Part shown: one piece after another, positions 1-53,628 of the stretch
How the letters are laid out: each line of letters begins with the position of its first letter
How positions within the stretch are numbered: the first letter of the stretch is position 1
Assembly (NCBI GenBank): GCA_963575745.1
Contig: CAUYUJ010000307.1
Location: 62,001-115,628 of the forward strand
Direction of reading: 5' to 3'
Origin: Prorocentrum cordatum
Taxonomy: Eukaryota
DNA: 53,628 nucleotides
Notes under the pieces: generated by a model
The model's database searches: none
Told to the model about the DNA's origin: nothing
The model's input: only the letters and a program-made list of their open reading frames with translations
Translations under genes and position numbers: made by a program

Positions 1-274
1 CGTCGGTACTGGGGTTCGTCGGTGACCCCCCCCCTGCGGCACGTCAGTGGCCCTCCTGCGGACCCCCTTGGAGCTCGGTGCCCCGCCCCATGGCGCGGCG
101 CTTGTCGGAGGTCGGTGTTTCCAGCGACCGACCCGATCTCCACTCTCCAACACGCGCCCTCGGGCTCTTTCCTGGGAACTCTTTAGCGACACCCCCCTCC
201 CTCTGGGTCTCGACAGTGATCACCCTGCCCTGCCCTCACCCCCTCCTCAGGGTTCGTCGGGCCTGTCGGCGCGT

Positions 275-600
275 CGGCTCGTCAGCGATGAAACCCTCCT
301 CCCCCCTGGAGCTCGTCAGTGACGCCGCCTGGAGCGGGATCGTCAGCGTCTCCACCTGGGACTCTCCAGTCGTACTCCTTGAGGCTCGGCTCGTCAGTGG
401 ACACCCCTTGTGAGTCGTGGTCGTCAGTCGTCAGTCGTCAGTGGTCGCCAGTTCAGTGCCCCCCCCTGCAGCTCGTCAGAGACCCCCCCGTGAGCTCGTC
501 AGAGACCCCCCTGGAGCTCGTCAGCGGCCCCCCCCTGTGGCTCGTCAGTGGCCCCCTGGGCGCTCGTCAGTGCCCCCCCCTGCGGCTCGTCAGTGCGCTC
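275..600. repeat. Array of about 10 CTCGTCAG-(C)n units (left arm of the fold-back)
   Basis: CTCGTCAG recurs at about 278, 312, 390, 472, 495, 517, 541, 563 and 586, spaced ~22 bp near the right end and usually followed by C runs. Same motif and orientation as 20042-20173. Confidence 0.9.
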
Positions 601-747
601 ACTCATACAGAGAGGGTCCCTGACTTAAGTCTGTCCCCGCGACAGTGCCCGAGTCTGTTTCCCATACAAATCGGACTGTCGCGGGGACAGACTTTGGTCA
701 GGGACCCTATTTGTATAGAGTGAGCGCACTGACGAGCCGCAGGGGGG
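575..747. repeat. Long imperfect palindrome centred near 660
   Basis: CCCCCCTGCGGCTCGTCAGTGCGCTCACTCATACAGAGAGGGTCCCTGACTTAAGTCTGTCCCCGCGACAGT pairs with ACTGTCGCGGGGACAGACTTTGGTCAGGGACCCTATTTGTATAGAGTGAGCGCACTGACGAGCCGCAGGGGGG, with few mismatches. Confidence 0.95.
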
Positions 748-1830
748 TCACTGACGAGCTCCAGGGGGGTCACTGACGAGCCCCAGGGGGGGTCACTGAC
801 GAGCTCCAGGGGGGGACTCTGACGAGCTCCAGGGGGGTCTCTGACGAGCTCCAGGGGGGTCACTGACGAGGGGGGTCTCTGACGAGCTCCAGGGGGGCCT
901 CTGACGAGCCCCAGGGGGTCACTGACGAGCTCCAGGGGGGTCTCTGACGAGCTCCAGGGGGGTCTCTGACGAGCTCCAGGGGGGGTCTCTGACGAGCCCC
1001 AGGGGGGTCGCTGACGAGCTCCAGGGGGGTCACTGACGAGCCCCAGAGGGGGTCACTGACGAGCGCCAGGGGGGTCTCTGACGAGCTCCAGGGGGTCTCT
1101 GACGAGCTCGAGGGGGGTCTCTGACGAGCCCCAGGGGGGTCTCTGACGAGCTCCAGGGGGGGTCTCTGACGAGCTCCCAGGGGGTCTCTGACGAGCTCCA
1201 GGGGGTCTCTGACGAGCCCCAGGGGGGTCACTGACGAGCCCCAGGGGGGGGGTCACTGACGAGCTCCAGGGGGTCTCTGACGAGCTCAGGGGGGTTCGCT
1301 GACGAGCTCCAGGGTGGTCTCTGACGAGCTCTGGGGGGGGTCACTGACGCTCTCCAGGGTGGTCACAGACGAGCCCTCGGGGGGTCTCTGACGAGCTCCA
1401 GGGGGGGCACTGACGAGCCCTGCATGGGGTCCCTGACGAGCCCAGGAGGGGTGTCTGACGGGTCCCAGGGGGGGGATCAACCCCAGGAGTGGGGTGCGTC
1501 TCAGTGTCTCTGAGGAGCCAGGGGGCGGGTCGCTGAAGAACGTGGCGGGGGGGGGGCTGTGATCGATCGTGATGGCTGGAGTCACTGTCCACTGGTGCGC
1601 CGCATGCGGCGCACTCCCAGGGGAGGGGGGAGGGTACCTGGCGGGCACAGTGGGATGCCCTGGGGGGGGGGGGGGGCACTGACGAGCGCCAGAGGGCGAG
1701 ACAGATTGGGGGGGATACACCGACGAGACAACGGAGTCCGACGAACCCCAGGGCGGTCGAGGGGTTCGCTGATCAGTGGAGCTCCATGCTGACGAGCCGA
1801 GCCCCGATGGGTCACTGACGAGCCCCAGGG
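729..1830. repeat. Tandem array of roughly 35 copies of a 21-23 bp unit CTGACGAGCYCCA(G)5-8TCW
   Basis: Directly visible. Regular from 729 to ~1460, then sparse copies at ~1679, 1789 and 1814. Reverse complement of the CTCGTCAG arrays. Confidence 0.97.
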
Positions 1831-2171
1831 GGAGGCGCATTGACGATTTCCCAGGTGGGGTGACGGTCAAGGCGGTGGACGGGTCGCGGACCACTGTCCC
1901 GTGGGGCATTGGTGAGTCCCTGGGTCGCGCGGATTCTATACCTTAACGCTCTCAGCTGCCAGTCCTGGCCTTGGAGTATTGTCCCTCCCACCCCCGCTGT
2001 CGTCACCTCGTTCCTCGTTCTCGTCTTCTCAGCCACGTGGGGCGCCGCGGGCCAGAGTACAGTGCTGTTGTGTTGCGCGTCGCGCCGCGTGCGCCTTGAC
2101 CCAGTTTTGGTCATCGTCGTCGTCGGCCAAGTCCGATAGTCCGAGCCTGTCGGAGATGATCTCGCATTCTG

Positions 2172-2195
2172 TCTGTAACCATTTCCTGGATCAAG
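2172..2195 (+). other. Relic dinoflagellate spliced leader (DinoSL)
   Basis: TCTGTAACCATTTCCTGGATCAAG versus DCCGTAGCCATTTTGGCTCAAG: 3 substitutions plus a 2-nt insertion, about 80 nt upstream of the ATG at 2278. Confidence 0.7.
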
Positions 2196-2277
2196 CGCTG
2201 TTTGAGACATTTGTGCGCTTGCCTGTTTCCTCGCAGTGCGAGCGGCGATCGTTCTGCCCCACCCGCCCGTGCTCGCG

Positions 2278-2940
2278 ATGTCGAACGGCGTGACCTTCCA
2301 GGTCCAGGTGCGGTTGGAGGGTAACGCCGACGTGGAGATCCGCGTTGGCGTCCGCGAGGCGGGTGCCCCTGCTCCCGCTGCAGCAGCTGCGTCAGCGGAG
2401 TCAGCTCATGGCCATCCCGCGCGTGATCCTGCTGCAGGTCCTCAGCCTGTGCCCGTGCCAGCTGGGCCAGCCGATGACCGCCACCCTCCTGCGCATGGCC
2501 CTGCTGATGGCCCTGTCGGACCTGCTGGTGGCGCTGCTGATCCAGCCGCTGGCCATCACCCAGCGCCTGTCCCTGATGACCCTGCTGGGCCTGCCGGTGG
2601 CGCTGTCGTTCCAGTTGCAGCGGCAGCTGCTGCACTAGCTGCCGCCCCAGCCGCCGCAGCTGCGGCCGCAGCCCCTGCTGCTGCCGCTCCGTGGCTCGCG
2701 CCACACTTCCGGCGTGTCCAGCAGCATGCCTTGGGCCCGCAGTACCACGCGTCGCACACGTGGTACCGCTACCGCTCGATCACCTTCTGCGCCGTCTGCG
2801 GCGCGTACTCGGAGTACCAGACATCGCTGCTCGGTCGCGAGCCATGCCGAGAAGTGCGCACCGAGTCTGGCAGGAGGGTACTCCGGAGCTTGGTGCACCT
2901 GCACCATCCCCGCGGCATCAACTGGCATGAGTATAGTTAG
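2278..2940 (+). CDS. Intronless 220-aa protein with Ala/Pro linker and C-terminal His/Cys zinc-finger-like domain
   Basis: MSNGVTFQVQVRLEG... ending HASHTWYRYRSITFCAVCGAYSEYQTSLLGREPC...LRSLVHLHHP, with HxSH, CxxC and PC motifs. Preceded by an SL relic. Confidence 0.7.
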   Translation: MSNGVTFQVQVRLEGNADVEIRVGVREAGAPAPAAAAASAESAHGHPARDPAAGPQPVPVPAGPADDRHPPAHGPADGPVGPAGGAADPAAGHHPAPVPDDPAGPAGGAVVPVAAAAAALAAAPAAAAAAAAPAAAAPWLAPHFRRVQQHALGPQYHASHTWYRYRSITFCAVCGAYSEYQTSLLGREPCREVRTESGRRVLRSLVHLHHPRGINWHEYS

Positions 2941-4555
2941 TCAGTGTCGTCAATGGCGATGACGCCCGCCGGTGCATGGTTCGCTCGGTGCCTCTAGAGA
3001 CGCGCATGTGGGTGTGGCGCGTAGGTGGTGCCTACAGACTCAGTGCAACGGTAAACCGAACCCACGCCCCCCCGCCCCCCCCATGGGATTTCGTATGACA
3101 ATATACCGCCCTGGCACCGAAACCAGAGCGAGACTGCCTGCTAGGAACGCTGTTATGCCCATCTCGGCGTGAAAATCTTTCAGAAAACCACAAATGGGGA
3201 TAGGGTGCGGTTAACCGATGCTCAATTAGAATTTAGAATCGGCCGCGTTTTGTTTTCATGCGCGTGTGCGTGCGGCTCATTTGGGGCCCGGTGGTGCGTA
3301 CACATGTTGATACCTGCGCAGCACCGAGTCCAGACAGCAGCGATAGAGCTCATCTGAGAATTGGAAAAAAAAAAAAAACCGAGCACTGAGCACCCGAGGG
3401 TCACATCAGGGATCTTACGATGAGCTGGGGCAGGCGCGGGACGTGCGCCGCCCTACAGACGTGGCCATATGCCAGAGCCTCAGAGGAGGGAGGGCTGAGA
3501 ATATGCGAATCACCGTTCATGGTTTCGCCGTCTTCGGCTCTCGGGGTGGGGGCCTCGTCAGCGCGGCTGAACGCGTCGACGCTGCGGAACTGCGCGCGCG
3601 GCCTCCTGGTCTGGTCGAGAGGGATGTGGATGAGTGGGTGGGGTGGGGAAGATAAGGCTGTGCAGGGGGCAGTGGCAGTGGCAGTGGGGGAGGGGAGGGT
3701 GGGCGGGTGCAGGGGCAGTTCGGATCATCACACCATGTAATACTGTAACATGTAAGTTTCGGTTCCATTCCCACATGAGGAGGAGTTCTCGCCCGTGTCG
3801 TACAAGACGCTGCAGGAGTTCCCCGTCATCGAGTGCCGAGTCGAGACCGACAGCTGGGCCACGGTCACACCATCGGCTGCGTTTCAGGACGGCGCCCGTC
3901 AAACAGCAATCGGGGTGCGATCAGTTAGTCTAAGCGACCCTGGTACGCTGTCGACGTCGATACATAGTCTACTCTGTAGGCCCGCGCTGGGGTCGGGGGT
4001 CGTACAGATCTGTTGCTCCGGTCATCTCTCAGATCATATGAATCATATGGCATGGTCTCTCAGATCATACCGATGCCCGATCACCTCCCCCCTTGCCTAG
4101 ATGACGCGAGGACGAGGCGGGTGGTGGAGGAGGAGGAGGAGGTGTAAGCGTGGGGAGGCGGATGAGGAGGATACCGCGGTACGGCGCGAAAGATCTGGCC
4201 AGGGCGGACCAGGGGCCCGCTCGGGGCCTTCCAATGCCATCCAGCGCGATTCCGGAGGGCCCCACGGGCCGCACGTTCCTCGTTCCTATCTGCGCCCCCT
4301 CCCCTCCCGCGCCGCCAGCGCCCCAGTTGGACTCCAAGGGGGGCCCATGCCCCTCACATGTCGCATGCCCCCCAACAGGTCCTACGCCGGACCGCGCCCC
4401 CCTCAGGTGCATCCTTGCAGTAAGAGTCTTGGGCTTGGGGGCTTCCTGGGACGGACCCCACTGTTCATCCACGCCAGTCGCCAACCGAGAACTTCAAGCG
4501 CGCCAGAATCGTCACTGGCACTGAGTTTCGCCTCGCCGTGCTGCGGAAATCAAGG

Positions 4556-7500
4556 GGGGGCGGTCGCGCGGACGAGGCACTATCCTACGGTGATCCCGCA
4601 GGACCCCTCGACGCACCCAGGCGAGCTCGTCAAGGTCATGCTGGACCGCCTGGGCCCCGAGTTCAGGCACCACATCTGGGTGTTCATGCATCATGAGTCG
4701 ACCCTGCGCGTAGGTACCATCTGTTCGGGGACAGAAGCTCCGATCGTCGCCCTGAAGAGCATCGTTGAAGCGGGAGTGCCGGTCCTGGCTGCAGAGTTTG
4801 GGCCTGTGGACTTCACAATCTCGCATCGCTTCTCAGTTGAGCTCGACGCGGACAAGCGCAGCTTCATCAAGGCCCCCCCCCGCCCCCCAGGCTGATATGC
4901 TGCCCGCCCCCCCGTACGGGTGAATATAGTGAGGTTACCGCGTGAGGAGGAGGAGGAGGAGGAGGAGGAGGAGGAGGCGGAGGAGGAGGAGGAGGAGGAG
5001 GAGGAGGAGGAGGACCACTCTACGCTCCCGACCCCACCGTGATCATTTGATCATTTCGCTACCTAGGGTACGTCGGTCGCCATCTAGACTGCCACGCCCC
5101 CCCACCCCGCGCCCCTGGGCCCCTGGGCCCGCATTGCTAATGTCCATTGCCCAAATCAGAACATCTGGGAATCATCTGATCACCATCGCCCCAGGCAGTG
5201 TCCGACCCGCGCCCGGAGTACCTCTTCGAGGCGGCCGCCGACTTGTCTTCGGACACCGCGCTCAACTATTCGGGAGATGGCCCGCCCTCCGACGCTGACG
5301 CGTCGTCGGCCACGCACGATTCCCAGGTGACGGTTGCCGGCTTCCCGTGCGACGACGTGAGCGAGATGAATACGAATTCCAGCTTATTTCGAACGAGCGT
5401 TGCAGATGGAGTTGGGCGCACGGGTGGTACGTTCGCCAACATCATCACCCATTTCGCGCACCCGGAGGTGAAGAAGCGCATGCTTTTTTCCTTAACTGAG
5501 AACGTGAAGGGGTTGGCCAAGCCCCCCAAAATCATAGATCCAGTGACGAAGGCCCGCGTTACAGGTGACGTGCACCAGTCCAATCTAGCGGCTGCATTGG
5601 ATATGCTGCGGAGTTCGGGGCTGTCCTCATTTGCTTGTCGACTTGACCCCCGGCTCTTCGGATGGCCGCAGGCTCGCGGTCGGTTCTACCTGCCCTCGTT
5701 CAACAGCAAAGTCTTGCACGATATGAACATGTCGGATGCCGAGGTCGCGACCGCCGACGACGCCGCGGTGGCGACGCGGCGACGGCGACGGCGTCGTTAG
5801 ACTCTGCTTATGTGTTAAACGCTAGCGCCAGTCGCCACGGTAGGATACCGATTGGACGATGTGACGTGTGACGGTGACGGTGTGACGGTGTGACGATGGC
5901 TACCGCCTCCGCTGTTGTCGACGACTGCCGCCCTGAGCAGGTATACTCCCTCATGCAGTCCATTTTGGAGAAGACGTGTAATGGCTACGGACTGGTTCCG
6001 TTCGACGCCATCTTGCTTCCTGAGGGTCACCCGGCGCTCCAGCATGCGCCACCACCCGATGCAGCCGCCGACGGTGACGCAGATACCACGCAGCCGCGTG
6101 CGCAAAGACGGGGAGGGGTGTGGGTCATCCGACGACTTCGCCCTCGCCGACGGTGGAGGTCGGTAACGCCGCCCGAGGGATGGGCGGCGTTGTCCCACTG
6201 TCGGCGAATGCGTTGAGTCCTCGGATCCAGCCCCCCCCCCCATCTCTGCGCAGCGACGCAGCAGCAGCAGCCACAGCAGCCACATCACTCAGAGTCTCAG
6301 CCGCACCAGCCATCAGATCAGCAGCCGCAGCCACCGCAGCAGACGCAGCAGCCCAGCCTTCACGACCGCGGTCACGCCAAGTTTGTGCCGACCTTGGCCA
6401 CGATCCACGAAGTGCCCAGCCCTGGCGCGGGCGCGCCTGGTCATCACGACAGGCGCGCTGGTATTGATCTAGAGGCCGAGTTGGAACGCATGCTGGACGA
6501 AGCGATTGACAATGACAAGAGTTCAGCCAATTCGACCGTCCGTTCTGGTGGTACCGACGGCGATGCAGCAGCAGCAGCAGGATCGGGATCGCGTGCCGAG
6601 GAGGGCGCGTCGCCGCCTACGCAGCCGCAGCAGCAGCTGCAGCTGCCACAAGCAGCAGGTGCGAGTACGGCGACGCCGCCTACCGTGTCGTGCCCTTTTG
6701 TTGCGCCTCACGGTGACCACACGCGGTGGGTGAACAAGCACCACGCGGCGGGCGGGCGCCAAGCTGCCAGGCGCGTGGACATCGGCATGTTCACGAACAC
6801 GCTGGCAGATCGCAGGCGCTTTCCAGGTCTGGCGGTGCTCACGGACAGGGAGCGCTCCCAGCTCTACTTGGCGGACGCGACCGTGTCGGAGGCGTCGACC
6901 CGCATCATTGAGGTTGGCCAAACGTTCTCTCGCGTCGGTCCTGGCTCGCAGTACGTGGACTGCGTCACGCCGAGGTCCCGCAGGGTCGAGTCAACAGTGT
7001 TGCCCCAGCCCCGCCCCCCCCCCCCACCCCGAAAAACTGGATAGCTACGGTTGTGACGACCCCTCGTCGCCGCGGCTGGACGCAACGTTCAATTTACAAT
7101 GTAATAATGAAACGCGTGCACCTCCTGTGTGTAATCTGGGTGTCTTGTCCTGACGACCGGCGACCCCCCCCCCATGGCCGCAGGGTCGCTAAGCTCGGGG
7201 CGCTTGCTGTCATGTCCAAGTCCTCGATGTCACGTCCTGCGGGGTGTCTCGATACGTCACACGCCCGTCTTTCCGTACCCCGTACCCTGGCCGAGTTCTT
7301 GCTGTGCCCGTTCCTTCCACTACTCCTCCCCGCCCGCCATACCCTGCGCCCTCCCCGGGTCCCAGATACTTAAATACAGTGCCATCGATACAAGACGCCT
7401 CCCGATTCAGTTGGCGTGCGTGGGTGACGTCCAGGAACCGCATGGCCCACGGCATTGAAGGGCTTCGCTTCCAGGGGATCAGTTACGGGCCCCGCGACTC

Positions 7501-7630
7501 TGTCCTGCCGCAGTTCTCCTCCAAATTGCTCCAAGATCTGGCGGGTAACGCCATGGACGTGGGGTGCTTGATCAACCAGTACCTGCTGGCCTTCACTATC
7601 CTCGGTGCCGCATTTGATCGTGGCGAGGGG
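4556..7630 (+). CDS. Multi-exon C5 cytosine DNA methyltransferase, DNMT5-type catalytic domain (5' and 3' ends uncertain; possible frameshift or small intron at ~6100-6400)
   Basis: Motif I LRVGTICSGTEAP and II HRFSVELDADKRSFIK (exon ending 4871, GC donor). Exon 5195-5743 has IV AGFPC, GRTGGTF, VI TENVKGL and VIII FGWPQARGRFY. Exon from 5941 has FDAILLPEGHP. LTDRE...EVGQTFSR...CVTP ends 6974. Exon from 7411 has GIEGLRFQG (IX) and LLQDLAGNAM (X). Intron phases are compatible at 4871/5195, 5743/5941 and 6974/7411. Confidence 0.88.
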
Positions 7631-9300
7631 TCTGGTACTGATGGCCTCGCAGTTGCTGGTGTGGGCGGTGCTTACTCGGTGGACAGGGGTAGAATGGGTA
7701 GAAGAATGAACGATGGGCGCATCGGTGGCTCTAGTGGGGGTGGGGGGGATGATGTTGGCCATGGGGTTGATGCCAAAGGGCGGTGCCTCCTCCAGGGTAG
7801 TAGTTCGGTTACAGGGTCGGAAACCAGTGTCGTCCTGGGAGAAGCGGCTATCCATCCTCCTCCCCGAATCGCCGAACCCCCCCCGTCCCGTCCTCTCATG
7901 ACCAGGGTCAGGATTTCGTTAACCAGTACTCGCTGCCCTCTCACGCCACCCCCACTCTGTCACACCACTCCTGGACCATCCTCAGTCTCTGCCCCGGTGG
8001 CCGATGTACGCAGCAAGTCATGATGTACTGTACCCCCGCCCACCCCCGGTCAGACGTCCTGGATCCTGGCAGCCCGCCCCCCCCAATCCACCCGGTGTTT
8101 ACCAGCTGTGCCTTCAAAACCACATCCATGGGAACCCAGGGCCCTGTTCCTGTCGGGGGGGGGGGTAGGGCTGCGTCCGTTTTGCACTCAGATGCCCCGT
8201 GTCAACAGAGGACGCCGCGAGTGACAGCGACGCCGCGGACCAGGCGGACGACGCGGCGGATTCCATATGGAAGTGAGTCGATAGTCCTAGTCGTCACGGG
8301 AATGCAAGGGGAGAGGTGTGGAGGGGACGTGATGATGATTGATGATGATGTCGACCAGGTGGGAAGATGCGAGTGATGAATGATGAATGACTGATGGGGT
8401 GACGGTGACTGGCGACTGGTGACTGTCACAGATGTCAGTCCCGAGCTCTGCTCGTTTCGCGAGCGTCCGAGCTGCTGCGGGTGCTGACAGGACATGCCAT
8501 GCATGCCTGCATGCCGCGGTCGATTCAAGACGATCGCGTGGGGATTTCCGAGGCCGCAGGGATGCCGGGGGCGACCCCACCGACGCCGTCGCCCCATCCA
8601 TCTCTAGTCCTCAGCGCGGCGCGGCACGGCTTCAGAGTGCCGCCGTGTTTTTGCTGGCTGCGGCGCGGGCGTTGGCCTAGCTGGCACGAGGGGGGCGACG
8701 CGCGGCAACAGTCAGCGGTGCGCTGCCAATGTGCCTCACCTCCCCAGGTCATATCCCGTCATCCCGATCCCGTCTGGCTCCTCTGGCTCCTGTCTCTCTT
8801 AGGGATGCACCCTGGGCCGCACTTCCTGGTGACTGGAGCACCATCGCTGGCGCAGTCTGGCTTCTTGTGAGTGTGTCAGCGGGTTGGTGGTCAGTGGTCT
8901 GGAGACGGTTCCGAACCTGTGGCCGACGGGTGGTTCGGGGCACAGGCATGGCTGGACATGGGCCATGGGGGGGGGACCTCGTCTGGACGCGGTGACGAGG
9001 CGGGTCCCTCTGGGCCCCAACCGCGGACGCGCCCCTTGCTCGGAATTATCCCCGATGGCTCGCCCGGACTCTCACTCCATGGCCCATGATGTCGCAGAGT
9101 CCCCAGGGGTCGGTTCGTTTGGGAATCTGTGAGAGGGTTGGTATTCTGAGTTCTGCGCCCACTCCCCTGCGGGTCGTCACGTCGTCACGACACGTTACGT
9201 TTGCGCCGCGCCCCAGGCCCATTTGTTTGCAGCACTTGGCCCGCAGCGGCCTAGCTCCCGCTTTGCGTTGTAAGATTTCGCCCACCCCTCGGCATCGGAG

Positions 9301-12300
9301 ATGTCGCACCGCGGTCGCGGCAGCCGTGCTTCCAGCGCCGCTGGGGCGGCGGTGGGTGCTGGGCCACGGAGCGGCGGATCAGACCGCTCGCCATCGGCGG
9401 CGCTCGCGTACATCAGGAGCCTCTTCGCGGATCACAGTCGCCGCGTGGAGGAGCCGCGGTGGGGGGGGGATTTGGGGCTCTGGACCCGGGGCCCTGGCCC
9501 GGACAGCTGACCGCCGACGGCGTCGGGGGGTGAGGGGTCCTCGTGAGGAGGACGTTGAGTGAGGTGAGGAGGAGGGAGGAGGGAAGAGGGGTGGTTTGCT
9601 AACGGCCTTCTTCTGGGCTGTAGCCGTGCTCGTAGCCTCCTCCCCGCAGAACCCCGTGACACTCCCTGGGCGTCTCTTCAAATCGAGCGAGTCGATCGGT
9701 CCACCGTGCGATATCGAGGACATCACCGACTCAGCGATCATCGCAGAGCTCGACGCGTTCCTGCAGGCAGCCTTGGAGCGGCGCAGTGCGCTGGGGCCAC
9801 CCGTGCCGACAGCGGCGTTTCCTGCTGGTCTCGACAAGGACCATAGCCACCCGTACCCCCCGCCATTAGCAATGTTGTCACTTAAGTCACTGGACCTCGG
9901 GCCTTGGGCTTTGGGCCTTGGCGGCCTTGGGTACTGACCGCGGCGCGGTGCGGTGATGAGATCGGCGCACGATGCGGTTGGGAACTGTAAGGCAGGGTGG
10001 CCCTTGGCCCCTTCGGACCCTCTCCCCTGCCGCGTCGCCTCGCCGCCTCGGCTCCGCCGCTCCGTCCTCTGGGGGGTCGGGTCGTCCCGGCACCGCTGCT
10101 CTGTGTCTGCAGTTGCGACCCTTCAGGACCCGTGCCCATTCTGCTCGCGCTGCTTCAGAACGACCCGGAATCCCCTTCGTGGAGCAGCCTCGCCCTATTT
10201 GGAGGTATCGCGCCCTGGCGCGCTGGAGTGCAAGTCGTGCAGGAATGGCCAGAACGTGTTCTTCAAGGCATGTGTCGATGCCGTGAAGTCCTGTCGAACC
10301 GAAGTGCGCTGGTATGGCCATGTGTCGGGGATATAGACCGATCCACGGTCGTGCCTCGCACGTCGGATCGTACGTGGCGCTCGGTGTTCGGTCGAAAGGG
10401 ATGGAGCAAGGCCGCGCTCAAGGAGTCGCTCAAGGGTGTCGCCTTCAACAAGATATACCAGCTGCTCATTTTCATCCGCGAAGACATGCTGAACGGCGAT
10501 GTGGCGGTGTCCAGCGGCGGGTTGGGGCTATCCTTGGATAGCGCACCCGCCGCCGCCGCAGCAGCTGCGACATCATCGGCCGCGGCAGGCCATCACCAGT
10601 GAGCAGTGGAAACACCAGTGAACCATGATTGTCGTTGGGACCACCACCCACCCCTAGCCCCTAGTCGCACGCGGGGTTGGATTTGGGCAGGGGAAGGTGG
10701 AGTTGGGAGGGGGCGTCCGTCGCCTGTGACTGACGCTGCTGTGTGAGTGCGTGAGGGCCCTGGGCCTGGCTAGCTTGTTCGGTGGTCCCGGGACTCGTGG
10801 ACCCACCATCCATCCGCGCTCCTTTAAGGCCCTCGCGGTCTCAGCGTGGCGGCGGGCACCACGCACAGCATCGAAGCCAAGCTGGTCTGCGGTACGTTCT
10901 GGCCCCTCTCGGTATACAAGAAGGATGGCAACGCGGCCCCGCCGAAGTCGAAGCTGTTCTATGCGGAGGTTCATGGCGACCGCGTCCTCGGCTTGATCAG
11001 GGACCCTCGCATCCCTGCGGCGGCTGGCTGCTTCAAACTCAGCGCGCGGGATATGAAGCAGCTCAAGAAGTATGAGGAGGTCGAGACGGAGGCGACCGCG
11101 CTGGGCCGGCAGCAGGTGGGACCGCGCACCGGGTAAATGCAACGGCGAGGTTGCGATGGTTGGTGCGCATTGCGCATTGATGAGGAGGTTGGGGAGATCT
11201 GAGGTCATGAGATCATGAGGGGATGCCGGGATGATGTGATAGGGCCCTAGGCGGCCCCAGGGCCGCGCCCCCTCCCCCTCCACAGGCCTCGCACGCCCCC
11301 CCCCCTCCTCCTCCCACCCCTCCCCCCGCTCCCCATTTCCCATTTCTCGTCTTCCTCCTCCTCCTCCTCCTCCTCCTCTTCGCCCTCCCTTCCTCTCCGC
11401 CGCCCCCCTCCCACCCCCAGGTAGAGACCGTCTACAGTGAGATTCGCGACCGCATGGGGCTGACGGTTTCAATGGCTGATGACGGAACTGTGAACGTGGC
11501 TTCAACAGGGGGCGGACGCCGTGATGATACCATTGGTCTTGATGCACTCGCCGATGTATGGGCGCCGGTAGTAGTGCCCGCTGCGGCTGGAGGAGCATCC
11601 CGGGCCACTGGAGGAGGAGGGGCCCGCAGGTCCGGCGTTGCTGCCGCTGCCGCTGCCGCTACGGCTACCGCAGCTGGCGCTGGCAGACCCAGATCCACCG
11701 CCGTCGCCAAAGCTGGCGCAAGCTCGACCAAGGAGCAGGCGGCCCGGGCACAGCTGATTGGTCACGGCCAGCAAACAGTCCTCAAGTGCCAACAGATGCT
11801 CACATCGCTCGAGTCACCCGACTTCGTGATGCTCCAGCAGACTAAGAAGATCCAGAAACTGATCGACGAGATCACGACGCGGACGTCTGGCAAGTGGCTT
11901 GAGGCGTACACTGCACGCGACGCCGATGGCTCAGGCACGATACGATGACGACGATGACCCGTCCCTCCCTCTCCCTGCCCTTTCTTACTGTCGCCCATCG
12001 GTCCTCGTTGTAGTTGTCGCCGTGGCAGCCGCAGCGCGTCCCCATCCCATCCGGGTGCGTCCGCCTGGGGCCAGGGGGGGATGACCAGAACGGGCGGATC
12101 TGTTCACCCGAAATCCCGATCGGAGCGTCTGTAGCGGCAGCACGAGCAGGCGCAGCTCAGGAACAGCAGCAGCAGCAGGGACAGGCGCAGCACTGTATCG
12201 CACAAATAGTCAGCAATGCAGCATGCGCACGATAGTCTCCTGGTCTGGCGAGTCTGGTGCTGCTTAGCTCACGTCTCCCACGTCATATCTCACATCCTCA

Positions 12301-15300
12301 CCCACGCCCCGCCGCTCCAGCCATCCATCACCCCTCCTTCTCATATCATGTCGAATCCCGAAAACCGCCCCACCCCCCCCACCCCCCGCGGCACAGTCAA
12401 CTTTCGTGCCAGCGAGGGCGGCTGTTTAATCGAGTTGCTCACGACGCCTTCCCGTCACGGCGGAGTCCTACCCGTGCCCGCATTTCCCTGTCCTCAGCTC
12501 AGCTCCCCACTCTACCCTCCGACCCGAACCTCCCCTCTTTTTCTCTTCTCGTCGCTTCTCTCGCGCGCCTGCCCTGACGCTCGCCGTCCTCGGCCTCATC
12601 GTCCGACTCCTCCTTGGGGCTTCGTCTTCGAGTCTTCCTCCTCCTCGTCCTCCTCCCCACCGACCGTCCTCGCCTTCCTCCTCCTCGTCTTCCTCCTCCT
12701 CGTCCTCTTCCTCCGCCCCCCTCGACGGCCCGTAGTTGGGCCCGCCGTCTCGTCGGCGCTCGAGTCGACTGTCGTGCGTCCCGCTCCGCAGGCATGCAAG
12801 TGCTGGAGCATCTCAACGAGTACAAGGTCTCTCTCGGCGACTGGGTGGCCATTCGCCAGAAGATGTCAGAGGCTGAGGCCTGCCGCGGCTGCAACGGTGG
12901 AGGCGGCGATGTCACCAACGCGGCCAACGCCGCCGCAGCCCGGGCGTTCAAGGAGTTGGTCGACGCGCTGGTGAAGCGTGACAACTGCAATGTGCCCAGC
13001 ACGGTCATACGGTTCGCCTGGACACATGGTACGACGCTGGCTGCATCCACTTTGGATTGGTCAGATTGGGCAGCCCACTTGTCCTTCACGCAGCGCTCGT
13101 GGACGGATGGTGAGCTGGTGGGTCGGCTCCGAACGGCCGTCGACAGCGCCACCAAGCGCGAGATGGTGTACGAGACGCTGATGGGCCTCTTCAGGGGCGA
13201 CTCCCTGCAGGTGCTCATGGACGCGCTGGCCGCCTTGCGGGCTGCGATCGGCACCATCTTCACCGTCTCCGAGGAGTCGGACACGGACCCCGACCGCAAG
13301 TTCGTCACCGACATGCATAACCTCTTCACAGTGGCATTCGTCACCGAAGCTGCAGCTTCGGATCTCCCTGCGGTGCAGAAGCTCCGAGACGACATGGTGA
13401 ATGTCGAGTCGGAGAGGGCGTCGATCTGGTTGAAGGCGCTCTGGGTTGTATGAGTTGTGTGTGGGGTTAGGCTAAGGGAAGCGCCGCATCTCCTCCACCT
13501 CGGGGATTGGCCCCTGGCTCGAAGCGCGACGTTTGTGTCAAGGGCGCTGAATCGCAGGGGGGTGAGCTGACCCATGGGACTCAATGACCTGGGCTCACAT
13601 TGTTAAGCTGCCAGCACGAATTCTAGACGCTTCGCGTATCCCCACCCGCCACCAGCCCATCCAGGGGCAATGCCCAGGAGGGAGACAGGATGGTGAAACA
13701 ACATGGGTACCACCACAGGGTTTGTTAATCTGATCTGTCCTGGCCCTTGTCGACGTGGCCCGCCTCAATTAACCGCCCGCGTTGAAGTTTAATATAGCAG
13801 TGCAACACGCGTTCCCTGTGGTACACGTCCCTGGCGCATATTCGAATAGCCTGCCGGTGTGCACGACTGAGCTTGCCCTTCGCCCTGCTTTGTTTCTTGA
13901 ACTCGCGTGCGGCTACTGGTGCTTGTGCTGGTGATGTTGCTGGCGGTGCTCCTGCTGGGGCCATCTGGCGCAGTGGGCAGAAGAGGATGAGGAACGCTGG
14001 GTAAGAAGGATGAGCGGGAGGAGGAGGATACGGCACATGCATGTGGGGCGATGAGGGTGGTGCGGAGGAGGAGGAGGAGGAGGAGGGAAGAGGCAAGAAG
14101 AGGGGGTGGAAGAAACAGCCCGGTGGTAAGGATTTGGGCATTTGGGTTATATGTGTGGGGGTGATTGATGGGCTCTTCGAGGTCCTGGCGCCATGAGCCT
14201 TGGGGTACTCTCAGGGCCGCGTGGGGCCCTTATTGGGGCTCTGTTTTTTTTGTTGGCCTGGGGGGCCTATTTGGATCACCCCCCCACCCCTCGGAGGCTC
14301 CAAATTGCCAGCTTGGGACCCTCTTGGGCCGATCTTGGGGCGCTCCTGGGCGCGGCGCTCTCGGGATCCTCTTGATCCCGTCGTTGGGCTACCTTGGGCC
14401 ATTTCTTGGGGCCGTCTTGAGTCTTGAGGCCTTAAGTGTCCATCGGAGGTCGGAGGCGAAAGAGCGAGAAGACAAAACGCGTTGATTACTGTCTCAAATT
14501 GTCCTCAGGTTTGCGGAGGAGTTTGACTTCTTGGGGTGTCTTTGGAAGCTTCGGAGGGCACTTGAACCCGTCTTGGAGCCGTTTTGAGTCTTGAGGCCTC
14601 CTGGGCGCGCGTCGGAGGTTGCCTTGACCAGCCTACCGCTATCTTGGGCCACCGCCATCTTGCGCTCTCGGAGGCCCTCTTGGATCGTGGAGCCATCATC
14701 ATCTTGAGAGCCATCTCTGCCCCCCCCCCCCTGGCGGCCCAGCCCGTCCAGACGCCAGGAGGGAGGGGGGGGGGTCGGAAGGAGCATGACGGAGACTCCC
14801 TGGACCTCCTGCGCTGCGCCCTGAGGGCTGGCGTGGTTTTGGACGTCCGTGGTACGGCGACGTCGGCGACGTCGATTCAGGGAGCGGTTGCGATTCGGTC
14901 TGGTGGGTTCGTAGTATGATGCTGCTTTCGGGGGTTCAGTGATCTGTGATCCGCGGTCAGGCCATGCGCCACCTCCCGACTGGCCAGCAGCTGTGCGTGG
15001 CCGTTGACGAGGAGCCCGCCGCCGTCGCCTGCGTGGAGCGGCTTGCCAGCGACCTGGCTGACCTGGTCAAGCTGACCGACTGGGGGACCCCAGAACTGCT
15101 CAACAGCGACCCGGCGTGTGCGACGGATGCTCCAGTCATGTACTCGGAGCCCATGCTGAGACGGTTCTCTGAGGCGAAGTGCAAGCTGGCCGTACTTGAG
15201 ACAAACGCGCCCCCGCGTTTCGAGGTTCAGTACGGGGCCCAACTTGAGTCGGTGCGCAAGGCTTTCAAGGACGTGGCCCATCGCACGTTCCTGGCGGCGA

Positions 15301-18300
15301 ACGAGCGGTACTTCACCATGTTCGCGGGAGCATTGCGTCTCGCTGCAGATCGCCGCTGGGACGACGCGCACAGCAAGCTCAACGCCCTGAGGGCCGTCCT
15401 CAAGTGGGACATCGGTCAGCTCCACGGACCATTCCTCACTTCAGGCGACGCCCTCGAAGCGCTGGTGGACTGGAGGGCACAGCTAGCGGAGCCCATAAGT
15501 CAGTGGTATCAGGGCATCGCTTTGCTCGCGAGATTGTATGCAGGGAATGCTATGGACGACGATGCCGATACCGCCGACGTTGGCGACGTCATGACTAATA
15601 AGTTCGACGAGGTCATGGTGTTTGTCGACAGCGTGCTACTCACGGAGTGCCCTTGGGATAAGCCGTCTGGGCCCGATGCCAGCTTTCAGGCGGTAGCTCA
15701 CACGGCACCTGTCCAGGCGGCGTGGTCCCCCGCTTGCATTGCGTGCACGCGTGGCATCATGGGATGTTGCAAGGTCTTACTGGAACAGTACACGCCCGCG
15801 CATGTCATTGCGACGGCACGCCGCCTCGACGCAGACGACGCGACGGCATGCCGCTGGGGCGAGGAACTCGACGCCGCGGCGGGCCTCAGTCGCAGCAAGG
15901 ACGACGCTGATGCGCTCGCTGACACGTGTGCTCTCGTGGATTCGATATTGCAGCTCAGGCGCTGTTTCGGCTTCAACGGACTTTCTGAGAAGTGGCGCAT
16001 CAAGCTCGCCGCCACCGCGGTCGGACTCGTCACCACTGGAGCCAACGTGCACCACAGTCAGCAGCCGCCAACATGCGACCCAGACCAGCAGCAGTCCACT
16101 GTCGCCAACGTAGCGCCAGAGGCGGCGGCAGCGGCGGCCGCCCCCCAGCCCGCTCAGACGGCAGCCCAGCCCGTTCAGGTCCAGGCGGCAGAGACGGCGA
16201 CGCCATCACCTGAGACAGAGGGCGCCGTGCCCGCTCAGGCGTTAGCCGGGGGCGCCCAGCCCGTTCAGACTCAGGCGGCAGAGACGGAAACGCCATCCGG
16301 GACATCCAAGGACATCCAGCCCGTGCGAGCAGCAGCACCATCGCCTGGATGCGCCCGCACCGCCAGTGAGGCGGACCTGCCGACGCATGACGCGGCGCAG
16401 CAGTCGCAGCCCCCCCCGCAAGTTGCGCTGACGGGCAGCCAGCTGGCTCGCATCGCGGAGAATCGCGCAGAAGCTGCTGCCCGCCGCCGCGTCAAGCAGC
16501 GGAAGGGACCACCCGCCGTTCAGGCCGCGGCAGTGCACCCCGCCCCCGCTCCCGAGTCAGCCAGTGCAGCCGGTGCAGCGCCAGCGCGCCCAGGGCCCGC
16601 CGCCGCCAGTGACGCCAGCGTGGCCATTGCCGAGGCCGCCGTGGCGGCAGCAGCAGCCTGTGGTGCTGGTAGTGCTGGAGCGGAGGCCGAGGCGACAGCA
16701 GCAGTGGCAGCGCTCTCAGAACCCGCTGGCGGCGACCCTGGTACTGCCGGCGATGCTGCTGATACCCAGGCGATGGCACTGGGGACGTCGACGCCGCGCG
16801 ACGGCGAGGAGGGCGATGGCCGCGATGGCGAGGGCGAGGCGTCGCTGCCCCTGGCCCAGACCCTCAACGCCGACGTGGTGATGCTGACGGCGCGGCTGTG
16901 CAAGTTCGCCGGCGGGCTGCATGAGGCGCGCGTTCGTTTCGATGCCGTCCCCTCCCTCGACCCTGCAGCTGCTGTTCGCGAGCGCCGACCCCGAGCATCG
17001 CATGGCCCTGGCGAACGATGTGCGCCTCGCTGTCGATGCCGCCGTCGCCCTCTACGAGGCGTCCGTGCAGGCTGGCCGCGACGCAGAGACCCTCTCGGAA
17101 GTGCCTCTGAGGGCCAGGATGGCCATCCACTGCTTTGGCTCGGCCGCGTACGAGGCAGGTGACCAGGTCTTAACCAATGCCTGGGAGCTGGGCCAGTCAG
17201 TTCTCAGGCTGGTACGCCGTCACCTGAGCGAGGCAGTGGCGCAGGTCGTGATCGGCGGCGGCGACGGCCCAGGAGACGGCACCACGCTGAACGACTTCCT
17301 CAGCGCCCAGACCGTCGTCGACACGAGGGACAAGGCGCGCGTCGGCTGCTCAGCCTCATCCCCTCCCATACGTCTCAGCCTCAGCTCAGCCTTGGCCTGG
17401 GCTGGGCCAAGGCCCGATGGTCAGCCTGGGGCTGGCGCTCCTCCTCCTCCTCAGCCGCCCCTCCCACCACCACCTCCCTCGTCCTTCTCCTCCTCCTCCT
17501 CCTCCTCCTCCTCCTCCTCCTCCTCCTCCTCTCTCTTCCGACTCTTCCTCCACCTCCTCCACATCCCGGCCTCCCGTCCATCTCTTCGCCACCACCCGTG
17601 GCCCTGGCTTTGGTTCCTGGTGGCGTCCCCGTAATACCTAATGCCTAATACCCTGGGGCCCTGGGGGGAGTTCTCCAACGCTGCGCGGCCCCTCTTCCCG
17701 CCCCGCCCCACCACGCTGGGACTGTGATGCGTGGTTTCCCGGTCCCCCTGTCTGCAAGGTGGCGATCCTGAAGACCTGCGACACCGAGCTCGGCCGGTCG
17801 CTCTACCGCGACGTGCGGTTCATGCTGGAGCACCTCTTGCCGCTGCTCAACCGGGTGGACGAGGCGCACGCATGAGGAGTATGAGGAGGAGGAGGAGGAG
17901 GAGGGTTCGGATGCGGCAGATGCGGTGAGCCTGAAGTATGATGTATGATGCGGCGAGGATGAGAACGGGGAAGGAATGATGAGGCGGAAGTTGGCACTGG
18001 GTGTCTGCGGCCGCGGCCATACGCCGTGGTCCAGGGCCTGGCTCCGTCGGCGAGCCTGCACCCCGCCCCCCGTCCCCCGCCCCCCCCCCCTGGGCCGCTG
18101 GGGGGAGGGCCCAGGGAGGGGGGCGCTCTGATAGTCCTGCGGCGCCCCATCCCTCTCGACTCTCGGTCACTCCCCCAAGAGGCGTGCGTCGGCCAGAACG
18201 CCACGCCGCACGCTGTGGCTGCAGATCCCGCAGTCGTGGCGGCGTGCCGCCTGGCGAGCAGCATGACGCTGCTGCTGACCATGTTCCGCCCGGCGCCAGC

Positions 18301-19050
18301 CGCAGCGGACGGCAGCAGCAGTGGCATCCAGCAGGTGCTTTCAAACCGGATGCTTTCCTGCTGCTCTTCCTCCTCCTCCTCCTCCTCCTCCTCCTCCTCC
18401 TCCTCCTCCTCCTCCCTCTCTCCCTCCTCCTCCTCCTCCTCCTCCTCCTCCTCCTCCTCCTCCTCCCTCCTCCCTCCTCCTCCTCCTCCTCCCTCCTCCT
18501 CCTCCTCCTCTCTCTTCGCCTCTCGCTCCTCCTCCTCCTCCTCCTCTCCTCCTCCTCCTTCCCCTCCTCCTCCTCCCCCTCCTCCTCCTCCTCCTCCTCC
18601 TCCTGCCTGGTGGGCCATCAGGCCCTGGGGCCCTGTACTTTTCGGACGCCCCTGGGGCCCAGGGGGCTTCGGAATTCGGGTATCGGTATCGGTATAGCCT
18701 ATACCGATACCGATACCCGATACGCCCCCCCCTATACCGTATAGGGGGGGGGCGTAGTCCTGGGTCCTGGGCCCTTGCGGCCGTTCGCCGTCGGGTCCCT
18801 CGAGGTGGCCGAGACGGTCCGGAAGGTCTCCGCGGTGTTTGCCGCAAAGGGGTGTGGGCTCTTGTCTCCGCACCCTGCGGTCGCGGCGTCCGTGGCGGCG
18901 CTGCTGGAGACCGCTGACCGCGCGGCCGCCGATGCCACAGCGGCGGCCGAGGCGCCCGTGGTGGTGGCTCGGAAGCGGGCTCGCCGCGGCAGCGGCAGCT
19001 TCGCGAAGAAGGCGCCCGAGCTGGAGGGCGATGCCATCGACGTCGAGTGA
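9301..19050 (+). CDS. Large (~1600 aa, ~11 exon) protein of unknown function with N-terminal Cys cluster, helical core and Ala/Pro/Gln-rich insert; one apparent frameshift near 16930
   Basis: Protein-like segments bounded by AG acceptors and GT/GC/GA donors: ~9301-9458, 9650-9838, 10127-10267 (DPCPFCSRC...ECKSCRN), 10399-10516, 10845-11115, 11422-11934, 12792-13435, 14961-17334, 17759-17863, 18182-18333 and 18805-19050 (RKRARR basic patch, stop). Introns are filled with simple repeats. Confidence 0.65.
13725..13964 (-). CDS. Possible 79-aa basic ORF nested antisense in an intron
   Basis: MAPAGAPP...REFKKQSRAKGKLSRAHRQAIRICARDVYHRERVLHCYIKLQRGRL; non-repetitive and Lys/Arg-rich; no recognised family. 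Confidence 0.3.
   Translation of the reverse strand: MAPAGAPPATSPAQAPVAAREFKKQSRAKGKLSRAHRQAIRICARDVYHRERVLHCYIKLQRGRLIEAGHVDKGQDRSD
14165..14720. repeat. Dispersed degenerate repeat built from ~11-bp GGGCCNTCTTG-like units
   Basis: Recurrent TTGGGCC/GCCGTCTTG/CCTCTTGG words; similar tracts at 34805-34885 and 36105-36425. Confidence 0.7.
18361..18605. repeat. (TCC)n microsatellite in intron
   Basis: Directly visible; similar tracts at 4944-5013 and 17480-17560. Confidence 0.95.
18676..18756. repeat. Two abutting near-perfect palindromes
   Basis: TCGGGTATCGGTATCGGTATAG-C-CTATACCGATACCGATACCCGA (22-bp arms, 18676-18720), followed immediately by TACG(C)8TATAC-C-GTATA(G)9CGTA (18721-18756). 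Confidence 0.95.
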
Positions 19051-19623
19051 GCCAGCTCGGCGCAGGAGGAAGAGAGGATGATATGATGATGATGATGAGG
19101 CATAGGGATGTGGAGGAGAGGCGGAGTGATGGCGTGGAGGGGCGGAGGGATGAGGAGAGGCGATCCCCCTCTGGACGCCGCGCGTCATCGTGCTCGCAAC
19201 GCAACGCAGTGCACCAATTCATCAGACTGGCCCTTGTGGCCGTCCGCGAGGCGGCTAGCCGGCCGCTCCCCAGGCGGCTAGGTGGGGGGGGGAACATTTT
19301 TTGTTTTTGGGTGGTACTGGGTGCCTTGGTCCGACCGTGATTCCTGATCCCTGGGGCCTCCCAGAACCTTTCAGGGTCTCGAGCCCGCCCCCGCACCCCC
19401 CCTCCCTAAGCCGCTGGTCGCCTTTTAGGCTCGTCTTGGTTCTCGGGGACGGACCTCGACGAGCGGGGCCCATGACCCATGGGTGCGCTCCGCCACGATA
19501 TCATCGATCCCCGTCGCCGTCGCCGCCGCTGTCCAGGTCCATGGTCTCTCCTCATTCACTCACCACTCCCCCCTCACCCCCGCCACCCCTGCCTCTTCTG
19601 ACTCAACCCATGTGCCGCCTCTC

Positions 19624-19657
<34 letters not shown>

Positions 19658-20039
19658 CTCTCTCGCTCTCTCGTTCACCCTCTCCCCTTCCCTGCGCTCA
19701 TCTCCATCTCGGCGCGGTCCTCGCCTCCAGCTGGCAGGGGTGGTGCCGCCAGAGCCGCTTCGGCCTTGAGCCTTGAGCCTGGCCTGTTTGGGACGAGCGG
19801 CGACGACGGCGATCGACGGCGACGCGTTCCAAGGCTGACCCCTGTAGGACACCCTACCGCGCGCCTCAGGATCACGTCGAATGTTGATCAGGTATTCCAA
19901 TGCGAGGGCGTGATTCGTCGTCGGGGCACGTGAGCGCAAGCAAAAATCCAGCATAAAAAAAAAACAAAACCTGTGTTTTTTTTCTTCCAGCCGGGGGGGG
20001 GTGAACCAGAGGTGCGGGGGGGGGTAGGTGCCCACCTGG

Positions 20040-20202
20040 TGCTCGTCAGTGCCCCCCCCCGGTGCTCGTCAGCGGCCTCGCCTGTGACCCCCGCGGTGCT
20101 CGTCAGTGCCCCCCCGTGGGCTCGCCAGTGACCCCCCTTGGGCTCGTCATTGCCCCCCCCCCAGGCTCGTCAATGTCTCCTGTTTCGCTATTTGTATGAG
20201 TG
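20040..20202. repeat. Right-hand subterminal array (6 CTCGTCAG-like units) plus putative terminal motif TTTGTATGAGTG
   Basis: Units at ~20042, 20065, 20099, 20121, 20143 and 20166; inverted relative to 729-1830. Confidence 0.85.
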
Positions 20203-20770
20203 TGTCCAGAACCCCTCCCAGGAGGTGGTCGAGCTGAATTCGCCGAGTCATTCGGAGGTGACCGCGTGCACAGACAAAGGGGCACCTCAGGTGTGCATCC
20301 AATTCCGGCAGCGAAAAGGATGCGCGAACCCTGGCCCGGCGAGCCGTGCGCCCATGAGCGCGGGATCGGCTAGCCAGGTGGGGGAAGTCGCGCGGGTGTG
20401 CGCGCAGGTGTGGCGAAATTGCGTTTGCGCGCTGCAGGGGCGCAGGCTTTGCGGCGCGTGCGCGATGCGCCGGCGCCTGCGCCAGGGAGTGCGCGTGTTC
20501 CCGGCGCTCACCTACGCGGAGGCGCTGTCGTGCGTCAAAATATCGGCGGCGCGACTGGATCCCCCTCTGGCGTTCGAGAAGGAACTCGTTGCTTCAGGCG
20601 GGGCGGGGCCAGCCAGGCCCATGCGCGCGGGCCGCCGTTCGCGCTGCCTGCGGCTGGTGTGCCGCGCCAGGCACTAGAAGAGGGCGGCGTGCTGGCATTA
20701 TTCCAGACGGGAGGGTGGCGCGCGACGGCGGCTTTCGGGTTCTCCAACGACGTCGATGCGATGGCGGCGC
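20203..20770 (+). pseudogene. Decayed C-terminal half of a DIRS-type tyrosine recombinase
   Basis: Across two frames: SHSEV...VCIQFRQRKG...RNCVC...LCGAC...VFP, then GTRCFRRGGA (HxxR with H mutated to R) and GGVLALFQTGGWRATAAFGF. Confidence 0.65.
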
Positions 20771-21271
20771 CGCGCGCGCGGGGGGTCCGTGCGCCCAGGC
20801 ACGCAGTGGCAAAAACAAAAGCATTGTTGCTGGCGGCTGAGTCCGCAGTATTCCGATTCAGAGGAGGCCCCGGGCTTGCAGCGCTGGGGTCTGGGGCGCA
20901 AAGGGCGCGTCTGCGGCGCGACCAGGACGTGCCAGAAAGCGCCCTGGCGAGCCAGGGACACCGTGCGGGGACCCTACCTGGGCAGGCCAGCGCCTGCGCA
21001 GCAGCCGCAGTTGCCTGAAATCGTGCCTGGGGCTGGAGGCGCCCGGTGCCGAGTAAGCATTGGGGCTGGTCGTTAGTGTGCTCAGCACTGGGGACCAGCG
21101 GCGCTGGAAAAAGGGCTTCCCCTCTCCCGAGCTGGCCGCCGCTCGGCCCAGCACCGCGTCAGGTCCGAAGCCAACGTTGGTGCGGACCTGCCCCGAGCTA
21201 CTTCTCGTGGCTCAAGTCGGCGACCTACGTTCTCGAACGCTCCAGCCAAGCAGCCTGGATTCGCCCAGCGC

Positions 21272-22507
21272 ATGAGGAAGGTGAGGATCAGGATGGTGAG
21301 GAAGCTGGATGAGGCTGAGAATGAGGATCAGGATGGTGAGGATGATGACAGTGATGATGATGATCATGATGGTGATGATGATGATGATAATGATGATGAT
21401 GATAATGATGACGATGATGCTGATGATGATGCTGATGAAAATGATGGTGATGATGATGATGATGATGATGATGATGCTGATGATGATGATGATGATGATG
21501 ACGATCATGATTGTGATGGTGATGATGCTGATGATGATGCTGTTGATGATGATGATGAGGCTGATGATGGTAATGGTAATGGTGATCGCGACGGTGGTGC
21601 TGGTGATGATGATGTTGATGATGATGCTGATGATGATGATCATTTTGTGATGGTGCTGGTGATTGTAATGATGATGATCATGAGCATGCTGCTGGTGATG
21701 GTAATGACGATGATGAGGATGATGATGATGACGATGAGGATGGTGGGGCTGCTACAGCTGATGCTTATGATGATGGTGGTGAATGTTGCGATGATGCTGA
21801 TGACGATGATGACGATGATGATGATGATGATGATGCTGATGAAAATGATGATGATGATGAGGATGATGGTAAGAATGACGATGATGGTAATGCTGCTGAT
21901 CAGGATGAGGAGGATGATGATGAGGAGACGGAGAATACGCTGGAAGATGTGGATTATGATGATGATGATGACGAGGATGATGCTGATGATGATGATGATG
22001 ATGACGACGAGGATGATGATACTCAGAGCGTGAATTACCTACCCCGCTTTCGCTTCCAGGCAAAACCAAGCCATACCACGCGCCTCCTCGTCAGGCGGCC
22101 TGACAAGTACAGGCTGCAATTTGGCATCGTTTGGTATCTCTTGGAAGCGAGGGTGGTCAAAAGCGAGGTCGGTTTGTTTTCCCCCTAGATACTGATGATG
22201 TTTATGATAATAGTGATGATGCTGGTGAAGATCATGATGGTGATGCTGCGGATGACGGTGATGCAGATTATGGTGATTATGATGATGATGATGAGGACGA
22301 TGATGATGAAGATGCTGATGATGATCATGATGATCAAGATGACGATGCTACTGGCGGTAAGGAAGCTGCTGATGCTGCTGGTGATGATGCTGATGATGCG
22401 GATGATGAGGATGAGGATCAATGAGGGGGAGGATGACGATGAGGAGGAGGATGACGACGATTGGCGATGATTGGGATGCTGATGCTGATGCTGCTGATGA
22501 TGATGAC

Positions 22508-22544
<37 letters not shown>

Positions 22545-23066
22545 ACGATGCCGATGACGCGGACGATGGTGATGACGATGCGCATGAGGATGATGATGAG
22601 GATGATGATGATAATGCTGATAATGATGATTATGATGTTGGCAATGCTGATGATAATGCTGATGGTGATGCTGCTGTTGATGCTGATGGAGCTGCCGCTG
22701 GCGGTGCTGATGATGATGCTGAGGATGATGACGATGATGATGACGGTGGTGGTGCGAATGATGATGACATTGATGATGCCGATGATGCTGATGATGATGC
22801 TGTTGATGATGATGACGATGCTGATTCTGACGATGCTGATGACGATGCTGCTGATGCTGATGGTGATGACGAGGATACTGATACTGATGATGATGCTGAT
22901 CATACTGATGATACTGGTGATACTGATGATGGTGATGATGATACTGATGATGCTGATGGTGATGAGGGTGATGATGATGAGGATGAGGATGCGGATGATA
23001 ATGAGGATGTTGATAAAGATGATGCTGATGATACTGATGATGATGAATATTGATGATGATGTTGTC

Positions 23067-23145
<79 letters not shown>

Positions 23146-24430
23146 CTGATTGTGCTGGTGCTGATGCTGATGCTGATGATGATGACGATGATGGTAGTGG
23201 TCGTGGTGACGTTGGTTGTGGTTGTGCGTTTCTTGATGATGAGCATGATGATGAGGAGGAGGAAGAGGCGGAAGAGGAGGAGGAGGATGTGGAGGAGGAG
23301 GATCAGGAGGAGGAGGAGGAGAGGCAGGATGAGAGAAAACACATGATCCACAACACGGAGAAGGAAGAGAGCGGGAGAAGATCAGGAAGAAGCGGACGAC
23401 GAACATGTCGAATACGACGACGATGATGACAACGAGGAGTGTCGACGACGACGACGACGACGAAGACGACGACGATTGGCGACCACGACGACGACGGCGG
23501 CAGCGACGACGACGACCACGATGTCCGGGGCGCCTCAGGCTGCGCGCGCGGCGGCCTCGAAGAAGCGGGCCGCCGCGTCGTGGAAAAGGCTCAGGCGGTC
23601 CCTGGCCTCGCCCTTCTCTCCGCTCTCTCGATGGCTCTGCTGGCCTCCCAGGCCCGCGCCGCCCAGGCACGAGGAGGAGGAGGAGGAGGAGGAGGAGGAG
23701 GACGAGGGAGGAGGAGGAGGAAGAGGAGGAGGACGAAGCGGAGGAGGAGGAGGAGGAGGAGGAGGAGGAGGAGGAGGAGGAGGAGGAGGAGGAGGAGAGA
23801 GGACGAGGAGGACGAGGAGGAGGAGGAGGGGGAGAGGACGGGGAGGAAGAGGATGATGATGCTGGTGATGATGATGATTCTGAGGAGGAGGAGGAGGAGG
23901 AGGAGGAGGAGGAGGAGGAGGAGGAGGACGAAGAAGAGGAGGAGGAGGAGGATAGTGAGGGGGAGGGGGAGGGGGAGGGGGAGGGAGGCGGAGGCGGCGG
24001 AGGAGGAGGAGAAGGAGGAGGTCGAGGAGGAGGAGGGAGGAGGAGGAGGAGGAAGAGGAGGAGGAGGAGGAGGAGGAGGAGGAGGAGGAGGAGGCGGAGG
24101 CGGCGGGAGGAGGAGGAGGAGGAGGTAGAGAATGATGATGATGAGGAGGAGGAGGAGGAGGAGGCGGAGGAGAAGAAGGAGGAGGAGGAGGAGGAGGAAG
24201 GAAGAGAGGAGGAGGAGGAGGAGGAGGTGGAGGAGGCGGGGGAGGAGGAGGAGGAGGAGGAGGAGGAGGAGGAGGATGAGGAGGAGGAGGAGGAGGCGGG
24301 GGCGTAGGAGGAGAAGGCGGAAGAGGAGGAGGCGGAGGAGGAGGCGGGGGAGGCGGAGGAGGAGGAGGAGCAGGAGGTGGAGGAGGAGGTGGAGGAGGAG
24401 GAGGGGGAGAGGGAGAGACACGGGGAGGAA

Positions 24431-24503
<73 letters not shown>

Positions 24504-25297
24504 CTGATGCTGATGATGATGATGATGCTGATGCTGATGGTGATGGTGATGATGATGATGATGTTGATGATGCTGCTGATGATGACGATCTTGATGCTGA
24601 TGATGCTGCTGATGATGATGATTAGGATGATGCTGATGATACTGATGATGCTGATGATGACGATGATGATGATGCTGATGACGATGATGGTGTTGCTGAT
24701 GATGATGCTGATGCTGATGCTGTACCTGCTGCTGATGATGCTGATGCCGATGATGATGCTGATGATGATGCTGATGGTGATGATGCTTAGGATGTTGCTG
24801 ATGATGATGCTGACGATTATGATGATGATGTCGCTGATGATGCTGATGATGGTTGGGGTGGTGGTGATGCTGCTGCTGATGATGATGAAGGCGATGATGT
24901 TGGTGAAGATGACGATGCTGATGGTGATGGTGATGCTGATGATGACGATGATGATGATGATGATGCTGCTGCGGATGCTGATGATGATGCTGATGATGCT
25001 GATGATGACGCTGATGATGATGATGCTGATGACAATGATGATGACGACGATGGCGATGACGATGATGATGACGATGATGATGCTGATGATGATGATGCTG
25101 ATAATGCTGACGACGATCATGATGATGATGATGTTGTTGATGTGATGATGAGGATGATGTTGATGATGGTGATGTTGACGATGATGATGGTGATGCTGAT
25201 GATGCAGATTATGATGATGCTGATGATGATGACGATGCTGATGATGATGATGATGATGATAATGCTGATGATGATGCTGATGCTGATGCTGATGAAC

Positions 25298-25342
<45 letters not shown>

Positions 25343-25351
25343 ATGATGATG

Positions 25352-25394
<43 letters not shown>
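21272..25394. repeat. ~4.1 kb compound (GAT/GCT)n and (GAG)n microsatellite
   Basis: Directly visible; the poly-D/M/E/R ORFs in the track are by-products. Confidence 0.98.
22020..22192. other. ~170-bp unique island in the GAT tract, flanked by GATACT; possible solo remnant of a YR element
   Basis: GATGA|TACTCAG...CTAGATAC|TGATGAT. These ends resemble those of the 25395-31843 element (GATGA|TACTAG...CAGATGC|TGA). Confidence 0.4.
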
Positions 25395-25395
<1 letters not shown>

Positions 25396-25452
25396 ACTAG
25401 TGCGCGCACGTCTTGCGTCAGCCGATGTTGTTCTCCGCAGCGTGTGTTGCTC
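25395..25452 (+). repeat. Split direct repeat A1 (58 bp)
   Basis: TACTAGTGCGCGCACGTCTTGCGTCAGCCGAT...GTGTTGCTC; 2 mismatches to 31545-31602. Confidence 0.97.
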
Positions 25453-25469
25453 AAAGGGAGGGCTCCCTG

Positions 25470-25881
25470 GATGCATATGCAGGTGGACCCTCTGCTGCTA
25501 TACACACTCACACGTGACTCTCTGTCGGGAGTGCACCATCTCTTTTCGCAGCCTCAGGTTGAGGAGGCGTGTCCACCGTGTGTCTGCCAGTGCGTCGCGT
25601 CAGGCGAGGCGAGTGGAGAGTGCGCCGCACTCGAGCGCCTGGTCTCCCAGCAGCTGCAAGGTCCAACGACCAGCACAGCGCGCTACGAGTTCAATTTCGT
25701 GCTGCACGCCGGCTTCATCGCAGTGGCCTTCGTAGTGGGAGCTCTCCTAGGTCGTGGCTGCTCGTTTCGGAGTTCCAAGCGAGTGGTCAGCCTGACCGAT
25801 GGCGCAGCTAGTGGCGGCAGCAGGGCAGGCAGGAGCGGTGGGGGCGGCGGCGGTGTCATCGTCGTTGGCCCCGGGGCGTAA
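25470..25881 (+). CDS. Small 5' ORF with CPPCVCQC motif and one hydrophobic, membrane-spanning-like segment
   Basis: EEACPPCVCQC...FVLHAGFIAVAFVVGALLG; overlaps the start of the gag-like ORF in another frame. Confidence 0.5.
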
Positions 25882-26993
25882 GGTGCTTGTGCGTTACGAC
25901 GATGACCTCTGGCACGTTCGCATCCTGCTCGCGCGTGTTGAGGACACACGGTGGATCATATATACACCTGATAGCGACCTGTATGAGGAGGACTACGGCC
26001 CGAACAACGGCGACATCACAGGTGTGCGGGCTTTCAAGGCGGACGGCAGCATCCCGGCGAGCCTGCAGGGTGCCAACATTTATAATTTCAGAGCCGGTGC
26101 CGAACCTGATCAGGCCGCGCTGCGTGGGCTGATGGAGGAGGCGCAGGATCGGGTGGCACTGGCCGGCCGCGGAGTGGCTCCGCCAGGGGCCGAGCCTGAG
26201 GTCTGGCTGTTCGCGGAGTCGAATGCGATGTTCTCGGTCGGAGACGAGTGCCCAGGGCAGCCAGAGGTGTTTGTGGAGAAGCGCGGCCTCGCTCGCGCTG
26301 GGCTGGATGTGCTCATGGTCGAGAAGGTGGCGAGGAATCAGGTTGAGCAGTGGAAGACGGCCCACGCCGCCTCCAGCGATGCGCGGGTGCTGCCGGTGGG
26401 GGCGGCTGCGCAGCTGGGCGGACGTGGCCGAGAGCGTGAATGAGAGTGCGATCGACCACTGGCCCGTGAAGGGGCCAAGGACAGCGCAGTGGGTGGCCCG
26501 CTTCATGTCCCGGCGCAACACAGGGCCAGAGGGCCACCACCGCTGGTGGAGGTCGACTGCTCGACTCAACGCCTCAGACTGGGGTGTGGCCGAGCACGGC
26601 CAGCTGTGCTCGTACCTGGAGGCGGCGGGGAGCGTGGGCCAGCTCGACCTGTCGAATTTGGTGGTGATGGAGAAGATCGCACGCCGACTCCAGACAATAG
26701 AGTACCAGTACGCGGAGAAGGTTCGGGAGGGCGAGCGCGGCGGCACCGCCGGCGCGTCTTCCGCCGTCGCCGGCTCGGCCGTCATCACGAATGACGAGAT
26801 GGACCTGTTCGAGGGACGGGGGCATGTCAATCCTACGGTGTGCTGCGCCCCGACGCTCATTGAGCACGTGAGTAAGGAGTTAGAGAAGGAATCGCAGATC
26901 CAGAAGCAAGCCAGAAAAGCACGAGAAGAAAGAGCCCTCCTTCGTCAGCCCCCAGGCGGAGGTGGTCGTGGCCGTGGGGGCGGCGGGCAATGA
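25799..26993 (+). pseudogene. gag-like ORF1 of YR retrotransposon (frameshift near 26400)
   Basis: VLVRYDDDLWHVRILL...YTPDSDLYEEDY; then WPVKGPRTAQW...GQLDLSNL...EKIARRLQTIE...APTLIEHVSKELEKESQIQKQARKAREER; lies upstream of RT. Confidence 0.75.
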
Positions 26994-29185
26994 GCACACG
27001 CGTGGCCGTCGGAGACGGCCTCCTCCGACGGCCAGCAGCGCAGGCAGGCCATTCATCGCTCGCAGGAGCGACCAATTCGAGTGCAAAGTCGAGTCGGCTA
27101 CTTTCGTCGACTGAGCCTCGGCCATTTTTAAAGAATCGGGTAAAAGCATCGGGGTCAGACCCCTCGATCTGTGCGACTAGGCGGCCTCCAGGGCTGAGCA
27201 GTCTCCCAGTCCCTTCTGAGCAGTGGTTGAATAGGCTTAGTCGCAGCGCCGCCTCCGTCCTTACGAAAATGTACCTGGGTGGTGCTCCGTGCTGTCCTGC
27301 TGGTGCTGCTTCGTCTCTGGGCGAGGGCAGCATGGGGCACCTCCGGGGACGTTGCAGTAGGATGGGTACCCCCCCCCGCTGAGGTTCAGCCGGCCGAGGC
27401 TTTTTCGAGCATCAGCGGGGGGTGTGACTACTCTGGCGAGAGTTCGCCAGCAGTTCCCCTGGACGAGTCTCTGCTGTCGCTTAGGCCAGCAGGGACGGCC
27501 CCAACTGATAGATGTCATCTCTTGGGCCCCAAAGGTCGCGAGGAAGTCCAGGAGTGGATGAGCGAGCATGTGCTACCAAACTCGGTGGGCATGCGCAGTT
27601 TTGAGGTGAGCAAGATGAAGATTTATCATGACCCTGGTCTGCGCAAGTCAATGCGCAGATATGCACGCGTGCTTCAGATGCTGCATGACAGGAACATGGT
27701 TGAGTTTGTGTGCGAGGAAGGTGATGCTTGCGTAGGACTTTTTACTGTGCGCAAGAAAAGCGGTGCCCAGCGCCTGATTGCCGACTGTCGGCAGTCCAAT
27801 TGCTTTTTCACGAGTAGTGATCACGTCGAGCTGCCCACGTCGGGCGCCCTGTCCAGGTTACGGCTCGAGGCCGGAGAGCAGCTGTATGTAGGTCAGTACG
27901 ACTAAAAGGATGCTTTCTTTCAGTTTGGAACACCCCCCGAGTTGCGGAGATTTTTCCATTTGCCCCCCATCAAGGCAAAGTGGATGAAGCAGCTGCTCCC
28001 CGACATTCTGAGCACTGGAGGGATTGTGCGACCTCGGCTTACTGTTATGCCAATGGGCTGGGTCCACGCGCTGTACTGGTGCCAGACAATGCACGAAAGG
28101 ATTTTGAGCCAAGCGTTTCCAGGCTCTCATCTTCTACAGGATCATCGGCCAGTTGGTGATCTGAAAAATGGGTGCGTGTCTGTATATGTGGACAACGTGG
28201 GCGTCTTCTCGAGCTCCCCTGAGGTTTGTCGTGATCTCACTCAGCGATCCCTGGAGGCTGTTCGAGGTGCCGGTTTAGAGGCTCGCGAGGTCGATGTTGT
28301 CGGAGTTGGGGGAGATCTGCTGGGGCTCAGTGTCTCGGGAGACGGTCGGATCTTGCCACGGCATGAACGGAGGTGGAAGGTGTGGATGGCTTTGGAGTTC
28401 CTCTTGAGGCGCCGTCGTTGCTCTGGTGGGACGCTCCGGAAGATCCTGGGACACATCGCCCATCAGGCAATGCTCCGCCGGGAGTTGCTGTCATGTTTTC
28501 GAGCCGTGTATATATATTCATAGAGAAGAACCCCGATAGCCCCTCCAAGTTGTGGCCCGCGGTGCTGAGAGATCTCCGGTGGGCTCAGGCGTTGCTTCCG
28601 CTGCTTGAGTGCGACCTTGCCAAGCCGTGGGGACCGAGGGCCTATACGTGTGATGCGTCACCGCGGGGTCTTGGGATATGTGCGGCACGGCCGCTTACTG
28701 AGGTGTTGGACGAGGCCAGCAGGTATTCAGATCGGTGGCATTTCTTGGGCGGAGGTCGTGCTAATCCTCGGGCTGTACTGGAAGAAGGGGATGATGATGG
28801 CGCTGGGGCACCTGAAGGTTCCTTGCGAGGAGTGCCTCCTGTCCCTGGGCTTCCACACTAGCTTGCTGCATGCTAAGTGGCATGCGGTCAGTAGTAAGGC
28901 TTGGGAGCGTAGCGAACACATCACCTGTCTTGAAGGTCGAGCTCTGGTGGGAGTCCTCAGGAGGGTTGCAAAAACTCGCGAGTACGTCCAGAAGCGGGTC
29001 CTCATTCTCACGGACTCCATGGGTGCGTTGCTTTCGGCTCAAAAGGGGAGATCGAGCGCGCCTGGGCAGTGTCGCGTCGCCCGCAAGCTGGCCTCCCTCC
29101 TTCTGCTGTGGGACATCCAGCTCTGTCTGCGATGGGTGCCCAGCGAGAGGAACGTGGCTGACGGGCCCTCCCGCCGAGGGTTGCG
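26990..29185 (+). pseudogene. Reverse transcriptase-RNase H (DIRS type)
   Basis: GLFTVRKKSGAQRLIADCRQSN, QYD*KDAFFQ (TAA 27903-27905), MPMGWVHA, YVDN; RNase H DAS, HITCLEGRA, LTDS, WVPSERNVADGPSR; frameshifts at ~27375, ~28515 and ~28850. Confidence 0.93.
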
Positions 29186-29187
29186 GC

Positions 29188-30526
29188 ATGCTGGTGCGGC
29201 GACCGCTGGAGGCAAGTTCCGCCGTGGCTGGGGCAGCGCGCGAGGAGAGAGTGCTCTCTCGGAGTGGCGACGCCGGGCGCAGTCTGGCCCGTCAGGCGCC
29301 GGCCCTGCCAGAGCTGCCGCCGGGTGCGGTTCGCCCCCGCCCCCCAGCGGGAGGGTTGACCTTGGCCGCGCCGGCGACGGCGCCAGCCGAAGATCCTCGC
29401 CTGCCGCGACGGCGCCTGGTCTTTGCCACAGCACCGGAGCATGTGCGTCGGCGAGTTCGGCGACGGCAGGATGCTCACGGCGCGGTGCGGGCCTTGCCGG
29501 GCCGGACGGTGCTGGAGACGGTGGCGGTGCGAGCGCCGACGAGGCGATCGTACCTCCGCCGGCTGGCGGGGCTGGCGCGGCGCTCGGGGATGGTGATCGC
29601 GCAGAACGTGACGGGCGTGGAGCTGGACCGGGCGCAGGATCGCATTATTCGCTTCCTCGGCCAGATGAGCGCGGTGAGCCTGGACGCGGCGGTGGCGGAG
29701 CACCTCAACGAGGAGTTCTTCGAGGGCACGACGGGGGGCGAGGGCGGACGGTTGCTGGCGGCGCTGTCCTGGGCCTTCGCTTCCGTGGGCAAGCAGGTGT
29801 GCAACCTCCCTCGGGCGCGGACATGTTCCTCGGCGTTGCGCCGACTTGCTCCGGGCGAGTCGAGGCTGCCAGTGCCCGAGAGCCTCCTCTTTGTGGTGGC
29901 GAACGAGCTAATCGCACAGGGGAAGTTGCAGCAAGGTGTAGCGGTCTTGGCGGCACATCACTGCTACCTTCGCCCCGGCGAGCTGTCCCGCACCACGTGG
30001 GGGGTGGTCCGCCCGCCAGTCAGTGCGAGTGGGCCCGGGGCCGCAGTCACCGTCGCGCCACATCCTTTCGAGTTCGGCGTGAGCTCCAAGGTGGGGGAGT
30101 TCGACGAGACAGTGAGGGTGGACTGGCCACCTCTTGCTACGGCGCTCCTTCGGCTTCGACGGATCCGCCCAGCAAACGAGCGCCTGGCAGGGATCGGCCC
30201 TCGGCGAGAGCGTGGCGCAGATCATCCGCGGGTTCGGCCTCGAGGAGGCGATCGGCGAGTTCATGATGCATCGTCTCCGTCACTCAGGGCCAAGCGCCGA
30301 TTTCCTGGCAGGTCGCAGGACGATCGCGGAGATCAAGCATCGCGGCAGGTGGTCCTCAGACAGCAGTGTGAGAAGATATCAAAAGGGAGGCCGTATCAAC
30401 GAGCTCCTAAGTCGGTGTTCTACTCAGGTGAAAGAATTCGCCGCCAGGTGTTTGGAGGCTGTGCCGAGGATCCTGCAGAGTGCGGCCGCGCCGCTGCAGG
30501 CTCCAGCCGGCCTACGCGTACGTTGA
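29188..30526 (+). pseudogene. Tyrosine recombinase (frameshift near 30185)
   Basis: Catalytic set YLRPGE (R at 29971), SKVGEFD, HRLRHSG, RGRW, SVRRY. Confidence 0.93.
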
Positions 30527-31325
30527 TCGCGCCCTTCTTTTTAGAGATCTTTGCAGGCACGGCTCGCGTGTCCAGGGAGATGTCTCGGCTTGGCTTCCTG
30601 GCGATCGCTATCGATGCTCGGTTCGACGTGAGGCATGATATGTGTAAGAGATCCTTGATGAGGATTATTAGAGGCTGGATCAAGTCAGGTTTCGTCATAG
30701 GCATTCACTTCGGCACGCCGTGTATTTCATGGTCTCGTGCTCGCACCAGGCCCAATGGCCCTCAGCCACTTAGAAGCGGTGAACACATTCTTGGGCTGCC
30801 TGTTTTGCGAAACGAGGGAGAGCGCTGGAAGATTGACATGGGAAACACTACCATGAAACAAACGCTGTGAGCATCGCGTCAGTGGCGTCTCTGCACATGG
30901 TCCCGTTCTGTATCGAGAACCCTTACTTATCCTTTATTTGGGACGCGCCTCAGATGCTGCACTTACGACGACGTCGAACTACACGTGAAGTCCGAACTGA
31001 TTTCTGTCAATGGGGAGTCCCTTGGATGAAGCCAACTAGGTTAGTCTGTAGTTATCTGCCTGTTGAATCCTTGGGCCGTAGGTGTAAACTCTGCAGGGGA
31101 AGGTGTTCCAGAACTAACAAACCACATGTTTCCCTAACGGGCAAGAGCAGTAATGGAATATTTAAAACCCGCGTGGCCGAGGAATATCCAAAGTGCTTTT
31201 CCCGGGCCCTAGCCAATGCTTTCGCTAACGGTTTAAAGAACCTGACGGCCACCTCTTTTTTTCTGCAGTTTTGTAGCGAGTGTGTATCCAGGGAGAAGTC
31301 CCACCACCACCCTTCTCCTCCATGA
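30524..31325 (+). pseudogene. Divergent C5 cytosine methyltransferase-like domain (frameshift near 30868)
   Basis: FLEIFAGTA (I), AID (II), HD (III), GTPCISWS (IV), IENP (VI), DFCQWGVPWMKPT (VIII-like), TRVAEEYPKCFSRALA (X-like). Confidence 0.8.
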
Positions 31326-31344
31326 TAGAACGGTTTGCACGTGT

Positions 31345-31544
31345 GGAGCGGAGCTGCGCTTCAGAATTCTGTGATGTTGTCGAGCAGCACCCTGAAAAGG
31401 TGCTGGTGCACAGCGCTTGAGATCGGTACAACTGTCTGCGCTGCCCAAGATGTAAAAAGGTCTGGTTGCCGTGCTCGTGCTCCCTCGGGTCTCGGCGGCT
31501 CTCCCAAAGCACGCAGGTGTCTCACACGCCCCGAAGGCAGATGC
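31345..31544 (+). repeat. Split direct repeat B1 (200 bp)
   Basis: GGAGCGGAGCTGCGCTTCAGAATTC...GCAGATGC; near-identical to 31644-31843. Confidence 0.97.
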
Positions 31545-31602
31545 TACTAGTGCGCGCACGTCTTGCGTCAGCCGATCTTGCTCTCCGCAGCGTGTGTTGC
31601 TC
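31545..31602 (+). repeat. Split direct repeat A2
   Basis: Copy of 25395-25452, directly abutting B1. Confidence 0.97.
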
Positions 31603-31643
31603 CCGCCCACCTCCCTTGTCACACTTTTACTTCTTTACCTTGC

Positions 31644-31843
31644 GGAGCGGAGCTGCGCTTCAGAATTCTGTGATGTTGTCGAGCAGCACCCTGAAAAGGT
31701 GCTGCTGCACAGCGCTTGAGATCGGTACAACTGTCTGCGCTGCCCAAGATGTAAAAAGGTCTAGCTGCCGTGCTCGTGCTCCCTCGGGTCTCGGCGGCTC
31801 TTCCAAAGCAGGCAGGTGTCTCACACGCCCCGAATGCAGATGC
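31644..31843 (+). repeat. Split direct repeat B2 (element 3' end)
   Basis: Copy of B1, followed by TGAGTATGATGATGAT. Confidence 0.97.
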
Positions 31844-32922
<1,079 letters not shown>

Positions 32923-35357
32923 TGAGGATCGAGGGGGACGAATCGGCCTCCCCACGCTTGCCCCCCCACTCGCTCCCCACGAGGCATCGGAGGACCAGAG
33001 GAAGTCCAAGATCCACCAGCGATGCTGCATAATGCCAGTCTGTCCCAAGGTCCCCTCGTCACCAGCCCCTGCAAGTTTTCTTCCCTGCGGAAGATGCCCC
33101 CTTGAAGGACAGGAGCGCCCCATGGTCTTGCACTTCAGGCGAGAGCCCCACTTTGGAGAAGGAGTTGCCGTCCATGCCTCTTGTCTGCGAGGACGGAGGC
33201 GCGGTAAGATCCGACACTTCCAAAGAGAAACGCTTGCAGCGAGAGCGCTAAACAGACAGAGAATCGCCCTCGACCCGTGCAGTTCTGTCCACTGTTATCT
33301 CACTTCTGGCCCGAAAGCCACAAAAGGTTTCGATCGAGACCCCCGATTCGAAACTCACCAGAGAAGAAAGAACTACCACCACCAGCTAGGGGGGCTGACC
33401 GCTCCCTCTCCCCGAGCTGGCGGTACCCCGCTCCGGGCGCGCCCCCACAGGGTGCCCAGAACGGAGTTTCACCGGCTCTGGGTGGTGGTGGTTCTTGGCG
33501 ACGGAGTTCTATGGAGTTCTGGTGGTAGTGGCTCGTGCGCGGCGCGAAGGCGAGAGACACATGATGAGGAGACGCCGCCCTCCATCCGTATAACTGTCGG
33601 GAGCGTTATATGACGAGTAGGCGTGGCGTTACGGCGAGAGCAAAAGTTTGAACGCGACCCCCCTCCATCCTTGCAGCATTCGGAAGCTGTTGGGCAAAAA
33701 GCGCGGCGCTAACGGAGAGTCACATTTTGAAAACGATCCCCCCCTCGATCCGCGCAGCTGTTCCAGTTTTCTTTCAGTAAAAAATGACGAATGTGCCTGG
33801 CGATCATGCGAGAGCCACATTTCCCTGTAGCAGTCAAAGCATAGGAAAATAAGATGTGCGGCGCCAGTGCGAGCGGCACAGTTCATGAACGACTCCCTCC
33901 GTCGATGTCGCAGTTGGAGTCTTCCAAGGCGAATGTGCGCGCCACGTTCTGAAGACGGTCCCCTCCATCCATGCCACCGGCGGAAATTTCCAGCTTCGGG
34001 GGCCTCGGGCGGGGAGGAAGGCTCCGACGAAATGCCCCGTCCGCGCTGCGGACACGCCGGGGGGTCCGACGAGGAAGGGCCAACCTCGACTACCCGTGGG
34101 AGTGACTCTTCGCCGGAGTAACCTTTGGTGCTCGCCGCTTAGGACCCCCCGATGGCCGATTGCGGTACGATGGTAGCGTCTTGTCTGCCTGTGTTTGGTC
34201 CCCCCGCGGCACTCAACGAGCCGCGCACGAAAGGTCACTCTTAGCCAGGGTCACTCTTGCGGGCAGTCGATAACCTTCGAGGGCAAAGCTGCCTCCCCAC
34301 CCCCCGCTGTTTTTGGAAGAGTCTCCCGCGGTTCTGGCCTTCCCCCTCCGCCTGGTGCTCTCCCGCCCAGCCCCCAGGGAGGAGGGGAGGAGAGGTGTCA
34401 CGCCCGCGCCCACGCCCACGCCCGCGCCCGCGCCCGCAGCCACGCCCACGCCCCTGAGAGAAAGGTGTTCCTGGAGGCCCCCGTCGGTTTCGGCCCCCCG
34501 GGGCCCTCCCCCGGGCCTCCCAGGGACCGTCCCAAGCGGCTCGGCTCGGGGGCGAAGAAGCGGGTGGCGGGGGAAGCCGTGGCGTCCAGGCGTCGTTTGC
34601 TTCAGACCCCTTGCAGTCATGCCCGTGCCAAAATTCTGCGCGTAAGTTGGGCCATGTCCCTCTGCAGGAGAGAGATTCAAGAATATTGAAAATAGCCAGG
34701 TGACCATTTTTCGTGCTCTTGTGTCACGGTTCTTGATTACGCATCGCTTCGCTCATTCCGACGGCCCGTATTGTGCCGTCGTATGCGTTTCCTGCGCGTT
34801 CGTGGCCTCTTGGTGCCATTAGGGGGCTTCCTGGGGCCTCTTTTTGGGCCTCTTGGGAGCCTCGTGGGGCCTCCAGGGGCGTGTTTCTTAATCCCTTGGG
34901 GGCACAATGGGCACTATAGCCCCCGGGCCCCTCCCCCCCCTATAGCGTAACGCCCCTCCCCCGGCACTGCCGCCGTGCGGTTCCGGGCGCTGCCGCCGTG
35001 CGCATCGGGATCCGCATCGGTGTCCGCCTAGGAATCCGCACAGGAGCCTGGCCCGCATTGGTCCGACAGCGGGGAATGGTGAAGGAGGAGGAGGAGGAGG
35101 AGGAGGAGAAGGAGGAGGAGGAGGAGGAGGCGGAGGGGGAGGAGGGGGAGGGGGGGGGGAGGGAGGAGGAAGGAGGAGGAGGAGGAGGAGGAGGGAGGAG
35201 GAGGAGGAGGAGGAGGAGGAGGAGGAGGGGGAGGAGGGAGGAGGATGTGGCGGAGGAGGGACGGAGAGAAGAACGTCGCATTCTATTCTCAACACTTCCC
35301 TGGCGTGGCGTTAGCTGTCCGCAGCAGATCCTCACCTACATGCTCGTTCTACCTGTC

Positions 35358-35880
35358 TTGTGCACGCAGGCACTGGTGTACACTAGCGATGCGTGCACGC
35401 GGATGCTGTGGTGTAGAAAGGCGCTGTGGTGTGCACAGGCGCTGCGGTGCACGCAAGCATTGTGGTGTACACAGGCGTTGCGTTGCACATACTTGCTGCG
35501 GTGTTGCACATTCGCTGTGGTGTACACCGGCGCTGTGGTGCACGCGAACATTGTGGTGTACACAGGCGCTGCGTCGCACACGTCTGTCGCGGTGTACGCA
35601 GGCACTGGGGTGTACATGCGAGTTGTGGTGCACGCGAGCATAGTGGTGTACGCAGGCGCTGTGTTGCACATGGTTGTTGCGGTGTTGCACTCGCTGTGGT
35701 GTACACCGGCGCTGTGGTGCACGCAAGCACTGAGGCGTACATTGGCGCTATGGTGCACGCAAGCATTGTGGTGTACACAGGCGTTGCGTCGCACACGGCT
35801 GTTGCGGTGTACGCAGGCGCTGTGGTGTACACGAGCGCTGTGGTGCACGCGAGCATTGTGGTGTACACAGGCGCTGTGGG
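35358..35880. repeat. 18-bp minisatellite (GCGCTGTGGTGTACACAG / GCATTGTGGTGCACGCAA variants), about 29 units
   Basis: Direct tandem periodicity; translates as repeating ALWCTQ hexapeptides. Confidence 0.93.
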
Positions 35881-35913
35881 GCAGGTCGCCACCTACATGT
35901 TGCTCGTGTCGTT

Positions 35914-35948
<35 letters not shown>

Positions 35949-36104
35949 TGCTCGTCGCTCGTCGCTCGTCGCTCATCGTCGTCGTGCGCACGGGCGCGGC
36001 TGTGGTGCCGGAGCCACACGGCGGGGAGGGGGGGCGTTACATTATATTCCCCGCCCCCCCCCCCGCCCCAATAATGCTCACTATCGTCGAAAATGAGGAA
36101 ACGC

Positions 36105-36425
36105 GCTCCAGGGGGCTTCCTTGGGGCCTCCGAGGGGCATCTCGGGGAAAACGGCTTGAATTGGTGGTTCGTGTTCCCCCTCTTGGGGCCCTCTTGGGCG
36201 ATCTTGGGCGTCTCTGGGGCCGTTTCGGGGCCCTCTTGGTCTGTCTTAGGGCTTTCTTGCATGGGGGCCTGTCGGGCCGTCTTGGGGGCGGTCTTGGAAA
36301 TCTCCGGGGCCATCTGGGAGCGTCGGAAGCCCGAAAACGCGAGAACGCGAAAAAACCATAGAAACACCCAAAGAGAAAATCTGATGTTTGCCTAGTGGGG
36401 CTCTCTTGGGAGGCCTCTTGGGGGC
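36105..36425. repeat. Dispersed GGGCCNTCTTG-type repeat
   Basis: Same vocabulary as 14165-14720. Confidence 0.7.
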
Positions 36426-39400
36426 CGGACTTGCTGGGGGCGGGATTCGTGCCGAGGTCAGGCGTCTACGCGAGCTTGCTGGAGGCGCCCGGCGGAAGGT
36501 TCTTCCCGCTGACCCTGCAGAGGCGCATCTGGTACTTGCAGCTGCAGCGCGCGGTCACGGCCAGCGACTTCGCGATCGCGACCGCGCCGCTCAGGCAGCC
36601 AGCTGCAGCTCAACGTGTACCAGTCTATCGAGAAGTTCGGGAACCCGATGGAGCTGAAGGTGGAGTCCAGATAGCAGCTGGAGGAGCAGCGGCGAGGTCA
36701 TCGGCGCCAGCCGCAGCGGCGGCGGCCCCAGCGCAGGCGAGGCTAGTCAGCGACCGCCAGGAGATTGTCGTCAAGCGGAAGAACGCGATCGAGTTGTGCG
36801 ACAGTCCTGATGGCCGAGCTGCGCAAGCATGGGGGGTGCCAGTGATGCCTCCGTTCGCCGAGAGACAGATGCACCGTCTCACTCGTTGGCCTTGCCGATC
36901 GCGGCGCAAGGCGCGGCGCGCCCGGCCAGGGGGGGGGCGTGGGGAAGTCAGCCGCCGCAGGATAGACCAAGGGCGCGATGCGCCGCAGGTCTTGATTGAC
37001 TACTCGCCCCCAGGCATGCGCAACGCTAATGACGTGATGGCGCTGCCGGCGTGCTTGGACTTCGAGTCAACAGCGATCGAGAGCGCTAACGTGATGGAGA
37101 CGGGCGCGGTCGATTGCGGCATCGAGGCCCTGGTGCAGGCCCTCCAGTTCTGGGGCCGCAAGCGCGGTGCGTTGCCCAGTGGCCAGGAGAAAGCGATCGC
37201 GGCGCTGGGCAGAGCTGTCGCCGCGGAGCGCGGCGAGGAGACTGTCGTGCAGGTCGGTCCAAGGCTGGGTTCCAAGTCGAATGGGGCCGATCGAGGCAGC
37301 GGGGGGCAGGGTTCAGCAGTTCGCCCGCACCTTGGTGTACGCCGTCTATGCGCACTACAGAGTCGAGCTGAAGTCCGGCGACCCTATTTGCACCTGCTTG
37401 GGGTTTACCGTGAGAGAAGATGGCTCAACGCCGCGTCGACGGCTCAAGGGGGGGGGGGCTACCGCGGCCAGATCGCTGAGTTCGCAGGGGCCGCGGCGCA
37501 CGAGCTGCCCGCGGGAGCTGCAGGCTAGATGGAGGCCTGGCGGGGCAAACTCATGCATCTGGCTAGGCAGGGCCGAAGTCAACGACGAGCGCGCGATCGG
37601 CGCGCCCAGGGGCAGGGTCTTCGCGCGTTCGATCGCGAGGAGGCCCGGCGAGAAGAGATGGAACAAGCGCCTCTTCGGCCAGATCGTGCGCGCCCCTTTC
37701 GGTCCGCAGGCGGCCCTTCTGGTGGCTGGGCCCGTCTCGCGGCCGAGGTGCCTGACCGAGGCGATCCTCGGCCGCCTGGGGGGGCGCCCAGTTGCGCCGC
37801 CTGCGACGGGACGGGCCAGCAGCGCGCGGCCGAGTACAGAGCTCGCATGGATGCGCTGCTGGACGCAGAGGACACTGCGAAGGGCCTGGCTGCCCAGGCT
37901 GGGGCTCGAGGCGACGCGCCCCCCCCCGGCGAGGGCGGCAACCGGGAAGAGGGGGCTGGCCGAGGCCGCGCAGCCAGCGGCCAGCGGCGGCCGGGCGCCC
38001 CCGGGCCCAGCAGCTGCCGCGGCGCCAGCAGCCGCGCCGACGCAGCCAGCTCACGGAGGCGGGGCAGACGCGGCCATGCCTGATGCAGGGGGCAGCGCCG
38101 AGAGGATGGGCCAGGAGCCCATCGAGATCTCAGAGGGGACGAAGAGACAGACCCCAGGGAAGGAGGAGATCCCTGATAGCAAGAAGGCGCGCACTATCGG
38201 AGGTTTGCCCGGGTGCGCACGCCGCCCACGGTCTGCGCTGCGGGCCCGGGCGAGTGCGCATCCGAGCCCGTCGAAGAGAAGGTCCTGACCAACAGCAAGG
38301 GGGCGTTGTCGGGGCAATTGTTGCCTGCAGACAAAGTGAAGGAATGGCGTGCTCGGGGGCGAGGAAAGATGAAGAAACACAACGTGCTCGAGCGAGTCTA
38401 CGCCCACGATGCGCGAGGTAAACGGCCCACGGGGCTCCAGGAGTGGAAGACGGGGACAGGCGCCGTGATGCGCAGGTTCGTGGCCATGCAGGTTGCGCGC
38501 CAGGTGCGCGACGATACGTTCGCAGGCGCCCCGCCCCCGCAAGTTCCTGAGGCTCGCGCTCGCGATGGTGGCTGGGCTCGAGCGCAAACGGGAGGTCTAC
38601 CTGATTGGCCCCTGGGACATCAGCAATGCCTTCCTTCGCGCCACAATGGACGAGGACGCCTGCGCGATGCCGCCTGTCGGCGAGGACGAGCCGAACGTAG
38701 CGTGGCAGCTGGCGAAGGCGATGCGTGGCACAAGGCGCGCGAGCAAGCTGTTCTAGCGCATGATCATAGGGGCGCTGATCGCCAGGATCCCTCAGGATGC
38801 AGGTGACGGTCATGGTGTTCGTCCACGTCGAGAAGAGCATCTACGCGGCGGTGCGTTGCGACGACTTCATGGCGGTGTCCACCTACGTCGACCTGCAGTG
38901 GCTCAACGAGGTCCTGGAGGAGAAGTTCGAGGTGAAGAGGTCTCCCTTCATCGGGCCCTTGGTGGCTGGGGGTGAGGCGAAGTCTGGCAAGTTCCTGAAG
39001 CGAGCTGTGAAATGGACGGAGGAAGGCTTCCACTGGGAGAGCGACATCGAGCGCGCAGTCACTCTGGCGGAGGCGCATCGGAAGCTGGCGGCATCAAGAG
39101 ATCTCGCCATCATCGAAGAACGTAGGGAAGGAAGTGCCGACGGCGCTTGACATCCTAAGCGATGACGAGAAGAAAGCGCTTCAGTCTGTGACGCCGACGG
39201 TGCTCTATCTGGCCGCGAACGGGTCGGACATCCAGTTCGCGACGAGCTGGGTCGTGCGAGGCATGCAGGCGCCGATTGAGATCCACGACCTGGGGCTCAA
39301 GCGGCTGGCCACGCACCTGGCGACGCATCCGTGGATGACCTGGCACTTTGGGCCCCGGCAGATGCCGAGGGAGATCACAATCGTGACCGACTCTCGTTGG

Positions 39401-39875
39401 GCTGAAAGCGAAGTGGCAAGGCGAAGCCGCGGTGGTGCGTGGGCAGGCGTGCATCGGCAGCTGGGCAGGGCAGCGGGCCTCGAGGGCGCTGAGCAGTGGA
39501 GGGGCCGAGTACAGTAAGACGACGAACGGAGCGGCCAGGGGCATCCTCACGAAGAACCTATTCAAAGTGATGATGGTTGAGATGATGGCGGCGGTGGCTG
39601 GCGACAGCGCGGCGGCGATCGGGATTTGCTCGAGGCTCGGCGTCGGTCGCATCAGGCACTTGGATGCGAAGTACCTTCGGCTGCAAGAGAAGGTGGCGAG
39701 CAGAGAGGTGCGAATCAAGAATGTCCCGGCGAACGAGAAAGATGCGGATATCATGGCGAAGGCCCTGGGCCCGACCCGGCACCACGAGCTGGTGAAGGGG
39801 CCGCGTATGACCCTGCAGTCTGGCGAGGGGCTGATCAGGGCAGGGCAGCCAGTCATCGAGACCGCGATGTTATGA
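36426..39875 (+). mobile_element. Decayed Ty1/Copia pol (integrase-RT-RNase H); LTRs not identified
   Basis: Eroded HHCC finger (HRLTRWPCRSRRKAR), GQEKAI, SKSNGA/IEAA integrase core, IWLGR; RT DISNAFLRA, LAKAMRGTRRA, VRCDDF; RNase H TDSRWA...RRSRGG, ALSSGGAEY, IRHLDAKYLRLQE, ADIMAKAL; many frameshifts. Confidence 0.9.
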
Positions 39876-40514
39876 TGCGGAAGCAGTGCCATACGCCATT
39901 GCTTCAGTGGTGCAGTATGCAGGTGGCATAGTTGTGTTGGGGTGCCGTCCCAGCGAGTAATTCCACGTGCAGTGCGCAGCCGAGTCAGGAGCCGTGCAGC
40001 ATGAAGCCGCGAAAGGAGAAATGTCCGAGGTTTCCCGCCGCGCAGAGCCAGCCGCAGGGGCGCCTGGCACAGTTCGTAGCGTGATGGATGCCGAGTGAAG
40101 GGCGCGAGGGATGTTGACGGGCGAGGGTGGACCCAACCACGCCCGAAGAGGAGTGCGAGACATCATCGCGCCTTCAGAGGGAACGTCGAAATGTTACATT
40201 TGTGTTGTACGTAGCCCCTCGCAGGCTCGAGAGGAAAAGATTCCGCATCGATTCCATGAGGCTCCCGCTCACCGCCGCCCATTTTCGGCACTCGGACCCA
40301 GGCTTGCTACCGCAGGGATGGCGGAAGGCTGCCAGAAGGATGTGGAGAGGTAAACCCGTCCTCCCACACGGGTTGCCCACGCCGGCGTGCCTAGGATGCC
40401 CAGAGGTTGCCACGCATGCGTGGGTGCGCATGCGTTTGTTTCCTGGTATATTTCTCCTCTCCCTCTCTGTCTCTGCACCTGTGCACTCTTTCTGTCTCTC
40501 CCTCTCTCTCACCA

Positions 40515-40550
<36 letters not shown>

Positions 40551-41146
40551 CTGTTTATTCATCCCTTGCGTCCCTGTGCCAACTCGTGCGTTTGCTTTGT
40601 CACCATATGCTTGGCAACGTTTTGTTGGCCTGGCGGCGCGGCATCGTTGCCGCAGGTATACGCGGCTCGAATGTTTACTCTTGATTGACCGTCAGCGGTC
40701 TGATTGGTCGGAAGAGAAGGGTGTTTGTTCCGAGGCTCGTGTGCGTATGAGGCACTGTGCCGTCTCTCATGCTGTCGGTTAGAAACTATGAAATAGAAGC
40801 TGGTCGCTAAGGTTGGATGGTGTCCACTCGTTGTTGCGACTGTTATGATTTCCCTCTTTCTCTGTGTCTTCGTCCCTGTTTCTGTCTTTGTTTCCCTGTC
40901 CTCGTCGTCGCTCTATCCTTTTTTCTTTCTCTCTCTCTCTCTCTCTCTGTGAGTGTGCATATGTCACATCGTCTTCCATCGCGTCAGGGCGATCTGTATG
41001 AAGTCTTTGCACAGGAGTCGCGTTGCCGATCTCATGCGTTTAGGTTCGTCTACTCGTTGGTCTGTTGTGGTCGTTCCTTGTGGTGTCCCGAAGTTATGGC
41101 AGCATATTGTCCGCTCGCTGGTCAAGCTGTGCGATCTTGCAGCGCA

Positions 41147-41470
41147 GGGAAAGGGTAAACACCTTGAAAGAAAAGTTCACAAAAGCTAAGCAAACAATAC
41201 ACGACTTCCAGCGACGGAAGAAGACTGCGGAATCGAACCTGTCTGCGGCAGATAAGCGGTTCAAGCAGCTAAAGAAGAGCGGAGATCACGTAACTCATGT
41301 AGGTTTTCAAGCTGCGAAGGCGTTGGAAAATGCCAAAACTGACGTGAAGAAGGCAAGCGAAGAATTCAAGAGAGCAAGCGAGGACGGGCTCTGGGGGCAC
41401 TGATTGGATGTTGCTAGACGTCAGTGTGGCCATTGAACATACGAAATCTGTCATGCGACGGTCAGGATCT
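41147..41470 (+). CDS. Possible isolated exon or ORF fragment encoding a Lys-rich coiled coil
   Basis: ERVNTLKEKFTKAKQTIHDFQRRKKTAESNLSAADKRFKQLKK... after a CAG|G acceptor; lower GC than its surroundings; no family recognised. Confidence 0.35.
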
Positions 41471-42014
41471 TGATGTGCACGCTCGAACGGAGCGCGATCG
41501 CATTATGGAAGCATCCGGCTGCCTTCCGCAAATTCCACGGCCGTGTCGGCGCAGCAGAGGAAGTGGAGCTTGAGACCCACTCCGGGATTTGTTGCCGTTC
41601 CTGGCCAGGGGTCTCAAACGCCCCCTCCTTGCCCGCAGCCTCGTTATCCTCATCCTCCTCCGTTCTCCTCCTCCTCGTCCTCCTCCTCCCCCTCCTCCAC
41701 AATTACTCAATATGAAAATACTCTCCCTCTTCCCCTGATGGCGTCCGGGTGATGGCCGCGCACCCTCCGCGTAGTGTTTTTTTACACAGGATTCCCGGGA
41801 AATCCCGGGAAACGACTCGCTGAGGCGCCGGCGTCATTTTTTCCCAACATGCTGCTCTCGTTGAGGCGCCGGCCTCATTTCTGCTCCCGAATCGTTCCGA
41901 ATCGTGCTCCCGCTGCAGCGTGGGCCTCATTTTCGGATCGGTGTTTGGCCTCCGTCGTTCAGGATGGCGTTCTCGCCCCAGCGCGGGCCTTTTTCTTGCG
42001 CGCCCATCCGCCCG

Positions 42015-42150
42015 CCACCACCGCGCCGCACCGCCACCACCACCACCACCACCACCACCACCACCACCACCACCACCACAACCACCACCAGCACCAGCAC
42101 CAGTACCAACCACGCACACACGCACGCACGCACGCACGTGCACCACCACC
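42015..42150. repeat. (CCA)n / (CACG)n microsatellite
   Basis: Directly visible; ends where the second YR element appears to begin. Confidence 0.93.
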
Positions 42151-42200
42151 TTGTATAGTCTGATTGGTTGTAGACTGCAGGTTAAGTGGGAGGGGGTGTG

Positions 42201-42241
42201 GGCTCAGGTAGCCATTTTGGGTCCGTAGCGTTCGGCTCTGG
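42201..42241 (+). other. Tandem relic spliced leaders in the element 5' UTR
   Basis: GGCTCAG|GTAGCCATTTTGG|G|TCCGTAGCGTTCGGCTCTGG: 13-nt exact DinoSL core flanked by further SL pieces; ~90 nt before the ATG at 42329. Confidence 0.8.
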
Positions 42242-42328
42242 CCGACGCGCGGGTGTTCCAGGGGGCCGCGGGGCGGCCATAACCACAGCCGTGCTAGTCC
42301 GCGGACTAGGTAGCGCGCCTGTGGTGCC

Positions 42329-45300
42329 ATGGCTGTGGGCTTCCTGGGGGCGCACCTGATGATCTTGGTTACGGGCGGCGCTCTTACGGTCCAAGGGGCA
42401 CTTGGCTGGCTGCCATTCGGGCGCGGGGGACATGAGGTCCCAGCGCCGACGCCGCCAGCCCTGCCCGGGCCGACAGCGCCGCCGGCAGGCGGTGGGGGGC
42501 GAGGCAAGGGGCGAGGACCGCCCGCCAAGCCCGCGCCTGCAGGGGGAAAGGGGCGAGGGCCGCGGGCCAAGCCCCCGGGGACGCCGGGCGTCCCACCGCC
42601 GCCGCGGTCAGGGTCGACTACAACGACCACGACCGCGGGCATCGGGCGCGTAGGCGAGGGCGAGCCCACAGGCAGCCCAGCTACGCCGGCATACGGAGGT
42701 AACAACGAGCCCACGGGCGCGCCTGGGCAGCCGTCCGCCCCGGGAAACCGGACGGGCGATGGTGAGCCTGACCTGCCGCGTGGGCCGGACGGGTATTGGG
42801 GGTGGAGTGGTTGGGTCCCGCACCTGCCCCATTGGTGGGCTGGCCGGAGCGAACCCCCACCGCCGCCGCCGCCACCTACACCGCCCCCGGAGGCAGGGCC
42901 GGGTCCCGGTTGGGGCTTCGCAGCCTGGGTCTTCGAGGTCGTGGGCTATGGAGCGTGGGTAAGCTCCCCCGACCATCCGGGCACGATCCGCACGAGTGGC
43001 GGATGGTTTGGATCCGCTGTCGACCGCCTGGGCGTCAAGATGCTTGGGTATTGGTGGGAGACCGTGGTCTTATGCTTTGCCCTAGGCATCTTCACGTTCG
43101 TGTTGGGTGCCCTGGCCTTCATCGTCAACACCGCAGCCCAGCCTATGCTGTGGGCTGCCGGGGGACTCCGCTGGGCGTGGTACCAGATTACCCGGTGCTG
43201 CCAGCGACGCGGAGGGGATGGGCCTGGCGCCCATCTTCCCCCACCCCCTCCGACCCCCTTGCTGGTGCGCTGGCGCGGGCCGGGCTTGGGCGGCGTGGTG
43301 GAGACAGAGTTCTACACAAAGGGGGTCCGCGGCCGAGGGACCAATCGGGCGTACAACCACGTGCTGCTGCGTAAGCACGGGCAGGTGGCCCGCATCAGCT
43401 GCAACTTCGCGGACCGGTACCGATTGGACCGCCACGGGCTCAACATCAAGATCGGGCAGGTCCTGGGGTGCACCAGTCGCAAGTGGCGGCTGAACCTCGA
43501 GGAGACAGGGAATGTGCATCTATGTCGTGCTGTCGAGTGCGCCTCCTGTCCAGTGGCGCATCCCATGCACGTCGACCAGTACGCGGCCATTGACCACACA
43601 CAGATTGTGGACTTGGCTGAGCACGGAAGGGCCACGGCCTGCCGAGCAGTCGGCGTGGGACTCCGGAAGGTATTCGGGGTCGTCAAGTGGCTGCTTTGCT
43701 CACCCTGGTCGGTACTCGGATGGCTGTGCCGGGGCCGGCCGGAGCCCCGCTACATCACCGACGCCGCGGGCTATCGCCGCCTGGACATCGACTCGGAGAG
43801 CGAGGTGGAGGCGGAGGAGCGCCCCTGCCAAGCCGCACAAGTTGGGGTGCAGCTCGCGGGTGGCGCACGCCCCCTCCAGCCGGAGGGGTGCGGCGACCGA
43901 GGGATGCAGGAGGCCACTGTCCTGCTACAGGAGGACGCGGAGGTGTCGGACGTTCCTCGGCCTGGGCATTGTCTCAATGCACAGGTGCACCTCTGCGCCC
44001 ACCATGCGCAGAAGTATCGGTCTACCCTGATCGGCCGCAAGTGCAGCCTCCCCACTTGTCTCCGCATGGCGAAGGGTAGCTGCGGGGGGGCCCCGATGTG
44101 CGGGGAACATCTCCGACGGGACGAGGGTCACACCGTGCGCGTCGAGGCGACGGTCCAACCTGGGATCCTCGGGGGCCTGCGCCGCCGCATGCGGGCGCGG
44201 GCTCCAAGCCCCGCCAGGGTGCGCGATTGGACCGCGCACGCGGCCGATGGGGTTGGCATTGCGACCGAGCCGGTCTACCCCCCGCCTCTACCTCCCCCCG
44301 CTGCACCGCCACCGCCCGCCGTGGCCCCATCTGTCGATGTGGGGCCCACGGGGGCGCAGGCCCTAACCTCGGGGCCGCAGCCGCGTCGCACACGCTCCGC
44401 GGAAGCTAGGGCCAGCGGACGCTCACGGTCTGCCGACCGCGGGGCCCCGGGCGATCGGATCGCCCACCACGGGTGGCTTCAGGAGCCCCTACTCGTGAAG
44501 GTCTGCCCGATACTCCCGGGCGACCCTCGGGGAGCCGAGGAGGCGTACGGCGCGCCCCCGGCGAGTCCTTGGTTTATTCTATTGGGGAATGCGAGGGGCT
44601 CGACGTACGGGGCACTGGCGGGGACGCCAGACTTATCATCGGGACTAGCCTCGAGGGCGTCAGGGTGGAGGTCCCAGCCAGCGAGGTCGCACGGCACCCC
44701 CCCCCGCTGGAGGACGGGCGCTACCCGATAGATTGGATCAATCGGCTGCTGTACGAGGCCCCCCAAGGGGCTCGGGAAGTGGGGTTGCGTGTCATCGCCC
44801 ACCACATCCCGCAGGATCTGCTGGCGATGTTACGCCAGGAGCAGTGGGGCGGTGTGGACGTGGAAAGCGCGAGCGGCTGGAGGCGGCGCTACCTGACGAA
44901 CACGGAGCGCCAGCAGCTGCAGCACGACCCTGTGCGCACACTCGGCCACCATCGGCGGGGTGGCGCGCAGGGGGCGCCGCCTGCGCCCGGGATGGAGGGC
45001 TTGCCCCGTCCCGCCCCCGTGGCGGCACTGTCGCGCTTAGCGGCGGCCGCCGCCGGCGTGAGCGAGGACGCCGAGGAGCCCGACCCGCTCGAAATGTTCA
45101 TGGACTCCTTGCGAGCCGAGGATCTCAAAGGACGGGGGGGCCAAGCGGCGGCTCTCAGTGCATTAGGTATGGCCGCGGACCTGCTCGGGGTTCCGCTTGA
45201 TCAGGCGGAGCGGCAGCTGCGGCGGAGGGTCGCACAGGTGGCAGCGGCGGGCCCACTGGGGTCCGACCTAGAGCGCGCCCTCGCGGATCTGGAGGATGCG

Positions 45301-48300
45301 CAGCTGGAAGCGCGCGCGCGGGAGCGTGCTGCGGCCGCCGACAAGGTTCCCCTGCAGGGGGGCCTCTCACGTGAGGGGTCGCGGAGTCGCTCGGCGCGGG
45401 GACGGGATCCCAGCCCGAAGCAGGGACCCCGACGCGAGCTCTTCGGTGCCATGCCCCCCATCCAACCCACGGGCCCACGACGGGGCTTGCTGGGTGATCG
45501 GGACCTGCTGGCACGCGATGGACGCGGGGGGGCCGCTCGTGGGGCCAATCCGCTCCTCGACGGGGCCTCGGTCCTTGGCCACCTCACTGGCCAGACGCCC
45601 CACGGGGGCGGCCTGGGGGGGGAGCGAGCTGGGGGTCCAGACGACGCCGGGGCGGCGGGCGCCCTGGGCGGGCTTACAGTCGAGGCCGAAGCCCAGATTA
45701 TCGAGCGCCTGGATCGCCAGAACCGCCTCACTGAACGCCACGTCCTCGCCGCCGAGCGGCAGGCGCGGGCCACCGAGGGCGACAAGAAGGCCCGGTGCAC
45801 CAGGGCAGGGATCGGTCGGGACGAGGAACTCGATCTTTACATAGCCCGGGGATGCAACACCTTCGTGGTTGAGGCCAGCGAGGGTATCACGGGGAAGGAC
45901 TTGTTCGACTCACTCAAGCGCATGTGTGCGCACTCCAAGAGCACGCTCAAGACGATCGGGTTTCCCTGCCTGGTTACCACCCGTGTGGCACACGGCTACG
46001 CGGCGCTCGCCTTCGGGACGGGCCCTCACGACCTGGCGGTGGACGACTGCGTCCCCGCGCGTGACGAGGACTTCGATGGCTATCGGCTCCCTGTGGACGA
46101 CAAGCTGGAGCCCCGCCAACGGCCCGCCACCCACATGGCAACCTGGTTCAAGAGGGCCCGGTGCGAGATCCAGATGTTCGAGTCCATCATAGGGGTCGCA
46201 CACGGGGCGGAGCGTCGGCGGTCGTTGGGGTTCTTGGAGGCGGCCTACGAGAGGGACCCATCGGAGTTCCCAGACCATTGGGTCAAGGATCTGTGGGAAG
46301 AGCTCCGAAGCACCTGGGTCGAGGAATTGCGGGAGCTGAGGCGCCGACTCTGTCGAGAGCTCGACACCGAGAACCCGAGGAGGGAGGACATCAAGTATAT
46401 CCTACTCAAGCCGGAGAACGGCTACGATTTGCCCCGAACGTTCGACCTCGGGGACCCGAACGCCTACTACCAGCAGGTGGTCGTGCCCCGGCGCAAGGCC
46501 GCACTCACGCGCCTTCTCAATGGGCAGCTGAACGCCCACCTCACGAAGCGACCGCCCAAAGCGGGAGGGAGCGAGGAAATGGGCGATCCCCGGCCCACGG
46601 CGCAAGGGGATGACAGGCCCAAGGCGGGGGCTGGGCCCCAGCCGAAGGCGGGGCCCAAGGCGGGCACCGGGGCCCCAGCGGGGACAGCCCCCAAGAGGGC
46701 GTACCCAGCGGGCAAGGAACTAACACGCCCGGAGCGGACGCGATCCGTGGCGCATGCGCCCCGCAATAAATACAACGTCCCTATCTGCTGGGGGGCCACC
46801 ACGCACATGGGCTGCTCGCGGAAGGCTTGCGATTGCCCTAACTCCCATGACCCCATCAAGTCAACGCGCGGATTGGACTACTCGGTAGTCATGCAGCTCA
46901 CGAGGCGCGGGGGGCTCCTTGGGACGCCCCGGATCGATCCCAAGCAGGTGGATGGGATGATTGCGCAGCTGCGCTCGCAAGCCAAGGCAGCCGAGGCCGA
47001 GACGGTTGGCGAGGACACTTCCCCACCTGCTCCCCCTGACTCCCAGAAGGAAAAGGGCCGGGGCCGCGGCGGCGGCTCGCGAGCATCGGGCGACCCGGGC
47101 CCGGGGCAGGCCCCGGACGACTACACCGCGCTCCAGCTTACCGCGATGGAATCCGACCTCCGGGAAGCGGTTAAGGGCCCCGACTTCGGATGGCTCGAAG
47201 ACCACGACCACCCGCGCGCGGCGGCCACTTGGGACGCCCAGCCCGCGGGTGATGGGCCAGAGCTTCGCCTCAAACTCATGCAGGAGCTCGAAGCCGAGGG
47301 CATCTTCGCACCTCTGAAGGGAGCCAGCGAGTACTTGCAGAGCCACGTGCGCGGGCGCGTCTTGGGGGCGCGCCTGCGCGGGGAGCGGCTTACTCTGGAG
47401 CGAGCCCTCGAGGAAGCCGTGGACCGAGGCCATCGGGGTCTCAGCAGCGAGGCGGCCGACCTGCATGAGGCGCTTAGCTGCGCCGCAGGATATGTCACCG
47501 AGGGCGGGGCCGAGGTTGGCCCGGTTGCGTGGGACCCCGGCGGGCTGATAGGCCGCGGGTCATATACCTTCTGGGACGGGGACACCCGCATCCAGTGGGA
47601 CTTCATCGACTATCGGGACCGCCTCGGCCCTACAGGGGAGATGGGCCAGGCGATGGGCCTGGAGGTGGGCGACGCCGAGGAGCGGCAGTGCCTGCTACTG
47701 CACGTAGCTGCGGGGGTGCTCCTGCTACGCGCGGGCGAGGGCACAGGTGAGCCCAGCCCGGACGCGGTGCAGCAGTTGGCTGCGACGTATCGCCATGCAC
47801 TATGGGAGGAGGCCCACGAGGTCCTGCGTGCCCTGGGCGACTCCCCGCCGTGGATCACGGCCCTGGAGGCCGATGTCCGCTCCTACGTCCACGATGCGGT
47901 GCACCCGCACCACGACAAGGACTATCGCTGCCTGGCAGCATGCCCTGTCGCCGACCTCGACGCCGTCACACTCCAGGTGCACCGTGTCAACGGCAGTGGG
48001 CGCCTATGCGTGGACCACCTAATGGGAACGGGCGTCGGCGCGGAGGATCACGTAATTCCGCTCCTGATCTGGCGCGGCCATATGCGCGCCTTGCGCCCAC
48101 GCTCCCACGCGGAGGCGGCGGCCCTATGCCAGCGCTGGGGGCACGCAGGACGCCTGTCCCGCGAGATCGTAAGTGTCGGCTGGCGCGAGATGCTCGATGA
48201 AGGCCCGGACGTTGAACCCACCGTCCCGGGCAAGAGCGCACCCTGCACCCACTGCAAGGCAGCGGAAGGTCGGGCGGGCCGCGCAGTGGGACGCGCGCCA

Positions 48301-48396
48301 GCCTCGTTCGGGGAACATCCAGCCGACGTCCAGGCACGCCTCCTGAGGCGAACGCGATGCCAATTCGACACGACCCCGCGTTCGCGTACGGTTTGA
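42329..48396 (+). CDS. ORF1/gag-like polyprotein region (ORFs 42329-44731 and 44473-48396, probably joined by a frameshift near 44620)
   Basis: Hydrophobic N-terminus and membrane-like segment; Cys/His clusters; CCCH-like ICWGATTHMGCSRKACDCPNSH; C-terminal QCLLLH...RGHM protease-like motifs. Confidence 0.75.
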
Positions 48397-49180
48397 TCGC
48401 CCAGGAGGTGTACGCCGGTTCGGGAAATTGGTCGGCCGCGCTTCGCGCCGAGGGCATCCGGGTGCTGGAACCGATCGAATATTACGACGACCCCCTCCGA
48501 GAATCCGGTCCACGGCCGGATCATGATACCCTCGACCCAGCGGTCCGCGCGCGCCTACAGGAGGCCGCACGGACCCCCATGGGCCCCGACGTGGCCAACG
48601 TTTGGTGCTGGGGTACCCCGTGTGGCTCGTACACCGACCTCGGGCTCATGGCCCGGCCGGGCGGGACCCCGCAGGGCACCCGAACGTGGGAGCACCCCGA
48701 GGGGGATGGCTCCAAAGAGTTCGAGCGCGTGGGTAACAGCCACACACAGTTCACGTGCGACACCTGCCGCATCCTACACGACACCGGCAAGGAGTTTCTC
48801 ATCGAGTCCTCCTGCCCCTCGGGCCGCTACCCCAAGATTTGGGACCAGGCCCCGATGCACGAGCTGCGTCGAGCGACGGGGGCCATGATCGTCCCGATCC
48901 ACATGTGCGCCTGGGGTAAGGCCCCGTCCGACTCGCCAGAGAGCCGCTATCGCAAGGGCAGCTGGTGGCTCGTCAGCCCCCGGCTGTATCTGCACGCTCT
49001 GTTGTTGGCGCGACGTTGCCCCCGTGACCACCACCGCGTCGAGCTGAAGGATCACGTGCCGGGCTCGGGCATTAAGCGCACCAAGGAGGCGCAGGTTTGG
49101 GCCCCCCGCCTTTGCGCCGCGTGGGCAAAGGTGTTGAAAGGGGCCTATCACCGCTGGTCGGTGAGCCAACTGCGTCGGCA
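48390..49180 (+). CDS. Divergent C5 cytosine methyltransferase-like domain upstream of RT
   Basis: QEVYAGSGNWSAAL (I), PIE, HDTLD, WGTPCGSYT (IV), FLIESS (VI), HMCAWG...YRKGSW, RTKEAQVWAPRLCAAWA. Same motif pattern as 30524-31325. Confidence 0.78.
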
Positions 49181-49528
49181 GTTGGCGCCTATATGGGAGG
49201 ATGGCCCGGGGGCGCCCCCCAAATTCGCCCGGGCGGAGGCGCCCGGGCGCCTGCAGGGCGTCGACTTCACTGGAATCGAGCGCCTGCAGGCCTCAGGGGA
49301 CGGCTCAAAATGCGGTAGGCTTAGCCCAGCCATGCACCGAGCATTGGCGGGGCTTCCTAAGCCCCCCTTGGGCAAGGCACAGGGGGAGGTGAGTGCGGGC
49401 AAGACTCGACCCCCTTGCGAGGATCCGGCCAGAGATATCGCGGAGGACCTCGACGGGTGCAGCCCGGCGGAGCTGGCCACGGTCTACCTGACCTTCTGCA
49501 CGGAGCACCCTGAGTATGACCCCGAAGC

Positions 49529-51600
<2,072 letters not shown>

Positions 51601-51779
51601 GTACGCCAGCGGATGGCGGAGGCCGGATGGACCGAGCTGTCGCCGGCAGCTCCGTGGGGCGAACTGGTGGAGGAGGCCGCCCAGCGCGAGCTGCGGATGC
51701 CAGGAGACGACGGGCCCTGGCGCGCGGCTGCACTCCAAGTCATAGGAGCCCGGGAGGCCCTACCACGCTACGCCCCTCT

Positions 51780-52700
51780 GCAGGTCGAGGGGGCGCGGCT
51801 GCTGGAGGTGGGAACCGCGTGGCCCCCCTTTGGGGAGGCATGGGAGAGCCTCGGTGGGTCGGCGCTGCTAGCGCCGTGGGATGTCGGTGACCGATGGGAC
51901 CCGGACGACGGGGACCACCCCGAGGACCCCGCTGGGGCCCCGCTGACCCGCTGGCTGTGCGTGTCACTATCGGAGGACCCCGGTGGACGTGAAGCGACGG
52001 GCCTGGAGCGGCTACTGATCACCACTCGGCCACTGGCCGTGCTGCTCGACGCCCCCGTCAACTACGCTGCAGTGCGACTAGGGGCGCGCTTACGGCGCCT
52101 TGGCTATGTGGCACTCTCCCCAGAGACGCGCCAACTGTGCACGCACTTCGGCGACGTCACGGCACGCGCGCGGGCGGTCCAGGTTTGGGGTTGCGGGGAA
52201 CGGGTTCGGGCATCGGGCCCCGTACCCCCCCTGGGACAGCCCTGCGTGGAGCCACGCGGCCTCTGCCAGCTCTGGAAGGAGGCAGGGCGGCCACCGCTGG
52301 ATGAGCTCCGCCTGACCTCGACAACGGCACCTTGCTCGTGGACCCTCGGATCTCGACGACGGGGGATCGCATGATGCCTTGGCCGCGGGGCACATGGCAG
52401 CCCGCGGGAGGCGGGCGGGCCCAGCGCGTGGTGATTCATGATCCGCGCGGGCCCTGCCATACGGCACGGGCGACGCCCGACCCGTTGAAGGGCTATGCGA
52501 ACACCCTGATCCTGGAAGGGTCCGAGGGCGGCTGGACCGTGCGAGCCCTGCGCCCGAAAGAAATCTGGTGCGCCCAGGGGGGCGCGGCGGAGCTGTGGGA
52601 TGCCTTGGGCCTTGGAGGTATGCCGATCGCCGAGCGCATGCGGCAGGCCGCTCGTGCACTCCCGCGTCGCACGGCCCGCTGGGTGCTCCAGTGGGCGGAG
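51780..52700 (+). other. Second, degenerate C5-MTase-like fold lacking the catalytic PC
   Basis: RLLEVGTA (I-like), LCVSLSED (IV position, no PC), AVLLDAP (VI-like), LRRLGY, CTHFGDVTARARAV (VIII-like). After a frameshift at ~52315: HDPRGPCHT, VRALRPKEIWCAQGG (IX), AARALPRRTARWV (X-like). Confidence 0.6.
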
Positions 52701-53162
52701 CGCCTGCGGAGGCAGGCCGTAGAGGCAGCGAGCGCAAGCGAGGCACCCGGGGCGCGCGCGGGCGTCGGGCCCGATCACGACCGACTCGCTAATGACGAGA
52801 TGGTTAAGCTGTGGCTAAAGGCCTGGCTTCAGGCCCCCGATCGCCCTAGCGGGCCATTCGAGGCTGCGCTGGAGGCGGGGAAGACGACGGACGACGCCGC
52901 TCGGTTGGCGGACCAGCTCGACCCCCCTGCTACCGCGCGGTCCACCGCAGCAGGGATGGACGGGGCAGGCGGGGAGCGGGTCGGGGCGGTGACCTTCGCT
53001 GTTCCGGAAGGCGCGGGCATGCCCAGGCCAAGCGCCGTGGACGGCGTGGGCGGCGCGGCCCCACCCCCGCGCAAGGCCCGTCGGCGTACCCGCAGCGCCC
53101 CTGCTCCCGCGCTGGCGAAGCCCGCCGCCTGGCGGTGCGCCGGCGGGGGCGCCCCGAAAGGG

Positions 53163-53628
53163 ATTCAAGGTGAACTCACCGACACCCGCGAGCTGGATGC
53201 GACCGCCACCGAGGCGATGTTGGCCAAGCTTGCCGATGGGACGCGGGCCAATTACAGCGCCGGGTGGCGTAACTGGGTACTCTGGCGGAGGCTCCGAGGC
53301 CGGAGCCCATACCTGCAGGGGGAGACTCGGGACGCCCGCCTTACGGATGAGGATGACCTCATCCGGTATGTCGTGTTCCTGTACAAGGTGATGAAGAGGC
53401 GAGCCACGACCATCCGCCAGCGCCTGTTCGCCATTCGATATGCCCACACCCTGGCCGGGTTTGGGGATGTGACCTCCGATCGGCGCCGGCTCTGGACCAC
53501 GATCGAGGGACTCCGCCGCTGGGACGGAAAGGCGAAACGGAAGCTGCCGGCCACGCCCCGGATGTTGCGCTGGCTCCGAGAGTACGTGTTCGCCCACGGG
53601 ACGGCCACGCGCCGGGAGGCGACCATCC
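53163..53628 (+). CDS. Tyrosine recombinase N-terminal (core-binding) region, truncated by the window end
   Basis: Frame open from ~52320 to the end: LADGTRANYSAGWRNWVLW...DDLIRYVVFL...TTIRQRLFAIRYAH...IEGLRRWDGKAKRKLPATPRMLRWL. Confidence 0.85.
   Translation, partial: MQGELTDTRELDATATEAMLAKLADGTRANYSAGWRNWVLWRRLRGRSPYLQGETRDARLTDEDDLIRYVVFLYKVMKRRATTIRQRLFAIRYAHTLAGFGDVTSDRRRLWTTIEGLRRWDGKAKRKLPATPRMLRWLREYVFAHGTATRREATI

What the first reader, a model, noticed from the sequence alone, without database searches (positions are those of the whole stretch)
4556..7630. DNMT5-type catalytic domain with intact motifs but no visible SNF2 ATPase
Seen: all major motifs including AGFPC and ENV, plus DNMT5-like signatures (CSGTEAP, GxTGxTF, CVTP, GxExLxxQG, DLAGNAM), spread over at least 4-5 exons with GC and GT donors. 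Established: canonical DNMT5 is fused to a SNF2 ATPase. No helicase motifs follow here. Inference: a stand-alone, possibly ATP-independent enzyme.
Basis: partly seen in the sequence, partly recalled or inferred. Interest (0 to 1): 0.72.

Follow-up and report, generated by a model that had tools for sequence, protein, structure and literature searches.

The report
Stand-alone DNMT5-type cytosine methyltransferase gene
This is an apparently intact, intron-containing gene for a DNA cytosine methyltransferase whose catalytic domain resembles DNMT5 but lacks DNMT5's ATPase motor; motor-less versions are already reported in algae, so it is solid but fairly ordinary.

Summary
On the + strand, about 3780-7645, lies a multi-exon C5 cytosine methyltransferase gene. 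I modelled 6 exons (one GC donor, four GT donors; 682 codons, no stop). The product matches 51 of 53 columns that are at least 80% conserved in 44 homologs. Those homologs form a large family: 164 clusters at 50% identity, all 150 listed at most 908 aa. All 30 with a recognisable motif X end 22-156 residues after it, so the family stands alone. A 44-sequence family profile hits C. neoformans Dnmt5 (PDB 7r76) at E 2e-62 across the whole methyltransferase domain, target-recognition domain included. M.HhaI is next at 8e-16. No SNF2_N or Helicase_C match appears in 416 ORFs of the 53.6 kb window.

The window enzyme keeps a canonical Phe-Pro-Cys in motif IV, where Dnmt5 has Thr-Ser-Cys, a substitution tied to its ATP-gated SAM pocket. 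That fits ATP-independent activity but does not prove it.

SNF2-less DNMT5 homologs are already in print for dinoflagellates and "other algae". So this is a new member of a known kind. There is no RNA evidence, both gene ends are undefined, and no whole genome or DNMT6 reference was available.

The parts
3780..3914 (+). Modelled upstream exon (exon 0) carrying the family's N-terminal 'L-x-E-F-P-V' motif. The 5' end of the gene and the start codon were not found.
   Evidence: Coding-like GC3 periodicity at 3675-3900. The motif LQEFPVI is present. The same pattern occurs in 10 of 40 homologs, 62-76 aa before motif I, and 75 aa before it in this model. It occurs only 3 times in the 53,626 aa of the three + frames. 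Splice sites: acceptor gag|GAG at 3779/3780, donor GGG|GTGCGA.
4602..4871 (+). Exon 1: motif I (CSGTEAP, 4722-4742) and motif II region (FSVELD, 4830-4847). It ends at a GC donor.
   Evidence: Family HMM E 7.5e-19. tblastn with 8 of 9 homologs. phmmer against PDB hits only Dnmt5 7r76, E 0.0035. No GT is available before the in-frame stop at 4893.
5195..5743 (+). Exon 2: motif IV AGFPC (5336-5350, catalytic Cys codon 5348-5350), GRTGGTF (5414-5434), ENV (5498-5506), and motif VIII QARGR (5669-5683).
   Evidence: Family HMM E 1.1e-47. Pfam PF00145 E 5.1e-4, 20 bits, below the 22-bit cut-off. Identical in a DNA contig of run X1.
5938..6073 (+). Exon 3: LLPEGHP (6013-6033). The acceptor could equally be 3 nt further on (5941).
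   Evidence: Family HMM E 6.9e-5. tblastn with P0005 and P0007. Splice sites.
6074..6253 (+). Modelled intron 3 (ACG|GTGACG ... gcgcag|). It removes the only in-frame stop (6214-6216).
   Evidence: GC is flat across codon positions at 6080-6260, while periodicity is present on both sides. The frame is kept. Run X1 shows a 1-nt insertion at 6230 inside it.
6254..6974 (+). Exon 4: a Q/A-rich low-complexity spacer (about 6254-6714), then the target-recognition domain with WVNKHH (6727-6744), LTDRER (6838-6855), flip-out loop EVGQTFSR (6910-6933) and CVTP (6961-6972).
   Evidence: Family HMM E 5.2e-14 for 6628-6984. Homologs carry a variable spacer at the same place. Donor GAG|GTCCCG.
7411..7645 (+). 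Exon 5 (minimum extent): GIEGLRFQGI (7451-7480) and motif X DLAGNAM (7535-7555). The frame stays open to a stop at 8021-8023, but periodicity is lost after about 7650.
   Evidence: Family HMM E 9.8e-22. Acceptor ttcag| at 7410/7411 gives C-V-T-P-S-W-R-A-W, matching the homologs' spacing. Identical in a contig of run X1. Tail periodicity.

Best explanation
This is a nuclear, intron-containing host gene with at least 6 exons, about 3780 to 7645-8023 on the + strand. It encodes a SAM-dependent DNA cytosine-5 methyltransferase of roughly 680-800 residues. The protein belongs to a large family of stand-alone eukaryotic enzymes whose whole catalytic domain, target-recognition domain included, is homologous to that of DNMT5.

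Shown:
- The five core exons (exons 1-5) are collinear with the family HMM; the modelled upstream exon 0 got no HMM match and rests on a short motif and GC3 periodicity.
- All catalytic motifs are intact.
- Neither this locus nor the homologs carry an SNF2 ATPase.

Inferred:
- It methylates cytosine by the usual Cys-attack and base-flipping chemistry: Cys of the Pro-Cys in motif IV, Glu of ENV, and Arg-x-Arg of motif VIII.
- It reads DNA, probably CpG, through a Dnmt5-type recognition domain. The orphan-guanine Gln of the flip-out loop and the Cys of CVTP are kept.
- Because it has the canonical Phe-Pro-Cys instead of Dnmt5's Thr-Ser-Cys and has no ATPase, its cofactor pocket probably does not need ATP-driven remodelling.
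- Whether it acts de novo or as a maintenance enzyme is open. The Asn that senses the parental methyl group in Dnmt5 is Thr here.
For: - **Family HMM.** It matches five ordered pieces with E 7.5e-19, 1.1e-47, 6.9e-5, 5.2e-14 and 9.8e-22, with no other copy in the window.
- **Gene model.** The 6-exon model has 682 codons and no stop. It is identical at 51 of 53 columns that are at least 80% conserved in 44 homologs. The two misses are the start Met and F>M in motif X; Dnmt5 also has M there.
- **Exon support.** GC3 periodicity is present in exons and flat in introns. In contigs of DNA run X1, 3 of 3 indels and 5 of 6 substitutions fall outside modelled exons. This is weak support and X1 may be the source sample.
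- **Family size.** The family has 164 representatives at E<=1e-3, and all 150 listed are at most 908 aa.
- **Family stands alone.** All 30 homologs with motif X end 22-156 aa after it. Nine of 13 show PF00145 at E<=0.01 (6 above Pfam's 22-bit cut-off) and none shows any other Pfam family. Their contigs are mostly 2-4 kb. Metagenome locus L002 has a stop 60 aa after motif X.
- **Profile against PDB.** Dnmt5 7r76 scores E 2e-62 over one stretch, chain 305-735. Next come HhaI 7.6e-16, Dcm-like 2.3e-9, DNMT2 6.9e-5, DNMT1 5.2e-4 and DNMT3A 8.7e-4.
- **No SNF2.** No SNF2_N or Helicase_C in 145 + 137 + 134 ORFs. Four SNF2 motif patterns recalled from memory gave only one isolated DEGH match at 44120.
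- **Dnmt5 mechanism.** The roles of S439, T462, the motif I and II substitutions, Q668, N669 and C684 come from bioRxiv 10.1101/2021.10.01.462825 (sections 5, 6 and 17 read).
- **Residue mapping.** Mapping to the window goes through the alignments. It assumes paper numbering equals chain index + 29, which is my inference.
- **Precedent.** Literature for SNF2-less DNMT5 is.
Against: - There is no transcript evidence, so every splice site is a model.
- The start codon and the 3' end are not defined.
- The GC donor of intron 1 has a poor consensus.
- On their own, the window's exons resemble Dnmt5 only weakly. Exon 1 scores E 0.0035; exon 2 gave no PDB match and exon 5 none to a methyltransferase at E<=1. 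The DNMT5 link therefore rests on family profiles.
- No tree against DNMT5a/b/c, DNMT6 or the chlorophyte DNMT6-like class could be built, because no reference sequences were obtainable.
- No whole genome is held, so a separate SNF2 partner cannot be excluded.
- Three of the four Dnmt5 SAM-pocket substitutions are retained (motif I Cys, motif II aliphatic, motif V Thr). The pocket may still be weak or regulated.
Confidence: 0.7

Rival explanations
1. Split DNMT5. The methyltransferase is still gated, but by an SNF2 ATPase encoded elsewhere in the genome that binds it in trans.
For: The window keeps Dnmt5-like substitutions at three of four SAM-pocket positions: motif I Cys, motif II Leu and motif V Thr. 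No whole genome could be searched.
Against: The Pro-Cys dipeptide is canonical, as in 71 of the 88 family members where my pattern found motif IV. No SNF2 was found on either strand of 53.6 kb. The homologs end shortly after motif X and lack the long helix and RING that connect to the ATPase in Dnmt5.
Confidence: 0.13
2. It is a DNMT6-type or other orphan stand-alone enzyme, possibly acting on RNA, and only resembles DNMT5 superficially.
For: Like DNMT6 it has no companion domains. I could not place DNMT6 sequences in a tree. The Atlas look-alikes are 520-550 aa PF00145 proteins from eukaryotes, one recorded as a diatom.
Against: The profile match to Dnmt5 spans the recognition domain at E 2e-62. 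Dcm-like enzymes reach only 2.3e-9, and these are the bacterial group reported as DNMT6's nearest branch (PMC7463849, passages read). Shared Dnmt5 signatures are CSGTE, G-x-T/S-G-x-x-F, C-x-T-P, G-x-E-A-L-x-x-Q-G-I and DLAGNAM.
Confidence: 0.07
3. It is a decaying or unexpressed gene copy in a repeat-rich region.
For: No start codon was found. The surroundings are rich in satellites, long trinucleotide arrays and reverse-transcriptase fragments. One in-frame stop needs a modelled intron. Intron 1 has a poor GC donor.
Against: It is identical at 51 of 53 conserved family columns. The 682 modelled codons contain no stop. Periodicity is confined to the exons. All indels seen in X1 contigs lie in modelled introns.
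Confidence: 0.07
4. It is a methyltransferase carried by a transposon or an integrated virus.
For: Retrotransposon-borne DNMTs exist in dinoflagellates and charophytes (PMC5890265). Reverse-transcriptase fragments lie at 27906-28520 and 38469-38753.
Against: The gene is exon-rich. No long terminal or inverted repeats flank it within 1-14000. The reverse-transcriptase fragments are 20-30 kb away. In viral contigs only generic phage methylases matched, at 23-38% identity in the best segment over motifs IV-VIII; 80 of the 154 tblastn-confirmed relatives were kept.
Confidence: 0.03

Closest known systems
DNMT5 (C. neoformans Dnmt5, PDB 7r76/7r77/7r78/7t02; DNMT5a/b of algae and fungi)
   Same: The methyltransferase domain is homologous from motif I to motif X, recognition domain included (family profile E 2e-62). 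Shared signatures are the motif I Cys (CSGTE), G-x-T/S-G-x-x-F, the flip-out-loop Gln, the C-x-T-P Cys, G-x-E-x-L-x-x-Q-G-I and DLAGNAM.
   Different: It has no SNF2 ATPase, RING fingers or chromodomain. Motif IV is Phe-Pro-Cys instead of Thr-Ser-Cys. The methyl-sensing Asn669 equivalent is Thr here and mostly Ser in the family. A long low-complexity spacer sits between motif VIII and the recognition domain.
SNF2-less DNMT5 homologs: dinoflagellate 'DNMT5c' (PMC9998398), Symbiodinium DNMT5 without ATPase (bioRxiv 10.1101/2023.01.30.526367; PMC5890265), and 'dinoflagellates and other algae' (PMC12344493)
   Same: A DNMT5-like catalytic domain with no ATPase domain and no other annotated domain.
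   Different: DNMT5c is described with an N-terminal extension of about 1000 aa. The homologs here have 100-300 aa before motif I, except P0102 with about 480, and the window's N-terminus is undefined. I could not compare sequences directly, so identity of the two groups is not shown. The motif IV state of DNMT5c was not available to me, because Supplementary Fig. 2 of PMC9998398 is an image.
DNMT6
   Same: A stand-alone eukaryotic C5-MTase without companion domains, found in algae and protists.
   Different: DNMT6 is reported as nearest to bacterial Dcm-like enzymes and is linked to RNA methylation (PMC7463849, PMC12344493; passages read). This family's profile prefers Dnmt5 over Dcm-like chains by more than 50 orders of magnitude. 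No direct comparison with DNMT6 was possible.

Membership tests
C5 cytosine methyltransferase superfamily (PF00145) | Conserved motifs I, IV (Pro-Cys), VI (ENV), VIII (R-x-R) and X (G-N) in canonical order | tested here: met
   Pfam PF00145 on exon 2 scores E 5.1e-4 (20 bits, below the 22-bit cut-off). Nine of 13 homologs match PF00145 at E<=0.01, six of them above the 22-bit cut-off.
DNMT5 | Catalytic and target-recognition domains specifically related to DNMT5 | tested here: met
   Family profiles against PDB give 7r76 at E 8.1e-36 and 2e-62, and the next family at 7.6e-16. The window joins that family at E 1.1e-47. Of the window's exons taken alone, only exon 1 hits 7r76 (E 0.0035). No phylogeny was made.
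DNMT5 | C-terminal SNF2-family ATPase (DEXDc/HELICc), with or without RING fingers, fused to the methyltransferase | tested here: not met
   No SNF2_N or Helicase_C in 416 ORFs on both strands of the window. All 30 homologs with motif X end 22-156 aa after it. There is no transcript evidence for the 3' end.
DNMT5 | SAM-pocket substitutions that make the pocket regulatable (C. neoformans: motif I Cys, motif II Ile388, motif IV Ser439, motif V Thr462) | tested here: inconclusive
   The window has Cys (motif I), Leu (motif II) and Thr (motif V), but Pro in motif IV. This comes, by two-step alignment.
SNF2-less DNMT5-like enzymes (DNMT5c and similar) | DNMT5-like catalytic domain with no ATPase domain | tested here: met
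   As in the rows above.
SNF2-less DNMT5-like enzymes (DNMT5c and similar) | Clusters with published DNMT5c sequences and has a long (about 1000 aa) N-terminal extension | not testable with these tools
   No reference sequences could be obtained. The window's N-terminus is undefined. The homologs' N-termini are mostly 100-300 aa.
DNMT6 | Groups with DNMT6 references and bacterial Dcm-like enzymes rather than with DNMT5 | tested here: inconclusive
   Only an indirect test was possible: Dcm-like PDB chains score 2.3e-9 against 2e-62 for Dnmt5. No DNMT6 sequence was available.

The most novel reading that the evidence does not exclude
This large stand-alone clade may be an ungated form of the DNMT5 catalytic module, either the pre-fusion ancestral state or a reversion. 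In it, the canonical Phe-Pro-Cys of motif IV would free SAM binding from ATP-driven remodelling. The result would be an ATP-independent CpG methyltransferase, possibly with de novo activity, in lineages that lack DNMT1 and DNMT3. If so, comparing the two forms would pinpoint the few residues that create DNMT5's ATP gate.
Probability: 0.25. Interest if true: 0.55.

Novelty: new member of a known kind. Interest (0 to 1): 0.3.

Why it matters
DNMT5 is the model for ATP-gated, high-fidelity maintenance methylation. Natural versions of its catalytic module that work without the SNF2 motor offer a ready comparison for asking which residues impose the gate. The window enzyme and most of its relatives carry Pro-Cys where Dnmt5 has Ser-Cys, while keeping other Dnmt5-like pocket residues. 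That points to a simple, testable swap. Beyond this, the locus adds an exon-level gene model for a family otherwise seen here only as unnamed or generically named predicted proteins, mostly on short contigs of environmental assemblies. It does not change the current picture, since loss of the ATPase in dinoflagellates and other algae is already reported.

Tried and rejected
- **Whole genome.** None is held for this window, so SNF2 partners and gene copy number could not be checked.
- **RNA.** No RNA holder is listed. Only one DNA run (X1, contigs at about 5x) holds the stretch. Laying it gave sequence confirmation but no splicing information.
- **Word-index protein searches.** Exon 2 against longer proteins found none. 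The 5-sequence alignment against proteins of 1302-3715 aa found none, which the tool itself calls weak evidence. The 'near' search returned only P0007, P0151 and P0152. So I retrieved no canonical DNMT5 or DNMT6 sequences and could not build a tree.
- **Single-exon phmmer against PDB.** Exon 2 gave nothing. Exon 5 gave only a chance cyclin match at E 0.53.
- **Whole-frame Pfam scan.** I sent the individual ORFs instead.
- **Structure prediction.** The tool was not accepting jobs, so there was no fold comparison.
- **Names.** Cluster look-up of 10 homologs gave only 'hypothetical protein' and 'site-specific DNA-cytosine methylase', so the family's taxa remain unknown. The Atlas gave 'Eukaryota, Bacillariophyta' for one member.
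- **Metagenome contigs.** Only 5 short loci (L001, L002, L003, L006, L029) are true relatives. The rest of the 80 are generic bacterial methylases.
- **Viral contigs.** Only generic phage methylases matched, so I rejected a viral origin.
- **Transposon carriage.** Rejected, because no flanking long repeats were found.
- **Earlier findings of this scan.** None.
- **Huff and Zilberman 2014.** The paper is not held under the id I tried. What I say about it comes from other papers' citations.
- **Alternative 5' exon boundary.** I first treated 'HYPTVIP' (4578-4598) as the N-terminal family motif. I dropped that in favour of the exon at 3780-3914.
- **Atlas search with the 1328-aa ORF.** No usable hit.
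Full report
**Setting**

The window is high-GC eukaryotic DNA, 53-71% GC in 2-kb windows. It has no Rfam matches and many satellites and very long trinucleotide arrays. No whole genome is held for it.

Yes. Stop-to-stop ORFs on the + strand between 4100 and 8020 carry recognisable C5-methyltransferase segments in three different frames. Motif positions:
- CSGTEAP 4722-4742
- AGFPC 5336-5350
- GRTGGTF 5414-5434
- TENVKGL 5495-5515
- DPRLFGWPQARGRFY 5645-5689
- LLPEGHP 6013-6033
- EVGQTFSR 6910-6933
- CVTP 6961-6972
- GIEGLRFQGI 7451-7480
- DLAGNAM 7535-7555

Pfam sees only exon 2, and weakly (PF00145, E 5.1e-4, 20 bits against a 22-bit cut-off).

An exhaustive HMMER search of 1.84 billion representatives with exon 2 found 164 proteins at E<=1e-3. 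The best shows 47% identity and all 150 listed are at most 908 aa. An HMM built from the 38 homologs of at least 550 aa finds five collinear pieces in the window and nothing else on either strand:

| Window piece | HMM positions | E-value |
|---|---|---|
| 4596-4874 | 72-162 | 7.5e-19 |
| 5210-5749 | 166-332 | 1.1e-47 |
| 5926-6129 | 326-396 | 6.9e-5 |
| 6628-6984 | 389-479 | 5.2e-14 |
| 7412-7627 | 477-549 | 9.8e-22 |

**Gene model**

The model comes from homology, splice-site inspection and codon-position GC. There is no RNA support.

Exons:
- 3780-3914
- 4602-4871
- 5195-5743
- 5938-6073 (start alternatively at 5941)
- 6254-6974
- 7411 to at least 7645

Introns are 687, 323, 194, 180 and 436 nt. 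Donors are GT, GC, GT, GT, GT, and all acceptors are AG.

Points on individual junctions:
- The GC donor after 4871 is forced. No GT lies between the last conserved residue and the in-frame stop at 4893.
The GT-AG intron 6074-6253 removes it in frame. GC is flat across codon positions at 6080-6260 but periodic on both sides.
- The junction 6974/7411 gives C-V-T-P-S-W-R-A-W, matching the spacing in the homologs.

The upstream exon was found from a coding-like periodicity peak at 3675-3900. It carries LQEFPVI. The same motif occurs in 10 of 40 homologs with enough N-terminal sequence, 62-76 residues before motif I, and 75 residues before it in the model. The pattern occurs only 3 times in the 53,626 residues of the three + frames.

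The model has 682 codons and no stop. It is identical at 51 of 53 columns that are at least 80% conserved among 44 homologs. The misses are the start Met and Phe>Met in motif X, where C. neoformans Dnmt5 also has Met.

Contigs of the one public DNA run that holds the stretch (about 5x, possibly the source sample) are identical over exons 2 and 5. Their 3 indels (5873, 6230, 7163) all lie in modelled introns, as do 5 of their 6 substitutions. This is weak support.

Open points:
- No start codon was found, so further 5' exons are likely. A coding-like stretch lies at about 2000-2950.
- After about 7650 the open frame runs to a stop at 8021-8023 but loses periodicity. The true 3' end is unknown.

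**Which family?**

The full-length homologs are 450-750 aa. They are collinear with all the window exons. Where Pfam sees anything, they carry only PF00145 (9 of 13 at E<=0.01, six of them above Pfam's 22-bit cut-off, no other family).

Among homologs of at least 450 aa with a recognisable motif X, all 30 end 22-156 residues after it. Their contigs are mostly 2-4 kb. A metagenome relative, L002, shows a two-exon gene with a stop 60 aa after motif X. So the family stands alone.

A 5-sequence profile hits C. neoformans Dnmt5 (7r76, 2348 aa) at E 8.1e-36, with the next hit at 2.4e-6. A 44-sequence profile gives:

| PDB target | E-value |
|---|---|
| Dnmt5 7r76 (one stretch, chain 305-735: motif I through the recognition domain to motif X) | 2e-62 |
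| M.HhaI | 7.6e-16 |
| Dcm-like | 2.3e-9 |
| DNMT2 | 6.9e-5 |
| DNMT1 | 5.2e-4 |
| DNMT3A | 8.7e-4 |

All of these except Dnmt5 match only around motifs IV-VIII. The printed alignments show Dnmt5's CSGTESP, GESGRTF, CLTP, GREALALQGI and DLAGNAM opposite the family's equivalents.

Two caveats apply. The window's exons alone barely reach Dnmt5: exon 1 scores E 0.0035, exon 2 matches nothing and exon 5 only a chance cyclin hit at E 0.53. I also could not obtain DNMT5a/b/c or DNMT6 sequences for a tree. DNMT6 is disfavoured only indirectly. Its nearest branch is reported to be Dcm-like bacterial enzymes (PMC7463849, passages), and those score far below Dnmt5 here.

**Is an SNF2 domain anywhere near?**

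No SNF2_N or Helicase_C match was found in:
- 145 + strand ORFs of at least 100 aa
- 137 + strand ORFs of 55-99 aa
- 134 - strand ORFs of at least 105 aa

Four SNF2 motif patterns that I recalled from memory gave a single isolated DEGH match at 44120. Exons shorter than 55 codons would escape this test, and the rest of the genome could not be searched.

**How it probably works**

The Dnmt5 structural paper is bioRxiv 10.1101/2021.10.01.462825 (sections 5, 6 and 17 and further passages read). It reports that Dnmt5 replaces four SAM-pocket residues of M.HhaI (F18, W41, P80, L100) by small or hydrophilic ones, including Ser439 in place of the Pro of the Pro-Cys dipeptide and Thr462 in motif V. 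These form a lid that blocks SAM until the SNF2 domain remodels the pocket.

I mapped these through the alignments, taking paper numbering as chain index + 29 (my inference). The window compares as follows:

| Position | C. neoformans Dnmt5 | Window |
|---|---|---|
| Motif I | Cys | Cys |
| Motif II | Ile388 | Leu |
| Motif IV | Thr-Ser-Cys (Ser439) | Phe-Pro-Cys |
| Motif V | Thr462 | Thr |

GFPC is also the commonest state in the family: 71 of the 88 members where my pattern found motif IV. One has GSPC, and the pattern found nothing in the other 64 of 152.

In the flip-out loop, the Gln that reads the orphan guanine (Q668) and the Cys next to C5 of the target cytosine (C684, in CLTP) are conserved. 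The Asn that senses the parental methyl group (N669) is Thr in the window and mostly Ser in the family.

My reading is a DNA, probably CpG, methyltransferase that does not need an ATPase. Its de novo versus maintenance character is open. The chemistry is inferred from conserved motifs and nothing was assayed.

**Comparison with what is known**

Loss of the ATPase from DNMT5 homologs is in print:
- Dinoflagellate DNMT5c 'lack ATPase SNF domains' (PMC9998398, passages and peer-review file).
- A Symbiodinium DNMT5 homolog without the ATPase domain (bioRxiv 10.1101/2023.01.30.526367, passage).
- Symbiodinium Dnmt5 and Dnmt6 paralogues mostly without extra domains (PMC5890265, passage).

I could not test whether the family found here is the same as DNMT5c. 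DNMT5c is described with an N-terminus of about 1000 aa, whereas these homologs mostly have 100-300 aa before motif I.

PMC9998398 says that DNMT5 enzymes carry Ser in motif IV. Whether that covers DNMT5c I could not see, because the alignment is an image. My three paper searches were not aimed at the Pro-Cys state of SNF2-less forms. I therefore make no claim that it is unpublished.

**Rivals**

I considered four rivals: a trans-acting ATPase partner, a DNMT6-like or RNA enzyme, a decaying copy, and carriage by a transposon or virus. The last is weakest. No flanking long repeats were found in 1-14000. The reverse-transcriptase fragments lie 20-30 kb away. Viral contigs yielded only generic phage methylases.

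**Verdict**

Its novelty is modest: a new, well-delimited genomic member of an already reported kind, with one mechanistically suggestive detail in motif IV.

Noticed in passing
window 453-1473: A 22-bp satellite (consensus CTGACGAGCCCCAGGGGGGTCT, about 34 copies at 729-1473) with an inverted block of the same unit at 453-596. The arms are up to 81 nt long and 88-92% complementary.
   Followed up: partly
window 21321-25395 and 31849-32921: Kilobase-long trinucleotide arrays: (ATG)n 21321-23193, (GAG)n 23671-24409, (GAT)n 24431-25395 and (ATG)n/(GGA)n 31849-32921. They coincide with strong GC skew of up to +0.5 between 22 and 26 kb.
   Followed up: no
window 50456-50724: A homopolymer run of about 269 C (91% matches). 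It may be an assembly artefact or a real poly-C tract.
   Followed up: no
window 27906-28520 and 38469-38753: Weak reverse-transcriptase matches on the + strand: RVT_1 at E 9.2e-6 and RVT_2 at E 6.4e-5, both below Pfam cut-offs. They suggest decayed LINE-type and Copia-type retroelements.
   Followed up: no
window 44410-48393 (+): An uninterrupted 1328-codon ORF that reads like real protein, including a Cys/His-rich stretch. It has no Pfam family and no usable Atlas hit.
   Followed up: partly
window 2000-2950 (+): Strong codon-position GC periodicity (third-position GC up to 1.0) in an Ala-rich ORF, followed by a Cys-containing segment. This could be an upstream neighbour gene or further 5' exons of the methyltransferase gene.
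   Followed up: partly
window 10828-11948 (+): Coding-looking ORFs downstream of the methyltransferase gene (10828-11136 and 11235-11948), with no Pfam family. They are probably a separate gene.
   Followed up: no
window 35422-35879: Tandem repeats with periods of 91, 36 and 54 nt built on a TGTGGTGTACAC-like unit.
   Followed up: no

What the first reader, a model, noticed from the sequence alone, without database searches (positions are those of the whole stretch)
36860..39770. Reverse CpG decay: dead elements accumulate TG/CA-to-CG and other AT-to-GC changes
Seen, judged against remembered consensus motifs: the Copia HHCC finger reads H-R-L-T-R-W-P-C-R-S-R-R-K-A-R (CGT 36884, TGC 36893, CGG 36902, CGC 36905, where H, Y, W, C are expected). 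Also AFLR (CGC 38637, H expected), VRCDD (CGT 38854, H), YLRLQE (CGG 39678, W), SSGGAEY (E), DIMAK (T), and GTRCFRRG in the YR relic (CGT 20587, H). This is opposite to 5mC deamination or RIP. Inference: a repeat-associated T-to-C process, perhaps linked to the 5-hydroxymethyluracil known in dinoflagellate DNA, or strong GC-biased conversion.
Basis: partly seen in the sequence, partly recalled or inferred. Interest (0 to 1): 0.7.

Follow-up and report, generated by a model that had tools for sequence, protein, structure and literature searches.

The report
GC-ward decay of dead copia retrotransposon
A broken jumping gene in a GC-rich dinoflagellate genome has lost its key amino acids mainly through A:T-to-G:C changes; this looks like drift toward the host's GC-rich make-up and not a special mechanism that creates CpG sites.

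Summary
The stretch is a dead Ty1/copia pol relic at 36428-39812 on the + strand. It has 11 frameshifts and two in-frame stops. Its nearest relatives are five Prorocentrum cordatum gene-model proteins.

I polarised changes by codon parsimony against these copies. On the relic's lineage I infer 146 nucleotide changes: 80 A:T>G:C and 43 G:C>A:T. All six lineages pooled give 216 against 116, which implies an equilibrium GC of 0.72 (CI 0.68-0.77).

- **Real:** the AT-to-GC excess.
- **Not supported:** the 'reverse CpG decay' part. CpG-creating transitions are not enriched over opportunity (30 of 178 vs 42 of 332, p 0.23). Existing CpGs are not hypermutable.
- **Shape of the bias:** strand-symmetric, unclustered, not TpA-specific, and present in transversions too.
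- **Unexpected context:** transitions that create GpC (AC/GT>GC) run about four times faster (39 of 136 vs 33 of 374).

Best reading: neutral decay under a GC-favouring substitution bias, from biased gene conversion or mutation bias. Whether the bias is specific to repeats could not be tested, because no DNA of other copies or of non-repeat neutral sequence could be obtained. The implied GC exceeds the published genome mean (59.7%), so a special process is not excluded.

The parts
36428..39812 (+). Decayed Ty1/copia pol relic (end of protease region, integrase, reverse transcriptase, RNase H). 1012 codons align to the family profile, with 11 frameshifts and two in-frame stops.
   Evidence: Frameshift-aware alignment to five P. 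cordatum family proteins; tblastn HSPs in three frames. Frameshifts at 37283, 37452, 37547, 37779, 37919, 38208, 38534, 38781, 38786, 39094 and 39440.
36872..36916 (+). Remnant of the N-terminal integrase zinc finger (superfamily pattern H..TH.PYRSWC..C). The relic reads H-R-L-T-R-W-P-C-R-S-R-R-K-A-R.
   Evidence: Sequence; motif in 65 of 122 superfamily proteins. The family gene models skip this stretch, so when it decayed cannot be placed on the family tree.
36974..37900 (+). Integrase core region, read in two frames.
   Evidence: tblastn to P0001, P0002, P0003, P0006; alignment.
38550..38747 (+). Reverse transcriptase segment with the only Pfam hit (RVT_2); holds AFLR (CGC 38637).
   Evidence: PF07727, E 6.4e-05, 23.1 bits, below the 31.6-bit cut-off.
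38845..38868 (+). RT active-site block, VRCDD in place of VHGDD (CGT 38854).
   Evidence: 5 of 5 family proteins read VHGDD; P0004 and P0005 also read HGDD.
39441..39812 (+). RNase H C-terminal region with SSGGAEY, YLRLQE (CGG 39678) and DIMAK.
20581..20604 (+).
   Evidence: Motif located. The one relative, P0127, is 62% identical over 77 residues and reads GTHCFRRG. No Pfam family for either, so the tyrosine-recombinase label is unverified.

Best explanation
The stretch is a long-dead copy of a Ty1/copia retrotransposon in a Prorocentrum cordatum-like genome. Since it lost function it has drifted neutrally under a substitution bias that favours G:C. Per available site, A:T>G:C transitions are about 2.5-3 times as frequent as G:C>A:T transitions, and there is no extra loss at CpG. 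Histidine (CAY), tryptophan (TGG), cysteine (TGY) and tyrosine (TAY) codons are each one GC-ward transition from arginine CGN, or from cysteine TGY for tyrosine. Catalytic residues therefore turn conspicuously into arginine, which gives an impression of CpG gain.

Shown: the direction, size, strand symmetry, lack of clustering and context of the bias, in this copy and in five other copies of the family.

Inferred: the cause. I take GC-biased gene conversion or a general GC-ward mutation bias as the most likely cause. Either is acting in the dinoflagellate with the highest GC reported, so the bias would be a property of the genome and not of repeats.
For: - Dead copy: 11 frameshifts and 2 in-frame stops in 1012 aligned codons.
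- Relic lineage: 146 inferred changes, W>S 80, S>W 43; A>G 48 of 295 opportunities, T>C 24 of 216, G>A 22 of 409, C>T 10 of 285; implied GC 0.74, CI 0.66-0.81.
- Same bias in other copies: P0007 61 to 25 (0.77); four younger copies pooled 75 to 48 (0.68). Old and young copies do not differ (p 0.24).
- Pooled: 216 to 116, implied GC 0.72, CI 0.675-0.768.
- Strand-symmetric: A>G 111 of 1511 against T>C 76 of 1140, p 0.54.
- Transversions are also GC-biased, ratio 1.76, p 0.037. A single deaminase or T-mispairing chemistry would not produce this.
- No strand-coordinated clustering: 28 runs against 33 +/- 3.7 expected, p 0.11. Changes are spread along the element.
- CpG observed/expected is about 1 across the window: 0.96 after masking, 1.06 in the relic.
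- The relic's codon-position GC is 0.66/0.53/0.815, mean 0.67. That is close to the published P. cordatum coding mean of 65.9% (passage of PMC10666404). The AT-rich first and second positions are exactly where a GC-ward flux is expected and where amino acids change.
Against: - The implied equilibrium GC (0.72) is above the published genome mean 0.597 (p 5e-07), the window's 0.64 (p 7e-04) and the relic's own 0.668 (p 0.02). The copies are under more GC-ward pressure than present composition requires.
- There is a strong context effect: AC/GT>GC 39 of 136 against 33 of 374, p 8e-08; it is still 16 of 66 against 33 of 374, p 9e-04, without Thr>Ala and Val>Ala. There is also a Tyr>His hot class, 12 of 43. 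Plain biased conversion predicts neither.
- The finger has its five invariant positions (H, Y, W, C, C) all changed within 15 codons, each along a GC-ward route. That is denser than the relic's average of 72 of 511 per W>S transition opportunity.
- Only amino-acid-changing sites could be scored. Part of each branch may date from when the lineage was still active and under selection.
- No non-repeat control could be obtained. The two tandem arrays gave only 11 W>S and 16 S>W distinct variants.
Confidence: 0.6

Rival explanations
1. A host process that targets repeats or foreign DNA edits A:T to G:C (a 'reverse RIP'). This would resemble the TpA-directed hypermutation of integrated viral DNA reported in Bigelowiella natans.
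For: - The implied GC of 0.72 exceeds the genome and window GC.
- The finger is very densely hit.
- Tyr>His, which is T>C at TpA, is the fastest class at 12 of 43.
- W>R at the same column arose in both the relic and P0001.
- Such a process exists in another alga (abstract of preprint 10.64898/2026.01.13.699255).
Against: - In the relic, TpA sites are not hotter: 3 of 25 against 69 of 486.
- Tyr>Cys, the other-strand TpA change, is only 2 of 43.
- There is no clustering or strand coordination.
- Transversions are GC-biased too.
- Young and old copies show the same ratio. Editing bursts would hit only some copies.
Confidence: 0.1
2. 5-hydroxymethyluracil, which replaces much of the thymine in dinoflagellates and is enriched on repeats, mispairs or is mis-repaired and so causes T>C changes, mostly in repeats.
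For: - 5hmU is enriched on transposons in Amphidinium carterae (abstract and passages of PMC11572971) and in Breviolum minutum (passages of PMC11071213).
- 62.8% of T is replaced in Prorocentrum micans (background passage of PMC11071213).
- The bias seen here is strand-symmetric, as a double-strand DNA lesion would give.
Against: - T>C rates by 3' neighbour, both strands combined by hand, are TA 3 of 25, TC 30 of 225, TG 30 of 178, TT 9 of 83. There is no excess at the TA/TC context reported for Crypthecodinium.
- Other 5hmU-rich dinoflagellates have 44-51% GC (passages of PMC11114475), so 5hmU alone does not make a genome GC-rich.
- GC-biased transversions are not explained.
- In the passages I read, neither paper reports a mutagenic effect.
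- In A. carterae, high-5hmU repeats are on the whole less diverged, not more (passage of PMC11572971).
Confidence: 0.12
3. There is no neutral bias. The excess comes from changes made while the lineages were still active and under selection, together with the way sites were chosen.
For: - Only amino-acid-changing sites are scored.
- Branches include an active phase of unknown length.
- Ala, Gly, Arg and Ser gains match a GC-rich host's protein make-up.
Against: - The most exchangeable replacements are not the most frequent: Ile/Met>Val 7 of 215 and Lys>Arg plus Asn>Ser 7 of 241, against Thr>Ala 16 of 127 and Asp/Glu>Gly 29 of 394.
- Invariant catalytic residues are hit.
- Counts are normalised by opportunity.
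- 75 of 84 high-confidence replacements are single-step, so misalignment is minor.
Confidence: 0.1
4. The changes arose at the RNA or cDNA stage, through ADAR-like A-to-I editing or reverse-transcriptase errors, before this copy was inserted.
For: In the relic alone A>G is the commonest class (48 of 295 against T>C 24 of 216). Purine transitions exceed pyrimidine transitions in the high-confidence set (45 of 482 against 16 of 328, p 0.02).
Against: - The asymmetry is not significant in the full relic set (p 0.12 and 0.06). It is absent in P0007 (28 of 223 against 19 of 161) and in the pooled data (p 0.54).
- A>G is disfavoured before G, 9 of 116. From memory, ADARs prefer a 3' G.
Confidence: 0.05

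Closest known systems
Neutral relaxation of pseudogenes and dead transposon copies toward a GC-rich equilibrium, including GC-biased gene conversion
   Same: W>S exceeds S>W in both transitions and transversions. The bias is strand-symmetric and unclustered, and it is seen in every copy of the family.
   Different: The implied equilibrium (0.72) lies above the present genome and window GC. There is a strong neighbour effect favouring GpC creation. Neither is part of the textbook picture. gBGC in dinoflagellates is only mentioned as a possibility in the passages I saw (PMC11114475).
TpA-directed T/A>C/G hypermutation of integrated viral DNA in Bigelowiella natans (preprint 10.64898/2026.01.13.699255; abstract and outline read)
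   Same: The direction (A:T>G:C) is opposite to the usual GC>AT bias, and it acts on invading or repeated DNA.
   Different: Here the bias is not restricted to TpA (3 of 25 against 69 of 486), shows no burst-like clustering, and includes transversions.
RIP in fungi and methyl-CpG deamination decay of repeats (recalled, no call)
   Same: Both are ways in which dead repeats acquire a skewed spectrum.
   Different: The direction is opposite. C>T and G>A are the minority, and CpG sites are not hotter (7 of 203 against 25 of 491). CpG observed/expected is about 1.
5hmU marking of transposons in dinoflagellates (PMC11572971, PMC11071213; passages read)
   Same: It is a repeat-enriched thymine modification in the same group of organisms.
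   Different: It is described as a silencing mark. No mutational consequence appears in the passages read, and no context match was found here.

Membership tests
Ty1/copia LTR retrotransposon | RVT_2-type reverse transcriptase | tested here: met
   The relic's own hit is weak (PF07727, E 6.4e-05, 23.1 bits, below the 31.6 cut-off). It aligns over 1012 codons to proteins that carry PF07727.
Ty1/copia LTR retrotransposon | Integrase placed before reverse transcriptase | tested here: met
   The finger and integrase core lie at 36.87-37.9 kb, RT at 38.5-38.9 kb and RNase H at 39.1-39.8 kb, colinear with the family proteins.
Ty1/copia LTR retrotransposon | Flanking long terminal repeats | tested here: not met
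   No direct repeat pair flanks 36.4-39.9 kb at a minimum of 60 nt. The copy may be truncated, and gag and protease are largely missing upstream.
Methyl-CpG deamination / RIP-type decay | C>T and G>A dominate and concentrate at CpG (or CpA) | tested here: not met
   S>W transitions are 32 of 146 changes. The rate at CpG is 7 of 203 against 25 of 491 elsewhere.
   30 of 178 against 42 of 332, p 0.23. Across six lineages: 10 of 170 against 38 of 678, p 0.85, and 5 of 111 against 21 of 164.
Bigelowiella-type TpA hypermutation | Transitions confined to TpA | tested here: not met
   3 of 25 TpA opportunities against 69 of 486 others in the relic. Tyr>His at 12 of 43 is high, but Tyr>Cys is 2 of 43.
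Bigelowiella-type TpA hypermutation | Rate elevated locally in foreign DNA relative to host DNA | not testable with these tools
   No genome is held, no runs were listed, and no related DNA loci were found.
GC-biased gene conversion | W>S favoured in transitions and in transversions alike | tested here: met
   Transition ratio 2.54; transversion ratio 1.76, p 0.037.
GC-biased gene conversion | Bias scales with recombination; W>S alleles segregate at higher frequency | not testable with these tools
   This needs population or recombination data for the organism.
RNA-level A-to-I editing before insertion | A>G excess on the sense strand only | tested here: not met
   Pooled A>G 111 of 1511 against T>C 76 of 1140, p 0.54. 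In the relic alone, 48 of 295 against 24 of 216, p 0.12.

The most novel reading that the evidence does not exclude
A double-strand, context-dependent A:T>G:C process acts more strongly on repeated DNA than on unique DNA. It is fastest where it creates GpC (AC/GT>GC) and at the TpA of tyrosine codons. It could be linked to the 5hmU that marks dinoflagellate transposons or to a dedicated editing or repair enzyme. It pushes dead elements toward about 72% GC and would help explain why Prorocentrum cordatum has the highest GC of any sequenced dinoflagellate.
Probability: 0.15. Interest if true: 0.8.

Novelty: new member of a known kind. Interest (0 to 1): 0.33.

Why it matters
If the ordinary reading holds, the finding gives a first rough estimate of the substitution equilibrium in this genome: about 0.72 GC, with no CpG decay. 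The cause of P. cordatum's record GC content is left open in the genome paper, where the discussion passage of PMC10666404 only suggests selection. The estimate also warns that arginine-for-histidine or tryptophan 'signatures' in GC-rich genomes come from codon geometry.

If the bias instead proves stronger in repeats than in unique DNA, it would be a second case, after Bigelowiella, of A:T>G:C mutation directed at invading DNA. It could also tie the enigmatic base 5hmU to genome defence by mutation.

Tried and rejected
- Whole genome: none is held for this window.
- Public sequencing runs holding the stretch: none was listed, so no reads or contigs could be laid and read laying was not used.
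- Metagenome scan with the family alignment: 258 pattern matches, none a relative. No DNA of other copies was therefore obtained, and synonymous sites, LTRs and non-coding parts could not be scored.
- Other copy in the window: none. Only simple and tandem repeats were found.
- Second element for replication (RVT_1 at 27906-28520): only 3 relatives at 34-38% identity, too distant to polarise.
- Tandem arrays as a non-transposon control: 6 W>S to 6 S>W and 5 to 10 distinct variants, too few to use.
- Pfam on the YR-like relic and on its one relative: no family.
- Pfam on 75 long ORFs of the window: no conserved host gene or pseudogene that could serve as a comparator.
- Burst-like clustering: not found.
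- Literature: searches for dinoflagellate with GC-biased gene conversion, 5hmU with dinoflagellate and transposable, and 5hmU with mutagenic, transition and mispair. Nothing I opened reports an AT-to-GC decay spectrum of dinoflagellate transposons. For one search I saw only the listing, which held no such title. The supplements of these papers were not opened.
Full report
**What is there**

The window is 64% GC, and CpG is at about its expected frequency. Observed/expected CpG is 0.89 raw and 0.96 after masking simple repeats; it is 1.05-1.06 inside the flagged stretch.

The flagged stretch gives one weak Pfam hit: RVT_2, E 6.4e-05, below the curated cut-off. A protein search with its RNase H end found five relatives. 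Three of them are Prorocentrum cordatum gene-model proteins at 58-67% identity. A second search added two more members of the same family and more than a hundred distant copia polyproteins.

A frameshift-aware alignment of the window DNA to the profile of the five family proteins covers 36428-39812 on the + strand. It spans 1012 codons, with 11 frameshifts and two in-frame stops. The order is integrase, then reverse transcriptase, then RNase H, which is the copia order. No LTR pair was found. This is a dead and probably truncated copia pol relic.

**The observation**

| Motif | Relatives | Relic |
|---|---|---|
| VHGDD | H in 5 of 5 family proteins | R (CGT 38854) |
| SSGEAEY | E in 4 of 4 | G |
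| DLMTK | T in 3 of 3 | A |
| YLWLQE | W in 2 of 3; P0001 has R | R (CGG 39678) |
| AFFH | H in 4 of 5; P0007 has R | R (CGC 38637) |

- The AFFH position is N or S in the outgroups P0004 and P0005. It is therefore neither catalytic nor clearly a change private to this copy.
- The finger pattern H..TH.PYRSWC..C occurs in 65 of the 122 fetched proteins. The second H is 65 of 65; the W, C, C and Y/F columns were fixed by my search pattern. The relic reads R, C, R, R, R at the H, Y, W, C, C positions.
- The family's gene models skip this stretch, so the time of its decay cannot be placed on the tree.
- For the separate relic at 20.58 kb, the only relative found reads GTHCFRRG where the window has GTRCFRRG. 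No Pfam family supports the tyrosine-recombinase label.

**An unselected spectrum**

The family tree is simple. Four copies (P0001, P0002, P0003, P0006) are 81-85% identical to each other. P0007 and the relic are each about 61% identical to everything else, and they share 29 derived residues, against 3 or fewer for any other pair.

I took the residue shared by the four-copy group and P0007 as ancestral for the relic. I then inferred the smallest codon change to the relic's actual codon.

- High-confidence set: 84 replacements, 75 of them single-step, giving 83 nucleotide changes: W>S 45, S>W 25.
- Adding columns where P0007 is missing: 146 changes, W>S 80, S>W 43.
- Per amino-acid-changing opportunity:

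| Change | Observed / opportunities |
|---|---|
| A>G | 48 / 295 |
| T>C | 24 / 216 |
| G>A | 22 / 409 |
| C>T | 10 / 285 |

- The implied equilibrium GC is 0.74 (CI 0.66-0.81).
- Other lineages, with the relic's codon as a stand-in for the ancestral codon: P0007 gives 61 to 25 (0.77), and the four younger copies pooled give 75 to 48 (0.68).
- All six lineages: 216 to 116, implied GC 0.72 (CI 0.675-0.768).

The AT-to-GC excess is real and family-wide.

**What kind of bias it is**

- **Not CpG-directed.** In the relic, CpG-creating transitions are 30 of 178 opportunities against 42 of 332 for the rest (p 0.23). Across six lineages His/Gln>Arg is 10 of 170 against 38 of 678 for the other second-position A>G classes (p 0.85). 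Trp/Cys>Arg is 5 of 111 against 21 of 164 for Tyr>His plus Phe>Leu, which is lower.
- **CpGs are not fragile.** S>W transitions are 7 of 203 at CpG against 25 of 491 elsewhere.
- **Why it looked like CpG gain.** Their codons sit one GC-ward transition from CGN arginine.
- **Strand-symmetric.** Pooled A>G is 111 of 1511 and T>C is 76 of 1140 (p 0.54). G>A against C>T gives p 0.32. The relic alone leans toward A>G, but not significantly (p 0.12).
- **Unclustered.** There are 28 runs of same-type changes against 33 +/- 3.7 expected (p 0.11). Changes occur in all parts of the element.
- **Not TpA-specific in the relic.** 3 of 25 against 69 of 486.
- **Transversions are biased too.** The ratio is 1.76 (p 0.037), against 2.54 for transitions.
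- **Age makes no difference.** Old and young copies do not differ (p 0.24).

Together these features fit a general GC-favouring force on double-stranded DNA. They do not fit an RNA editor, a burst-like repeat-killing system, or a single T-to-C chemistry.

**Points that do not fit neatly**

- The implied equilibrium (0.72) is above the published P. cordatum genome mean of 59.7% (passages of PMC10666404 and PMC11453091; p 5e-07). It is also above the window's 0.64 (p 7e-04) and the relic's own 0.668 (p 0.02).
- There is a strong neighbour effect. A>G before C and T>C after G, which are the two strands of AC/GT>GC, occur at 39 of 136 opportunities against 33 of 374 (p 8e-08). The effect remains at 16 of 66 against 33 of 374 (p 9e-04) without Thr>Ala and Val>Ala.
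- The same ordering appears in the other lineages: Thr>Ala 16 of 127, Val>Ala 18 of 195, against Ile/Met>Val 7 of 215 and Ile/Met>Thr 8 of 215. Selection for conservative replacements would predict the opposite order.
- The relic also has the lowest AC/GT (0.78) and the highest GpC (1.18) of the stretches compared in the window.
- Tyr>His is the fastest class, 12 of 43. The tyrosine columns are few, and events shared within the young group may be counted twice.
- The finger lost its five invariant residues within 15 codons, each along a GC-ward route. That is much denser than the relic's average of 72 of 511 per W>S transition opportunity. The finger may simply have died earlier.

**Limits**

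- Only amino-acid-changing sites could be scored.
- Each branch includes an unknown stretch of evolution as an active element.
- The ancestral codons for the five protein-only lineages are borrowed from the relic.
- No DNA of other copies and no non-repeat neutral comparator could be obtained.
- The central question, whether the bias is stronger in repeats than elsewhere, therefore stays open.

**Literature**

- 5hmU is enriched on transposons in A. carterae and B. minutum. It replaces 62.8% of T in P. micans (passages of PMC11572971 and PMC11071213).
- In A. carterae, high-5hmU repeats are mostly less diverged (passage of PMC11572971).
- The 5hmU context reported for C. cohnii is TA/TC, and no motif was seen in B. 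minutum. T>C shows no TA/TC excess here.
- A TpA-restricted A:T>G:C hypermutation of integrated viral DNA is reported for Bigelowiella natans (abstract of preprint 10.64898/2026.01.13.699255). The pattern here differs from it.
- Nothing I opened from the dinoflagellate searches reports such a decay spectrum for dinoflagellate transposons; for I saw only the listing. Supplements were not opened.

**Earlier notes on this genome**

Two earlier notes reached opposite verdicts on the same idea. My data agree with the one that reads it as GC-ward drift (e1-7626779). They do not reproduce, for this copia family, the sense-strand A>G excess that the other note claims for LINEs (e1-7627740).

**Verdict**

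A repeat-directed or 5hmU-linked process is kept as the bold alternative, at about 0.15 taken together as the novel case.

Noticed in passing
window 36428-39812 and family proteins P0001-P0007: A:T>G:C transitions are about four times faster where they create GpC (AC>GC, GT>GC): 39 of 136 against 33 of 374. The effect appears on both strands and in the other family copies. No explanation found.
   Followed up: partly
family alignment, tyrosine columns: Tyr>His (T>C at TpA) is the fastest replacement class, 12 of 43 lineage-columns, while Tyr>Cys is 2 of 43. There are few columns, and shared events may be double-counted.
   Followed up: partly
window 39678 and P0001: The same Trp>Arg change in YLWLQE is present in the relic and in P0001, which belongs to the other branch of the family. 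This is either a parallel change or a conversion.
   Followed up: no
window 5180-5797 +: This ORF has a weak C-5 cytosine DNA methylase match (PF00145, E 5.1e-04, 20 bits, just under the 22-bit cut-off).
   Followed up: no
window 25390-31844: A second retroelement has an RVT_1 segment at 27906-28520 and long ORFs up to 684 aa. It is bracketed by a 63-nt direct repeat (25390 and 31540, 95%) and has a 204-nt repeat pair at 31342 and 31641 (97%). Its nearest proteins are from Amphidinium carterae, at 36-38% identity.
   Followed up: partly
window 42314-53627 +: A run of very long ORFs (805, 1328, 442, 421 and 441 aa) in 68% GC DNA has no Pfam family. TpA is much less depleted here (0.73) than elsewhere in the window.
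   Followed up: no
window 50456-50724: A poly-C tract of about 269 nt.
   Followed up: no
window 729-1473; 21321-25395; 32007-32921: A 22-nt satellite of about 34 units, and kilobase-long triplet arrays (ATG/GAT, GAG, GGA) with strong G-over-C skew.
   Followed up: no
window 36650-36975 vs P0002, P0006: The family's gene-model proteins lack the roughly 110 codons that hold the finger. Either those copies have lost it or the gene models spliced it out.
   Followed up: no
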